This document shows, piece by piece, positions 1 to 64,000 of a DNA stretch of 64,000 bases. The position numbers and the translations under genes were made by a program. The DNA is from Takakia lepidozioides. Taxonomy: Eukaryota > Plantae > Bryophyta. The stretch is from positions 18,290,001 through 18,354,000 of the forward strand of contig CM060734.1 of the NCBI GenBank assembly GCA_030704615.1, read 5' to 3'. Positions within the stretch are counted from its first letter, which is position 1. The number at the start of each line of letters is the position of its first letter. Under the pieces are notes generated by a model, which was not told the origin of the DNA, searched no databases, and saw only the letters and a program-made list of their open reading frames with translations.

Positions 1-2189
1 GACGAGTCCAACATTGTGCCTTCTGCTGATTTACGCAGGACAAAGCCCTGAGTCACATCTGGCCTTTCTGGGTACCGATATGCTTTAGACTAGAGGAATA
101 GACAAGCCCAGGGTGGGGAGGGAAGTTGTGGTTTCAACTTTTACCTTTGGCTTGCAAGGTCCTTCAAATCAAACTGATGGAATGTATTGTAGCTATGTAT
201 CTGTATATCGTCTGTAACCATCACACTACCCAGTGCTATAAATTTTTGAAACTTTTAATGCTTTATCTACTTACATGTTGCTCCGCACTACTAGTGACGA
301 CTTTTGAAAACAATGTTCCTTTTTTACAAAAAGTTTAACGTTTGTTTCATTTTGATTGCAAATATATTTCATATGAAAGAGAATAAAAATAATGTAAACA
401 CTTAATGCATGCTTGTGATCTAATGGTACTTTCGTCGGATTTGGTTCCTTCAACTTTGTTGAGAAAAAGGGGGTACTAAGTCAATCCGTTACTTATCCTC
501 CCAAGTTGCTCTTATTACGACCATTAGAAGGTGTTTATCTTCCAAACAGAATGCGGTAGCCATTTAGAGTGAAGTGACACCAAGTTACTTGTGTATGGAA
601 TATTTTTTGACCACAAACCCTGTCCCTGTTCCGCCCAGCTGTCCCTGTCACACCCATAACAAACCCTGTCACACCCATAACAACATCAACGCGTTGTTCT
701 TCATCAACGTGATGTTCCCAAATATGCTTCTAACCAAAGCATCTTCCCAAATATGCTTCTCTTTAAAGCATCTTCCAAATATGCTTTCATACTTGTTAAC
801 AACCACTAGTGGTTGTTAACAACCACTTGTTCCGAACATCCCACTTGTTAACAACTAGTTGTTCCCAACATCCTACTTGTTATTGCACCTACTTGTTCCC
901 AACTTGCTGTCCATTTCCAGGAGGCATTCATATTCATGCCACACATACATGTCATATTATCAGATCCATGGTTTCAGATGCCTATGTATATGTCATGCCA
1001 CACATGACTATTTTATTGCCCCGCATATCCAATTGCCACATAAGTGGGGCCCAACGGGCCACTCAGGCGACCACTTCTACTTGCGGTCGCCCGGCACAAC
1101 CCTGGGCGACCGCTCCAGCGGTCGCCCCGCCACAGAGGCGACCGTCGAAACCGTCACCCACGGTCACCGTGCTTGCTTCATCACCCCCGGGCGACCGCAC
1201 CGCCAGTCGCCCAATCTCCTGTCGGACCGGCTCACCCGTGGGCCCCACCGAGGACCGCCACTGTGGGACCGCCAGGCCGGACCGCCGAGCGCCGACGTGG
1301 ACCGCCCTGGAAGTTGATATGGAGGCGGTCCGCTTCGTCCGCCCGGTGGGTGTCTCGAGGAACGATACTCGCAACGCACACCCTTGCACAGGTATCACCT
1401 GCAAATCGTCGCCCTATTGCATATACCATCAGAGGTATAGTCTGCAATCCATTGCCTACATCCCTGTTGTGGTATCGCCTGTAAGTCCATGCCCTGCTCC
1501 ATGCCCTCCTTGAGGCATGGTCTTTCATTGAAGATGTACATCACTTTAGAGGTATCACCAAGACTTTGCGCTGGAGTTATTTTGACGGGCGACCGTTGTG
1601 ACGGTCGCCATTGTCATTCTTAAAAGGGCGACGGGCAATGGTTGTCGCCCGTTATGTAGGTGAAGCATGTGACGGTGATGCGTAGTTCTCATTCGCTGCG
1701 TTCGCCTTTGCAAAGGACCCGAAAGCCGTCGCCCGGTATTTTGTTTTGGTGGGCGATTGTTGAAACGGCCGCCCAAGGCCGGTGGGATGTAAGCTCGGGA
1801 CATGGAGTCAATCATCCTAAAATGGCGGAGGCGTTGGATTCCACAGTAACAGAGACCAACAGATCAAGAGTGATTGTGGGCTAGGGCACAGAGAGAGTGT
1901 GTTTGAGGCACTATTGTGCAAGAAGTATTGCATATCCTCGAAGACAACATCTGGTCCTTGATGTGAGGATATCAGTTATACATGGTTTCTGGATAGGCAA
2001 CTGTATTGGTCTTGCCTTCGATACACATTTCATTTGAAGCCTTTCGACGCTACAGATAGTTTGGATTTGTGCCCGAGGGGGTGTGGGAGGTAGTAGTGCC
2101 GGCGCAAAATGGTTATAATTACCTTAGACATCTATTGTTCCTCAGTTATGCAAGAATATGGAATAGCATAGCTGCAACGGGGGATGCTA

Positions 2190-4106
2190 GAGTGTGAGCC
2201 TAGCCACGCGAGCTCAGGAGCCTGTGAGCCTAGTCCACGTGGCACGAGAATGGGGGAAGATGCAGGGTGTATTTCCGCGGATGAGCACCCATTACCGCGG
2301 AAACACGGCAAATACGGAAAACCCTAATCCTAACCCTTAGCGTACTGCCATGTTCGTGAAGGAAAACCGGCTGGGAATTAAGTTGACGTCATTTCCGCAG
2401 AAACACGGCAAACACGGCAAACCGGGGAAACACTGCAAATCGGAACCTCAAACCCCTAACCCTAACCCTTAGCGAACTGCCATGTTCGTGGAGGGAAACA
2501 GGGCTGGGAATTAAGCGGGCACTAGGCAGATGAGTTCCCCCCCCCCCCCCCCCCCCCCTTTTGGTAGATGTCGTCGACGATCATCGTGAATTCATGATCA
2601 TGAAGAAATTGAGTGCGTTGACACACTCAGTTCTGTGTTTGGGGGGGGAGGGAAAAAAATAAAAAATAAAATAAAATTGGGTTCCCCCTCCTCCCCCCCG
2701 GGAGAACTGAGTGTGTCAACGCACTCAATTTCTTCATGATCATGATTTCAGGATGATCATCGACGACAGGTGCGGGTCCGGATTTTCACCCCAGGTACTC
2801 GGCGGGTTTTGGGGGGGGGGGGAATCTCTCCCCCCGAGAACTGAGTGCGTCAACACACTCAATTTTTTCATGATCATGATTTCAGGATGATCATTGACAA
2901 CATCGACGACAGTGTTGTGCGGGTCCGGATTTTCACCCCGGGTACCCGGCGGGTTAGGGTTAGCGTTTTTTTTATTGGCGATTTTTTGCCATTTGGCCGC
3001 CTGAAAATCCCCTTAGCGAATGAAACAAAGGGAAAAAGAGGTCCAAATAAGGCAGTTTTCGCCAAAAACTGGGGGTCTCAAAAAGGTCCTCGTCTATGGA
3101 CCCACGGGGGCAGCACGGATGTAGCCATGGTGGGCCCCATGTAAGATGATCTGACGGGCCAGATGAGGAGTGGGTTTAGGATTGTGGGGCCTCCTCCGTT
3201 TCTCAAGGAGATGCTCGTCGCCAGTCTTGCGAGAACTATACGGCTTTCAACTATTTCTGGACTTCACCTTCTATTGCTCATCAACATCCATTTGATTCGC
3301 AAAATATGGCAAGGGTGGAAATACATGTAGCCTACCAATTCGAGGAAAATTACCTAGAGTGGGCCACTACCCTACACCCAATATATATAGCCACTCCTAC
3401 CTGTTTTCAAAATCCCTAAAAAAAACCCTGGTTAGGATCCGGGTTACCTATCCGGATCCAAACCCGTGCCATCACCAAAAACTCGGACCTTGACCCGGGT
3501 TCATTTTAAAACCGGACCCAGACCCGCTAGCTAGGTCTAGAACCCGTTAAACCTGCTACTCGCGGGCCAGAGTTGGTATAGCCATCTCCCCTAGTTCACT
3601 AGTTGACTTTCTAGAGAGTTCTACTTTCTAGATAGTTCTACTATTGTCGGTGGGTTGAAAAGCAACTCACTAGTGGGTGTGGCTGCTGCAGGAGTATACT
3701 TATAGGAACAGTGACCACAGAAGGTTGGGGCTTGGTGAGAGTGGGGCCAGGTGGGATCGCGGCTTGGGGCTCGTCTTCAAGGTGGAGCGCTTGGGGCTGG
3801 TGGAGGGTGGGACCAGCTGCGTGAAGTGCTTGGGGTGGGAGTGCTTGGGGTTGACAAAGTAGGGCTGGGGGGAATTGGGTCGATCGTCGTGTTTCTAAAG
3901 GGGACTCAATATGTCGTGTTTGCCGTGTTTGGAAGTTTTGCAGTGTTCACCTCGTCTTCCAAAATATACACTTCCACGGTAATAGGACCCCCTCTAAACC
4001 ATGTCCTCGGTTATAGGACTTGCTTCTCCCTCCTCTAAACCCTGGGCTCACGCTTAGAGGGCAAAGCGTGAGCCGAGCTCCTGGGCTCACGCCGTAGCTA
4101 CGCTCA
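2190..4106. mobile_element. Possible non-autonomous DNA transposon relic with imperfect terminal inverted repeats and nested repeats
   Basis: GAGTGTGAGCCTAGCCACGCGAGCTCAGGAGC at ~2190 resembles the reverse complement of GCTCCTGGGCTCACGCCGTAGCTACGCTC at ~4078-4106. AAACACGGCAAA repeats near the left end are mirrored by GTGTTTGCCGTGTTT near the right end. No clear TSD. Confidence 0.3.
2565..2960. repeat. Three copies (one inverted, two direct) of a ~70-bp unit AACTGAGTGTGTCAACGCACTCAATTTCTTCATGATCATGA...
   Basis: Inverted copy at ~2570-2635, direct copies at ~2703-2768 and ~2837-2910, separated by poly-G/poly-C runs. Confidence 0.7.
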
Positions 4107-4179
4107 GCTGCAAGGTGATGCGGAAATTCGACCCAACATTCTGTCTTTCACCATTTGGGGAGGCTCCGGTGGTATATTA

Positions 4180-4422
4180 TGTTACAAGTGTGTGGAAAGT
4201 GGATGTGGACGAGAGAAACGTACCTTGCATTTCGTGAATAGTTTGCCTCTTAACCAATTACGTTAAATTTTTGTGAGTATGCCGTAGGACGTGACTCTTC
4301 TATCTTTGCACATCCCCGGACCTACTTTCACAACTATAACATAATTCGTAGAGACGCATTCTCATTGCAGCATGCTAGGTGCGTTTGTATCGTCCACGTC
4401 CATTTTCCACATACATGTAACA
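4180..4422. repeat. Imperfect fold-back (MITE-like), ~50-bp inverted arms
   Basis: TGTTACAAGTGTGTGGAAAGTGGATGTGGACGAGAGAAACGTACC versus the reverse complement of the right arm, TGTTACATGTATGTGGAAAATGGACGTGGACGATACAAACGCACC. Confidence 0.55.
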
Positions 4423-4489
4423 GAAGGAAAGTTGTCGTGGAACGATGCACACGTATGAGGGGCGAAGGTGTAGGAACAGGATATGAGGC

Positions 4490-4840
4490 TCACGTGTAGT
4501 CTGCCATTCACTGCGAATGTCTTTACAGAGGTGGTACCCTAAAATTTACATTCGTACACCTATACAGGTATAGCCTGCCACTCGCAACCTACATCGTGAT
4601 AGAGGTATCACCTAAAAATCTAATCCATGTTGCATACACGAATAGATGTATAGTATGCCCGTCACTGCCTACATCGGTACAAAGGTATCACCCAACAATG
4701 CAATCCCTTTTTCATACATAGCAATGGAGGTATACTTTGTCAATCGTAGCCTACATCGTTACTGAGGCATCATCCGAAAGTGGACTCCATGTTTCATACA
4801 GAAGTAGAGGTATTATCTGTCATTGTCAGCCTATATCCCC
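4490..4840. repeat. Degenerate ~70-80-bp tandem repeat (GTATAG.CTGC...CCTACATC...AGAGGTATCACC); related copies at ~1385-1560
   Basis: The motifs CCTACATCG and AGAGGTATCACC recur at regular spacing. Confidence 0.55.
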
Positions 4841-5190
4841 AGTGCATGAAAGATGGTCGTGCGGGTGGCCACTCCCATTGGGTCTTGCTCTTTTCATTTG
4901 CATAGCATTTTCGAGGTTGGAAAGTCCTCCCATTTCAGTATGTTGCCAAAAAGCGATTTTAGGTTAGGGGGGCCTTAGGCTGCCCTTGTCAGGGTGGGAA
5001 TGTGATGACATATGAACCTGCACATGAAATTGCTCATGTACTGTTAAATTACAGCTCAATCAACATTCGAACATGCACCAAGGCAAAAGTGGCCAAAAGT
5101 CCACTTTTATTGCAGAAATAAAGGACTATTACATGGTATGCGAAGTAAAAAACTATTGAGCCTCATATTGCACTCATTCTCGAGGCATAA

Positions 5191-6600
5191 CTATTGTTCA
5201 ACCAATATAAATGAAGCGGCCACTTGTCTCTCTGTTGTTGCTTGTACCCCAACTGTCTCGAAATAAGCTCGCATTCCTCCTTCAAACATTGATGCCTCTC
5301 TACACTCCATTGTCATTGTCAAATGCAGCAAATACCGGCACTCCATCTCTTTAAACTGATCCTTGGCAACTTCATATGCCATATCCCAGATCACTGCTGC
5401 TTCCTGCTTCCATTAAGTATGCCAAATCAGGGAAATTGTGAGTGATGTAGCAATGCATGAAACTTTGAGACAAACATATCCATTAATCTGAATACACCGT
5501 GAACTATGATACTCCTCATGTTACTCCTCCACAAAGATTAAATAGTCACTGTGGACATGGAATACGGAGGCATGCACACGGTCTCTTAATAGCATGTTAT
5601 GTTGTTGAATGTATATACCAAAGACTGTTTATACTACAACATGACACCGACACATGGTTCTAGTATAATAACATCATGTTACAACAATGTTTAGAGACAA
5701 TTATGTACCTGTAGAAGAAGATACAACGGGTCTTGAATGACCTCATCGTCATCTACTTCTGTGTTGTGTTCCTCAGCTTCGACGTCGGCTTCGGGAAGTT
5801 CTCCTGTGTAAGAGGTGGCACGAGAGGTTGGTTAGGTAATGGACCAACATTCTCGCGAACATCATACACAGGTGGTCTCACCACCCTACAAAGCATATGG
5901 ATCCGACTTCAGGCCTGTTTGAATAACTACATGAATACAGGAAGACAACACAAACAATGGTCCGCGTAGTTTTACCCTGCTTCGCGTTCTTCAGCCTGAA
6001 AGACCACAGCTGGTACATATGCAGGTAAATTGCGTCCGTTTTGCGTTATTTTTCTCACCCTATGATGGTTCCACCATGTCACAACACGCTCTGCATCCTC
6101 TTCGATTACTGGCAAGAAAACAAGTATAAGTGAGCTTTTATGCCACATGTTGTCCATGTCAAGAATTCATGTTACCTCCATCCCTTCGAATAGGTGTTTA
6201 AAAAACCATGCCACATGTGTCCAAATCTGTCTCCAAAAATGCTTTATGCGCTGGTTGTGGCAAGACGACCCAGTCAAAAACGGTCGAGCCACCTCTGCCC
6301 GTGCATTCTCTATATCTCCACGAATCAATGCATGCTCTGGAGCATGGTCTGACCGTATTTGTATAGGGTGTCCATATTTATCGATAGCATCCTCATATCC
6401 TGCAAACAGAGTTTCTTGCTTCTTGTCCAAGGCTACTCGGAGCCAAACAATGAAATGAGTCGCTCCATCGATTCCACCGTGCAATCGGAAACCCCACCTC
6501 TTCAGTTTCTCGTATGCTGGCCAGCCAAAGGCTATCCTCATCCCGAATGCACAGGTTTAGGATGTGAGCTTTCAACTTCACGCAATGCAGTGCCACAACA
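5191..6600 (-). pseudogene. IS3EU-like (integrase-core DDE) transposase, spliced and disrupted
   Basis: ORFs 6167-6541 and 5972-6157 give YEKLKRWGFRLHGGIDG...IRSDH...GSSCHNQRIKHFW...WNHHRVRK, matching the HGGIDG / RSD / HNQRIE / WNxH signature of eukaryotic IS3-like transposases. The catalytic E is changed to K and there are frameshifts. Probable downstream exons at ~5709-5885 and 5191-5410. Confidence 0.75.
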
Positions 6601-7539
6601 ACAATGACTTCACATGCCTGCTCTGGGGGCTGCTATTTCATGAGCGGCATGATCATGAGCGGGAAAATAAAAAGCATGAGTGGGCCATTGTTTGTCCACG
6701 GAAATAGGGTTAGGAGGCACGGAAATAGGGTCATGTGGACTCGTCATAGCAATGAAATGCAACATTTTATTGCAAATTTTGTGGCAAGCCACGTCTATAC
6801 AAGTGTGTCCTAACTGTCATAGCAGGAATGGGAACTACTCTCCTACACCTTCTGAGGAACTTGGCCCTCCTTCTTCCTCATCCCCCATCCCCCCATCCTC
6901 CGAGCTCTGTGATGCATCGGTTGCAGTATGCCTCTCAAAAATGCCGTCCTCTCCTTGGGGGACTGTCCACCTCACCTCCTGGGAATCTTCTGCCTCTTCT
7001 CCCCCACTTTCCTCAGCAGAATCCAAGACTGCGAGCCCGACGGGCTCTAATAGCTGCTGCCTCCTCCCTCATCTTCATTTTCTTGAGGCTTGCCTCGTCT
7101 AAAATCTGCTGTACACGACTAGGTTCGGAACACCTCCTAATGGACACCGAAGCAAGCCGGGCAGCATAAGTAGGAAGGATGTAGTCCCTTTCTGGACTAG
7201 GCATGAAATCCCCCCTGGCAAAAAAAGCACGTTCCTCCTGCCCATGAACTCCGGTGTAGACGTCCCTCCTGCCATACTTGGCATCCTACAGTAGGAACAA
7301 ATCCACTTCAAGAATGTCAATACCAGCAGAAGCAGAAAGGGTTTTCAATGAAATAAAAGAGCGAAGGGAGGTGCCTCACGAAATCTGGAGGCAACTTACA
7401 ATGCGACCACTCACTCGTACACCGGGGGCTCCTCGGCCTCGATCCCAACTTGTTCCTCCCCCTGCTCCTTCTCGGATTTTTCCTCATCCTCCGAGGATGC
7501 CTCTTCCTCTTTTGGTAGACGTTCAGCCGCTGCAAGTTC

Positions 7540-8333
7540 CGAGTTGTGGAGGGCAGTATCTGGCTCGAAGGCGAACACATGCCTGTCGGACAACGTCCCT
7601 GCCCACATTGAAGCACCTGAGGAACAAAGCGGGCGGTTAATAGCTTGCGGCATGCAATTGCAATCAGGCCAGGGGACAAACTGAGCACGTGATGGCTTAC
7701 CCGTGCCGCATGTGAGGTCCAGAATCCGCCCTTGGATATCCGAGCATGTCTCCATGAGGGTTTGGATGAAAGCAGGGCTCTGGGTCCGGCTGTACCGCCA
7801 CGGTTTGTCTGTCTTTGTGTCCTTCGGCATACTGGAGTGGGGCACATAGTTGTAGAGGACATCATAGGTAACAGGGTCCACAGCGGCATCAATAAGACGA
7901 CCGTCGTTGCGGAATTTGAACGTAGACCCTCTCTTCACAAAGCAATATGCCTCATGTCTGCACATCCAACAAAAGAGGGATCAACTCCGGGATCTAGTTT
8001 AGATACACCACAATATGAGGTGAATGCAATAGATTGATAACTTACACTTTGGCCCTCTGTTCGCAATCCCTGTGTATTGATGCAGAACCATTTTCTGAGG
8101 AGGACCGGGGTGACACTTTTCGGTGTCCATCTTCCCACCGCATTCTCTGTGGTCTTCCCTCTTGTGGCAAGGGCAACCACACATCCACCGTCATCCAGGA
8201 GCATCCCCGCCAGCCCAAACCCGGCTTTCCAGTAGTCCTCAGTAAACCTGTTCCAGGTGGGCACACCATCCAGGCCCTCCAGCAGCTCCCCATCTGGAAT
8301 GTCGAGGAGAATCATATCGCAAGCTCTCTCCAC
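7540..8333 (-). CDS. Beta-class amino (N6-adenine/N4-cytosine) DNA methyltransferase-like domain
   Basis: Motif IV-like CDMILLDIPDG comes first. After a spacer come motif X/I-like QSPAFIQTLMETCSDIQGRILDLTCGTG and ASMWAGTLSDRHVFAFEPD. Removing the GT-AG intron 7617-7700 joins LDLTCGTG directly to ASMWAG, which parallels the bacterial consensus LDPFxGSGTT...GR.FIGIE.D. Confidence 0.7.
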
Positions 8334-8894
8334 CTCAACCCCCCCCCCCCCCCCCCCGAGTGCTCTTGCAATCCGTGCTCACAGCCGTGAAGAATTCCAT
8401 CATGGCTTCAAAACCAGGGGTGTCTTTAGGCTCTGTACCGGCAGCCCTCTTCTTGGCTTTCCCCTTCTGCTCCGCCAGAGACTTGTTGTGTGCCACCTTC
8501 TTCGCCCTGGCAGCGAGAGCGTCAAGGAAGCTCTCATTGACGCATTGGATGATGGTTGGAGGTTCTAGCTTTGGCCTGTGCGTAAACGTCACCGCCGAAT
8601 ACCGCCGTGTAGGCTCGCCCTCAAATGCCAACTTCTTGGCAGAGCCAGTCCCACTCCGAACTGACTTGGGAACCCGGACGACCGGTGACTTGGTAGCAGT
8701 AACAGCAGTCGCAGGACCTTGAACAAAGTCGTCGTCCGAGTCACTCCTTTGGGTCCCCTCCTGCGCCTCCTCCGATGCCCCGATGGTTTTCTGTTTTTTG
8801 GGTGTTACTGTACTTACCTGTTTCCTTGTCCTTAAAGACAGATGACATTTCCCCAAAAGGGAGAACTTGCAGTATCTGCATTCATGAAAAACAC

Positions 8895-9345
8895 AATGAG
8901 GTCCCTGAACTGCAAATTCGGCACCATTTTCCCAGGTTGGGGCGGATCTGACTGGGCCTAGAAATGGAAAAATGGCGCTGAATTTCGGTTTTTGGTGACT
9001 GCCACCCTAGGGACTTAGCCATCTTGGGAGCCCGGAACTGGAAATTCGGCGCCATTTTTCTCGGTTTGGCCCGAAAATGGCTAAGTTCCAAAACTGCCAG
9101 GGCCTAAAACTCGAAAAATGGCGCCGAATTTCAGTTTTTTCTGCCAGCCACCCTAGGGACTTAGCCATTTTCGGAGCCCTGAACTGGAAATTCGGCGCCA
9201 TTTTCCCTGGTCCGGCCCGAAAATGGCTAAGTCCCAGAACGGTAATAGGGCCTAGAACTGGAAAAATGGCGTTGAATTTCTAGTTCAGGGCCAGGGACTT
9301 AGCCATTTTCGGAGCCCTGAACTGGAAATTCGGCGCCATTTTCCC
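8895..9345. repeat. ~145-bp tandem repeat (about 3 copies) with GAAATTCGGCGCC cores, inside an intron-like gap of the MTase gene
   Basis: GGGACTTAGCCAT...GAACTGGAAATTCGGCGCCATTTT recurs at ~9010, 9156 and 9294. Confidence 0.75.
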
Positions 9346-11689
9346 AAAGACCAATTTTCATGCGCCACATGAGGCCTCTAACATCCTGAAATGCAAGGAC
9401 TTGAAAGGAAGGCATCGCGTATGTACCTGTACAGAAGGCGCATTGCTGCTTTGTCCGCGTTCGGTTGGTCGGTGAACTCGTGGCTCCGTCGAGCATGGGG
9501 TATCTCCCGAAAGAATAGGTCGGTTTTGTAGAGCAGAAAGTACCTCGTCACATAGTCGCGTAGGCTCTCTGCTGCAAGAGAAATCTCCATCTTGAACTGA
9601 TGTGCTTGTGTGTCTAGCTGCTCTTGCGCATTCGTCGTCACTTGTGGAGATTCTCCATCAGATCGCTTTCCTCAAAAAATACAATGAATCCACCCCTACA
9701 AGAGTAGAAGCGCCAAACGAGCGTGGGGAAGTACCTGAAACCACCATTTCATGCGGTTCATCCACATGTCGAATGTGGGGTCAGACAGTTTGTCCGGTTT
9801 GGGGAAGCTCCACATGTCCCTTGTACTTTGGGAACCATTCCAGATTTGGAGCCACCGGGTCTGTCCAACCACCCAGCATATTCGTAAGCGCCAAACACCA
9901 CAAAAACGAGTTGTTGCCACCACAATTTGGTTAAGAATGTATCACCTTTTCTGTTGCATCCACACAGGATGTGGCTAGACGATGGAGCTTCTCCAATGTC
10001 ATCGTGGGCTTCAGAGCGCGGGAGTAGTGCTTCCCCACCTCCACCAGAAAGTCGGCACTAAGGGCGGGATCAGCTATGGCCACGTACTTTACCATCCGCA
10101 ACTTGTACTTTATGCGGGCCCTGGCCTCCGCAGCTTTGAGATACGATTCGAGTGCCGGGAGGGTTAGATTCTTCTCCTCTGACTCCATGTAGAACCTCCG
10201 CGCATGTGCCAAATCCTGCTGAATTTTCGTCTGTCAAGAATGCGCACATAAGATTAGAGATCCTGCTCAACACTTTTTCTTCTATTGGGGGAGGAGAGAC
10301 ACATTAGCTCAACAAAACAGTGAGGAGCTTTACCCGAAATATGTAGTCCACCATGGCGTCCATGCTTAGCCTATACCGCCTCTGACATGACATCTGCTGC
10401 AGAGGGGTTCTCCGGCAGCCCACCAGGACCGCCAAATCCAGCCTGTATGCTGTGGGTTTGGGGCCTAGGGATGTCCGGGAGGATGTCATCCTGGTCAGAA
10501 AGCTCCCTGTCGTCCTCCTCAACATGGTCAGCCACCGGCGAAACCACCTCGAGCACTCTCCCTGTCTGTACTGCCCTCTCCCCGGCTTCACCTCGAACTG
10601 GCACAATCCGTGCTCTTTCTGGTGTTCTTTCCTCTCCTCCACTCTCCACCGTATGGGTAATTGCAGGGGCTGCTCTTGCCCGCGATGGTCTAACCGGTGT
10701 GTTACTGCCTCTTTGTGGTGTCTTGGAGGGATCCACCGTCTCTGTGCGTCCCTCGCTTACATTGGCATCTGTCATTTGGGCACCCCTGGCCTCTTCACTA
10801 GCCTTTTCTCTTTCCTCCTGGCTAGCATTCTGTCTCGCCTGTTCTTTTTCCCTCTCACGGGCTTTCTGTTTCTTACTAGGGCTAGCAGCAGGGGAGCCCT
10901 CCAGGACGACCACCTTTGATTGAGGCGAACTGACACCCTCGCGCGCACTGCTCACTCCCCCCTCCGCAGCCCGTGACGGCTCTCTCGCCGGGGATTGCAT
11001 GTGCTTAGCTTTCTTCTTCTTCTTTGCGTGGGCGGGCCCTACTGCATGTGCATCAACAACCTCCATTGCCGGATCTGCTGTCCTCACGCCTTTCACCTGC
11101 CATGCCGCCTGCACCAACCTCCCCAATGCCTATTCTGTCGTACTCTCGCTGCAGGTCCTCCCGTCCACCAACAAAAGGTTTAAGTTTGCCCTCTCGCCCC
11201 AAGTTGGGCGATTCAAACATGCGATGAGTTGGAGTTGTCGATGATACCACCAGCGTGCCGGGCTCGTCGTCACTCTGTCATTCCCAAAAATCGTGAGAAC
11301 CAACATCGGTGCCAAAACCAACATCGCAACGAGCAGCGCAACCACCATAGCAACAATCGTGGAACAACAATGAAAACAAATCCAACCAATGCCTAAGAAT
11401 GACATGCACAAGCAGCCTTCTCCAGAGCTGCCGGCTTTACACACGCATTGCAAACTATGTAAGGTTCACTCAACCGGTAATATGAAACACGATGAACAAA
11501 TGATCAGGAATTCCATAAGACGGGAAAACAGGGTGAAATGTTTTGAAGGCACTTCATCTGCTCAAACATTCTTCTCAGTTCAGCATGGATTTCCTTAATT
11601 TATAACCACTCAGACCTTGATCATTCTTCGCAACAGCTCCTGCTTTAGTGATGCAACCATACGCTTCCAGCGATGCCAGGATGAAGATG

Positions 11690-11762
11690 CGAAAACAAAG
11701 CGAAACAACAAAGCGAAAGCGAAAGCAAAAGCAAAAGCGAAAGCGAACAAAGCGAAAGCAGA
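11690..11762 (+). repeat. (AAAGCR)n hexamer microsatellite
   Basis: AAAGCGAAAGCGAAAGCAAAAGCAAAAGCGAAAGCG. Confidence 0.85.
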
Positions 11763-12169
11763 AGTAGCTTGCCTGAGAGTACTCGGCTTCAGTTGGCGCG
11801 GGTTGTGAGCAAGACACTGGAATCTCCTGCTGGAGCTTAAGTTTGGCCATGCGAGAGATTGGCCGTCGTCCAAAGTACAAAGCTCTCAACTTCCGCCGCG
11901 GTCTGGATGTGGGGTCTCTCTCAAGAGAGCCACGCCCTTCAGGCGGCATAAGTCCCAGCCAAAAAGAAAAAAGATCTCAGTTTTTTGGGGAACATGCCTC
12001 GAATAGAAATAAATCCAAGTTTAGCATCAGATTTAGGGTACGTATCGAGGAAGCAACCGCGGAATCCCTGTATCGCCAGACCGAATCAAAACGGACGGCG
12101 GTGGACATTTAATGCCCAACTACGCAATTAAATGTCGGATGAAGCCCTCCCTGTCGGATGAAATGTGAC

Positions 12170-13175
12170 GCAAGTCGGCCCCGAATTTCCAACGTAGAGG
12201 TAATTCTGAGCGCGGCAAGATGGGAATCCGGCGCCGGATTTCCATCCTGCAGGTAATTCGCAGCGCGGATAAATGGAAATCCGGCGTCGGATTTCCATCC
12301 GCCAGGTAGGGCGGCGCGCCAAATTTTCGTCATGCTGGTAATTCGGAGCCGGATGGATGGAAATCCGGCACCGGATTTCCATCCGCCAGGTAGGGCGGCG
12401 CGCGAAATTTCCGTCACGCAGGTAATTCTGCGCGCGGATGGATGGAAATCCGGCCCCGGATTTCCATCCGACAGGTAGGGCGGCGCGCGAAATTTCCGTC
12501 ACGCAGGTAATTTTGCGCGCGGATGGATGGAAATCCGGCGCCGGATTTCCATCCGCCGGGTAGGGCGGCGCGCCAAATTTTCGTCATGCTGGTAATTCGG
12601 AGCCGGATGGATGGAAATCCAGCGCCGGATTTCCATCCGCAAGGTAGGGCGGCGCGCGAAATTTCCGTCACGCAGGTAATTCTGCGCGCGGATGGATGGA
12701 AATCCGGCGCCGGATTTCCATCCGCCAGGTAGGGCGGCGCGCCAAATTTTCGTCATGCTGGTAATTCGGTGTCGGATTTCCATCCGCCAGGTAGGGCGGC
12801 GCGTGAAATTTCCGTCACGCAGGTAATTTTGCGCGCGGATGGATGGAAATCCGGCGCCGGAATTCCATCCGTCAGGTAGGGCGGCGCGCCAAATTTTCGT
12901 CATGCTGGTAATTCAGAGCCGGACGGATGGAAATCCGGCGCCGGATTTCCATCCGCCAGGTAGGGTGGCGCGCGAAATTTCCGTCACGCAGGTAATTCTG
13001 CGCGCGGATGGATGGAAATCCGGCGCCGGATTTCCATCCTGCAGGTAATTTCAAGCGCCGAATTTATGTCATGCAGGTAATTCGGAGCCCGGATGGATGG
13101 AAATTCGGCGCCGAATTTCCATCCGCCAGGTAGGTCTAAGCGCCGAATTACCATCCTGTAGGTAATTCTGAGCGT
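12170..13175. repeat. ~85-bp tandem array, each unit with a 30-bp palindrome GGATGGAAATCCGGCGCCGGATTTCCATCC
   Basis: Unit starts at 12351, 12436, 12521, 12605 and 12690. About 12 palindromes; two linker variants, mostly alternating. Confidence 0.9.
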
Positions 13176-13284
13176 GGCCGCTTGGTTTTTCGGAGAAAAA
13201 CACAGTAAACTGTTAGTTTTGTGGCTGAAGTCCACTTTTAGACATGTTTTTCATGGACTCCTTGACTGCTAGAGGGAAATCGGA

Positions 13285-14279
13285 ACGGCCCCGGACGGAA
13301 ATTCGGCGCCGTTTTTCCATCCTGCGAGGTTTTTATATCGTCCAGTTTTCGGCCTCACCACCCGACCGGACTTCCTTTGATGGGGTCCGGATGGAAATTC
13401 GGCGCCGAATTTCCATCCGGGGGATACTCTCTGTCGGACAGGTGCCGTCCTCTCCGCCCGAGGCGACTTCATCCGGGCGTCCCCTATTGGATATTCGTTG
13501 CCGAATTTCCGTCCGGGGGTTGAAATGTGACGGTCATATGTCGGTCTTTCCCCCCTCCCCGACTGCATCCGAATGGCCCCAGATGGAAATTCGGCGCCGT
13601 TTTTCCATCCGGGGAGGTTTTTATGTCGACCAGTTTTCGGCCTGACCCCCCGACACGACTTCCTTTGGGGGGGCCCGGATGGAAATTCGGCGCCGAATCT
13701 CCATCCAGGGATGCTCTCTGTCGGACACGTGCCGGCCTCTCCGCCCGAGGCGACTTCATCTGGGCGTCCCCTGTTGGATATTCGGTGCCGAATTTCCGTC
13801 CGGGGGTTGAAATGTGACGGCCAGGTGCCGGCCTCTCCCCCTCCCCGACTGCATCCGAACAGCCCCGGATGGAAATTCGACGCCGTTTTTCCATCCGGGG
13901 AGGTTTTTATGTCGACCAGTTTTCGGCCTGACCCCCCGACACGACTTCCTTTGGGGGGGCCCGGATGGAAATTCGGCGCCGAATCTCCATCCAGGGGATA
14001 CTCTCTGTCGGACACGTGCCGGCCTCTCCGCCCGAGGCGACTTCATCCGGGCGTCCCCTATTGGATATTCGGTGCCAAATTTCCGTCCGGGGTTGAAATG
14101 TGATGGCCATGTGCCGGCCTTTCCCCCCTCCCCGACTGCCTCCGAACGGCCCCGGATGGAAATTCGGCGCCGTTTTTCCATCCGGGGAGGTTTTTATGTC
14201 GGCTTGTTTTCGGCCTGACCCCCCGACACGACTTCCTTTGGGGGGATCCGGATGGAAATTCGGCGCTGAATTTCCATCT
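13285..14279. repeat. ~287-bp tandem array (about 3.5 copies), three GAAATTCGGCGCCG palindromic cores per unit
   Basis: CCGGATGGAAATTCGGCGC anchors at 13387, 13675, 13961 and 14248. Confidence 0.9.
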
Positions 14280-14890
14280 AGCAATCTTGTGCGGAGATTG
14301 TGATAAGTCGGAGGCACGTACGTGGATCTGGACTCCGAGGTTGCTCTAACGGCATAAACAAATGTCGGAAGCATTGCCACATTAAATGGTATGTTGGCCT
14401 CAAAGAAAAACTGCGCCCATTTTTTATCCAACTGTCTTTTCGCAGACAAGTTAAGACCTTCTTGCATGGATTGCTGCCGTAATCCTCTACTCCGTTGAAG
14501 TGTAAGGGTACAAAGAGGTGTTGAAGCAGGTGTTGCTCCGGCACAACCCACTTATCCAAGGACATCCGAAGCCTCACAAGAGTCGCCCTGGGTACTAATC
14601 GAGGCATCCTGACGGGAAGATGGAGTGTTCGGCTCAGAGGTCATGTCCAGATCCAAAGACATTGGAATATTGCCTCCATACTGGGCATAGATGCTTTAGG
14701 GCATAAACCCAACCCAGCGCTCTTCACACCTTTATAGCCGAGGTGAGCAAGCAACCGATCCTTACGATAAGAAAGCTTTAATCCACATAGGTTGCACTCA
14801 ACACTACCAGTGGCACTGACAGTGTTCGGGATTGCCGTATACTAAGGGCTCTATTCCTCCCTCATCTTCACCCAATATCCACTCCCCTGG
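14280..14890 (-). pseudogene. hAT transposase N-terminal fragment (BED zinc finger plus start of DUF659 region), truncated by the palindrome array
   Basis: VECNLCGLKLSYRKDRLLAHL (BED-like) and LDKKWAQFFFEANIPFNVA...PPTYHNLRTRLLD, both typical plant hAT motifs. Confidence 0.8.
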
Positions 14891-15289
14891 GACCTAGCAA
14901 TGCAAGCAACAAAAAACAGTCACCTATAAATGAACGTGTTGTGAATGTAGAGTGCAATGCGATAGCCCAACACTTCTACACCTGTCAGCAACCCAAGTGG
15001 GTCGATGTGGGTTGTAGTGTTGAGCTTATACACAATCTGCTGAAGTGGCTTTGGTGGAAGCCACAACGGCAAAAGGTGCGCACCCTCCTCCTAGGCTACA
15101 CTCTCGTTCAATGGAAGATAACATCCAAAACAACCTCAAGTGTTTGCGCCAAAAGAAGTGAAGAGCTTGGTGACCCTCCTCCCTTATATATGATCCAAGA
15201 GGGATGAAAGTGAAATGAAAATGAAATGAATAAATGACGAACCAATAACGCCCACCAGAAAAAGGCTGTACAACCATATTTGTTGTAAT

Positions 15290-16350
15290 TTTGAAATTAC
15301 GCGACCGCTAATACTACGGTCGCTATTTTTATTTTATTTTATGAAAAACAAACGACCGCCACTACTGCGGTCGTTTTTATTTCCTTTCATTTTGTGTAAT
15401 ATTGCGGTCACTTCTATTTTGTATATTTTTAAATTTAAGCGACCGCCCGTATGGCGGTCGCTATTGTTTTTTATTTCAAAATATAATGCGACTGCCGGTA
15501 TGGCGGTCGCTTCATTTGTTAATATATTTAAAATAAAGCGACCGCCAATATGGTGGCCGCTTTTATTCTTAATATTTAAAAAAAAACGCGACCGCCAGTA
15601 AGGCGGTCGCTTTTAATCTTTATATTTTCAAGTTTAAGCGACCAACTTAATATATATTTTAAAATTGACGCGACCGCCGGTTTGGTGGTCACAAATATTG
15701 TATTGTTTTAAAACAAGCGACCACCGGTGTGGCGGTCGCTTTTATTTTCATATGTCGCTTGTTTTTTTTATAATAATTTTAAATTTACCGACCGCCGTAT
15801 GGCGGTCGTTTGTTTTTCTATATATTTTTTAAATTAAGCGACCGCCCAATGGCGGTCGCTGTTTTTTTTATATTTTTAAAATTATCCGACCGTCCTCGCT
15901 TGTTCTGTACATATTTACAAAATTGTGCGACCGCCAATACGGCAGTCGCTTGTTTTCTTTTTTTAAATTAGGCGACCGCCAATACGACCGCCAATCTTGT
16001 TTTTTTGAAAAAATAAATTGAAGCGACTGCCAAGATAGTGGTCGCTATTTTTTTTTAAAAATTCGAAAAATAAAACGACTGCCAGTGCGACCGCCAATCT
16101 TGCTTTAAAAAATAAATAAATTGAAGCGACCGCCAATATGGCGGTCACTATTTCTTTTTCTATTTCGAAAAATAAAGCGACCGCCAGTGCGACTGCCAAT
16201 CTTGCTTTTAAAAAAAAAATTGAAGCGACCGCCAATACGGCGGTTGCTATTTCTTTTTCAATTTCGAAAAACAAAGCGACCGCCATAATTGGCGGTCGCG
16301 TTCAGTTTGTTAATTTTCAAAATGTATTTGCCACCGCCACCGTGTCGGCG
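15290..16350. repeat. AT-rich region densely punctuated by GCGACCGCC / GGCGGTCGC motifs (TE subterminal-type repeats)
   Basis: More than 20 GCGACCG-type motifs, often as short inverted pairs. The same motif occurs at ~1065-1200, 1585-1650 and 17325-17660. Confidence 0.75.
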
Positions 16351-18142
16351 ATGTGGCTGCTTAAGTGACAATATTTTACCTGCTACTATTTTTACCAGAA
16401 TATTCCCCGAACCTGACGTGACGGAGGTCCCGTCAGCGTCAGGTCTGACATGACCTGACGCTGACGGACGGACGTGATGCTGATAACCGGGCTCTAGGCA
16501 TGTCATGATTTTAGCTGTAATTGGGGTTACTCCCAAGTCTGAAGGAGCCAGACTGATATTGGTGTAAGATAGGCTCTCCTTTGGTTACTTACATTGCGAG
16601 GAAATAAATACGGGGCTGAGACCAACACGCCCTTTTGCATGGTATAGTGGGAATGCCCACATGGAGCATGCATTGACATTTGGTACTGTGAAGGTTGAGT
16701 TACGCAATTGTGATTGCTAAACACCTGATGTACTTTGCTGATGGCTTCCAAGCAATATCCAGAAAGAACATAGATCCATACCGACTACTTTATTATGCAA
16801 TAGGCCTAGGAAGTGCCAGTCCCCATCCAAAAGATCAACATTCCTCACTCTATTGGGGCCTGCTGGGTTCGCATGAAACCAGTGCCCCAAAGCAAATAGG
16901 TGTATTCAGCGAGACCACACCACCACGACAATATAATCCCACCCCACCATGACAGGCTATACATGAATTGGTATATGAAATGGCCATTAATTGTGCGAGT
17001 GATACCTGCCTAAAAGGGGGGAATTTTTTAATGAAAAAATGGTATACCCTTACCGGTGTGTACACAGATAGAATTTAGCCCAACTATAGAGCCGTTACAA
17101 ATACAATTGCAATCCTGAGATTATAAATGAATGCGGTCCTTCAAGTTTAGAGTCAATTTGAAACAATAAAAAACACTGAATAAAGTTAGGAGAGGAAGCC
17201 TATAATGTCCATCTGCTTTTCTTTTAAAAAAGCACTTGAAAGGGGACGGAGCCCATTGATTGAGGGTGGGAAATTATCATATCGACGAGGCCGTGGAAGC
17301 TGACAGTGGCGAAACTCTCAACTATGGGCGACCGCTGAGGTGGCGGTCATTCCAGAGAGAACTTCCGGCGACAGCTGAAGCGGTCCCCTCTATACATAAA
17401 AAAAATGACCTTTCACGGCCCTTTTTTCCACGTCTTTGTGCCTTTTTTTAGTTTAATGTGAGGAAAGGGCCTCCGGCCCCTTTCTCTTAAAACAAATCAA
17501 ATAATTCCAAATAAAACGTATCCAGGGCACCGTCCCCTGTTACTTTAGTAAAAAAGAAAAATGACGATTGCAGCGGGTCCACGTTTAGTGGGCGACCGCC
17601 TCAAGTGGTCGCCAAGTCCTACCGTTGGTTGGCTGGGCGACAGGCTCAAGCGGTCCACTATAGCACAGGTTGCCTGAGCGGCACCATCCGCGACCACCAC
17701 AGGGCACTGTTATATTCAGAAGAGAGACTACCTGTACAGAGGCACCGGTGATCTACATAGACCAGGGAGATAAAGAAGAGGAAGAGGAGTCCCGGGGGTG
17801 CTGGAAAATGGCAAGAAGATGGGGTGGCCGAGTAGGATATCACATGAGGCAAGACTAAAACTGAGCGGTGCCCTTCAGCCTGGTACTACAAAATAGAGGG
17901 TGCCCACAAATCCTGTACTAATGGCAGATGCCATCTTTTTTGTGTCTGAATTCGCACATCTATATGTTGGCCAGGTTTCTTATGGCAACAGGATAATGTA
18001 GGTTGAAACCTCTATATGGCAGGGGTCCATATATGTGATATTTGAATTGTATTCTTACTTATTGTCTAGAAGGTATGATGAAAAGGATACGTGCCAACGG
18101 CGCTCCACACTTGGGGAGCTGAAAGAGCTGCCACTATGAGAC

Positions 18143-21100
18143 TTTGGCACGCACATGGCTACATTACACGCCCCATTCAAAAACGGAATGAAAAACAAAT
18201 CGTGAGCACGCGAAACACAGTCCAACAGGTCCCAAAGCAGTAGCAGCTCCAACAAAATACATTCAACGGGTGAACGGATGGTTGCCCATCCAAATCATTT
18301 TTGTTAGCTTCCAAACGTTGCCAGCACGTTCCAGACACCCTTTCACAGGTCCCGGACTAAATATCAGATCAATCGAAAATTCATTCGATGGCTCAACGGA
18401 TGGTTGGCCATCGAAATGATTTTGGTTCGCTTTGAGATTTGGCCACTATGTTCCATGTGCCATGTAAGAGGCCCCAGAGTAATATCAGATCAATCGAAAT
18501 TCGTTCAATGGGCCAACGGATGGTTGCCCATCCAAATGATTTTTCGTTCGCTTTCAAACCTTGGCCAGTGTGTTCAATGTACACCCTCTGATACGTCCCA
18601 GTGTAATACGAGATCAATCGAAAATCATTCCATTGTCCAATGAGGCGTTCATTTGTCATCTGGTTTTTGTTCAATGCGAAAAAGAAATCCTGCAATGCGT
18701 GCACGGCTATTGCACCCATTGAACGGTTGTGGTTGAAGCCCCTCTTTTGCCCGCACGTGCTCGAACACGTGTGCGACACATGTGCGGAGACACAACAGAC
18801 GAATAAATCATTTGCCTCCCCATCGACGCGCTCCCCCCTCAAGCCATTCCACATTTTTAATTGAATTTAAATTTAGTTTAAGCCAATAAATAGGTTTGCA
18901 CTGCCTTTCAGTGGGGTTTCTGGCACGTATCGATTTTGTTTTTGGCTCAATTTTGTTCTGCGGCTTCCAGCATCCCACGGCTACTCCCCCGCCAAAATTT
19001 GGACCAATCAAAAATGCCCCCCCAAAAAAGGTGTTCTCTTTTCCCTCACCATTGCAGAACTCTCTATGAAGAGTGCATGAAGTAGAACGCCAAATCAAGT
19101 TTGGAGTGCAAAACAGGGAAGAAACTGACTTGATTTGGCGTTCTACTTCATGCACTCTTCATAGAGAGTTCTGCAATTGTGAGCGGAAAGAGAACACCTT
19201 TTTTGGGGGGCATTTTTGATTGGTCCAAATTTTGGCGGGGGAGTAGCCGTGGGATGCTGGAAGCCGCAGAACAAAATCGATACGTGCCAGAAACCCCCAC
19301 TGAAAGGCAGTGCAAACCTATTTATTGGCTTAAAATAATTTTAAATTCAATTAAAAATGTGGAATGGCTTGAAGGGGAAGCGCGTCGATGGGGAGGCAAA
19401 TGATTTATTCGTCTGTTGTGTCTCCGCACACGTGTTCGAGCACGTGCGGGCAAAAGAGGGGCTTCAACCACAACCGTTCAATGGGTGCAATAGCCGTGCA
19501 CGCATTGCCGGATTTCTTTTTCGCATTGAACAAAAACCAGATTAAGACGAGTGAACGCCTCATTGGACAATGGAACGATTTTCGATTGATCTCGTATTAC
19601 ACTGGGACGTATCAGAGGGTGTACATTGAACACACCGGCCAAGGTTTGAAAGCGAACGAAAATCATTTGGATGGGCAACCATCCGTTGGCCCATTGAACG
19701 AATTTCGATTGATCTGATATTACTCTGGGGCCTCTTACATGACACATCGAACATAGTGGCCAAGTCTCAAAGCGAACCAAAATCATTTCGATGGCCAACC
19801 ATCCGTTGAGCCATCGAATGAGTTTTCGATTGATCTGATATTAGTCCGGGACCTGTGAGAGGGTGTCTGGAACGTGCTGGCAAAGTTTGGAAGGTAACAA
19901 AAATGATTTGGATGGGCAACCATCCGTTCACCCGTTGAATGTATTCTGTTGGAGCTGCTATTGCTTTGGGACCTGTTGGACCGTGTTTCGCGTGCTCACG
20001 ATTTGTTTTTCATTCCGTTTTTGAATGGGGCGTGTATTGTAGCCATATGCAATGTGCGTGCCAAATTTGGGAGCGATCGAAATTCATTTGGACCCAAAAC
20101 CACAGTTTCTTCCCTGTTTTGCACTCCAAACTTGATTTGGCGTTCTACTTCATGCACTTTTCATAGAGAGTTCTGCAATAGTGAGCGAAAGAGAACACCT
20201 TTTTTGGGGGGGCATTTTTGATTGGTCCAAATTTTGGCGGGGAGTAGCCGTGGGATGCTGGAAGCCGCAGAACAAAATCGATACGTGCCAGAAACCCCCA
20301 CTGAAAGGCAGTGCAAACCTATTTATTGGCTTAAAATCAATTTAAATTCAATTAAAAATGTGGAATGGCTTGAGGGGGGAGCGCGTCGATGGGGAGGCAA
20401 ATGATTTATTCGTCTGTTGTGTCTCCGCACACGTGTTCGAGCACGTGCGGGCAAAAGAGGGGCTTCAACCACAACCGTTCAATGGGTGCAATAGCCGTGC
20501 ACGCATTGCCGGATTTCTTTTTCGCATTGAACAAAAACCAGATTAAGACGAGTGAACGCCTCATTGGACAATGGAACGATTTTCGATTGATCTCGTATTA
20601 CACTGGGACGTATCAGAGGGTGTACATTGAACACACCGGCCAAGGTTTGAAAGCGAACGAAAATCATTTGGATGGGCAACCATCCGTTGGCCCATTGAAC
20701 GAATTTCGATTGATCTGATATTACTCTGGGGCCTCTTACATGGCACATCGAACATAGTGGCCAAGTCTCAAAGCGAACCAAAATCATTTCGATGGCCAAC
20801 CATCCGTTGAGCCATCGAATGAGTTTTCGATTGATCTGATATTAGTCCGGGACCTGTGAGAGGGTGTCTGGAACGTGCTGGCAAAGTTTGGAAGGTAACA
20901 AAATGATTTGGATGGGCAACCATCCGTTCACCCGTTGAATGTATTCTGTTGGAGCTGCTATTGCTTTGGGACCTGTTGGACTGTGTTTCGCGTGCTCACG
21001 ATTTGTTTTTCATTCCGTTTTTGAATGGGGCGTGTAATGTAGCCATATGCAATGTGCGTGCCAAATTTGGGAGCGATCGAAATTCATTTGGACCCAAAAC

Positions 21101-24100
21101 CACAGTTTCTGGGTCCAAATGAATTTTGATCGCTCCCAAATTTTGCACGCACATGGCTACATTACACGCCCCATTCAAAAACGGAATGAAAAACAAATCG
21201 TGAGCACGCGAAACACAGTCCAACAGGTCCCAAAGCAATAGCAGCTCCAACAAAATACATTCAACGGGTGAACGGATGGTTGCCCATCCAAATCATTTTT
21301 GTTAGCTTCCAAACGTTGCCAGCACGTTCCAGACACCCTTTCACAGGTCCCGGACTAAATATCAGATCAATCGAAAATTCATTCGATGGCTCAACGGATG
21401 GTTGGCCATCGAAATGATTTTGGTTCGCTTTGAGATTTGGCCACTATGTTCCATGTGCCATGTAAGAGGCCCCAGAGTAATATCAGATCAATCGAAATTC
21501 GTTCAATGGGCCAACGGATGGTTGCCCATCCAAATGATTTTTCGTTCGCTTTCAAACCTTGGCCAGTGTGTTCAATGTACACCCTCTGATACGTCCCAGT
21601 GTAATACGAGATCAATCGAAAATCATTCCATTGTCCAATGAGGCGTTCATTTGTCATCTGGTTTTTGTTCAATGCGAAAAAGAAATCCTGCAATGCGTGC
21701 ACGGCTATTGCACCCATTGAACGGTTGTGGTTGAAGCCCCTCTTTTGCCCGCACGTGCTCGAACACGTGTGCGACACATGTGCGGAGACACAACAGACGA
21801 ATAAATCATTTGCCTCCCCATCGACGCGCTCCCCCTCAAGCCATTCCACATTTTTAATTGAATTTAAATTTAGTTTAAGCCAATAAATAGGTTTGCACTG
21901 CCTTTCAGTGGGGGTTTCTGGCACGTATCGATTTTGTTTTCGGCTCAATTTTGTTCTGCGGCTTCCAGCATCCCACGGCTACTTCCCCGCCAAAATTTGG
22001 ACCAATCAAAAATGCCCCCCCAAAAAAGGTGTTCTCTTTCGCTCACCATTGCAGAGCTCTCTATGAAGAGTGCATGAAGTAGAACGCCAAATCAAGTTTG
22101 GAGTGCAAAACAGGGAAGAAACTATGGTTTTGGGTCCAAATGAATTTTGATCGCTCCCAAATTTGGCACGCACATGGCTACATTACACGCCCCATTCAAA
22201 AACGGAATGAAAAACAAATCGTGAGCACGCGAAACACAGTCCAACAGGTCCCAAAGCAATAGCAGCTCCAACAAAATACATTCAACGGGTGAACGGATGG
22301 TTGCCCATCCAAATCATTTTTGTTAGCTTCCAAACTTTGCCAGCACGTTCTAGACACCCTCTCACAGGTCCCGGACTAAATATCAGATCAATCGAAAATT
22401 CATTCGATGGCTCAACGGATGGTTGGCCATCGAAATGATTTTGGTTCGCTTTGAGACTTGGCCACTATGTTCAATGTGCCATGTAAGAGGCCCCAGAGTA
22501 ATATCAGATCAATCGAAATTCGTTCAATGGGCCAACGGATGGTTGCCCATCCAAATGATTTTTCGTTCGCTTTCAAACCTTGGCCAGTGTGTTCAATGTA
22601 CACCCTCTGATACGTCCCAGTGTAATACGAGATCAATCGAAAATCGTTCCATTGTCCAATGAGGCGTTCACTTGTCATCTGGTTTTTGTTCAATGCGAAA
22701 AAGAAATCCTGCAATGCGTGCACGGCTATTGCACCCATTGAACGGTTGTGGTTGAAGCCCCTCTTTTGCCCGCACGTGCTCGAACACGTGTGCGACACAT
22801 GTGCGGAGACACAACAGACGAATAAATCATTTGCCTCCCCATCGACGCGCTTCCCCCTCAAGCCATTCCACATTTTTAATTGAATTTAAATTGATTTTAA
22901 GCCAATAAATAGGTTTGCACTGCCTTTCAGTGGGGGTTTCTGGCACGTATCGATTTTGTTCTGCGGCTTCCAGCATCCCACGGCTACTCCCCCGCCAAAA
23001 TTTGGACCAATCAAAAATGCCCCCCCAAAAAAGGTGTTCTCTTTCGCTCACTATTGCAGAACTCTCTATGAAGAGTGCATGAAGTAGAACGCCAAATCAA
23101 GTTTGGAGTGCAAAACAGGGAAGAAACTGTGGTTTTGGGTCCAAATGAATTTCGATCGCTCCCAAATTTGGCACGCACATTGCATATGGCTACATTACAC
23201 GCCCCATTCAAAAACGGAATGAAAAACAAATCGTGAGCACGCGAAACACAGTCCAACAGGTCCCAAAGCAATAGCAGCTCCAACAGAATACATTCAACGG
23301 GTGAACGGATGGTTGCCCATCCAAATCATTTTTGTTACCTTCCAAACTTTGCCAGCACGTTCCAGACACCCTCTCACAGGTCCCGGACTAATATCAGATC
23401 AATCGAAAACTCATTCGATGGCTCAACGGATGGTTGGCCATCGAAATGATTTTGGTTCGCTTTGAGACTTGGCCACTATGTTCGATGTGCCATGTAAGAG
23501 GCCCCAGAGTAATATCAGATCAATCGAAATTCGTTCAATGGGCCAACGGATGGTTGCCCATCCAAATGATTTTCGTTCGCTTTCAAACCTTGGCCGGTGT
23601 GTTCAATGTACACCCTCTGATACGTCCCAGTGTAATACGAGATCAATCGAAAATCGTTCCATTGTCCAATGAGGCGTTCACTCGTCTTAATCTGGTTTTT
23701 GTTCAATGCGAAAAAGAAATCCGGCAATGCGTGCACGGCTATTGCACCCATTGAACGGTTGTGGTTGAAGCCCCTCTTTTGCCCGCACGTGCTCGAACAC
23801 GTGTGCGGAGACACAACAGACGAATAAATCATTTGCCTCCCATCGACGCGCTCCCCCCTCAAGCCATTCCACATTTTTAATTGAATTTAAATTGATTTTA
23901 AGCCAATAAATAGGTTTGCACTGCCTTTCAGTGGGGGTTTCTGGCACGTATCGATTTTGTTCTGCGGCTTCCAGCATCCCACGGCTACTCCCCCGCCAAA
24001 ATTTGGACCAATCAAAAATGCCCCCCCAAAAAAGGTGTTCTCTTTCGCTCACTATTGCAGAACTCTCTATGAAAAGTGCATGAAGTAGAACGCCAAATCA

Positions 24101-26820
24101 AGTTTGGAGTGCAAAACAGGGAAGAAACTGTGGTTTTGGGTCCAAATGAATTTCGATCGCTCCCAAATTTGGCACGCACATTGCATATGGCTACATTACA
24201 CGCCCCATTCAAAAACGGAATGAAAAACAAATCGTGAGCACGCGAAACACGGTCCAACAGGTCCCAAAGCAATAGCAGCTCCAACAGAATACATTCAACG
24301 GGTGAACGGATGGTTGCCCATCCAAATCATTTTTGTTACCTTCCAAACTTTGCCAGCACGTTCCAGACACCCTCTCACAGGTCCCGGACTAATATCAGAT
24401 CAATCGAAAACTCATTCGATGGCTCAACGGATGGTTGGCCATCGAAATGATTTTGGTTCGCTTTGAGACTTGGCCACTATGTTCGATGTGCCATGTAAGA
24501 GGCCCCAGAGTAATATCAGATCAATCGAAATTCGTTCAATGGGCCAACGGATGGTTGCCCATCCAAATGATTTTCGTTCGCTTTCAAACCTTGGCCGGTG
24601 TGTTCAATGTACACCCTCTGATACGTCCCAGTGTAATACGAGATCAATCGAAATCGTTCCATTGTCCAATGAGGCGTTCACTCGTCTTAATCTGGTTTTT
24701 TGTTCAATGCGAAAAAGAAATCCGGCAATGCGTGCACGGCTATTGCACCCATTGAACGGTTGAGGTTGAAGCCCCTCTTTTGCCCGCACGTGCTCGAACA
24801 CGTGTGCGGAGACACAACAGACGAATAAATCATTTGCCTCCCCATCGACGCGCTCCCCCCTCAAGCCATTCCACATTTTTAATTGAATTTAAATTGATTT
24901 TAAGCCAATAAATAGGTTTGCACTGCCTTTCAGTGGGGGTTTCTGGCACGTATCGATTTTGTTCTGCGGCTTCCAGCATCCCACGGCTACTCCCCCGCCA
25001 AAATTTGGACCAATCAAAAATGCCCCCCCCAAAAAGGTGTTCTCTTTCGCTCACTATTGCAGAACTCTCTATGAAGAGTGCATGAAGTAGAACGCCAAAT
25101 CAAGTTTGGAGTGCAAAACAGGGAAGAAACTGTGGTTTTGGGTCCAAATGAATTTCGATCGCTCCCAAATTTGGCACGCACATTGCATATGGCTACATTA
25201 CATGCCCCATTCAAAAACGGAATGAAAAACAAATCGTGAGCACGCGAAACACAGTCCAACAGGTCCCAAAGCAATAGCAGCTCCAACAGAATACATTCAA
25301 CGGGTGAACGGATGGTTGCCCATCCAAATCATTTTTGTTACCTTCCAAACTTTGCCAGCACGTTCCAGACACCCTCTCACAGGTCCCGGACTAATATCAG
25401 ATCAATCGAAAACTCATTCGATGGCTCAACGGATGGTTGGCCATCGAAATGATTTTGGTTCGCTTTGAGACTTGGCCACTATGTTCGATGTGCCATGTAA
25501 GAGGCCCCAGAGTAATATCAGATCAATCGAAATTCGTTCAATGGGCCAACGGATGGTTGCCCATCCAAATGATTTTCGTTCGCTTTCAAACCTTGGCCGG
25601 TGTGTTCAATGTACACCCTCTGATACGTCCCAGTGTAATACGAGATCAATCGAAAATCGTTCCATTGTCCAATGAGGCGTTCACTCGTCATCTGGTTTTT
25701 GTTCAATGCGAAAAAGAAATCCGGCAATGCGTGCACGGCTATTGCACCCATTGAACGGTTGTGGTTGAAGCCCCTCTTTTGCCCGCACGTGCTCGAACAC
25801 GTGTGCGGAGACACAACAGACGAATAAATCATTTGCCTCCCCATCGACGCGCTCCCCCCTCAAGCCATTCCACATTTTTAATTGAATTTAAATTGATTTT
25901 AAGCCAATAAATAGGTTTGCACTGCCTTTCAGTGGGGGTTTCTGGCACGTATCGATTTTGTTCTGCGGCTTCCAGCATCCCACGGCTACTCCCCCGCCAA
26001 AATTTGGACCAATCAAAAATGGCCCCCCCAAAAAGGTGTTCTCTTTCGCTCACTATTGCAGAACTCTCTATGAAGAGTGCATGAAGTAGAACGCCAAATC
26101 AAGTTTGGAGTGCAAAACAGGGAAGAAACTGTGGTTTTGGGTCCAAATGAATTTCGATCGCTCCCAAATTTGGCACGCACATTGCATATGGCTACATTAC
26201 ACGCCCCATTCAAAAACGGAATGAAAAACAAATCGTGAGCACGCGAAACACGGTCCAACAGGTCCCAAAGCAATAGCAGCTCCAACAGAATACATTCAAC
26301 GGGTGAACGGATGGTTGCCCATCCAAATCATTTTTGTTACCTTCCAAACTTTGCCAGCACGTTCCAGACACCCTCTCACAGGTCCCGGACTAATATCAGA
26401 TCAATCGAAAACTCATTCGATGGCTCAACGGATGGTTGGCCATCGAAATGATTTTGGTTCGCTTTGAGACTTGGCCACTATGTTTGGTGTGCCATGTAAG
26501 AGGCCCTAGAGTAATATCAGATCAATCGAAATTCGTTCAATGGGCCAACGGATGGTTGCCCATCCAAATGATTTTCGTTCGCTTTCAAACCTTGGCCAGT
26601 GTGTTCAATGTACACCCTCTGATACGTCCCAGTGTAATACGAGATCAATCGAAAATCGTTCCATTGTCCAATGAGGCGTTCACTCGTCATCTGGTTTTTG
26701 TTCAATGCGAAAAAGAAATCCGGCAATGCGTGCACGACTATTGCACCCATTGAACGGTTGTGGTTGAAGCCCCTCTTTTGCCCGCACGTGCTCGAACACG
26801 TGTGCGACACATGTGCGGAG
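18143..26820. repeat. Satellite array, ~1.0-kb monomer, about 8.7 units, with internal ~120-bp subrepeats
   Basis: Near-identical spurious ORFs recur at 21402, 22423, 23434, 24435, 25437 and 26436 (period 999-1021). Confidence 0.95.
19128..21109 (-). repeat. Inverted block of about two satellite monomers
   Basis: Orientation switches at GAAGAAACTG|ACTTGATTTGG (19127/19128) and CACAGTTTC|TGGGTCC (21109/21110). Confidence 0.9.
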
Positions 26821-29800
26821 AAGAACCACCGAGTACACTGGTCCTAATCAGAGAGGGAAGATACTTATGTCTCTTCGAGACATGGACAAAGACGTGACAA
26901 GGTCATTGTAAAATTAACGACAAATCGGCCTCATTATCATCCATTCTTCATTCACAAGTCAGCTTTATGACAAATCCCAGACTTCAAAGTCTCTCTGGGT
27001 GGGGGGGGGGGGGGTGGGAAAAACTAGAGACTCGATTACCACTGTTCATAGCAGAAAACCATTGCTCAGCATGCTAAAAAGTGCCATTCATGACATGCCA
27101 TGTCATTCAGTCTGTATTTTTTGGTCAGCTCACATACCAAGGCATAACCAACCATCCTAATTTATCGTTGGCCCAAAAACTAGTATAGTTTTGGGTTCTT
27201 TGTATCATGGGACATACCAAAGTGACTGAGCAGTAAGTATCCGTGTCCAAATAAAGATCCATTGATCACCGTTCATGGCTGGAAATGTCTGTTTGTCTTA
27301 AAGAAGCCATTTATGATCATAGAAGGCTTAAGAACAAAATAAGAGCATTTCTTTACATAAAGAACATCACCAAAGCAGGGTTACGGACTGATATTTGGCA
27401 GCTTATACAACAGGGGGTAATCAGCTGCCCTATTTTGCACATCAAGTCACTTATTGACACCATGTTTTTTGCCCCCTGATCTGTTTTAGATCTGGGGCTG
27501 GTGTGTAATTTCAATGACAGGGTAGAGTAACATTCCCACCTCTTATTCCATGCCCCAAGACCAAGTTCTATGTCTGGGGTAGGGAAATCTTTACCATAAC
27601 AGGCTGTAATCAGATTTACATGCCATGCAATCATCCATAGGAAACACAAAGAATCTGAATTGCTCATCCCATCAGGCCTGCAGGTTACTTTGGTATTATT
27701 TATCCTAAAGCAACTTGAATACAATGCCTGAATCATTCTCTTCCCATCTACCAATGTCTTACCGTTTTGGAAAATAGGTAAACATTCAAGGGCATATAAC
27801 CAAGGACCAGATTTGGCCACAAAAGATCCATCCATATCAGTTTGGCATGGTATCAAGTGTCCTAGAGTAACCGGCTTCTAAAAGAGGCTAAGTTTCCAAT
27901 GCTTGTACATTCAAGAACACTGTCTGGTCATGAAAACAGGTCTGCCCTACATTGTAGCATGTTACCAGATAAATTCTTTAAAGCCATCAGCTTGTCATAT
28001 CATTGCTCCATTGTCACATCAGTATGCCATAGGGAACAAGAGATAGTCGCCCTAATGATTGTCATAAAGTAACAATCAGGAAATCTTATATCAAACTTTT
28101 AGTGTTTACCCACCCCTTGTTTTGGGTAAAACATGTGTACAAAACCAAAGGGGGCAGGTATTGGGACTTAGGTAATGAAGTCTGGCAGGGGTTTACCACC
28201 TGGTTATATTCAGACAAAACATCTACCAGCAGCATATCATAATTGGGTATTTTTTTATGGTGCTATAAAGAGCAAAGCCATAACCAGGAGAAACATAGAA
28301 ACATTTGAGCCAAAGAAATGGAACTCATTCTTATCGTAAGGTATCTAAATCTGACATAAGGCATCGGCTACAGGGGACCGGCAAACAAGAGTAATGTGCA
28401 TTGACCGGATCATGTATTAGGTGTACACGTCTACTCCAGCAAGCTGTCTTACCGAGGCCTAGCTCAAAATTTCAGCATTCATAAGCCCTATAGATGTTCT
28501 ATGCTTATCTCAGGTACCTTCAAGGATGCCTTACTCTCCATGCCCAATTAGCCAACATATTTTTGCTGGAGAAGATCTTACCTTATGAAGGACTTGCTTG
28601 CTCCACACCGTGGTCATGGCGGGAGAGGAGGCTGATATCTCATGGCTTTGGCCTTCCCATTGCCTTGGGTTCATCACTTCAATCAGGAACATATTTGATA
28701 ACCTTTTGTCATGCTCAGACCAAGGTGTTAGTAAATCAAACATAAAACTGAAAACAGAAGGGAGATTGGTTGATAATGTGTACAAGAACCACCAAGTACA
28801 CTGGTCTTAATCAGAGAGGGAAGTAGATTAAGGTGCCTGCCAGAGCACTTGACGTAGGGATCCCCTGCTCCCTCCAAAAGTAGCTGCAATACGTTCGAGT
28901 ACATTTACTGTTTTCACTCACAGGTTATGATGTAAGGCCTGCTGAAAGTCTTCTTAAAACGTAGGCTTCTTGAGGCTCACTAGAGATAACATCAAGCTTT
29001 GCAATTTGTGCACCTCGAGATTTGTTGATGGTACATCTATTCACATTGGCTCTGGTGGGAGCAGTACTGGCGCTGATAGGGGCAGACAGTTTCTCCTTTT
29101 GGGGAGTCTTGCATATGAGCGGGTATGGTTTTTGAGAGGGATGCCTCTGTTACTGCATATGGGGTCCAGACTAACTCAACCTCGAAGTCTGATCATGGAC
29201 TTTTATATATCAAAACCCCAATTTTGCATATCAAATACCCTTACAGGCAGCTGCAGAGCGAGAGATTGCACGTGTTATTTTGGGAGGTATCGTCACAGTC
29301 AAATTTGCTCTTGCCTGTGTTCAAGTGCTGGTATTGTGATTGTTTGGCTTCTCCCATGAAGTGGCATGGTTTGTCTCAGTCAAATGCATGTCTGCTATAG
29401 GTGCCAAAACAGCTTTGCTCTGTGGGGTTTGACATGATGTTCCCACCCTCTGGTTGGAACGGTAGTGTGAGTTTCCTCTTACTTTGCTCCTCTCTTAAAA
29501 GTCAGGGGAAAAGATGTTGCAGAGGAACAGAGTTGGACAGGAGTTTTTTCAATGAACATGAAGTTTGCAAGCCATATGTTTTGATTTAGTCGTTTAGTTT
29601 TTTTGTTGTGCAGATCCAAGCCTGGAATGGGATGTTGCTTTTACTGAGTTTTCGCATCTAGCCATAAGCACATCCTCAACAGTAGGAATTACCGGGCCTA
29701 CGTTCCTGCTGGCTGCAGCCATCTTTGGCTTTGTCATTCAAATAAGCAATCTGGTGGTTGAGAAGGAGCTTAGGCTGCGACATGTAGATGTCTTCGTACC

Positions 29801-30904
29801 ATTATCTACTCAATGACTCTTCTACAGGTTGCTGCTATCTCTGACAAGCAGGTCTGAATTTTCACATCATGTTGTTTTTAAACTTCTAGCCTGTTCCTTT
29901 GGCTTTCTTAGGCAGGGTGCTCATGGAGGGTGTTTCTCTCCTGACAACAGTACGTGTTGTCTTGCTGTCAGTCTCAACAAGGGAGCCATGGGAGTCTGAT
30001 CTGACATGTGAGGATTGGCTATGGCAGATGATGACGACCATGTGACTCGTTGATTCTGCGTATTGGCTGAAATGGCTCCTGTGGGAAGTTCTGTTGGTCC
30101 TGGTGTCATCCTATCTGCTTTGGCATGCTCTTGCAATTTTACTTCTTCCTTAACAACAACTTCGGCGTTCTTTTCTTCATGTTCTTTCTATTCCAGTTCA
30201 ACATAGTAAGACAGCTTCCGATCATATGTAGTACTTTGAGACTTTCAGCCACCTTTCATTGCAACCAAAGCAGAGTTTTGACCCTTAAGCCAGGGTGATT
30301 GCAGATTGGGTTTGGGTTCATGCTGTCCACTTTTGTGAGCAAAGCTTCATTTGCTATAACCATTGGGTTCTTCAACTTTATCATTGGCTTCCCACACAGG
30401 TCTGTTGAACACATCAAAATCAGTTTTTTGGCAAGTTCAGATCATCAATGTCTATTGCTATGAAGTTGAGTTATTCATCACTCCGAAATTTGCATGGCAT
30501 GCTTCAGGGGGCGGTTTTTGCAGTTGCACAGGTTCCTTGCCACCGCTTCCAATGAGGCTGCTCTCGGTGGTGGGCCCTGGGGTAGCCTACTGTCTCAATG
30601 ACAACAATGCACCCGTATGGCTGCTGAGCGATGTGCACTTCACCTCTTCCAACTCCCTCCGGGTACATATTGGATATTCACATTGGATATTCAATTGTGA
30701 AATGTGTGGGCTTTAAAACTGATAATTAGCTTTTAGCACACCTGGCCTTAGTTGAAGTACACACCTGGCCGCATTGACCCCAAAGCAAGATGTTCAAAGA
30801 TTTCTAGCCCATTAGGGTTTCATTAACGTCAGTTTCAGAAAAACAATTTCTGAAGTACATACGTGTAGGGCTCAAAGGGCTAAGGGATGGGTGCATAAAA
30901 TCTG

Positions 30905-31028
30905 TTCAACAACCATGACTACCTGCTCCTCCACTATATTGAGCTTTATCCGCTCTGCTAGCAAAAACACATTTGCTAAGGTGGGTTGGGCCACTTGTAG
31001 GAGAGTTGCATCCCAAACCCTTCTCCTC
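30905..31028 (-). mobile_element. Gag fragment of the same family as the DNMT-bearing Ty3/Gypsy element
   Basis: LRRRVWDATLLQVAQPTLANVFLLAERIKLNIVEEQVV versus LKRRVRDATLLQAAQPTLADVFLLAERIELNMVEERVV in ORF 55082-55924. Confidence 0.9.
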
Positions 31029-32075
31029 AGATTCTGTGAGCAATTCTCCAGAGGAAAACAGAGACCTTTGAGGATATGTCCTTCCTCCAAATGTCCTTCC
31101 AAATATGCCCCAATGCATCATTAAGAAGCCCAGTACGAGCCCACTTTTTATGCCATTTAACCGAGAAGGATTGGGGGGGGGGGGACAAGAGGGAGTAGCC
31201 AAGCTTTACAGAGTAAGCAAAGAAGAAAGAATGAGTCGGGTCCATCCTTTGCCACTGCCTTGGATCGAATTGCAGGCCAACCACGGGATGCGTGAGGAAC
31301 CAAGTTAGATTTGCTTGCCGGGCCCACTCCAGTTCTTTGCCTTGCAGGGCCGGGTTTGTGTTGCCCTTTCCATTAATGACTCTTATGTGAAAAATAGTGG
31401 ATTTGCTCTTATGAGTTACTCCGAAGACGCGTAGCTGGCCAAAGTGGTTTACTTGAAAGCCAATGCCTGAGACCGTTTCTTCCTGGCAATGAAGAACTAG
31501 AATGATCGCTGAGGAGTCCAGGGGCTCAGAGGCCATCCAGATAGGAGGAGTCTGTTGGGGGTGGTTACTCTGTAGCAGCGGGAGCATGAAAGCAGGAAAT
31601 TGTGATTTGATAGAGAGCCATGACTGAGAACGTCTTGGTCCCACAATAGAGGAGATGAGAGAAGCTCGCAAAAATTTACCCTGATCCCAAATGGAGCCCA
31701 CGTGGGTGAACCCAGCGTTCTCCTAAGCAGCCCATTTGGGCTTGAGAGACAATAAGGTCTCTGAGTCCATATTGTAGTTCCCAAAGAGGGGCTAACGAAT
31801 GCATTCCTCAAAGGAAGTAGGCATAGATTGGGTGAGGGATTTCCTAACAGAATACCAAGTTTTCCAGATGGAATTCCATGGCGGCCTTGAACCGGTAATC
31901 AAACCCTTCTCCAAACCCTGGACAATCCATCTCAGCGAGGGGGACCATAGCGGGAAAGAGGTGGGGGTGGCACCTAGTAAGTATGGCTGAATGAGTCTGC
32001 TCCAGGGGCTAGTGATATATCTCAACACCCTGGGGACCCATTTAGCTAAGAGTGCCTTCAATTGTGCTTTGGGAT
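31029..32075 (-). mobile_element. L1-type LINE ORF2 C-terminal fragment (zf-RVT region), degenerate
   Basis: ALLAKWV...WSRLI...WNSIWKTW...WKDIWRKDISSKVSVFLWRIAHR, broken by frameshifts. Confidence 0.75.
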
Positions 32076-32301
32076 GGGCTACTATCTAGTTAGCACACCC
32101 ATTAGTTGGTTGAACTTGTGTGCATTAACTGCAAATAGGGCCTAATTTTTAAACTAGGCTATATTGGGTTTCAGTTAATTGTGCACTAACTATTGCGTTA
32201 TCTAACTGTCCCCTCCCTAAAGGAACCAGTTTGTGCACATCAGCCATTCTTCACATCTCCCAAGGTTCTGATGCAGGACAGAGTCGCTGCCCCCCTCGTT
32301 C

Positions 32302-32473
32302 ACTCTCCTCTTCCATCTTATCTTAAAACTTGATGAAAGAATAAAATAGAATACAATCGCCCAAGGACTTCAAGAGAAGACCATGGTACTCTCCTCTTCC
32401 ATCTTATCTTAAAACTTGATGAAAGAATAAAATAGAATACAATCGCCCAAGGACTTCAAGAGAAGACCATGGT
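32302..32473 (+). repeat. Exact 86-bp tandem duplication downstream of SMXL
   Basis: ACTCTCCTCTTCC...GACCATGGT occurs at 32302-32387 and 32388-32473. Confidence 0.9.
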
Positions 32474-32950
32474 ACGTCCCCGCCTCCTCTTACTTATCAT
32501 AAATGTCCAAAAAGAGTGGTTTCACACCCCATTGTCCACTTGAGAGAGGACAGGGGTACCATACATGGTGATCATAGAATTGTAGTTCCTGGTCAAAACC
32601 GATGCTATATTACACTCTGCTATTGTGTTAGTGAATGTTTTTTACAGACAAAGTTCAGATGTCTATAGATAGTCACAGTCTGTTCTTACCCATTTTGTCT
32701 GCCCTGCAAATTGCTGCGCAGGTCTATGTAAACCACAGGTCAGGATGTGGGCAAAGGAGAGACTTGCTGGCTCAATGACTACTCTAAGCTGGGTTAGCAT
32801 CTGGTGAACCACCATCTGGAAAATTCCCCATCCTCCAGAATTCATGAAGGATTTTCATGGTCTGAAAAAAAGAGGAGTATCACACAAATACTGGATCCAA
32901 AACTTGCAGCCTTATTGAACGGGCTTAACCAAATTCTGATCATCGTCTTC

Positions 32951-35900
32951 TTACTCCATGTCTTTCCCAACTGAAACCAAAAGAGGCAGCCCGACCCGGG
33001 AATTGCCGTCCCTAACGCTGAAGCCCTTGCCTTTGACAGGTACCAGTTTAACCACAGAATCAGCAGCTACAGGGGACTCAGTAAGCAAGCTGGACATGCT
33101 CTTTCCCAGAACTTCCTCAACCCATGTATCAAATGCCTGTTTGCCACGAGGCATCTGCCAGATGGCTGCCAGAATGTGTTGCAACACAGTGACATCAATC
33201 TCCAGAAACACCCCCTGGACAGTCAAGTCGGTGCAAGCCCGGCCAAGTTGAGATAACACTGTGTCAGCAAGCCCACTGAAATTAAAAGGCTCAAAGACTA
33301 CTGTACCATCCACCAGACAGCATAAATTGTTTGACAGGATGCCCTGGGCACAGCATAGCACCCTATCTTTCATTGGCTCTCCCCTCTCAAATACAACTTC
33401 CTGAAAGCCATCTTTCCAACTGTCTTCACCTGCACTTTTCATTTTGACCTGCACATCTTCATTCTCCTCTGCAGAGAGATTCAAGTCCAGCACAAGGGCA
33501 TGTGCAGGAGGTGAGGCCACTTTACTGCGTTTCTCCTCCAAAACTGGGTAGAGTTTGCTTGGAATGGGTGAGTCAGCTTTCCTCTTGGTGGAAATAACCT
33601 GTTGTTGCTGGTTATTCGTTGAGGTCACCTCTTTCTGGTAGGAGACCTCATGTTCCACCACTAAAATTTTGGGGCCCCCAAGAAACAGCACTTTCTCAGT
33701 GCGAGTGCCCTCAACAAGAAATTGAATCTGTGTCCCCCCCAAGGTTGCTAACTTTGCTTCCGCAAAATGCATCCCTCTCTCTGTGGTGTTAAGGGCCAAA
33801 TCAGCCCCAACACTCGAAGTCATTACCACTATAGCATTATTGAAGCTCACCTCCCTGCCATTAGAATCAGCCAGCTTACCCCTCTCCATGGCCCGCACAA
33901 GATTTGCCCGCACAACATAATCAGCCTTATCTATATCCTCCAGCAGTACCACTGAAAAAGGCTTCAAACGCACCGCTTCTGCCAGTCTGTCCAATGGAGT
34001 CCGCCCTCTGTAACAAACCCCATTGTCGTCCATCTTTTGGTCTCCCTGGCCCCATCCCGTTGATACTGACCGGCCATCATGGGGCGGCAGTCCCATATAA
34101 ATGAGTTTTTCCTCACTTCCAAACACCAGCTCTGCAATAGCATTTGCAATGTGCCGTTTAGAGACTCGGTCAGGCCCCAAAAACAGCAACCAAGTGTCCG
34201 TCTTTGCACTCACACCCCTGAGTTTCCCCATGCCCAAACGGGATTTCATTACTGTGGAGGCGATTGCAGCAATTGCCTCCCCCTGCCAAGATACTCTCTC
34301 CAACAGTCCCTTATACAGACCCTTCAACCCATCTGCATCACGCTGGCTTAAAAAGTGAGTTGGGGCACCATCCCTGCTATGATCTGTCCCTGCTGTGGGC
34401 CTTAATGGCTTGGCCCTACTGGGGCCCTGAGTCCTCCAAGGATGCCCCTGCAAAGGTGAAGCACATCCTGCTGTGTCCTGCACTCGCTCCCTGTGAGCCT
34501 GCCACTGGGCAGCTGTTAGCTGCTGACATTCTTCAATAGCAGTGTTTGGAGAAGGACTTGCTGACACAGCAGGGGTGGAAAAGGGACCGCTGGTCAACCT
34601 ACCCAGGACCAAATCAGTCTGCACAGAAACTGGAAACCCATCATGTTCAGAGGTCTCTGTTGATTTGTCTTCTTGATCCCCTGAAATTGAGGCTACACTA
34701 CTCCCATCTTCCGGAGAGCTGCTGTCAATGACACAGTGGGTTCCTGACACTGGTGAGACACCACAGGATTCATTCTTTCTGGCCAGAGGACTAACTGAAG
34801 TCTGAGCCCAGCGAGGCAAACTTGATGACGAGGGTCTTGGTTGTCGAGGCAAACCCAGCCACAAGGGTCTTCCAGGCGATTCCATCCCTGGTCCTGCTAA
34901 AGAACAAAGCGCATGGAAGTCACTTCTCAAGTGGAGCTCATCCGACTGTTGCAATACACAAAGAGGGTATGACTTTGCCTTGGTCAACTCAGTTAGTAGA
35001 CACCTATATCAACGCTTGATGTTTGTCAACCTACCTCGTATCAATCCTATTGAATATAAAATTCTCACAGATCCTTGCCGGATAGTTCAGATAATAATAA
35101 AGTAAGATGGAACTGTACAGCCACAGACAAGATTCACCTCAAACCAGAGTTTTGGCAGGTGTCCTCCTTGACGGCCTATGAAGGCAGAGAATGAACCATA
35201 GGACGTTGTTTGTCGTAGCCTTGTGGCCATTGACCTCGCGCTCAGTTTGAGCGGAACACAAAGGGACAGAAACTACCTTTGTCAGGGGCTGACACTGGTA
35301 GTACGAGTTACCTTGGAACAGACAATTAATCCGAGTTTTCCAGATATCCTCTAGAAATCCCTTCACACAAGCATCAATCTGCTGTGTGTGGTTTGCCCAA
35401 TAACTAGGCCTCAAAAGGGCCTGGGCTTTTGGCTCAGCCTCATGACTTTCAAAGCTGGTAAACAGAGGTTCAGGCACAATTCCCTTGATGGATTTGAAGA
35501 GGGCGTCTCTCTCGCGAGAGTACCCAGGACAATGAATCAGAAAATGAATATTGTATTCAGGTTGCCCAGACAACGGGCAATTGCAATCCCTCTTTCCTCT
35601 CAGCATCTGTTTGCTGTTCCAAGGTAGGCTTCCCGCCCCGAGTAAATTTGTGCCGAGGGTGGGTAAACCCTTGAGGTCATCCATGATATCCTCTCCCATG
35701 TCACAGACTGGAAACAAGTTCAGGGAAGTTTATGAAGGCAGAGAGTGGGGAGGGCAGGCAAGTACGTAAAGGATGAAGCAATTTTAGTTCCCTCCCCACA
35801 AAGAATGGAGCCCTGATTTCATAAACTCCTTTGCCCACATGTGACTGTGCTCTTGCAACTGAAGGTCTACAAGAAAAGGCCAAGACATATTCACCATGGT

Positions 35901-38900
35901 ACTTCCCAGCTGTGCTGAAAGCATCTCCCATCCTCTGACCGACTGGCAAGGGCTCTAATGTCAACTTGGCAGAAGTTGTTGGGAGAGGACTGTCTAGATG
36001 TATGTGCATACTCCGACATGTATCGTGCCACTTTTGGTGAAGCTCTCGCAGCTTCTGAAAGATAGAGTGGTTTTTCACCTGTTCATCACATCCACACACC
36101 ACAGCCGTCACAAATATAAACGGCCTCCTGAGGAATGCCTTAAACTAACATGTAAACTACCGATACCACTGACTTGGAAAAAACATAGAACTAAAAAGCA
36201 CCCGACTGGGTACACTTGCCACTAAAACCACCAGAACAATACTATTTTCTTCTCCAGGGCACAACTTCCAATGCTAGAACAAGCACATCGTTATGAGTTT
36301 GGTATCAAATGAACTGAAAACCATACCTGCTCCCTTTTAGAATCCTGGTGATTCTGCAGCCACCTTGGCAATGATCTGTTCATTTTGTCAGGTACCTCAT
36401 CACCTTTACTGAGCATATCTACTGAGGAACGAGGGCAGGACTGGCCAGAAACCAAGTGTGACATCACCCTCTCCTCTTCATGGAGTAACTTACACTCCTC
36501 TTCAAACTTTGCTGAGCACTCTGCACAACATTGCAGATTTCCTACTCCATCATCTCCACGAGATGGCCTGACCAGCGGCATAGGGACCCGTCCTCCTGCA
36601 GCACTCAAGACTGACAACGCAGCACCACCATTCTTGCCTTGCTGAAGCCCATTTCCAAATCTGTAAAGCAAGCCATGTGGGTCACACACTTACGAGCCAA
36701 CTTCCGTCCAACAGACAGAAAGGATGTCTAGAGTGGCCACATGCCAAGCTACAATAATGGCATACACAGCACAAACGAGCAAATCATGCAGGGGCAATCT
36801 GGACGTAGGCCATCTGCTTGGGTAGATAAAATAGACTTGCCCTTAGCTTAGTGCATGCGACATTCACGATGAAGACCTCCATGGATGCCAGTCTGCAGCC
36901 TACCCAGACAGATTAAGGCTCCAAAAATGGAAGGAGGTCTCTACGTAGAGTTAAACCTACTCACATCATGGAATGTCTGTAGGCCATACTCATTAAACAC
37001 ATGCTCATTCAATGTGCAATATACACACCTCTAAGGGGCAATGTAGCGTAAGCCTTATGGGCTTTGCAGACTGGGGAAGTCATTCCTTGCCATGCACCAC
37101 AATAAATGACTTCCAAGTCAGAACATAAAGAATATCTGCATTAAAGCCCTGTGTGCAAGAGAGAATTTCTTCATTGCAACTAGAGGGGGAAGGTGGCTGA
37201 ACCTGCTTTGGAGCCCGAAGTTAGAAGTAGAAGCTACTGGCACGGGTTGCAGACCCCATTGAGCCTCCAAGGCTGGGTGGCGGACCTGACAACACATGTA
37301 TGTCTGACATGTGGCCACACCAACAAACCACAGCTTATCACCTCGATGGTGGACCAGCATGCGCTCAAGCTCCATCGCTGTGTGTTGTGCAGGGCAGTAG
37401 GTTGACAGCCCCTTCTGCTGCACTGCATCAACCAACCAGTGCAAATCCCCAACATGTAGAATTGCACCACCTGGCATGCATTCGCCGACTATCTTACTTA
37501 GCTCTGCCAGCTTCTGCTCCATTTCCTGCTTACTACAGAGCCCAAAAGATAAGGATGACAGCTGAGGAGTCAATATCTGCACACCCCTCAGGGTCTCGGC
37601 AACATCCCCCCTCTTGATCTGCATTACAAGGTCCTTAAACACCGCATTCACACTAGCTGTTGAGTCACCCACCAGAATGGGGTTCCTTTTCACTGGTCGA
37701 AGTAAGACCTCTAGAGCCTGCCGGATTCCATCCTCCCGAGCTACTTGGGTTGCCGATGGGGGATGCTCCACTGGAGCAGGGCTCCTGCCAAGTAAGGTGT
37801 GCAATCTGGTGTTGAAGGGTGAAGGTTCCGGCAAGACCTGTCCGTGATCCTTCAGTGAACTGGAAGGGGCACTCGTTTTGGCCAGAAAATAGGGGTGCTT
37901 TGCACTTGCCTTTGATTCGCTTTCATCCTGTGAGAGCGCGCTGCTAAGAAAGAGACCTGTAACATAGTATTCCAACCAAAATTAGTTGCCTGGAAAAGAC
38001 ACGACTCCAACAAACTGATGAATCAGCAGGAACTGATTCAACAGGAGGTGTAGAACCCTTTTGTGCTCCTCTGCAGTGTCTGCAAGAATTCAGTTCCCAA
38101 GCAAGATGGAGCAGAGGAAGTTGTATTTTACACATTTTGTTCAGACAATTTCATCCAGCCAACCTACGGGCGTAAAATTGCAACCCTTGGGGACAACTGG
38201 GCAGTATTTGAAGTGCTCACAAGCAGATTATCCTGACTGGACTCGCTTCCATCACACAACCTGATCACAACTTCCACAGTAGCAAGAAAGCAATAATTTG
38301 TAGCCTACACGCACAATACTTGTCACAAAGTAAGTACCTGCAGCACCCAATTTTAGGCTGAATTGATCAGCATTGTCCAAGGAACATGCCGGCGATTGTG
38401 GCGGCACCATTCCCACAGCGTCCTCCAGGTTGAACTTCACGTGGGTGCTTGAGAAACCAGCCTCCCGCATTACGCGGCTGACACTGGGATCATCCAGGAT
38501 TGAGATGATGAGCTGCTCAATCTCCACCTTAACAGCTAATAAGGGGGGTTGCTGCTGCTCAGGACATCCCCGGCGCTGATGAGCCTGGGCCCTCTTGAGG
38601 GCTGCAACCAGGGCATTCGACAGCACTGGCTGTGCTGAGGTGGCGGATGCCGATTGAGGAAGCCGCTCGAGGGCAACATTGAAGCAAAGCTCCAGCGCCC
38701 GACATTGAAGGGGGTGTGATGAGTGTGGATGTGACAGCATGCAGGCCTGGCGCAACGGGCTGCCACCATGCGCCAACAGCATTGAAGCCACGTGCAGGGG
38801 TTGGACCTGGGCATGGCCGCGACGCCGGGCTTCCGTGATCGCATGCTTCAGCACTGCTTGTGCTTGTGGGGTTAGAGAGTGCTGCACCGTGTTTGCCCCC

Positions 38901-38908
38901 GCTCGCAT
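32951..38908 (-). CDS. SMXL: SMAX1-LIKE protein (KAI2/strigolactone signalling repressor, ClpB-like), about 1260 aa, 5 exons
   Basis: Starts with double Clp-N ([41 protein letters not shown]), then D1 ([29 protein letters not shown]) and D2 ([17 protein letters not shown]). Has a degron-like YRGRT (33998-34009) and EAR motif LDLNL (33476-33490). Phase-consistent GT-AG exons: 38908-38338, 37956-37203, 36660-36327, 36078(or 36054)-35895, 34896(or 34893)-32951. Confidence 0.95.
35200..35625 (-). mobile_element. 5'-truncated non-LTR retrotransposon 3' end (RTEX/CR1-like) in SMXL intron 4
   Basis: [32 protein letters not shown] is a degenerate CCHC knuckle typical of LINE C-termini. It ends in a short ACAAACAAC tail. 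Confidence 0.65.
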
Positions 38909-40329
38909 CCCTCTCGCTTAATAACTACCCTACTCTCTGCAGCTATTTTCCTGCTTGCAAACGCAAGCTGTCTTCTACACCAGTTCGCTTATACACCTAT
39001 CCAGCAGTTTCACCCCAGAACCTTCGCCCGCTCTTTGGTATGAATGGTAGTCTTCCACCGCCTGACGCGCAGTCGAAATGCGGTCAGCACTGCATACGTT
39101 GGACAATCACTCTCTCCCTACTTCTGCGATTCCCTGTACCATCGTCTTTTGTTGACCACCCTCCCTGTAACGCACCTGCGACAGCTTACCAATGAGCACG
39201 AAGCCAAGCCTGAATGGCCTGGCACAATCTTTTCCATTTGGAAGACCAGGCTCGCCTGCATCTCTCCACCGCAAAACCGCAATTTGAGCAACCATTCTCG
39301 TATCTCTTTCTGTTTATCGCTCAGTTCCAGTGTACTGTCCCTTGGCTAGAGATTGACCCACTAATGCAGTCTGACACAAGGTTGACTGTACATGTCCACC
39401 ATCGCCAGACCCGCTCCAGTTTGAGAATCTCTGACAGATTGCGCTAGCCACTTTCCTACCTCCTTATGCCCGACTGCATCTCTCTTTCTCTCTCTTCATT
39501 AACACTGCTTCTCACTAGTCACACTCTCTCAGTTACTACTCGCCACCGCCTCCTCCAACCCCGGTTACACCCTCAGCTCCTGTTTAGTTTGGTTTACCTC
39601 AACTACTCTTTACATTACACATTTCTTGTGAACCCGTTCTTCATCCAACCGCGGCAATACGTGTATCCACTGGGGGTGGTGTCCATCATCCATCCGGATA
39701 AGCAGCTCGACCGACTCTAACCACTCAACTGCAATCACTCATCTATTTTCCATTCAGCTCTGGAAAGCTGCATCTCATCCATCCCACCCATTCTATTCTA
39801 ACCCACACCTGTACTTAGACTTTTCCTTATCCTAATCTGCCTCGCTTCTGTTCATACCGCTGCTCCGTCGACCACCATCCACTGGAAAGGCGGGAGTTGG
39901 CTTCAGACGCAGTGCAAAGGTTCCCAGTTCAACTACAGAAATTTTAGGCAAATCCAAGATGCAACCGCTCAAAAGTGCGGGTAGGATTGCGGTGGGTGGG
40001 GCCGGCCTGACGCATTCAATCTTATTTCCAGAGCCGTGTATGCCTCTCAATTTGTATAGTCTGGTCTATAATGAGGCTCGTCTCATAGAGGTGGGTTACC
40101 TCCGTGGAGACTAATTGAGTCAGTTTTTTTTTTTTTTCCCAAAATCGCCACAAGGGACACAAATAATTTCTACCCAGTGCCCATGTGGCGAGAATAACGA
40201 GGTGGCAATGTCGTGGCTCTTTGCTTTTAGGGCAGAGGGTCGGACATGGGAGGAGTTGCTTCTGTTGTGGGGGTAGCTGCAATAATGGGAGTGGGGGTTG
40301 AATGACCCCAGAGCAAAGTTTGGTGCACC

Positions 40330-40540
40330 ACCACCATAACCCTTAACTCCCCCGAGTCGCAGTGACTCTTGGCCCACTCACCACGACACGGTTAGTTTGC
40401 GATGAGACCGAAGCCTCCCCCAAGATTCCCACTTCCACAACCCCTTTTTGAGCCCCTTTTTGAGTCCTATGTCGCCCCCACTACAAGTCCGTACATTACT
40501 ACCACCCCACTTGGTTGAGGGGCTCCACCTAGTGATTAAC
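40330..40540 (-). mobile_element. LTR fragment homologous to 61570-61790
   Basis: Shared GAGTCGCRGTGASTCTTGGCCCACYCACCACGA, CTATGTCRCCCCCACTA and GGGGCTCCACCTAGTGA. Confidence 0.7.
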
Positions 40541-40896
40541 CGATCAAAGCTAGTGAAGCAAGTGAGCCAGCCGGAAAGTGACCAAGTGTGGGGAGCTAGT
40601 CCGAACTGCCTATAATTATACGGATTAATTTTCACTCAGCCCCTTGTGGTCGAGGGTTGTTTGGGAGAGAAAAATGGGATCGTTATACCCCGGCATAGTG
40701 GTCCGATGGTTGCGGAGCTGGGGTTTGATCAGTGTGTGATTGACGCGCACACCATGAGCCAGCATACGGGTCTTGGTATCCTCAGTAGCTAGGTATATGA
40801 AGCAAAATTTGGTGTGGGGCCAGTCTTCGCAATGTGGAGTATTTCAAACTCATCTCCATGGTAGTAGGTTTCCGTAATTAGATGCACTTGAGCAGG

Positions 40897-40965
40897 TAGC
40901 CCGGTGGTTGGGTGTTTGTGCCTTGCCTGTGCATAACCTAGGTGATCCTGGGTTCAATCCTTCAA
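40897..40965 (+). other. tRNA-derived SINE-like head (Pol III A and B boxes)
   Basis: TAGCCCGGTGG ... GGGTTCAATCC, with no full cloverleaf. Confidence 0.4.
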
Positions 40966-42299
40966 CATGTGCCTTCAGACCGTCCATTGGGCCCTCCATG
41001 GCCTGTGTGTTGAGCAGTAGGCTCTGTAAATTCACTGGACGTTAAAGAAACTTTGTCTTTCCAATTGTACCTAGGAGGGCATCGCTCGCCAAGTAGAGTA
41101 AGAGGTAGTCTGTGGATGCCAAGAGGTCGAAGGCCTTCTCGACCTTCCCCTGCATTGGCATGCCAGATGCCATGTTTATGACGAATGCCTGATCACCTCG
41201 TAGTAGAGCCAATCCGTCAGTTATTGTTTTTGTTTATTGCTTTTTTCAGGGTCGGCCCACGCCATAGTAGCCCACCACCAGTGGCGGGGCTTGGCCATAG
41301 CCACCCAAGCACCAAGGAGTATAGCCAGGGAGCAGCGGGGTCCGCACGCCTCGGCGTTGCAGCGCGGGGCCCCCGCGTTGACTCAGATTGTACGTCCAGC
41401 TTTATCGCAGGCCCCCGAGGGCGCCATCAAGGGAAATTCCTCACGTCCTTCCAGGAAGGCCCCGACGGTCGGACCTCTGGATATTTTCTCGGACCGCTGC
41501 ACTGACCAGCGGTCCGTCTCGCGGACCGCTCCGCGACGGCTTGCGCCCCGCCACATGGCGGGCGCCGCCTCTGACCAGCGGTTACTAGCATGAAGGCTCA
41601 AAAAGGGAGTTTTTCTTGACCTTAGACTAATTGATTTTGATATACCCCCTCTTGGGGTAATTTTGCTCAGATGTATGGGTAGCAGAATAGATAAATCGTC
41701 ATATTTTGGTAGGAGGTAGCCTTGTCCGGCCCCTTCGCTATAAGCTCAGGCTCTCACTTGGGGAGTGAGTAGGGGTTGAGTTCCATGTCGAGACAGCCAG
41801 GAGACAAAAGTGAATCAAAACTACACTAGCGCGATTTTAGGCTACAGTATTAAACAGTGCCAAGGGGGAAAGGTGGAGGATGACACGTTCTAGGTGCAAT
41901 AGGATCCCCGCTACCCTTAAGACACGGCCCTCAAGGGGCGCTTGAAGGCCAGGTGGCCAAGCTGAAGGCTCGGGCCCGCCACTGTTGGAGCCACGTTCAT
42001 TCCTAGAGCGCACTAACATTTATTGGATGAATAGGTGGATTTCATCTGCGGCACATTTTCCGTCCGTCCGCTGACTGGCGGCGCTCCCGCCACTGGGGAA
42101 CAGTTCCCTACGTTCACGGCCGTTCTCGGCCTGTTCCCGGGATGCCCTAGAGGTAATTTTGGTATCATTGCAATCTAGGGAGTATGTTCTATTCAAGGAT
42201 CATTTTTAGGATTTACTTATATTCTTATTAATTTTGGGCATTTATTGATTTGTTAATTGGGATAAATAATCCTATGATTGTTGAATTTCAAGGGACCTC

Positions 42300-42779
42300 T
42301 TTGACGCCCGGAATTAGGGGAGATCAAAAAGAGATTTGCCCTTCTTGAGGAGTGGATTGAACTCAACGACCCACAAACTGGAGGGGCATTAGGAAGAGGC
42401 GTCTCCCTCCCTTCCTAAACCCCGATAGGTGCTTTGAGAAGGGACAACGAATTAGGTCCCGGCTATCAGCGGTTCAGGGGTTTAGGCAGTAGGATATAGT
42501 CAATAAAACTAAGACTTGGAAGACAATTGTATGATAAAAACCACATAAACAAACCGTAGGATTTAGGAACGCAATCTTGCCGTGTGAATGAGAACTTGAT
42601 TTCTTCTTTGCCGGTAGAATTAGATCTAGATCAGTAGCCGCCACTAGCATTACCGCGGAACCCCCTGCACTAACCACAGTCGGGTGGGCGGTTCTTGAGC
42701 CCAACCCATTCCGCTACACACCTCAACCCATCCTAGCTAGTATGCCGTCACCCTGACCGCGCGCGTCCAGGGCTCGTCA
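42300..42779 (+). mobile_element. 3' part of an LTR (same family as 60758-61923, opposite orientation); may start near 41111
   Basis: The reverse complement aligns with 60758-61230 and ends GGGCTCGTCA. Confidence 0.8.
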
Positions 42780-43304
42780 CAGGGACCTCTCATGGATTTT
42801 GCAGAGCTCATGGTGAAATTCTTGGACTAAAGCTATGGACCTCGACTCGAGCTCGGACGGGCCAAATGCTCCTGAATATAATGCTTCTGGGTGCGCTAAC
42901 TATTAGCTCCCTATAATGAAAGATTGGATACCCGAGGACCCTACTCATCATGGGTGCCCCCGAACTTCCCTCGGGTGCCCCGAACTCTGACCTAACATGG
43001 GGATGCTCAATGGGTCGCTCCCACATTGATAACAGAAAAGATTGGATACTCAGAGGACCTTACTCATGGAATAGACACAACATTTCTATCCTAATAATTG
43101 GACTACTCTCATGGCTCGCAGGGACCTCTCATAAATTTTGCAGAGCTCATGGTGAAATTCTTGACTGGAAAGATTGGATATTATGAGGACCCTACTCATA
43201 CTACTTTCACTAGAAAAGGTCGTAGGCCCTTCTGGGCTTTTCTACGCCTGAAATCCCTCCACTCATGTGAGGGGAGCAACAACCACTGCTCTAAAACTCA
43301 CCTT

Positions 43305-45337
43305 TTACCCCCTCACTGCTTTTCTGACTTTCCTCTCTCTATGAGGAATACTACAGCGGGATAAGGTGGAATTGACAAAAGGTTTAAGGGGTGGAGGTGA
43401 CTGGCCAAACCACGGGGGTTCGGTCTCTGCAACTGCTACCTCCTTCTCCTTGGGACGGATGTTATCTTCTTCCTGAAGTACAGTCTCCACCATTTTGCGT
43501 GCATCCAATTTCATTATCGTGAAGTCTAAACCCTCATGTTCTGATGCGGAAGTCGTTGACTCCGACGCCACATACCTAGGGCCTTTCCCCAGCGAATCTC
43601 GTTGCTGTCGGGTCATAACGACATAGCTACATTTGTTGGGTCTAGCTTGCGTGGTTGGGGTAGCTCTTGACTCACTTGCAATCCAATTCACCTTATGTTG
43701 CGTCTCCTGTTGGCGCACTGCATGGCTTTGTTGTACATTGGTCTGCTGCTGCTGGGGGGCCGTCGATGTGGAGCCTGATGTCCTCCCCGCACCGTACATC
43801 CTGAGAGGGAGACCATGTATTAGAAGATCCCTGGGCTATCTGAGCCGCAGGATTGGAATAAGCTACTCGGGGATTCTTCTCGTAGCTGCATTGCCTCCTG
43901 AATATGACGGGCCCGCCTGATCTGGCCTAGGCCGTTGCACAATTTGCGTTGGGGTGGCGAAATACATGCTATGCTGATGTGGTAGAGGGTTGGGTGGCGC
44001 GGTTTCATGTTGATCCGGAAATGGGGCTCGTTGCCCTTCCAAATTCCTCTCTACCTGCTGAATAGTAGCCGGTGCGGGACGGTCCACCTGCCTACGAGGA
44101 CATCTCTCCAACGGATGACCCTGTTGCCCACAATGGAGACATACGATGTCACTCCAACACTCCTCCGTTTGGTGGCCCACTCCACCACATTTTTGGCATA
44201 CCTTCCGTGGCTGGATGAACTGACGTTTTTGCCTCTCCTGATAATTCGGATTCCGGCTTACCTGCCTTTCTCGAATGGGATAAGGACAATGTTGAGCAGC
44301 ATGTCCTGGGCCGTTGCAGTTGGAACACCACACCTTTGCTGGGTTGGGACCGGATTCTTCAATTGGGGCCGCATCTCGATATCCTACATAGCTGGTGATC
44401 TGCTGGCCAATGGAGCTCATGCCATCCCCATTGTCTCAATGGTCTTCATGAGAGACGTTAATTGCACCTCTAGATGGCCCACTTGTGAATCAGATTGCCC
44501 GTTTGAATCTGCATGCGAGTTGGTAGGGACGACACTCGTGTATCGTGGTGCGGTTGGCGCCGCAACTAGTGTTGGGGTCATTGCTGGGATGTATGGTCTT
44601 GCCCCTCCAACATAAGAGGGCGTGTAATGCAAAGCGGGCTGGATTACCGCTATTAATGGTGCCGGCTTCTGAGTGGGCTCAATCGTAATGTATGATGGAA
44701 GTGCTAGCTCCGGCATCTTGACTCATTGCACCTGTCGATGCATGTTGTCGAAATCCTTGTCGACATGTATGGCATCTACCAGGGTTGCAGGCCTCTAGTG
44801 CAGTACATGGAAGTGAGTGGCCTCTCATAAACCACTTAAAAAACAATCTTTAAGCACCCCGTCGTCTAGGGGGGTCAAGGGATTTTGGAGTTGCATCAGC
44901 TCCCGGAACCTCATCTCGAAGTCCGCTACTTCCTCTGTGGGGCCTTGACGGATTCTCGCCAATGCCATCAAGAGGTTGGTGAATTGGTGCACCGCCCGGA
45001 AATGATCCAAGAATGCGTCCCGAATCTACTGCCAAGTGACAAATGTCCCCGGTGCCTGTTGCCAATACCAAGTAGATGTTCTTCCCCTCATGGTTGTGGG
45101 AAACCAAATCAGCCAATAAGCATCGTTTAGTGCTTGGTTAGAATAACAACACTGAATAAAACTCTTCACATGATATTCTGGATTTTCATGTTCTTCCACG
45201 GAGAACCAAGGCAAATGCCTGGGCAATATTAGCGGGGCTAAACCTACCGGGACCACAATGGGTACCTCAGGAGGTCCTCGAATATGTGCCATGGTTGACA
45301 CTAATGACGGTGATGGACTTTTGACCGTGCAAGTCAT
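43305..45337 (-). pseudogene. Ty3/Gypsy gag (Athila/Tat-like) with three CCHC zinc knuckles, multiple stops, pol absent
   Basis: LPWFSVEEHENPEYHVKSF...FPTTMRGRTSTWY...IRQGPTEEVADFEMRFREL is a retrotransposon gag domain. Knuckles: CSNCNGPGHAAQHC, CQKCGGVGHQTEEC, CLHCGQQGHPLERC. Confidence 0.9.
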
Positions 45338-46620
45338 GGTGAATAAGAGGGACTAGATACAGGGGAAACCACTCGAACACTCGACGTTAGAAGAACTATC
45401 TGTATTCTCTCCTTCCCACTCTATCTTATCTAGACTCTGAGTTTTTGAGTCTGATGCTAGACTCAATTCTCCAGGTTCTTCCCTAGTAATTGATCTCGGA
45501 CTGCTTCTCTGGCTAGTCTTCATTGTAACTGAGTATCGAAAGATATGCTATCTAGACTTGGGAGTGTTGCTCTTGATCCTGAGCTAGACATGTACACTCA
45601 CTGTTGTGCTAACAAAGATTCTCCTACTTCAGTTTGCACTAGAGGACCTATATTTCCTTGAACGACCATGTCAAGAATAAAGGAAGTTAGATCCGGATAT
45701 CTTCCATGGAATGTTGGTGATGGGGGTATGTCAGTATGCAGCTTCCCGTGTATTAGTCAATCTTCGTGACGTTACAGTATCTACACTCATCCCGACTTCG
45801 TACATAATGTGTTGTTAGGAGCTGACATGTATTCCAAGGAGTAAAGAAGTCTACCTGCCATCTTAGGTGTGATGTAAAATAAGACCTTGAGTGTAAAGCT
45901 CCTAAATATTTCCCTGGACACGAACAATATGGCCAATTGCGCCTGTCTTTACACCAATAAAAATGTTCGGGGGAGCCAATTTCCGAGGGTTGTTCGCACC
46001 AGACCCTTTCGTCTATCCACCCTTTCTTGATAGGCTTTCACTGAGCCAACTGATCAATAAAAGCTTCTACTTTGAGTCGAACCTCGGGGCTATGTTTCCA
46101 AAACCTGCTTCGGATCCTTTTGACCTTTGCTTCAAAAAGTCATGCCCTTTAGGGATTCATGGAAAAAAACAGTCTGGTTGATGATGATGTAATTTCTCGA
46201 ACGACTAAGACAAGTGAATTTTCCTTGCAAGGAGCGTTACAAAGCTTGCTTGATCGCAAGCTGAATATTTAGGAAAGGAAACAACAATGCAAATCTCAAG
46301 ACCTTAGGAGGGCCAGAAAACCTGCTTACCTAAGCTAGTGACAACATCACCTCATCCTCATTAAAGGGTGATCCTGGTACTGAGGCCAATGTAGAACTGC
46401 TAGTAGAAGAAACGGAATGTACTACCCTTAAAGGAATAATTGGGAGGAAATTGGTGGGGATGTCCCTTGCAAAGTGAAATGGTGGTGGCCGCTCCGGATC
46501 TGGTATGACGCTCGTGGAGCCGCTTGGGGACAGTCCTCAATCCATGTGATGTAATGTACGGTCGTTGCCACATCCAACTATCCATTGGTAATTAGCTCGA
46601 TGACTAGTGCGGCTGTATTA

Positions 46621-47764
46621 CACTACTACGTTTAGGAGGGTTTAACGACGCATGTCCCCCCGTGGCGCCTCTTCTGTTCGACGCCCCCGCCGCGCTCCCA
46701 TCGTGCGACGCCCTGGGCGTCGCTCGCCCCCGTGCAACGTTTCTGGCGTCGCAAACATAATGCCAAAATCCACAAAAACGTGAATTTTGGCCAAGTCCTA
46801 CAATGCGAAGCCTCAGGCGTCTTGAGTAAAATTTATTAAAAAAAAACGTTGCAAACTAGCTGCGACGCACTGGGAGTCGGCCCCTAGTGCGACCTTCCAA
46901 ATGTCGGTTAGGATGTTGTGACGCCCTAGCGACGCCCAGGGCATCGCAACAAGCACCCCGGGGAATCCAAAAAACAAAACAAAAAATGTCATTTTCTAAT
47001 TGCGACGCCCTGGAATCGCTGTATTGGAGCGACACACTGGGGGTCGCTTTAGAGTTTTTTTTTGAATTTGAATTTGAATTTGAATTTTTGATAAGTCATT
47101 TTTAGCGACGCCTCAGATGAAATGATCATTTTTTGGTTTCTGCAGTAAAGGGTATAGGAAAAGCGTCGCATTTAAGCGACGCGAGGAGTGTCGCTTTGAG
47201 GTCCCGACGAGCAACCGATGTCTGCATGAACTACCTTATGTACAATTAAATCATATGTTTGTGTGTAAGTCTTGTAACTGATATGTTGGTTAGTGTGAAG
47301 TGCCTTACCATGTAATCTAGGGGTCTTGAGTTCAAATTTGCCTAACAACATGTCGAATGATTTAGGAACTCGATATGTGTTGGCTACTTGCAAACACATG
47401 CTCATGGGTTAGGTTTGACATTAATTCGATGCTGCCACTACTTTGCAAGTGTTTGTCTCGCCATTTTTTGAACCGTGTGCAGTTTCGTCATTTTTTAAAA
47501 TTCAAAATTCAAAAAAACCTCCAAAAGCGACACCCAGGGCGTCGCTTTTAGAAAATGTTTTGGGGCGTCACAAGTGGGGATTTCCAGGGGGGGTGGATGT
47601 GTGACCCCCCAGCGTCGCCTTAAATCCTGCATCTGCGATACCCTCACAACGATGCATCTGCAACGCCTTCGGCGTTGCAGATTCGTGATTTTCGCGGGCC
47701 CGGAAATAGGCGAATAGCTCGGGCGTCACTAACCCCCCCCCCCCCCCGGAATGCGGGTGTAGTG
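46621..47764. mobile_element. Non-autonomous CACTA (En/Spm) element
   Basis: Termini CACTAC...GTAGTG, 3-bp TSD TTA on both sides, and many GCGACGCCC subterminal repeats in both orientations. Confidence 0.9.
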
Positions 47765-48523
47765 TTATCGCTGAGACTGGTGTAAAACCAGGGTGGACAA
47801 ATGTACTTAATAGTACTGTAAGGATGTGGGAGACGTTCTTCAACTTATTGCACAAATAGGCGGTGGCTTCTCCGGATCTCTGGATGGTGGGGTGATCCGA
47901 TGAAAATCAATGCCATCGTCGGCAATGGTTCGGCACAACGGACAAATCCTAGGTACGCCACCTGCCACGCGAGATGTGCCTCTAGGGAATACTGCACATT
48001 AAGATACCCCAGGAAGGGAGGTTGGCACCATCCGGGCTAAGGTGTGTTGAACCTGAAAAAAAAAAAAATGGGTGTCATGAGGGCTTTATCCCCCAATGGC
48101 CCTACTTTGGTCGAGATCCAGTACCCCCTGTATGTTTTGGCGATGTCAAGGATGCGACGGCGCATCAACCTGCAAATAACAGTTGCATCTTCTGTCCGTA
48201 CTTCACCAGATCGGGTGCCTGAAATGACACGATAGAGGCCAACTCCGTGCCTCAGAGGACAAATATAATCGATGGGCCTCCATCTGAGTGGCTATGCTGT
48301 ATCTCCATGTTTGCCATGGCGTTAGTACATCTAGGGAAGACTTGACAAAAACCTCCTATGTGAGGGACTTTTAGTCCTCGTTAGCATGTGGTTCTTCAAT
48401 CTTAATATGGTGAAGCAAATTCACAAACAAAATATAAAGCAAGACGTAAGAGAAAATAAGGATGAGAATACACATCGTTAGTTCATCCATGAAAATGTCG
48501 GGAATCCTGACTATTTACTTACA

Positions 48524-48540
48524 TCCCGGCAGACGCACCA
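48524..48540 (-). promoter_or_regulatory. Primer-binding site complementary to tRNA-Gly(UCC) 3' end
   Basis: Plus-strand TCCCGGCAGACGCACCA matches, from memory, the 3' end of plant cytosolic tRNA-Gly(UCC) plus CCA. It lies 6 nt from an LTR end (48547). Confidence 0.75.
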
Positions 48541-48546
48541 TTTATA

Positions 48547-48606
48547 TGACGAGCCCTGGGCGCGCGCGGCCAGGGTGACGGCATACTAGCTAGGAGGGTC
48601 GTGGCA
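48547..48606 (-). mobile_element. 60-bp U5 LTR end of the Gly-primed element
   Basis: Nearly identical to 60758-60813 and to the reverse complement of ~42733-42779. Confidence 0.85.
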
Positions 48607-48691
48607 GAGACCAGCTACAAAAGAAAATGTGCCTATACCCGAGGGGCCTATAACCGTGGGAATTGTCATTTTCAGTTTGGCTAATATGCTG

Positions 48692-48776
48692 TGTCGTGCG
48701 CATACATATCGCTACACAACTACATCGCTGTCCAAACCACACCACACATATATGCACAATAAAGTAGTCTGCCACA
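48692..48776 (-). repeat. LTR segment A, outer copy (85 bp, TG...CA)
   Basis: Identical to 49128-49212. Confidence 0.95.
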
Positions 48777-48777
48777 A

Positions 48778-49125
48778 TGATAAACAACCAACGAACACAC
48801 TGTTGACACAAAACATGAAAACCAAACCATCACTCTTAGAAATAGTAGTCGAACCAGGGGCACCCCAAGCTATGGGGACTCCACCCCACAACAACCTACA
48901 CTCCCATCATGAGCACACTTAGTCCTAAACGATGCAGGAGCTCGGTCGCGCAGGCTCAACTCGAGAGAGATGAGCCGCGCGACGGCCGCTCTCGTGAAGA
49001 TAAGACGGACCAGGTGTCAAACTAAACTTGACACCTGATTTAACACTTGACCTAAATCCAAGTGTTAAATACAAATAACTAGTTTTATTCTAGCTGTTTT
49101 CACATTGTGCTTATTTAACTTGACA
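48778..49125 (-). repeat. LTR segment B, 3' copy (348 bp, TG...CA)
   Basis: Matches 59467-59814 with about 5 transitions counted by eye. Confidence 0.95.
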
Positions 49126-49127
49126 GC

Positions 49128-49212
49128 TGTCGTGCGCATACATATCGCTACACAACTACATCGCTGTCCAAACCACACCACACATATATGCACAATAAAG
49201 TAGTCTGCCACA
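49128..49212 (-). repeat. LTR segment A, inner copy, adjacent to the PPT
   Basis: Identical to 48692-48776 and separated from B by the dinucleotide GC. Confidence 0.95.
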
Positions 49213-49213
49213 A

Positions 49214-49224
49214 TCGCCCCCCTA
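49214..49224 (-). promoter_or_regulatory. Polypurine tract
   Basis: Minus-strand TAGGGGGGCGA, followed by T and then TGTGGCAG, the start of A. Confidence 0.75.
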
Positions 49225-49417
49225 GCTGGTGGATAGGTCCCTCTACCTCCAGATAGCTACAAGATGAAATAGCCACAACCGTACTAAGTCCTCTATCACT
49301 GTCCCTATTGTACTCAAACTCTATAGACCAAGAGGCCGGGTACAAGAGTAGCCCCATCGTTAGTCGCCGTCTTGCAATCTGTGAACTTGAGCCATGATCT
49401 CGTGTGTTCAAGGTCTC

Positions 49418-51964
49418 CTAGTAGCTGGGCCTTGCGTTTCTTGTTAGCCTTCCATGGTTGTATCCACTCCCACTATCCAATGCAATGTGGACATAACCAG
49501 CATGTGCCCACACATCCGGATCGTCAAGGTTAAGAACTGTAGCAGCTTCTCTGCGAATGGATGTAGGCAAATCCGGCTCTTGGCCAAAGAGAAGAAAGTA
49601 TGGTGAGAAGGAGGCAAGTGATGCTTGCTTGCTGAACCTGTAGCCCATGGCTAACCAGGGTAACTGAAGGTCCCAATCTCCTAGGTGTCCCCTCTGCAAG
49701 CCATACTTGCGCAAACCCCTCTTGACTGTCTGAACAACTCTCTCTGCCAAGCCATCGGCCTCAGGATGATCCTGAGAAGTGGTGCGGTGGTCTATCAAGG
49801 CCTTGTCACACAAAGCCTGAAACTCCCCCAAGAACTCTCTCCCTTGGTCCGTGAGTACCTCAGCTGGAGCACCGAATCGGCTAAGCACACAATCCAGGAA
49901 TGCATACGCAGCTCCCTCACTAGCCTTATCAGGCAATGGAACCAATTCAATCCACTTGGAGAAGTGCTCCACCATCACTAACACGTACTTGTTGTGGCGC
50001 ATGGTCAGTGGCAACGGCCCTACAAAGTCAAGACTCCACCTGTAGCCCAATCCCATGATCGGAAGAGGGTGCAATTGTGGAGTAGGGGCGTTGAATGAAG
50101 CACGCACCCTGTCACACACCATGCACCTAGCCACAAATTGTTGCACCTCTGTGTGCATACCACGCCACCAATACTGCCCCTGCAGTAGACTATGGGTGCG
50201 TCGCACCCCAAAATGCCCCAACTCCTCATGGGCATGCCGCACTAACCGTGCCCGCTGTGTTGGGTGAGGCACAATCCTCACTCGACCATCCTCCCACACT
50301 CGGAGCAGGTGTGTCCCCTCCCACCTGAACCTCTTGGCTTGTTGTAGGATCCGATCCCTCTCCTTGGCAGTCACAGTGGCTGCCGTGTCTCCAGTGCGGA
50401 GGTAGTCCAACACAACTGAATCCTCATGTATATCTTTGGCGCCACCTTGCTCATTGTTGGCCTCAGGGTCCTCAGACACTTGATCTACAGTCATCCCTGT
50501 TGCAGGTCCAACCTGGCCTTCCGCTGCCAAGATACACAGAAATGCAGATGCATGCCATCCGGGCACCATCTCCTCGTCCGTCTCACCATGCCACCGAGCT
50601 CCAGTGTCATCCTGTTGGCTCGTGCATGGATTGCGACTCAACCCATCTGCATTGCGATTGACCAAACCCGGTCGATGCACCACCTGAAAGTCATACTCTT
50701 GAAGGATGAGTGCCCACCGTGCAAGCTTCCCCGTAAGCTTGTCTGACTCCATCAACCACTTGAGTGGTTGGTGATCCGTGACAAGGGTGAAGAGATTGCC
50801 GTATAGATAGCACCTGAAGTGTGCCACGGCCCACACTGCAGCTAAGCATTCTCCCTCATATGAGCTATACTTAGACTCTGCAACATTGTTCGAGCGGCTA
50901 GCATAAGCCACTACGAACTCGCTTCCCTCATCATCCACCTGTGTGAGCACCGCTCCAAGCCCCAGCATGCTCCAATCTGTATGCAGCTGAAAAGGACGCC
51001 CCCTGATAGGTCGTCTCAAGATGGGCGCCGAGGTCAACCTCGCCTTGAGCTCTTGAAAAGCTTGTTCTTGCTCATCTTCCCACTGCCACTCCTGGTCCAC
51101 CTTGGTCAGCTTGGTTAGAGCCTTTGCAATGGCACTAAATCCCTTAACAAATCGTCTGTAATAGTTTGCTAACCCCATGAAAGCTCGAACTCGGCTCACA
51201 TCCGTGGGGCGTGGAACCTGTGCAATGGACTCTACCTTAGTCTGCTGTACCCCCAATCCTCCAGGATATATCATGTGACCCAGATACTCAATCTGGTTGT
51301 GGAAAAACTTGCACTTTCCCGGATGTAACTTCAATCCGTGCGTCCTCAAGCGCTCAAATACCCCCTGAAGGTGTCTCTCATGCTCCTCCACCGTAGCACT
51401 AAAGATGATGATGTCATCTATGTAGCACCGAGCAAACTCCACCCCTGCTAGAATCATGTCCATGACTCTTTGAAACTTAGCGGGAGCGTTTTTAAGCCCA
51501 AATGGTAAGAACCGCCACTGGTATAGGCAATCCTTCCCGTGCTCATTGATCCCCCAGAATGCCGTCTTTTGCTTATCCGCCTCCTTGATCGGCAACTGGT
51601 GATATCCGGATCGTAAATCCAACGTGCTAAAGACCTGGGAATGCCCAATGGCATCAAAGATCTCCTCTGGTGTCGGCATGGCATACCTATCGGACTTGGT
51701 CTGACGATTTACAGGCCGGTAATCACCGCACATACGTCTCTCCGTCCAATTGCCATAGACATCCTTCTTGGCTGGCATCACTGTGGCTGAAGCATACTCT
51801 CCACCAGAGAGCTCCACCAAACCTGCCTCCCAGAGATCTTGAGTCCTCATCTGAATCAAAGACCTCTCCATGTCACTGTATCTATAGGGTCTCCGAAAGA
51901 TTGGCGTGTCAGTGGCCAACTCAATACGGATCTCTTGACCCTTCAGTGCTCCCAAGTCCTTCAA
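49418..51964 (-). CDS. pol: Pol: reverse transcriptase, RNase H, DDE integrase
   Basis: RMCGDYRPVN, LDLRSGYHQL, LPFGLKNAP, YIDD; LHTDWS, YEGECLAAVWAV, TDHQPL; HEELGH...CMVC, WSLDFVGP, LTDQG, GLAER. Confidence 0.97.
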   Translation of the reverse strand: MKDLGALKGQEIRIELATDTPIFRRPYRYSDMERSLIQMRTQDLWEAGLVELSGGEYASATVMPAKKDVYGNWTERRMCGDYRPVNRQTKSDRYAMPTPEEIFDAIGHSQVFSTLDLRSGYHQLPIKEADKQKTAFWGINEHGKDCLYQWRFLPFGLKNAPAKFQRVMDMILAGVEFARCYIDDIIIFSATVEEHERHLQGVFERLRTHGLKLHPGKCKFFHNQIEYLGHMIYPGGLGVQQTKVESIAQVPRPTDVSRVRAFMGLANYYRRFVKGFSAIAKALTKLTKVDQEWQWEDEQEQAFQELKARLTSAPILRRPIRGRPFQLHTDWSMLGLGAVLTQVDDEGSEFVVAYASRSNNVAESKYSSYEGECLAAVWAVAHFRCYLYGNLFTLVTDHQPLKWLMESDKLTGKLARWALILQEYDFQVVHRPGLVNRNADGLSRNPCTSQQDDTGARWHGETDEEMVPGWHASAFLCILAAEGQVGPATGMTVDQVSEDPEANNEQGGAKDIHEDSVVLDYLRTGDTAATVTAKERDRILQQAKRFRWEGTHLLRVWEDGRVRIVPHPTQRARLVRHAHEELGHFGVRRTHSLLQGQYWWRGMHTEVQQFVARCMVCDRVRASFNAPTPQLHPLPIMGLGYRWSLDFVGPLPLTMRHNKYVLVMVEHFSKWIELVPLPDKASEGAAYAFLDCVLSRFGAPAEVLTDQGREFLGEFQALCDKALIDHRTTSQDHPEADGLAERVVQTVKRGLRKYGLQRGHLGDWDLQLPWLAMGYRFSKQASLASFSPYFLLFGQEPDLPTSIRREAATVLNLDDPDVWAHAGYVHIALDSGSGYNHGRLTRNARPSY

Positions 51965-52419
51965 ACTGAAGGCAAAACAATTCCTGTAAGCCCTTAGGAA
52001 CCGCCGTATACGTCGTCTCTCTTCTCCGGTGACAATGGGTCCAATGTCAGGCTCCCAATTGTCCTCCGTAACTGCAACCTTAAGTCCAGTGGGCTTAGAG
52101 GTAGAGGACGCGTCCCGTGGTTGCTATGCTGCAATCTCTTGAGCAGTACTCCCTTCCTGCTCAGTCAATGACAAGGCCTCATCCTGCCCCATCATCTCAT
52201 CATTGAGAACCTCCTCATCCCGAGAAGAATCCCCAACCTCATCCATCACAGCTGCCTTGGCTGCCAACTCCCTCTGAACCTCGAGCACCTCCCACGTGTG
52301 CCATGGATGTCTACACCCCGTGGTCCTCACCGGCTCGCCCCTACTCGCTGCCTGTACCGTCTCGGTAGGCAGAGAAACCATGAAGGGGAGTGCACTCCGC
52401 ACTCTACGTTGCTCAGCCA

Positions 52420-53380
52420 TAGCCAAGCTGATAATCCAGGTCAAGCAATTGAGATCCATTGCTTGCCCCAACACCTGACGCCGTGATGCCTCAGAAAGAG
52501 AAGGCACCGCCGTGGTCCAAGTGGAAAACCCCATAGCCCACTCTCGCTCGTCGGCATTAGGCTCCATTAACTACTGCAACTGAGCATCCCACATGAGGCC
52601 AGGTCCACCATCCCGAAAAGCATGGGATCCTGGGAAGCTGAGCAGTGTAGGTAATGCTGCTCGTGGTTGACCCACCCTGTTGACCACTGCCAAAGGCGAA
52701 CGATCATCGTGTCTCACACGTTGAGACTGCCTCCCTGTGTCCAAAATGCTGTCCACTATGAGGTGTGTTGGCCGCTCCACCCCATCAAATGCACGCTTGA
52801 GCAGTGCGGGTGGCATCAAGTTAGTCCACCATAGCCGTGGACGATGAGCCCGTGATCCCACTGCAGCTGCATCCAGCAGCACTGCTGACCCAAGCCACGA
52901 CCGGACTTGATGCACACTGGCCATCACCCTGGCCCGAGAATCGCCCATCAGTGGCACATTCTCTAAGATATATACTGGCGATACAACTTGATGAAGCTGC
53001 AAGTGGCGCAAAATCCGCACCATCTCCCAAAACAGACCCGTCCTCGAGTCTCGCAATCCATTGCCATGCTCGGCTGATGAATGCCCTTGGCAGGGCCAAC
53101 CTGCCACTACCAGATCAATGGAGCCAACCCGCTCCAAATCCTGCGCCCCTAGCAACGCAATGTCTGCTGGCAAGGCCTGCTGATATCCACGAACTGCAGA
53201 CACCGGCAACAACTCAGGGTACTGCTGCAGCATCTGAGCAACATGGTACAGTGAGACGCGTCGTGCAGTCTCATCCCTCTCCACATACAGGTAACGTCGA
53301 ACTCGTACACCTGCCTGCAGCACTGCAGCCAATCCAGTGCTGATCCCGCCAAATAAGTCCAGAAGGCATATGCCTTCATC
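52420..53380 (-). CDS. DNMT3-like C5-cytosine DNA methyltransferase domain of the polyprotein (one in-frame TAG at 52571-52573)
   Basis: Motif I LLDLFGGISTG, II YVERD, IV AGWPCQ (catalytic Cys), VI LENV, VIII RAHRPRLWWTNL, IX EREWAMGF, X RRQVLGQAMDL, in linear order. Confidence 0.93.
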
Positions 53381-53491
53381 CGGCCGCTGCCACACAAGAG
53401 GTGTGGTGTCCAATGGCGACAACTGAGGTTTCCCTGGTGCAATCACCGCACTCTCCTCCTCTCCTGACGGTACAAAAGCTTCTACCCAAGC

Positions 53492-55036
53492 TTATTGCAC
53501 TCGTCTATCAGCAGCTTGCTGCAAATCCTTGCTCGTACCCCACAATGGAGTGTGAGCAACCATGGCAGGCAACTCCACCGTACCATGCATGTCATCCTGC
53601 TCTGCTGGAGGTGGCACATCCTCTGCATGGGCATTGCCTTCCAGCAACTCTCCAGGCCAACTAACTGCAGCTGTGAAGGCAGCTAGTGTTGGTATCTTGC
53701 CCCGCTGGGCAACTGCAATATCCTCAATGAATGTCACAGGGAGCTGTGCACGGCGACCATCCCCTGACTGCCATCCAGGCCTGTAGAATGCTGACTCCTC
53801 CCAGAAGTCCAGGGTGAAGCCCATGGGGTATAACACTGCCCCACCAACGAGGACATCGTAAGAGACCGCGTCTGTCACAATGGCCTTGGCTCGCATTACT
53901 GAGCCATCGATAGGATGATCCGGTTGCAGTCTAATGGCCAACTGATGCCGTGTCATGCCCCGCGCCTGCTCTGATCCTCCCAAAGATGTCTGTATCTGGA
54001 AAGGACAAGGCTCCATATCCGCCTCCATGAGGCCCAAACCTGCAATAGCAGCTCTGCCCAACATCAGTGGCTGAGCTCCCGAGTCCAACAAGACCCGCAG
54101 TGGCCGGTACTTCTTGCCTGCCGGTCCACTCAAAGAGAAAATGTCATCTTGGTTGTCTAACAAGACAACTCCAGGTGTCACCATGGCGCGCTCAAAGGCT
54201 GGCCTAGCTGGCAGTTCCGTCAACCTGGCAGCTGCAGCTTGCCAGGGCGCAGCCGTGGCAGTCTTGACCCTCAAATCCGAGGATCCCTCTGCCACTACAC
54301 CTTCCACTAACTCCGCAGAAGATGAAGTGACCTCCCCACTCTCGCAGAGTGTTGCTGCTAGTCTGAACACTGCAGCTAGTCTTACCCCCGGCGTCGCAAT
54401 CATGGTTGCCGAGAACAGTGGGGCTTGACACACAGAGGTGGCTGCCCCCAATAACACACCGGCTGCACTAGCCTTGGTAGCAGGTGTCAGTGCTGCACGT
54501 GTAGCTCTCCCCAATGACATAGAAACCTCCGCCTTGGTAACAGTCGGGCGAGAACTAGGTGCCATGGATGGCGTTGACACTGTCTCCGCCAAGATGAACG
54601 ACTGAGGCAGCCTTGCCTGACGGCTTGCCTCCCCACGTTGTGGATCCAACTCCACCTCTGCACCTCGTGGCTCAGGAACTCGTGCTGCTCCTCGAGTCAC
54701 GACTGCAGCAGACTCCACCTGCTCTAGTGGTAGTGCTGCTCCGCACATGAATCCCATGCCTCCCATATCTCCTCCCTCAGGAGCAGGAGGTGGACCATCC
54801 CGCCTGGGAGCCGGTACCGCCTGAGCTATAGCCATGGCAGCGAGCCTCTGCTCTAGCTGCTGAAGCCGATTGGCCATGCCTTGGTCAACACCCTGACCTC
54901 CGCGTCCTTGGCCATGTTGAGCTTGCCCTTGGCCTGCACCTCGTGCCCGACCACCTCGTCCTCTCTGGGTTGGTCCACCTCGCCCCCGGCCACCATTGTT
55001 CCCTTGGAAATGTCTTGGGCGCAACTCAGGATGCAA
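53492..55036 (-). CDS. Gag C-terminal RGG-rich region and aspartic protease
   Basis: RVLLDSGAQPLMLG and YDVLVG; same reading frame as DNMT and RT. Confidence 0.85.
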   Translation of the reverse strand: MHPELRPRHFQGNNGGRGRGGPTQRGRGGRARGAGQGQAQHGQGRGGQGVDQGMANRLQQLEQRLAAMAIAQAVPAPRRDGPPPAPEGGDMGGMGFMCGAALPLEQVESAAVVTRGAARVPEPRGAEVELDPQRGEASRQARLPQSFILAETVSTPSMAPSSRPTVTKAEVSMSLGRATRAALTPATKASAAGVLLGAATSVCQAPLFSATMIATPGVRLAAVFRLAATLCESGEVTSSSAELVEGVVAEGSSDLRVKTATAAPWQAAAARLTELPARPAFERAMVTPGVVLLDNQDDIFSLSGPAGKKYRPLRVLLDSGAQPLMLGRAAIAGLGLMEADMEPCPFQIQTSLGGSEQARGMTRHQLAIRLQPDHPIDGSVMRAKAIVTDAVSYDVLVGGAVLYPMGFTLDFWEESAFYRPGWQSGDGRRAQLPVTFIEDIAVAQRGKIPTLAAFTAAVSWPGELLEGNAHAEDVPPPAEQDDMHGTVELPAMVAHTPLWGTSKDLQQAADRRVQ

Positions 55037-55039
55037 GTC

Positions 55040-56295
55040 ATAACACTGGGCATCTCCATGCCCAAACTTGCCACAATGCCCTCACTGCAACTGTGCAGGC
55101 TGTGCTTGTGTCGGCCTTCTGCCACTCTCTGGGCAATCTCTCTTGACATGGGGTCCTCCACATGTCCAATATATCACCCCTGGTTGCTGTTGGCCTGCAA
55201 AAGATGCCACGGGCCTCTGCACCTGAGGTCCCCTGTAAGCTCCATGGAACTTGGGCTGGGCAACCTTGCCCCCCTGACCACGCTGTTGGGCAGTCCCTTG
55301 TGCCTGTGGGCTGACAGTTGTGCCCCGTGTAGGCATGTCCTTGCCAAATCCAATTGTAACAACTCGCTCCTCCACCATGTTGAGCTCAATCCGCTCAGCC
55401 AGCAGAAACACATCTGCTAATGTGGGTTGGGCTGCTTGTAACAGGGTTGCATCTCGCACCCTTCTCTTGAGCTCCTTGTCCAGAATTCCATACCAAAACT
55501 GGATTGCCTGAGCTTCAGTAACCCCTTGGGTCACACTTATCAAGCGCCTCATACGAGTGTACGCCTCTCGCAGGCTCTCACTGGGTTTGCGCTGGAAGTC
55601 TTGCAAACTTCGCAGCTTCTCTGTCCGTATACCTTGGTAGTTCCTCCGCAACTCCTGGAAGAACTCCACCACCGGGTTGAATCTAGGCACATGCGTTGCA
55701 GTCGTGGCAGGAGGAGTAGTAGCACCTTTTGAACTGGTACCACCTACAGAAGTACCAGCACTACTTGCTCCACTACTGGTGCTGGCAGTGGGAGCTATTG
55801 GTACTGATGCAGCTACTGGTCGCGTCGTGCCTTGAGTAATGGAGACGTAGTTAGGTGACCAATACATCCTCCACTCCTCAATCTCTGCTTCATGTCCTCG
55901 CCTGAACTCGTGGTAATTGTCCATAGGCGGGCCATGAATGGGGTGAATAGCTGTGGATTGCGCATCTGCTGCAAATCACACCAGCTGTCGAACTCCTGAA
56001 TAAAGTCATCCAACTCGATTGTGCCCACAGCTCCAGAGTACCTACGAGGCCCCTTGGTAGCTCCATACATCTCCTCCATGTCGTCCCACAACAATGGCGA
56101 ATGAAAGTGCACACCTGTTGATGAAGCCTCCGAGTCTGTGTCTGACTCTACAGTAATTGAGGGTGGCGGTGAAGGTGGTCTGAACGGAATACCTCGTCTT
56201 GTGAACCCACTCTCAGTGTTACTGCCTGTAGCTGTACTCCCCTCAAAACCCTTGGGTAACTCCGTAATGACACTCACAATGTGCACCTCCTCCAC
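55040..56295 (-). pseudogene. gag: Gag (frameshift near 55925, mutated zinc knuckles)
   Basis: YSGAVGTIELDDFIQEFDSW...FQRKPSESLREAYTRMRRL...FWYGILDKELKRRV. Knuckles read IYWTCGGPHVKRDC and Q*GHCGKFGHGDAQC. Confidence 0.85.
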
Positions 56296-56930
56296 GTGAC
56301 ACTATAAGGCTCTAGTACTAATCTAATAGTGACACGGGTGGGCACCTGTTGCAGTTTAAGGGTCATATCCCAATGGCTCAGGGCACCTGCACCTGCATCC
56401 ACCGCAAGAACTCCTATGGTTGGCTGGTCATCAACCCAGCCTCACCATAGAAGAAACACTGGTGGTCTTGCTGGTCATCACTCCAGCCTCACCACCGACA
56501 GCATACTCTAGGATTGACCGGTGATCAAATCCGGCCTAATCCCTATGAAAGCAAGCGCCCACACAAAACCAACATGGCGCACAGTCAAGCATGCAGGTGT
56601 TGGGGGGATCCAAACACAAGAAATCAAAACATCAACACCCCCACACCAAAATCCAGCAGCAACGCTGATCCTGCAGAATATCCCAGCCCAAAACCCCGGA
56701 CTGACTGGCCTCCACCAAGAGAGGCTTTGGCAACTACAAGTATAAGGTAATGAAAATAGTACAGAGATGGAGGGGAAGAATAGAAGCCCGCCCAAGCAAG
56801 ATCTAATCCTGATCTATGCTATCAACTTCCAGACTTCTCTCAAAGTGCCTCGCTCTGCTTGATGGTAAGGTGTAGGAGGTATATCTATGTCCAGAAACCT
56901 GCCACTAACCTTGTCCCAAGCTACAGTAGC

Positions 56931-57560
56931 TCACTCTAACCAACCCTCCTCCTCTTTCTGCCAGGTAGCGACAAAGCAATACTCCCCTATCTCCCGCTCA
57001 CTGAACACTAAAGAAAACAAAGGTAGGGTCTGATAGTCTCTCAAATCGAAAGCTTTGAGACGGTTGCGGGTGTCCTCATTGCGAATGACTGCATCTCCTT
57101 CACGCACAACAAACATGTCATTGCTGATGAACCCCCGCTCGTGGTTGCCCTGTGCACAGTGTATCCGGCTGCAACCGTGTCTGATTGCACAAACTTGTGT
57201 AGCTCCTGCTCCTCTGCTCCAGTACACCACGGCCTTGTGGCTGAACACCTTGGTCCCCGGGGCTGTCTTTGGCTGTGTTCCAAGCCTAGCTTTCACCCAC
57301 TTTGGTATTTCACCTACAGCTGCAGAACTGCTGGCTCCAACAGAGTTCTGACTGTCCAAGGCGATATTGAGGCCCTCAATGCCAACAGCAGTCTGTTGTC
57401 TACTGCTAATGCCTGACTCCCAGTATGCAATCAACTCATCCAACTGTTCTCCACTCAAATCAGTCTGAGTTCCTTGGGAAACATAAATCCTGTCCCCTTG
57501 TGTGCACAGGCTAAGAGAAGAGACATGCCCTTCAATTACGTCCTCATTTCCCCCAGCCAT
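56931..57560 (-). CDS. Extra ORF (209 aa) upstream of gag, unknown function
   Basis: ATG-initiated open ORF in the element's sense orientation with protein-like composition. No motif recognised. Confidence 0.55.
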   Translation of the reverse strand: MAGGNEDVIEGHVSSLSLCTQGDRIYVSQGTQTDLSGEQLDELIAYWESGISSRQQTAVGIEGLNIALDSQNSVGASSSAAVGEIPKWVKARLGTQPKTAPGTKVFSHKAVVYWSRGAGATQVCAIRHGCSRIHCAQGNHERGFISNDMFVVREGDAVIRNEDTRNRLKAFDLRDYQTLPLFSLVFSEREIGEYCFVATWQKEEEGWLE

Positions 57561-58285
57561 GCAAGGAGTACATCCATTGATTTATGTCTCATGTAGACCA
57601 CAACAGATTCTGGACACAGAATTGTGGATATTTTATAGCACACTCACACTCTAAAAATTCCACAGATTTTTAGCAGAGTCCCCAAAACAAAAACCAGGTG
57701 TAGATATGTAGATTTCCTCTTTCTGCAGCTATCCACCCAAAAACTGAGTCAAACGGAGTCCATTTGACAAAGTTATGACCAACCAGGCTCTAAATCATTT
57801 AAATTATATCAAAGTTTTTTTTTTTTTTTTTAACACCAAAACGTTCCCGCCATTAAGAACCGTTCCCAGGTTTCATTTGTGGTTACAGGTGCACCACAGA
57901 CTTGCTCGCTTAGTGAGCTGCTTTGCTCCAGCGACGACTCTCGAGCTCGGGTGTATGGCTATGGCGATGGTGATGGCCTGTGCAGCGTCAGGCATCTGTT
58001 TCCCGTGATGCAAGCACTCGAGCCATCCCTAATGCAGGGACAAGCCCTGATGATACTCTGTCAGAACCTGGTGGGCAGCTGCCATCTGCACTTGCTCTCT
58101 CTTCAGACAATCTTCGGACCTAGTGTCAAATGTGGAAGTGGTGAAGGAGCTTATTGACAAAGGCAACTGTGTTGGACTATCCACAGAGTAGAGAGTAACC
58201 AGATCAGCTTCGTCATTTAGTTGAAGCTTGGAGCATAGGTCTGCATACTCCGATAGGGCAAGGCACTATCTCAATTCAGGTAGCG

Positions 58286-58504
58286 ATCATGTTCGCTTTG
58301 ACCTCCATCAAGGGAGTGGGGCGCCGTTTCGCTAACCCGGTCTGCAAGAAGGCGGACGTCGACACCAGCAAGAGAGCTGGTGAGCTGTCGGGTGCGGAGC
58401 TGGAGAACTTGATGGTGATTGTCGCGAATCCCCGGCAGTTCAAGATACCTGACTGGTTCTTGAACAGGAAGAAGGATCACAAGGACGGACGTTATTCGCA
58501 GGTC
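58286..58504 (+). pseudogene. RPS18: Captured fragment of 40S ribosomal protein S18 (uS13), antisense within the retrotransposon leader
   Basis: [73 protein letters not shown] corresponds to about residues 26-98 of plant RPS18. Both termini are missing. Confidence 0.93.
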
Positions 58505-59452
58505 AAACTTTCTTCCAGACTGATCCAGGTCCTGTCAGTCCAAGTAAGTAACCTCTTCTAGAGGAGAACTAAAAGAGATTACGGGGAGGTAGGTTACATA
58601 TGCACACAACTGGAGCTGGAACACCTGCCCTCCTGATCCACCCCCACCATAACCTCGATAGGCAGAAGTAGCAGGGTACGGGTTTCCAATTAAGCCGTAA
58701 TTCAGCTTCGAAGATGTTCAACTAGTGAAACACACAGCAGCTAAGAAAGATGCAACTGATGAAAGCCCTGCCACTCCTCACACCTCCACGCTCCCGGCAT
58801 GCCCACCAAATGAAGACCTGGAAACAATATCGATCACCCGGCAACGTAACCCTGCAGCTTAAGCGACTGTCGACCATATAACGGCTAGCCAGTCAACGCA
58901 ACGAGCTCCGCCCTGCTCTGATCTGCCAAAGAATCTTCACCTATTCATCCTTTGCACTCCCAGGGTAAGACGAGACGAGCTAGTCCGTGGCCTGGGCTCC
59001 CTCCGCTTCAGGATTGTTGATCAAATGCAGCACCTTGGTTGTTGACCGGTCATATTCCCCGTGTCCTAGCTTGGACTCCAAGACTGCAAGAGTGCAGGTA
59101 TCAGCGTTCACCGCTTGCCAGCGCTGCTCCATGCTGCACGGTAGAGCTTCTCTATAAGCTTACTAGGGAAACAATCATCCAGCTTCAAGGATCACGCATA
59201 GGTGCCAACTAGCATTTGCTGCTGAATTTTTAAGTCTCTCCTCGTGTACTCCAAAGCCTCTGGTGACTTGGTAGCTTTAGCGACTGCAATAACAGTGGCG
59301 GCTCCGGCATCGTCATCCTCCAGGCGTTTCAGGGCACGCTGAATCTTGTGATCACATTCAATGATATGCTTCTCAAACTAAGCACTACTTACACACAGGT
59401 AATCTTGCAAGTGCTAACCCTCAACTCCTACCTTGCACTCACAGGTAAGAGA

Positions 59453-59466
59453 TCATCTCTCTCGAG
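59453..59466 (-). promoter_or_regulatory. Self-complementary primer-binding site
   Basis: Plus TCATCTCTCTCGAG abuts the 5' LTR and is the exact reverse complement of CTCGAGAGAGATGA at 59649-59662 inside the LTR. There is no TGG-starting tRNA PBS. Confidence 0.85.
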
Positions 59467-59814
59467 TGATAAACAACCAACGAACACACTGTTGACACAA
59501 AACATGAAAACCAAACCATCACTCTTAGAAATAGTAGTCGAGCCAGGGGCACCCCAAGCTGTGGGGACTCCACCCCACAACAACCTACACTCCCATCATG
59601 AGCACACTCAGTCCTAAACGATGCAGGAGCTCGGTCGCGCAGGCTCAACTCGAGAGAGATGAACCGCGCGACGGCCGCTCTCGTGAAGATAAGACGGACC
59701 AGGTGTCAAACTAAACTTGACACCTGATTTAACACTTGACCTAAATCCAAGTGTTAAATACAAATAACTAGTTTTATTCTAGCTGTTTTCACACTGTGCT
59801 TATTTAACTTGACA
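59467..59814 (-). repeat. LTR segment B, 5' copy (no A segment beyond it)
   Basis: Direct repeat of 48778-49125, followed immediately by TSD GCTG. Confidence 0.95.
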
Positions 59815-60129
59815 GCTGCATTTTCCAATGAAACCGACGCTACTGCCAATCTTCTGCGGCTTGTGCTGCTATAAGTCAAAAGACACTACGTTCTTGGAAT
59901 GTTATACTTGACCATATACAAGCACAACACTGAGCTCATTTTAGAAGCATATTAAGAAATGCGGACTTTCAAGCATACAATGGACGGTGTAGTCAATGAT
60001 CATACTCATCTGTTTCAATTATGCATACAGCCAAAACACCGGATCGAAGTCGAAAAGCAAGTTTTGCAAAGTGCACGTGGTCCTGCGCTATATGCTAGTA
60101 TCCCGTTGCAGAAGAGTATCGATCTTGTT

Positions 60130-60757
60130 TTAACTCAGAGTGGCTTGGTGAATATAGAAGTCTCGTTTGGGATCACAAACCATCCTCCTCACAAATATAT
60201 AATATAAATGCTTGCATGGGACGAATTTGCCTCTTTTCCCAAGACTTGTTGACATCGTGCTAACAAAATCGGGACACGTGCAATTGAGAAAATTGGACAC
60301 TGAAGTGTCGTATGCCTTGTCTTGCAAAGCTGATGTTGATGTCATTATTGTGTACACCCGACCATATCCCGGATCCGGAACATCCATCGTACCTGCAGCT
60401 CGAGCCTGAAGCATTCTTACAGATTCCACCTTACCAAAGTGTTCTGCAGTAGGAAACAACCAACATGTCGGCCAGTGGTAAGGGCATATACCCTCTTACG
60501 AGTGGTTGTGGGTTCAAACCACCATGTTGGTTGTTACAAAGATGTCCACCTTCCTATCGGAAGGCAGTAGCCCTTCTGGGTCAAGTGACACCATAAGTTA
60601 CGCTTGCTTCGGCAACGCGTCCACCCTTTTTTTTTCTGCAGTAGGAGGGAAACATCGAACAACCTTCCCATTCCGTTTGGTGGGATGCGAGTGAGCTCCA
60701 AGAGGAGGCACTCAAGAATCACCTGATTTCACAGCACCTATAGAGACAGTGGCCCGT
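60130..60757 (-). pseudogene. SWIM zinc-finger protein fragment (possibly MULE-related), cut by the LTR at 60758
   Basis: NCTCPDF...PCKHLYYIF (CxC...CxH SWIM motif). The upstream part contains stops. Confidence 0.7.
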
Positions 60758-61923
60758 TGACGAGCCCTGGGCGCGTGCGGCCAGGGTGACGGCATACTAG
60801 GAGGGTCGTGGCAAGTTGCAGTGTAGGTTGGGCGAAGAACCGCCTACCCGGCTGCGGTTAGTGCAGGGGATCCGCAGAGTGCTAATGGTGGTCAGATGCA
60901 ATGTCTAATTCCTACCGGCAAAGAAGAGTTTAACTTCTCCACTTCGCAAGGCGATTTGCGTTTCATATGTTCTACGGTCTTTTTACGGGTTTTAGTCTTT
61001 ATTTCTCTTTCGAGTCTTGGTTTATTTACTAACTCCTAATGTCTAAGCCCACGAGCCACTTATAGCCAGGATCTCGTGATGTCCCTTCACAAAGCACCTA
61101 TCAGGCTTAGGGAAGAAATGGATGAATTCCCTCTCCCTCTGCCCCTCCGCTTCCTAGGGCTTGAGTTCAAGACACCCTTCCGGAAGGGTTAATACTTTGT
61201 TGCGCACCTCACTTCGGTAAGCTCCCCTTCAAGTCATAGTTACTCGCTTTGATGCGCGCGCCTAACTCCCTAACTGGCCGCCGGGCCAACTCGGAGCTTC
61301 GGCTGCTCCCCGGGACATAACGGTCCCCCTTTACTCCTCCACAAGACCCTCTCCCAATTTGGGCCTAGTGGAAATTCCCTTTGGTCGATGGCAGTCCGGA
61401 ATAGCTCCCCACACCTTAGTCGCTTTCCGGCTCGCACACTTACTCACTAGTTTTTGGTCACCAACGGGCTTGCACCGTTCTCGGGGTTACTACTCCCTAT
61501 ATATACTTTTGTGACTGTCCGCGGGGGTTCCACAAACAACACCACCATTTTATGGCGAACCACCACGAAAACCCTCGATTCCCGGTGATGAGTCGCGGTG
61601 AGTCTTGGCCCACCCACCACGATCCCCTTGGACCGTGATGAGTCCCAAGACTCCTCACGACTCCCACCACAAGGTCTCCGCCCCCATGGTGAGTACTATG
61701 TCACCCCCACTAAGTCCCACTAAGCTACCACCACCCCTCGTGGAACCACCCCCACCGCAACCCGGTGTGTGGGGCTCCACCTAGTGAGCGCCTCCGCCTC
61801 CTTGAGTGCCTTGGGCACTCAAGGGTGCTTCAGCCCCCGCATCTATTGTTGTCACTGCCCCTACCACAGGGGCAGCCCCTCTCGTGTCCCAACCCCCTGC
61901 CCTCAAGGCAAAGGGCCGCGACA
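60758..61923 (-). mobile_element. 3' LTR (~1.17 kb) of a Ty3/Gypsy element
   Basis: Ends TGACGAGCCC...GGGCCGCGACA form an imperfect TIR. A PPT-like GGTAGGGG lies adjacent on the minus strand at ~61926-61935. Confidence 0.7.
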
Positions 61924-62039
61924 CACACCCCTACCAACAGGGAGTCGATGTCCTCATCGACTTGTCCATTTTGTAGAAACGAACATCCAAGTTGTGGCGT
62001 CCCACATCAAGGAGTTTGTTTCCGTACCATGGCATCCCA

Positions 62040-64000
62040 TGACAAAGAACCAAACCCCCACTTGACTCTACTCTCCACTAGCTAGTTCGGCCGACTTTCT
62101 CCAAGTCCCGGCCAAGGGCGGAGCTTCTCAAGCTCCTCCCAGTGCACTCTTCTTGACCCACTTCAGGGCCAAGGAACGATCCTCCCCGAGGATCGAATCG
62201 CCTTACTACAACAACATTTGCTTACGACCGCTCGTGATGTCGCTTTTGGCATCACCTTGAGCAAGGGTTCGCCTTGAACCCTTTTTTTGACTACGAAGAT
62301 AACCTTGAACCAACCGTGCGTTGCAATCACTACAGTTGGGTCCGCCTTGGAATGCTGGCCTGAGGTACGGGAACACGCCGAAGCCGCACTACGACTTCGT
62401 CCCGAGGCTACACGATTATAGTACGTGAACGGAAGCACGTAGCTTCCGCGTTAGCCCGCACTACAAGGCAATCCCCTCGGTAGCGCAGTTATAGTACGCG
62501 CACGTGCCAGGTGCGCACTAGCACGTGAACTCCCAACGAAGGTGCAAGTTTCCTGGCCCCTTGGGTGGGAGTCACCCGATTTTGGCACTACACAAACACA
62601 CGATTAATCCAATTTACCTCTCCCACTTTGTAAGCTTAGCATGCATTCTACACACTAGCCAACCATACCATGCATCACCATTCCAAACAAAATAGAACGC
62701 ACAACATTTGGAAACCATTTCATTTATAACAAAATTTGTACAATACAAGTTTTTGCAATCGGATTCTTGAGCTAGCTAAGCCGGGCTAAGCATGCATTTC
62801 CTCCCCCACGCTCCAAAGTTGATATCCTCATCAACGCTTCTTCCGCTTTTGAGGTCGCCCTTCAAAAGCTGCAACCGCCTCGTTTCCCATTTCTGAGGCA
62901 CGCACCCAAGATGCCGCCACATGATGATAGCCCTTCCATTTCACGAGATACTCCGTTTCTCGATTCTTGAACCTCCTCGACTTAAGCACTCCCTCCACCT
63001 CGTACTCAGGTTCATTTTCATGATCCAATAGCACAGGTGGCGGACGCAACACTTGATGCCGATTCGGACGCGCTTCATCTTTGAAGTAAGGCTTCAAAAT
63101 GGAGACGTGGAATACCGGATGCACCTTGCTGTTTGCCGGCAGCTCCAATTAATACACATCCTCATTCATAACCTTCCGGATGCGAAAGGATCCAGCATAC
63201 GGAGGTACGAACTTCGGACTCACTTCCGGAGGTAGTCAAAAATTCTTGATGTTCAACCAGACCTCTGTGCCTGCCTCAAACTTAACCTCCCTCCGCTTCC
63301 GATTTGCCTGCCGTTCATACCGTTTCATAGCTTTGGCAATGTTGTACTGTACGAGCTTCAACAAACGCTCGCGTTCTTCCAGCACTGCCGCTGCTGTCGG
63401 TTCCTCAATGTCCTGGGCGGCCCAACTTGTCGGCACCAAAGGTGCTTTTCCATAGACCAATATGAAGGGGGAAACTCTCGTTGCGGAGTGTTTTGTGTTA
63501 TTATAACAGAACTCTGCCGCATCCAAGTGCTCCACCCTGTCCGATTGATCCGCCGACACATAATTCTGCAAGATCTGCTTCACCACGGAATTCACCCTTT
63601 TCGTTTGGCCGTCCGTCATAGGTCGGAAGGCGGTGCTCATTTTGAGCCTCGTCCCCATTTTCTTCCAAAGTACCCTCCAAAATTTACTAGTAAACTTTGG
63701 ATCGCGGTCCGAGACAATATCCTTCGGGAGTCCATGATGCTTGAAGACGTGGGCGAAGTAAAGTCGCCTCGTCTCCTGCGCCGTTGCCGTCTCCTTGGTG
63801 GGGATGAAACGGCCCATTTTGCTGAACCTATCCACCACCACCATGATTGCATCGAATCCTTTTGACAACGGCATAGCAGTCATGAAGTCCATCGAGACAC
63901 TTTTCCAAGACCCCTCTGGAATCGACAAGGGTTATAACAACCCCGCTTGCTTTTTGTACTCGCTCCGGTTTTGTTGGCATGTGGTGCATGTCTTGACATA
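62040..64000 (-). mobile_element. Chromovirus (Ty3/Gypsy) 3' end: integrase, chromodomain, PPT, probable 3' LTR 62040-62796; continues beyond the window
   Basis: WKSVSMDFM...VVVDRFSK...IVSDRD...TDGQTKR (INT, E changed to K); HPVFHVSILKP; EYEVEGVL...YLVKWKGY (chromodomain); PPT GGGGGAGGAAA at 62797-62807. Confidence 0.9.

Follow-up and report, generated by a model that had tools for sequence, protein, structure and literature searches.

In the textbook account, DDE integration requires processed linear cDNA ends, and 2-LTR circles are usually a dead end for retroviruses. The role of LTR circles as real precursors has long been debated for retroviruses (PMC1905944, PMC4372172), and tetramers of HIV-1 integrase cleave each strand of a palindromic LTR-LTR junction after the CA (PMC1905944), with related work on a retroviral palindromic junction in foamy virus (PMC1180852). 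A circular intermediate has also been proposed for the PAT-like/Ngaro elements (PMC7192593). Among Gypsy elements, the legend of Fig. 4c in de Mendoza et al. (2018) gives a DIRS-like repeat arrangement for KnitGypsy-Dnmt3 of Klebsormidium nitens (PMC5890265; within the literature searched, the only paper with the name 'KnitGypsy'), and a 2026 preprint names a 'Gypsy-DNMT3' of streptophytes, the ends of which are undescribed in the part of its text available (10.64898/2026.05.21.726589). No account of a palindrome or mechanism was found in a literature search that left most subscription journals and the Repbase reports outside. An earlier, sequence-only reading of the locus treated here had called its replication cycle undescribed, which holds for the mechanism but not for the layout, given the DIRS-like Gypsy repeats in the Fig. 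4c legend (PMC5890265).

The window, i.e. the whole stretch of 64,000 nucleotides of Takakia lepidozioides that was analysed (contig CM060734.1, 18,290,001 to 18,354,000), contains a Gypsy retrotransposon copy of plant lineage, both young and damaged, on the minus strand. In element orientation its order is TSD-B-PBS-ORFs-PPT-A-gc-B-t-A-TSD, and all coordinates of this permuted layout, as it had been claimed from the sequence, held when they were re-checked. The 5' B copy (59467..59814, minus strand) has no A upstream and forms the 5' integrated end with its outer TGTCAAG. At the other side of the coding region follow the polypurine tract AGGGGGGCGA (49214..49223, minus strand), the position of which is the same in relatives, a single base (49213), the internal A copy (49128..49212, minus strand), which is the head of the LTR as reverse transcription defines it, the central GC (49126-49127 in plus-strand coordinates), the 3' B copy (48778..49125, minus strand, 348 bp), a single T (48777..48777, minus strand; the same base as at 49213 between PPT and A) and the terminal A copy (48692..48776, minus strand, 85 bp), which forms the 3' integrated end with its outer ...CACGACA. 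B probably consists of the U3 tail, R and U5, an assignment made because of the self-priming site described below. The full LTR (A+gc+B) measures 435 bp. Between the two A regions 87/87 bases agree, and the two B copies are unlike at 5/347 positions. A 4-bp TSD (GCTG on the plus strand, itself unstranded) occupies 48688..48691 on the 3' side and 59815..59818 on the 5' side of the element, and the claimed CA/TG integrated ends with a lost central GC were confirmed as TGTC...GACA. At the A/B boundary lies the perfect palindrome GACA-GC-TGTC (49122..49131, unstranded), a putative integrase attachment site; the palindrome, GACAGCTGTC, is present at 49122-49131 as had been noted, and occurs once in the window.

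The pol ORF (49418..52123, minus strand) encodes reverse transcriptase, RNase H and integrase in the Pfam order RVT_1, RT_RNaseH, Integrase_H2C2, rve, with an HHCC zinc domain and a DDE triad (D699, D759 and E794; spacing 34, i.e. D-D(34)-E) that is conserved in the integrase alignment; a deletion after 49508 has removed the greater part of the C-terminal domain and PHD finger of the integrase. Directly before pol, and ending in TAG CAA CCA, lies a C5 cytosine methyltransferase region (52124..53491, minus strand; PF00145, E 1.1e-11) that is broken by a stop, and the same domain was matched in the related loci L019, L046, L054 and L060. The gag and protease region (53492..56301, minus strand) consists of three broken frames, with a weak PF03732 match (E 5.7e-4) and a tblastn match to ORF1 of L019, and the window copy is defective. 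Its primer-binding site is of the self-priming type, with 15 nt (59453..59467, minus strand) complementary to 59648-59662 inside B, where the predicted 5' end of the transcript (59648..59662, minus strand) would serve as the primer. Self-priming matches at the equivalent place are exact over 10-17 nt in 10/18 rows (L002 being equal to L004) and shorter in the other 8/18, one of which is a solo B-A without a PBS. In the tree, which excludes the overly short L015 and L063 and in which L072 and L064 were disregarded as frameshift-distorted long branches, the window pol falls among Gypsy rows, in a 97-row clade with three Klebsormidium pol proteins (SH-aLRT 99), which need not be those of KnitGypsy-Dnmt3 itself. 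The relatives carry a PHD finger, and chromodomain rows branch outside the clade (in a tree without named reference lineages). The element belongs to Ty3/Gypsy, in a methyltransferase- and PHD-bearing green-plant clade; this label rests on the proteins, and the end structure is a variant because two full terminal LTRs are absent.

The permuted layout, which had been claimed to be possibly family-wide, is in fact clade-wide. The survey covered 83 related loci, picked by integrase similarity and consisting of old copies on metagenome contigs, of which 36 have an A-B-A 3' end (28 independent insertions with different flanks) and 19 a single A, i.e. the product B-int-A (16 independent insertions). 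An ordinary AB 3' LTR followed by flank was seen in 0/83 loci, and the window is likewise without two full LTRs. All 16 independent 5' ends begin at B with no A match upstream, and each lone A found stands behind a PPT, which speaks against A as an independent mobile unit, an option the sequence-only reading had named. The form B-int-A-B-A was counted nine times, versus zero for the mirror form B-A-B-int-A (two-sided binomial P = 0.004). Four B-int-A copies carry a TSD (L015, L023, L024 and L046). On age the result was mixed: B-int-A looks older than A-B-A in family f1 (P = 0.02; one outlier lies at 0.445), whereas in family f2 it does not (P = 0.41). Some B-int-A copies may thus have arisen by later deletion, and short-read collapse is another possible source.

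Two loci, L019 and L081, read A-gc-B-PBS-5'UTR (L081 with a 127-nt terminal overlap); these forms may be assembler collapses and were not taken for circles. The search of genome contigs gave three loci, of which L081 and L082 are clade members within a bacterial bin and L083 has no palindrome and no LTR. Viral contigs gave nothing with the integrase alignment (A1) and 66 distant RT matches with alignment A3 (24-38% identity), and neither an empty paralogous site nor a second clade copy was found in the 64-kb window. In sequencing runs under the same organism label, B-A joints are present in three contigs of run X1 and one of run X5; no flanks at the outer end of B occur in the 21 of 129 loose-end rows listed, and ordinary copies in the window's genome are possible. 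One presumed-RNA contig in run X7 covers 49134-49324; contigs cannot reveal RNA ends.

Perfect 10-bp palindromes start at 91 of the 63,991 positions in the window, so that a palindrome alone is not rare; this one is notable because it lies exactly on the A/B boundary and is conserved in relatives. The boundary 12-mer CGACA-GC-TGTCA is kept in 27/27 insertions from five LTR families, and, with a single exception, every departure from it is C>T or G>A. A 4-bp TSD flanks 13/15 two-ended copies (9 exact at 4/4 and 4 with one transition) and is absent in the other two (L030 and L035), and lengths of 3 and 5-8 fit less well than 4. Read in element orientation, the TSD of the window copy is CAGC, the same four bases with which A+gc ends; its 5' junction, taken alone, is therefore readable as microhomology. 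A plain TSD is nevertheless the favoured reading, because the 4-bp TSDs of relatives differ (exact ones, seven besides the window's: AAGG, CATA, ATAA, ATGT, TACA, CCAA and CAAT). Variable 4-bp TSDs and the loss of the central 2 bp match DDE chemistry. The cDNA ends after the PPT, on the other hand, are TG-like in the window and in f1, and read ATACATG, GTTTGG and CTTGAG in other families; being variable and often without TG/CA, they are not conserved attachment sites. Both termini of the copies lie at the palindrome CGACA-GC-TGTCA within the LTR, and it is likely (probability about 0.8) that the integrase uses this inner palindrome as its attachment site in place of the cDNA ends. Of the earlier proposal that the integrase cut an internal attachment site of a circle, the first part is supported, since the palindrome behaves as such a site; a closed circle as the substrate is a possibility.

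Both the PBS side and the PPT side contribute bases to the joints between B and A, which vary by 1-3 nt; deletions or duplications are few, and most joints are alike within a family. That B-t-A is an end-to-end joint of cDNA, as had been suggested, is supported by the joint T, which recurs between PPT and A, and the joints may be likened to the 2-LTR junctions of HIV, among which about 52-58% are perfect (PMC1905944). In family f2, the subfamily alleles are common to both A copies of an insertion (12 carriers making up 6 full pairs, 6 making up 3, and 4 making up 2), no listed allele is restricted to one class, and the transversion distance between A copies is 0.012 within copies versus 0.022-0.023 between them. 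Since the two A copies co-vary within a copy, they likely derive from one template per cycle; family f1 gave no signal in this test, all distances being equal.

From these structures we infer a cycle of four steps (transcription, reverse transcription, cut plus insertion, and end-joining). Transcription would start inside the 5' B and the RNA would prime itself, and ordinary reverse transcription would yield tA-gc-B-int-tA-gc-B. An integrase tetramer would then cut after CA on both strands at the left-LTR palindrome, leaving recessed CA-3'OH ends with 2-nt 5' overhangs that would be inserted with a 4-bp stagger, while host end-joining would join the real cDNA ends to B-t-A, either before insertion (as a 2-LTR circle) or just after. 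The left LTR would likely be preferred because, on a presumed timing, it is double-stranded first and holds the plus-strand strong-stop DNA. For B-int-A copies the source could be a 1-LTR intermediate or, alternatively, annealing or recombination between A copies. The cutting of linear or nicked cDNA followed by end joining gives an identical product; this explanation allows two orders of events.

In the first, insertion strictly requires a finished, covalently closed 2-LTR circle that is cut open at the palindrome, with 1-LTR circles giving B-int-A. The product exactly matches a 2-LTR circle that has been opened within the 5' LTR, the B/A joints are ragged, the four B-int-A copies with a TSD are exactly what an opened 1-LTR circle would leave, and HIV 2-LTR circles are able to feed integration (PMC4372172). 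However, a free 2-LTR circle has two equal palindromes, so that B-A-B-int-A is expected as often as B-int-A-B-A, and a free finished circle does not account for the 9 versus 0 skew; nor was any circle seen. This order is tentatively possible, at somewhat below even odds. In the second, held still more tentatively, the cDNA is linear or nicked when the integrase cleaves its left palindrome; the enzyme keeps hold of the two new ends and inserts both, and the chromosome break left between B and tA is closed by the host, end-joining giving B-int-A-B-A and A-A annealing giving B-int-A, without need of a circle. One event would then yield both products, in agreement with an early double-stranded left LTR and with the commonness of B-int-A (16 versus 28 independent insertions), and in L079 the end of a deletion in B falls on a short stretch that matches the beginning of A. 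Against this, every insertion would risk a chromosome break, no filler copied from host flank was identified at the joints (insertions resemble duplications of B itself), and the order of steps is not fixed by sequence.

It is improbable that B-t-A is instead copied from a read-through transcript, with the internal A-gc-B templating restoration of the circle junction, as proposed for split-repeat tyrosine-recombinase elements. The layout does equal the split direct repeats of PAT-like elements (PMC7192593, PMC5890265) and the joints are mostly alike within a family, but they differ between copies, and a canonical PPT stands before the internal A and a PBS after the 5' B, positions with which ordinary LTR reverse transcription suffices. 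In addition, terminal A copies are no nearer to each other than to internal ones (0.023 versus 0.023) and track their own partner (0.012). A one-off aberrant integration or an assembly artefact in an ordinary AB...AB family is very improbable: no long read or single contig in the sequencing runs spans the window locus and the window TSD resembles the palindrome, but the 28 independent A-B-A insertions come from other assemblies, none of the copies is ordinary, and in run X1 38 contigs with unlike flanks (agreement 0.36) end at the same base, the outer end of A, which contradicts an artefact at the family level. Insertion by a tyrosine recombinase, acting in trans or lost from the copies, is hardly credible even though split repeats are usually a mark of elements of this kind (PMC7192593), as no such domain was matched in 65 ORFs (9 + 56, near-intact L019 included, in a scan that took in all 29 window-element ORFs of at least 90 aa), and the variable TSDs with central 2-bp loss suit a DDE enzyme.

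At just short of even odds, the integrase explanation may extend to an old and widespread clade of DDE-integrase LTR retrotransposons in bryophytes and green algae, in which the attachment site would have moved to a fixed inner palindrome, replication would proceed only by internal cleavage and end-joining, 1- and 2-LTR circles would be normal precursors, and the left LTR would be chosen as integrase loads during reverse transcription. This would be a natural clade in which every copy found went in through an inner palindrome, i.e. in which the ends made by reverse transcription and those used by integrase can be uncoupled, and a possible way for split direct repeats to arise with no tyrosine recombinase involved. 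It also offers a direct test system, in which the site has 12 bp, the integrase is defined and the two products can be counted. Finders that look for paired LTRs will overlook or mis-date such a high-copy family, the B-int-A copies having no terminal repeats whatever, and since the survey of Neumann et al. (2019), in the part available, demanded paired LTRs, such elements will have been missed there (PMC6317226).

With KnitGypsy-Dnmt3 the window element shares the Gypsy domain set and a C5-methyltransferase; the likeness in split-repeat layout is known from the figure legend alone, and the available part of that account is without palindrome, TSD, primer, second product or mechanism (PMC5890265). 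Ordinary Ty3/Gypsy elements, including the self-priming Tf1/Sushi and Tcn1, share the PR-RT-RH-IN order, DDE integrase, PPT, self-priming PBS, TG...CA ends and short TSD (PMC6317226), but in the window clade the integrated ends are not the ends of reverse transcription and there is no full LTR pair. The clade further differs from chromoviruses (Tcn1, Chlamyvir) in that the PHD finger of the relatives replaces the chromodomain, and in its separate branch. PAT-like and Ngaro elements share the order of first repeat, coding region and second-first-second repeat (PMC7192593), whereas DIRS, PAT and Ngaro differ from the window element in its DDE integrase, PPT, PBS and lack of a tyrosine recombinase, and from the clade in its variable TSDs, which are not a site-defined short overlap. 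As in retroviral 2-LTR systems, the cut would fall after CA in a palindrome within continuous DNA, and the joints of cDNA ends are partly imprecise (PMC1905944). In retroviruses, however, the cleaved palindrome is the end-to-end joint itself, and cutting it restores the normal linear order as a side route, whereas in the window clade the palindrome has a fixed place inside the LTR, attachment is not at the end-to-end joint, and the route appears to be the one used by every copy found.

The retroelement lies on the minus strand at positions 48692-59814 of the window, bounded by two copies of GCTG. Self-BLAST of the window gave two repeat pairs, 48692-48778 with 49128-49214 (the A copies, 87/87 identical) and 48778-49129 with 59467-59818 (the B copies, 98.6%), which, together with the GCTG positions, confirmed every coordinate of the sequence-only reading. 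In element orientation the order is TSD-B-PBS-internal-PPT-t-A-gc-B-t-A-TSD, where A (85 bp) and B (348 bp) are the two parts of the LTR and the A/B boundary carries GACAGCTGTC. The PBS is complementary over 15 nt to B positions 153-167, and RNA begun at those positions folds with the PBS pairing (z -2.8; 2/200 shuffles as good), on which basis self-priming of the type known from Tf1/Tcn1 (PMC6317226) is predicted. The flank adjoining the 3' end (48510-48660) is itself a repeat, with elevated depth, 26 contigs in sequencing run X4 whose flanks at 48547 are unlike one another, and partial copies at 42728-42779 and 60758-60813.

The split layout is real, clade-wide and mechanistically unusual. 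The sequence-only reading had supposed a replication cycle that could be family-wide, and a family-wide layout is borne out by 83 related loci (the best 80 of 571 metagenome loci plus three genome-bin loci) whose end classes were tallied by hand: 36 have an A-B-A 3' end (28 independent insertions once each of 8 same-flank pairs is counted as one), 19 a single A followed by flank (16 independent), one a deletion ending in part-B and A, three stop inside A, two show A plus part of B alone, two read A-B-PBS (likely collapsed), 20 have no 3' repeat visible behind the integrase, and no locus shows host flank after a full AB. Each of the 16 independent 5' ends visible, the window counted, begins at B with no A match upstream, and the two-ended elements comprise nine B-int-A-B-A (as in the window; int being the internal region), five B-int-A, no mirror B-A-B-int-A and no ordinary AB-int-AB. 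One further locus is a solo B-A with its own TSD. In run X1, possibly the sample from which the window comes, 38 contigs whose flanks are unlike (agreement 0.36) end exactly at the outer end of A (among 21 of 129 loose-end rows listed), and B-A joints were found in X1 and X5. The layout is likely old, since two of the LTR families (f1 and f2) sit on separate deep branches of a 73-row group that includes Klebsormidium rows (support 91, unresolved). Two loci, L081 and L082, are plant-type retrotransposon copies in a cyanobacterial genome bin, probably through contamination; the two 106-bp A copies of L082 are identical, and that family is therefore young.

With a probability of roughly 80%, integrase acts at the inner palindrome. 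The length of A varies from 85 to 180 bp among five LTR families, and searches with reference units of f1, f2 and the window element gave no match to the A of other families at E 1e-4; CGACA-GC-TGTCA is kept at the A/B boundary in 27/27 insertions examined, with six of the 12 columns invariant and all but one of the remaining changes being C>T or G>A. The ends of reverse transcription are unconserved (TTGTGG, ATACATG, GTTTGG or CTTGAG after the PPT), and the integrated outer ends are TGTC...GACA once C>T and G>A decay is taken into account. Among 15 two-ended copies the 4-bp TSD is exact in nine, has one transition in four and fails in two. L035 (2869-2876 and 11939-11946) has a decayed 7-8-bp duplication instead of a 4-bp TSD, ending in CAGC-like bases that resemble the window's TSD, and att-like targets may be mildly preferred.

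If both strands of GACA-GC-TGTC were cut after CA in staggered fashion, the result would be recessed CA-3'OH ends with 5' overhangs of 2 nt, the usual form of ends processed by DDE integrases, and repair would then remove the GC and leave the TSD, which matches what the copies show. HIV-1 integrase tetramers give a palindromic junction such a cut in vitro (PMC1905944), and HIV 2-LTR circles can feed integration (PMC4372172). The sequence fits joining of the cDNA ends either ahead of insertion, in a circle, or afterwards, by break repair; the two orders are about equally likely. A free 2-LTR circle offers two equal palindromes, yet the left-LTR product alone was observed (9 versus 0 for the mirror product, P = 0.004). 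Of the earlier proposal of a 2-LTR circle opened at the palindrome, the palindrome as integrase site is probably right, and a free, finished circle does not account for the missing mirror product. Integrase would load on the left LTR because this LTR holds the plus-strand strong-stop DNA and becomes double-stranded well ahead of the right LTR's completion. B-int-A-B-A could regenerate the same cDNA.

In f2 (13 insertions), transversion and indel alleles are common to both A copies of one insertion, with full-pair sharing at three columns (6/6, 3/3 and 2/2), no listed allele limited to one A class, and a transversion distance of 0.012 within copies versus 0.022-0.023 between them; co-variation gave no signal in the six insertions of f1. 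Bases of both the PBS and the PPT side make up the B/A joints, which vary by 1-3 nt and occasionally contain deletions or short duplications. This would fit derivation of the two A copies from a single template, with a fresh end-to-end joint each time, gene conversion being another possible source of the likeness within an insertion.

The B-int-A copies could arise by integrase capture of a 1-LTR intermediate, by annealing of the two A copies in repair, or through later recombination, and assembly collapse is possible as well; a test of their age was mixed (f1, P = 0.02 with an outlier present; f2, P = 0.41). The repeated R region is missing from them, and they are predicted to be dead ends.

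The pol frame of the window element encodes RT, RNase H, an H2C2 zinc domain and rve, with a C5-methyltransferase in a separate frame upstream. It is not a tyrosine-recombinase element: no such family was matched in the 65 ORFs searched (9 + 56, the latter being 56 of 161 listed; all 29 window-element ORFs of at least 90 aa and both ORFs of near-intact L019 were taken in) and the DDE triad (D699-D759-E794) is present. The copy is damaged, with gag fragmented and the match to full integrase ending at residue 420 of 591. Among named homologs the nearest come from liverworts (Calypogeia, Riccia, Marchantia), next Klebsormidium and Closterium, and a quick RT-RNase H tree (112 rows) groups the copy with PHD- and methyltransferase-bearing elements in a clade of 97 rows (SH-aLRT 99), separate from chromodomain-bearing rows. 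Judged by its proteins the element is Ty3/Gypsy, of the methyltransferase-bearing clade; the paired LTRs of Ty3/Gypsy elements are not found in it. A stop with CAA or CAG directly after it occurs at the same place, between pol and the methyltransferase frame, in 16/37 rows (some rows being one insertion), among them the window (TAG CAA CCA, 52118-52126, minus strand), L019, L081 and f1 loci, and is absent from f2. This motif resembles the leaky UAG-CAR-YYA read-through signal, and therefore pol may arise by read-through. The 5' region holds a ribosomal protein S18 coding fragment (58199-58561, plus strand, PF00416, E 1.5e-22), antisense to the element and with an A-run after it near 57813-57831 (minus strand); the fragment has the appearance of captured or retroposed DNA. 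A 216-aa open frame upstream of gag (56931-57581, minus strand) has no Pfam match and no tblastx match in the 83 loci.

Elsewhere in the window, a tandem unit of ~1 kb is present in at least seven copies at 18100-26900, partly inverted (19128-21110 versus 21149-26688), and two further tandem arrays (periods 85 bp and 96 bp) lie at 12189-14281. About 13-16 short hairpin units (GCGACC...GGTCGC, ~50 bp spacing) occur in AT-rich DNA at 15284-16271, with a similar motif at the ends of L019. An unrelated retroelement integrase (24% identity) at 63143-64000 on the minus strand is truncated by the window end, and an ORF at 60130-60495 (minus strand) with a weak SWIM zinc-finger match (E 0.009) is possibly derived from a Mutator-type transposon.

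A literature search that covered few subscription papers found nothing further on layout or mechanism beyond KnitGypsy-Dnmt3, described by De Mendoza et al. 2018 (PMC5890265), where the text passages and three supplementary files searched give no mechanism for its layout. Within that coverage, the layout has been remarked once before and its mechanism was not found in print. The legend of Fig. 4c in that paper (PMC5890265) likens the repeats of KnitGypsy-Dnmt3 to the arrangement of DIRS elements.

Follow-up and report, generated by a model that had tools for sequence, protein, structure and literature searches.

The window, the whole stretch of 64,000 nucleotides of Takakia lepidozioides analysed here, carries on its minus strand a retrotransposon of Ty3/Gypsy type that spans 59814 to 48692 and contains a DNMT3-like cytosine methyltransferase (DNMT) domain. 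In the frame from 55975 to 49418 (minus strand), the order is Gag, two CCHC knuckles, aspartic protease, methyltransferase, reverse transcriptase (RT), RNase H and DDE integrase, and the terminal repeats are arranged as A1-internal-B1-A2-B2. The features of the element, from its 5' end, are as follows.

59815-59818 (minus): left copy of the target-site duplication (CAGC, 4 bp), with the same four bases past the right end
59467-59814 (minus): repeat A1, 348 bp, 5' end of the element, beginning TGTC and finishing CA, with 5 differences from A2
59649-59662 (minus): 14-nt arm in A1, complementary to the bases right after A1; predicted 5' end of the transcript and putative primer
59453-59466 (minus): primer-binding-site position, complement of 59649-59662; the arms co-vary in other families
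57800-59120 (no strand): low-depth stretch in the 5' region with an S18-like fragment and an A-run at its end
56931-57560 (minus): 209-aa open frame upstream of gag, with no Pfam match
55043-56079 (minus): Gag, with a capsid-like core at about 55361-55693 and two CCHC knuckles; frameshift near 55931 and private stop at 55082-55084
53786-54112 (minus): aspartic protease (LLDSG); Pfam protease matches in relatives P0022 and P0040 lie below the curated cut-off
52406-53383 (minus): DNMT3-like C5 cytosine methyltransferase domain, motifs I-X unpermuted; private stop at 52571-52573
52118-52126 (minus): conserved in-frame TAG followed by CAACCA, fitting the type I (UAG-CARYYA) consensus; candidate readthrough site
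49418-52123 (minus): RT, RNase H and integrase (HHCC, D-D-35-E-type spacing), stop-free, with the 3' part lost at 49499/49500
49215-49226 (minus): polypurine-tract-like G run adjoining B1; the same run precedes B in 11 related loci and L080
49128-49214 (minus): repeat B1, 87 bp, finishing GACA, identical to B2
49122-49131 (minus): internal B/A junction GACA-GC-TGTC, reading like the two ends of the element with 2 bases between them; putative att site
48778-49125 (minus): repeat A2, with 5 differences from A1 in 348 bp
48692-48777 (minus): repeat B2, 3' end of the element, finishing GACA, identical to B1
48688-48691 (minus): right copy of the target-site duplication (CAGC), matching the left copy

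As in Ty3/Gypsy elements, Gag, protease, RT, RNase H and a DDE integrase follow one another, the ends are of the TG...CA type and the insertion is bounded by a 4-bp duplication; in place of one complete long terminal repeat (LTR) at each end, the order is A-internal-B-A-B. A DIRS or Ngaro identity was considered and rejected, since the integrase is of rve type, no tyrosine recombinase match was found in the polyprotein and the duplications are of 4 bp. The distance from A1 to gag is about 1.5 kb in relatives and 3.8 kb in the window, and the depth of same-species contigs over 57800-59120 is 1.5-3.4e3 compared with 3e5-1e6 in the coding part; this stretch is probably a later insertion into the element. 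From its translation, we take the plus-strand fragment at 58199-58561 to be ribosomal protein S18-like. The 209-aa frame, which has no counterpart in 81 related loci, shows high depth in the same species, and a weak Atlas lead points to 2OG-Fe(II) oxygenases (0.81, chance level).

The element is flanked by copies of another repeat (48547-48606, 60758-61188 and 42339-42779). Contigs connect 48598 directly with about 60833, and it may therefore be nested in an older element. A fragment with a SWIM finger is present at 60130-60495, and a further gag-like stretch, decayed and containing several CCHC knuckles, occupies 43300-46040 (minus strand). The window also contains an array of approximately 1-kb units that are 94-100% alike (18100-26800, with an inverted block at about 19100-21100), as well as tandem arrays at 12190-14280 and 15280-16270 whose units measure about 85, 96 and 50 bp; in the last of these, GC-rich palindromes are set in AT-rich spacers, and palindromes of the same sort occur at 46700-47700. 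An SMXL (SMAX1-like) gene occupies about 32951-38917 (minus strand), and its best named matches are 44-47% identical in Sphagnum, compared with 29-31% in seed plants, which makes a host among the seed-free land plants likely. A 101-bp fragment in inverted position at 30925-31025 is 83% like the gag of the element (55366-55466), and the frames beside it at 31027-31898 are presumably LINE-like.

The methyltransferase had been predicted to carry an unpermuted set of motifs, all of which were located on the minus strand: I at 53333-53362, II at 53276-53293, IV (PCQ) at 53084-53101, VI (ENV) at 52952-52963, VIII at 52826-52846, IX at 52526-52549 and X at 52451-52471. The domain lies, as claimed, between the protease (LLDSG at 54091) and the RT (YIDD at 51424), and it matches Pfam PF00145 (E 1.1e-11), the search that had been proposed as its check. 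By sequence, the nearest solved structure is DNMT3A (E 1.1e-9), followed by DNMT3B, with DRM2 and HhaI behind, while identity to human DNMT3A is about 21%. An AlphaFold model built from a 60-sequence alignment reached a pLDDT of 89.5. In full structural alignment the model is closest to DNMT3B (Z 27.9, rmsd 2.7, 277 residues aligned) and DNMT3A (Z 27.4), followed by M.MpeI (24.4), HhaI (21.8) and DNMT1 (19.2), and Foldseek likewise places DNMT3A nearest (E 4.6e-18). The class I fold of C5 cytosine methyltransferases is thus accompanied by motifs I, IV (PC), VI (ENV), VIII and X, and the region is intronless and embedded in the element. Judged from the unpermuted motif order and the DNMT3A/B-like model, the domain is DNMT3-like and not DRM. 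Among aligned relatives, the catalytic cysteine is kept in 51 of 52, the motif VI glutamate in 54 of 59 and the motif VIII arginine in 55 of 59, and catalytic and SAM-binding residues are retained in relatives down to about 40% identity. The released domain would probably be an active 5mC enzyme.

The copy in the window is decayed, and the completeness that the original prediction ascribed to its methyltransferase is true of the family and not of this copy. The in-frame stop at 52571-52573 falls between motifs VIII and IX; about 99% of same-species contig depth has another base there, which makes it private to the window copy, and the stop in Gag at 55082-55084 is private as well (>99% of depth differs). 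The proposed single reading frame held for the open reading frame starts at 55924, 55036, 53446, 52567 and 51964, which are indeed in frame, and failed for continuity, as four in-frame stops occur between Gag and RT (55082, 53492, 52571 and 52124). Relatives are open at the position of the stop at 53492-53494. Nor is 55924 the start of Gag: the start that matches Marchantia relatives is found near 56079 and has been put out of frame by a short deletion that follows it near 55931. A further deletion lies at 49499/49500, where one same-species contig carries 484 extra bases; the integrase tail is missing from the window copy, and relatives have a PHD finger at that place. The depth of same-species contigs is about 1e6 in the element and 1.4e2 in a flank bin, a figure that is not a copy number and means only that many diverged copies exist.

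The domain is neither unique to this copy nor confined to the species. Among 46 long homologs, a retroelement domain adjoins the methyltransferase in 45 and a protease precedes it in 39. Homologous gene models were found in Marchantia polymorpha (18), Calypogeia (2), Sphagnum (2) and Klebsormidium (1), and the Marchantia, Calypogeia and Sphagnum relatives, which are 56-74% identical to the window domain, share both domain and architecture, which bears out the claim of a Gypsy-Dnmt3-type domain in a land plant. Metagenomes gave 438 matches, of which the best 80 share the gene order, while viral contigs gave one distant match (L001, 34%). A deeper search returned 254 clusters (50% identity) at E<=1e-30, with relatives also in Closterium; of its 141 new representatives, 90 have retroelement domains and 76 (including P0198, P0208, P0209 and P0216) carry the methyltransferase between RNase H and integrase (RT-RH-DNMT-IN-PHD), an arrangement for which the literature examined contains no mention. 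The named members of this sister group are the chlorophytes Scenedesmus and Cymbomonas, and the group suggests a capture older than the chlorophyte-streptophyte split or a transfer between the two lineages. Intact relatives have a PHD finger on the integrase, and no chromodomain match was found in the relatives scanned.

Trees were built from 70 methyltransferase and 27 RT sequences chosen from the matches, with FastTree supports, midpoint rooting and no host DNMT3 proteins among them. In the RT tree, elements with the methyltransferase before RT form one clade together with Klebsormidium (support 0.97), and in the methyltransferase tree the midpoint root leaves the same elements together on one side, although inner nodes there are less well supported; the bryophyte-containing group is supported in both (0.996 and 0.956). 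These elements very probably belong to the same lineage as those of Klebsormidium. Purifying selection acts among stop-free relatives, as the methyltransferase dN/dS between L079 and L080 is 0.13. Between subfamilies, pN is 0.19-0.39 and pS 0.69-0.88 except for L002 versus the main group, with synonymous sites saturated, while in the decayed largest subfamily dN/dS is 0.58 for the methyltransferase, 0.58 for the protease and 0.35 for RT. Four members of a Marchantia cluster (P0417, P0418, P0419 and P0422) are MpVg models, by their names on the male V chromosome, and two of them have full-length first frames. As well, the metagenome subfamily L008 groups with the Sphagnum model P0010, and its RT is very close to that of Marchantia elements (branches of 0.09 each), which may reflect slow evolution or horizontal transfer.

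Recoding between Gag and Pol usually takes place after Gag. In this family, a stop followed by CARYY lies in the RT frame between methyltransferase and RT in 50 of 57 related metagenome loci, these 57 being the loci with RT downstream among the best 80 of the 438 matches; most belong to one subfamily, and the independent lineages number about 4-5, with 43 distinct stop junctions when the window is included. Of the remaining seven, four keep the stop and CARYY displaced by indels, one has a stop without the hexamer (L064), one a sense codon (L057) and one a deletion. As a control, CARYY follows only 1 of 625 other in-frame stops. The exact CARYYA is found in the window, L005, L026, L079 and L080, and another 46 loci carry CARYY followed by C or T. 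CAACCC, the hexamer of the largest subfamily (45 loci), departs from CARYYA by one base, with C at +6. Within the species the stop at 52124-52126 appears to be shared, there being no difference at this site among the places listed (39 of 42), and it is the loci from other species that constitute the real evidence. Four of five Marchantia models (1278-1281 aa) end 97 residues past motif X and the fifth at the same C-terminus, and proteins of Calypogeia and several further relatives also terminate at the position matching the window stop. No conserved RNA structure was found 3' of the stop, with z of -2.3 in the window and -3.1 in L080 but 0 to -1.6 in five others.

Plant viruses such as tobamoviruses use UAG-CARYYA as their type I readthrough signal (PMC3542737), readthrough in TMV is about 10% in vivo (PMC2754532), and rice RIRE2 has been cited as a gypsy-type readthrough candidate (PMC3542737; PMC2754532). 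In contrast to the private stops, the stop at 52124-52126 thus appears, on comparative sequence evidence, to belong to the design of the element and not to its decay. Because the stop and CARYY are kept in relatives and nearly absent at other stops, most of the product is likely Gag-protease-methyltransferase, and RT, RNase H and integrase would arise by readthrough, which is quite probably the route to Pol. The methyltransferase would then likely end an abundant first product and not simply be a Pol domain made 1:1 with RT.

The termini of the element were also found in relatives. Complete A-internal-B-A-B repeats are present in the window, L045, L070 and L074, and partial ones in L008, L012 and L077; the internal junction GACA-NN-TGTC recurs in L008, L012, L045, L077 and L080. 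The 4-bp target duplication is exact in seven of nine insertions with both ends scorable (window included) and has one mismatch in the other two. The 14-nt complementarity between the arm in A1 and the bases after A1 was reached by 0 of 2000 shuffles, and complementary arms of 14, 16 and 16 nt with different sequences occur in three families, with at least 8 nt in 12 of 21 decayed loci; self-priming of reverse transcription is highly probable. Given the G run ahead of B1 and the pairing between an arm in A and the bases that follow A1, the working LTR is likely B+A. Ordinary reverse transcription would then yield B-A-internal-B-A, of which the genomic order would be a circular permutation, with the ends joined and cut at the internal GACA-NN-TGTC. 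It is moderately probable that the DDE integrase opens a circle at this junction and that the genomic form derives from it, and the A-internal-B-A-B order, the TGTC...GACA ends, the 4-bp duplication and the self-priming site are all consistent with a circle that is cut within the LTR and then integrated. In a circle with two LTRs there would be two candidate att sites, and the product of the second cut, A-B-A-internal-B, was seen in 0 of 26 loci, as was B before the 5' A (0 of 26). Twelve loci look like an A-internal-B form, for which one-LTR circles, recombination between B1 and B2 or collapse in the assembly could account, and one flank is present in both forms at L039 and L077. Troyka was rejected as a model for these termini, having CG ends and a 3-bp duplication (PMC12440569). 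The permuted-LTR termini (window, L045, L070, L074 and L080) are a finding independent of the methyltransferase, and the route to which they point, with a DDE integrase inserting an LTR element from a circle, is one that standard LTR annotation would mis-call.

Taken as a whole, the reading we favour, at a probability of roughly 55%, is that of a Ty3/Gypsy family of seed-free land plants in which the methyltransferase ends the first frame, the stop is read through and the enzyme, produced in excess, methylates the cDNA of the element itself. Transcription would start within A1, giving bulk Gag-protease-methyltransferase and a rarer readthrough Pol; the methyltransferase, packaged in excess, would be released by the protease inside the particle and methylate the new cDNA or circle, and integration would be guided by the PHD-bearing integrase. 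That particle cDNA is the main substrate, so that new copies arrive pre-methylated, is slightly favoured. Methylation in advance could shield the cDNA from host sensing, determine the chromatin of the new copy or keep its own transcription down, and the data favour none of these. The CpG content of the element is unremarkable (observed/expected 0.50, with neighbours at 0.28-0.68). A wider and tentative version, against which the odds lie, would have an old green-lineage Ty3 group living in bryophytes that makes a DNMT3 at capsid level via a leaky stop, opens its circle within its own LTR and uses cDNA methylation, possibly of the att-arm CpG, to set the chromatin or the opening site.

Several other explanations bear on parts of this account. 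The stop might be the true end of the protein, in which case RT-RNase H-integrase would be a separate product, either of a spliced RNA or of translation that restarts at an ATG close by. An ATG at codon 3-5 past the stop was found in four of seven loci examined (L008, L036, L064 and L079), the largest (CAACCC) subfamily has an in-frame ATG three codons past the stop, 19 loci use TAA, and CAACCC is the commonest hexamer overall. However, the first methionine past the stop is at codon 85 in the window, 48 in L005 and 117 in L080, all inside RT, and CARYYA stimulates UAA readthrough too (PMC3542737). Moreover, the two frames are in phase, CARYY is kept with differing codons in distant subfamilies (CAA-CCA versus CAG-TTA), and in more distant relatives, including Klebsormidium KFL_009030040, the methyltransferase continues into RT without a break, all of which leaves a true end improbable. 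That the element captured a DNMT3 gene of its host recently and neutrally, as a fold of DNMT3 type and a tree containing no host DNMT3 proteins would allow, is largely refuted and its chance is negligible, because the family is wide (from Marchantia, Sphagnum and Calypogeia through Klebsormidium and Closterium to Scenedesmus and Cymbomonas, mostly with retroelement domains), the catalytic residues are kept and dN/dS is low; the low identity to human DNMT3A also speaks against it.

What the enzyme acts upon is a separate matter. It might be kept and made in bulk and yet target the insertion site or host chromatin after nuclear entry, guided together with the PHD finger of the integrase, or serve as a non-catalytic nucleic-acid-binding domain. 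Synthesis in bulk with Gag, as the stop position would imply, exceeds what one cDNA requires; the integrases of intact relatives bear a PHD finger, the Klebsormidium domain was not active in yeast (PMC5890265), and the 23 private C-to-T changes in the window copy (2 CG, 8 CHG and 13 CHH) show no CG excess. Against a target other than cDNA or a non-catalytic role stands the retention of catalytic and SAM-binding residues to about 40% identity, as expected for an enzyme, while related dinoflagellate retrotransposon DNMT3s methylate CG de novo (PMC5890265); we consider such a role unlikely. The chance is slim that the methyltransferase marks the CpG of the B-end att arm (CACGACA) on one LTR of the circle and thereby determines the site at which integrase cuts the circle open. 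This att-arm CpG is present in three distant subfamilies, the 24 B ends comprise 17 CACGACA, 4 CATGACA and 2 CACAACA, as deamination-type changes would give, and just one of the two possible openings is seen; yet host methylation after insertion explains the deaminations equally well, and geometry around the LTR-LTR junction could cause the asymmetry. The earlier suggestion that the enzyme acts on a circle and controls att-site choice gains independent support from the termini for its circle and att part, and no link from methylation to att choice was seen.

The family is present in the genetic model Marchantia polymorpha as gene models with open Gag-protease-methyltransferase frames, and what retrotransposon methyltransferases do thus becomes a question that a plant can answer. 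From the conserved stop a high ratio of enzyme to RT is expected, which a cis-acting 1:1 model would not give. In addition, the copies add uncounted DNMT3-like genes to bryophyte genomes; one Marchantia methylome paper lists five methyltransferases (PMC5784723).

This kind of capture has been known since 2018, when the DNMT3-like domain of KnitGypsy-Dnmt3 was described in a Gypsy element of Klebsormidium nitens (de Mendoza et al., PMC5890265), and Repbase or supplements may already contain bryophyte elements. Later papers of the same group say 'streptophytes' without detail in their available text (PMC12344493; bioRxiv 2026.05.21.726589). In the literature searched, with figures, some supplements, subscription journals and Repbase outside its scope, there was no account of land-plant members, a leaky stop, target duplication or self-priming, none of six Marchantia gene ids appeared and no split-repeat Gypsy paper was found. 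The land-plant members, the conserved leaky-type stop and the details of the termini are thus new here insofar as no earlier account was found.

Like the type I readthrough sites of tobamoviruses, the site described here is an in-frame stop followed by CARYY in a plant; this candidate site differs in having C at +6 in most loci, and it is placed after protease and methyltransferase instead of after Gag, the usual position in Gag-Pol elements. The self-priming Ty3 elements Tf1/Sushi and Tcn1 also have a complement in the LTR interior to the bases past the 5' repeat and occur in seed-free plants (PMC6317226), while the window family has permuted termini and, in the relatives scanned, a PHD finger in place of the chromodomain of chromovirus clades (Tcn1, Chlamyvir). 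The available text of that survey does not mention a methyltransferase or PHD finger. In foamy virus, too, a DDE integrase cuts the palindromic junction of a two-LTR circle (PMC1180852); that cut at the LTR-LTR junction restores the order, whereas the cut proposed here, inside the LTR, would permute it.

SymbioDIRS-Dnmt3 of Symbiodinium shares a DNMT3 within a retroelement polyprotein and split direct repeats. It has a tyrosine recombinase where the window element has a DDE integrase, its capture is called independent by the authors, and its enzyme methylates CG de novo in yeast (PMC5890265). The closest system is KnitGypsy-Dnmt3, with an unpermuted DNMT3-like domain between protease and RT, purifying selection and DIRS-like A-coding-B-A-B repeats (PMC5890265, Fig. 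4c legend for the repeats). KFL_009030040 has the order PR-DNMT-RT-RH-IN, falls in the same RT clade and, from its species and architecture, would be one of the copies of de Mendoza et al. The role of retrotransposon methyltransferases was left open in 2018, the sole plant-lineage enzyme, that of Klebsormidium, having given no de novo methylation in yeast, a result its authors called inconclusive (PMC5890265). The available text of that paper makes no mention of a target duplication, self-priming, an internal att-like junction or readthrough for the Klebsormidium elements. It reports the combination for the alga only, with methyltransferase and RT in one open reading frame; here it occurs in land plants, where a conserved stop and its hexamer separate the two.
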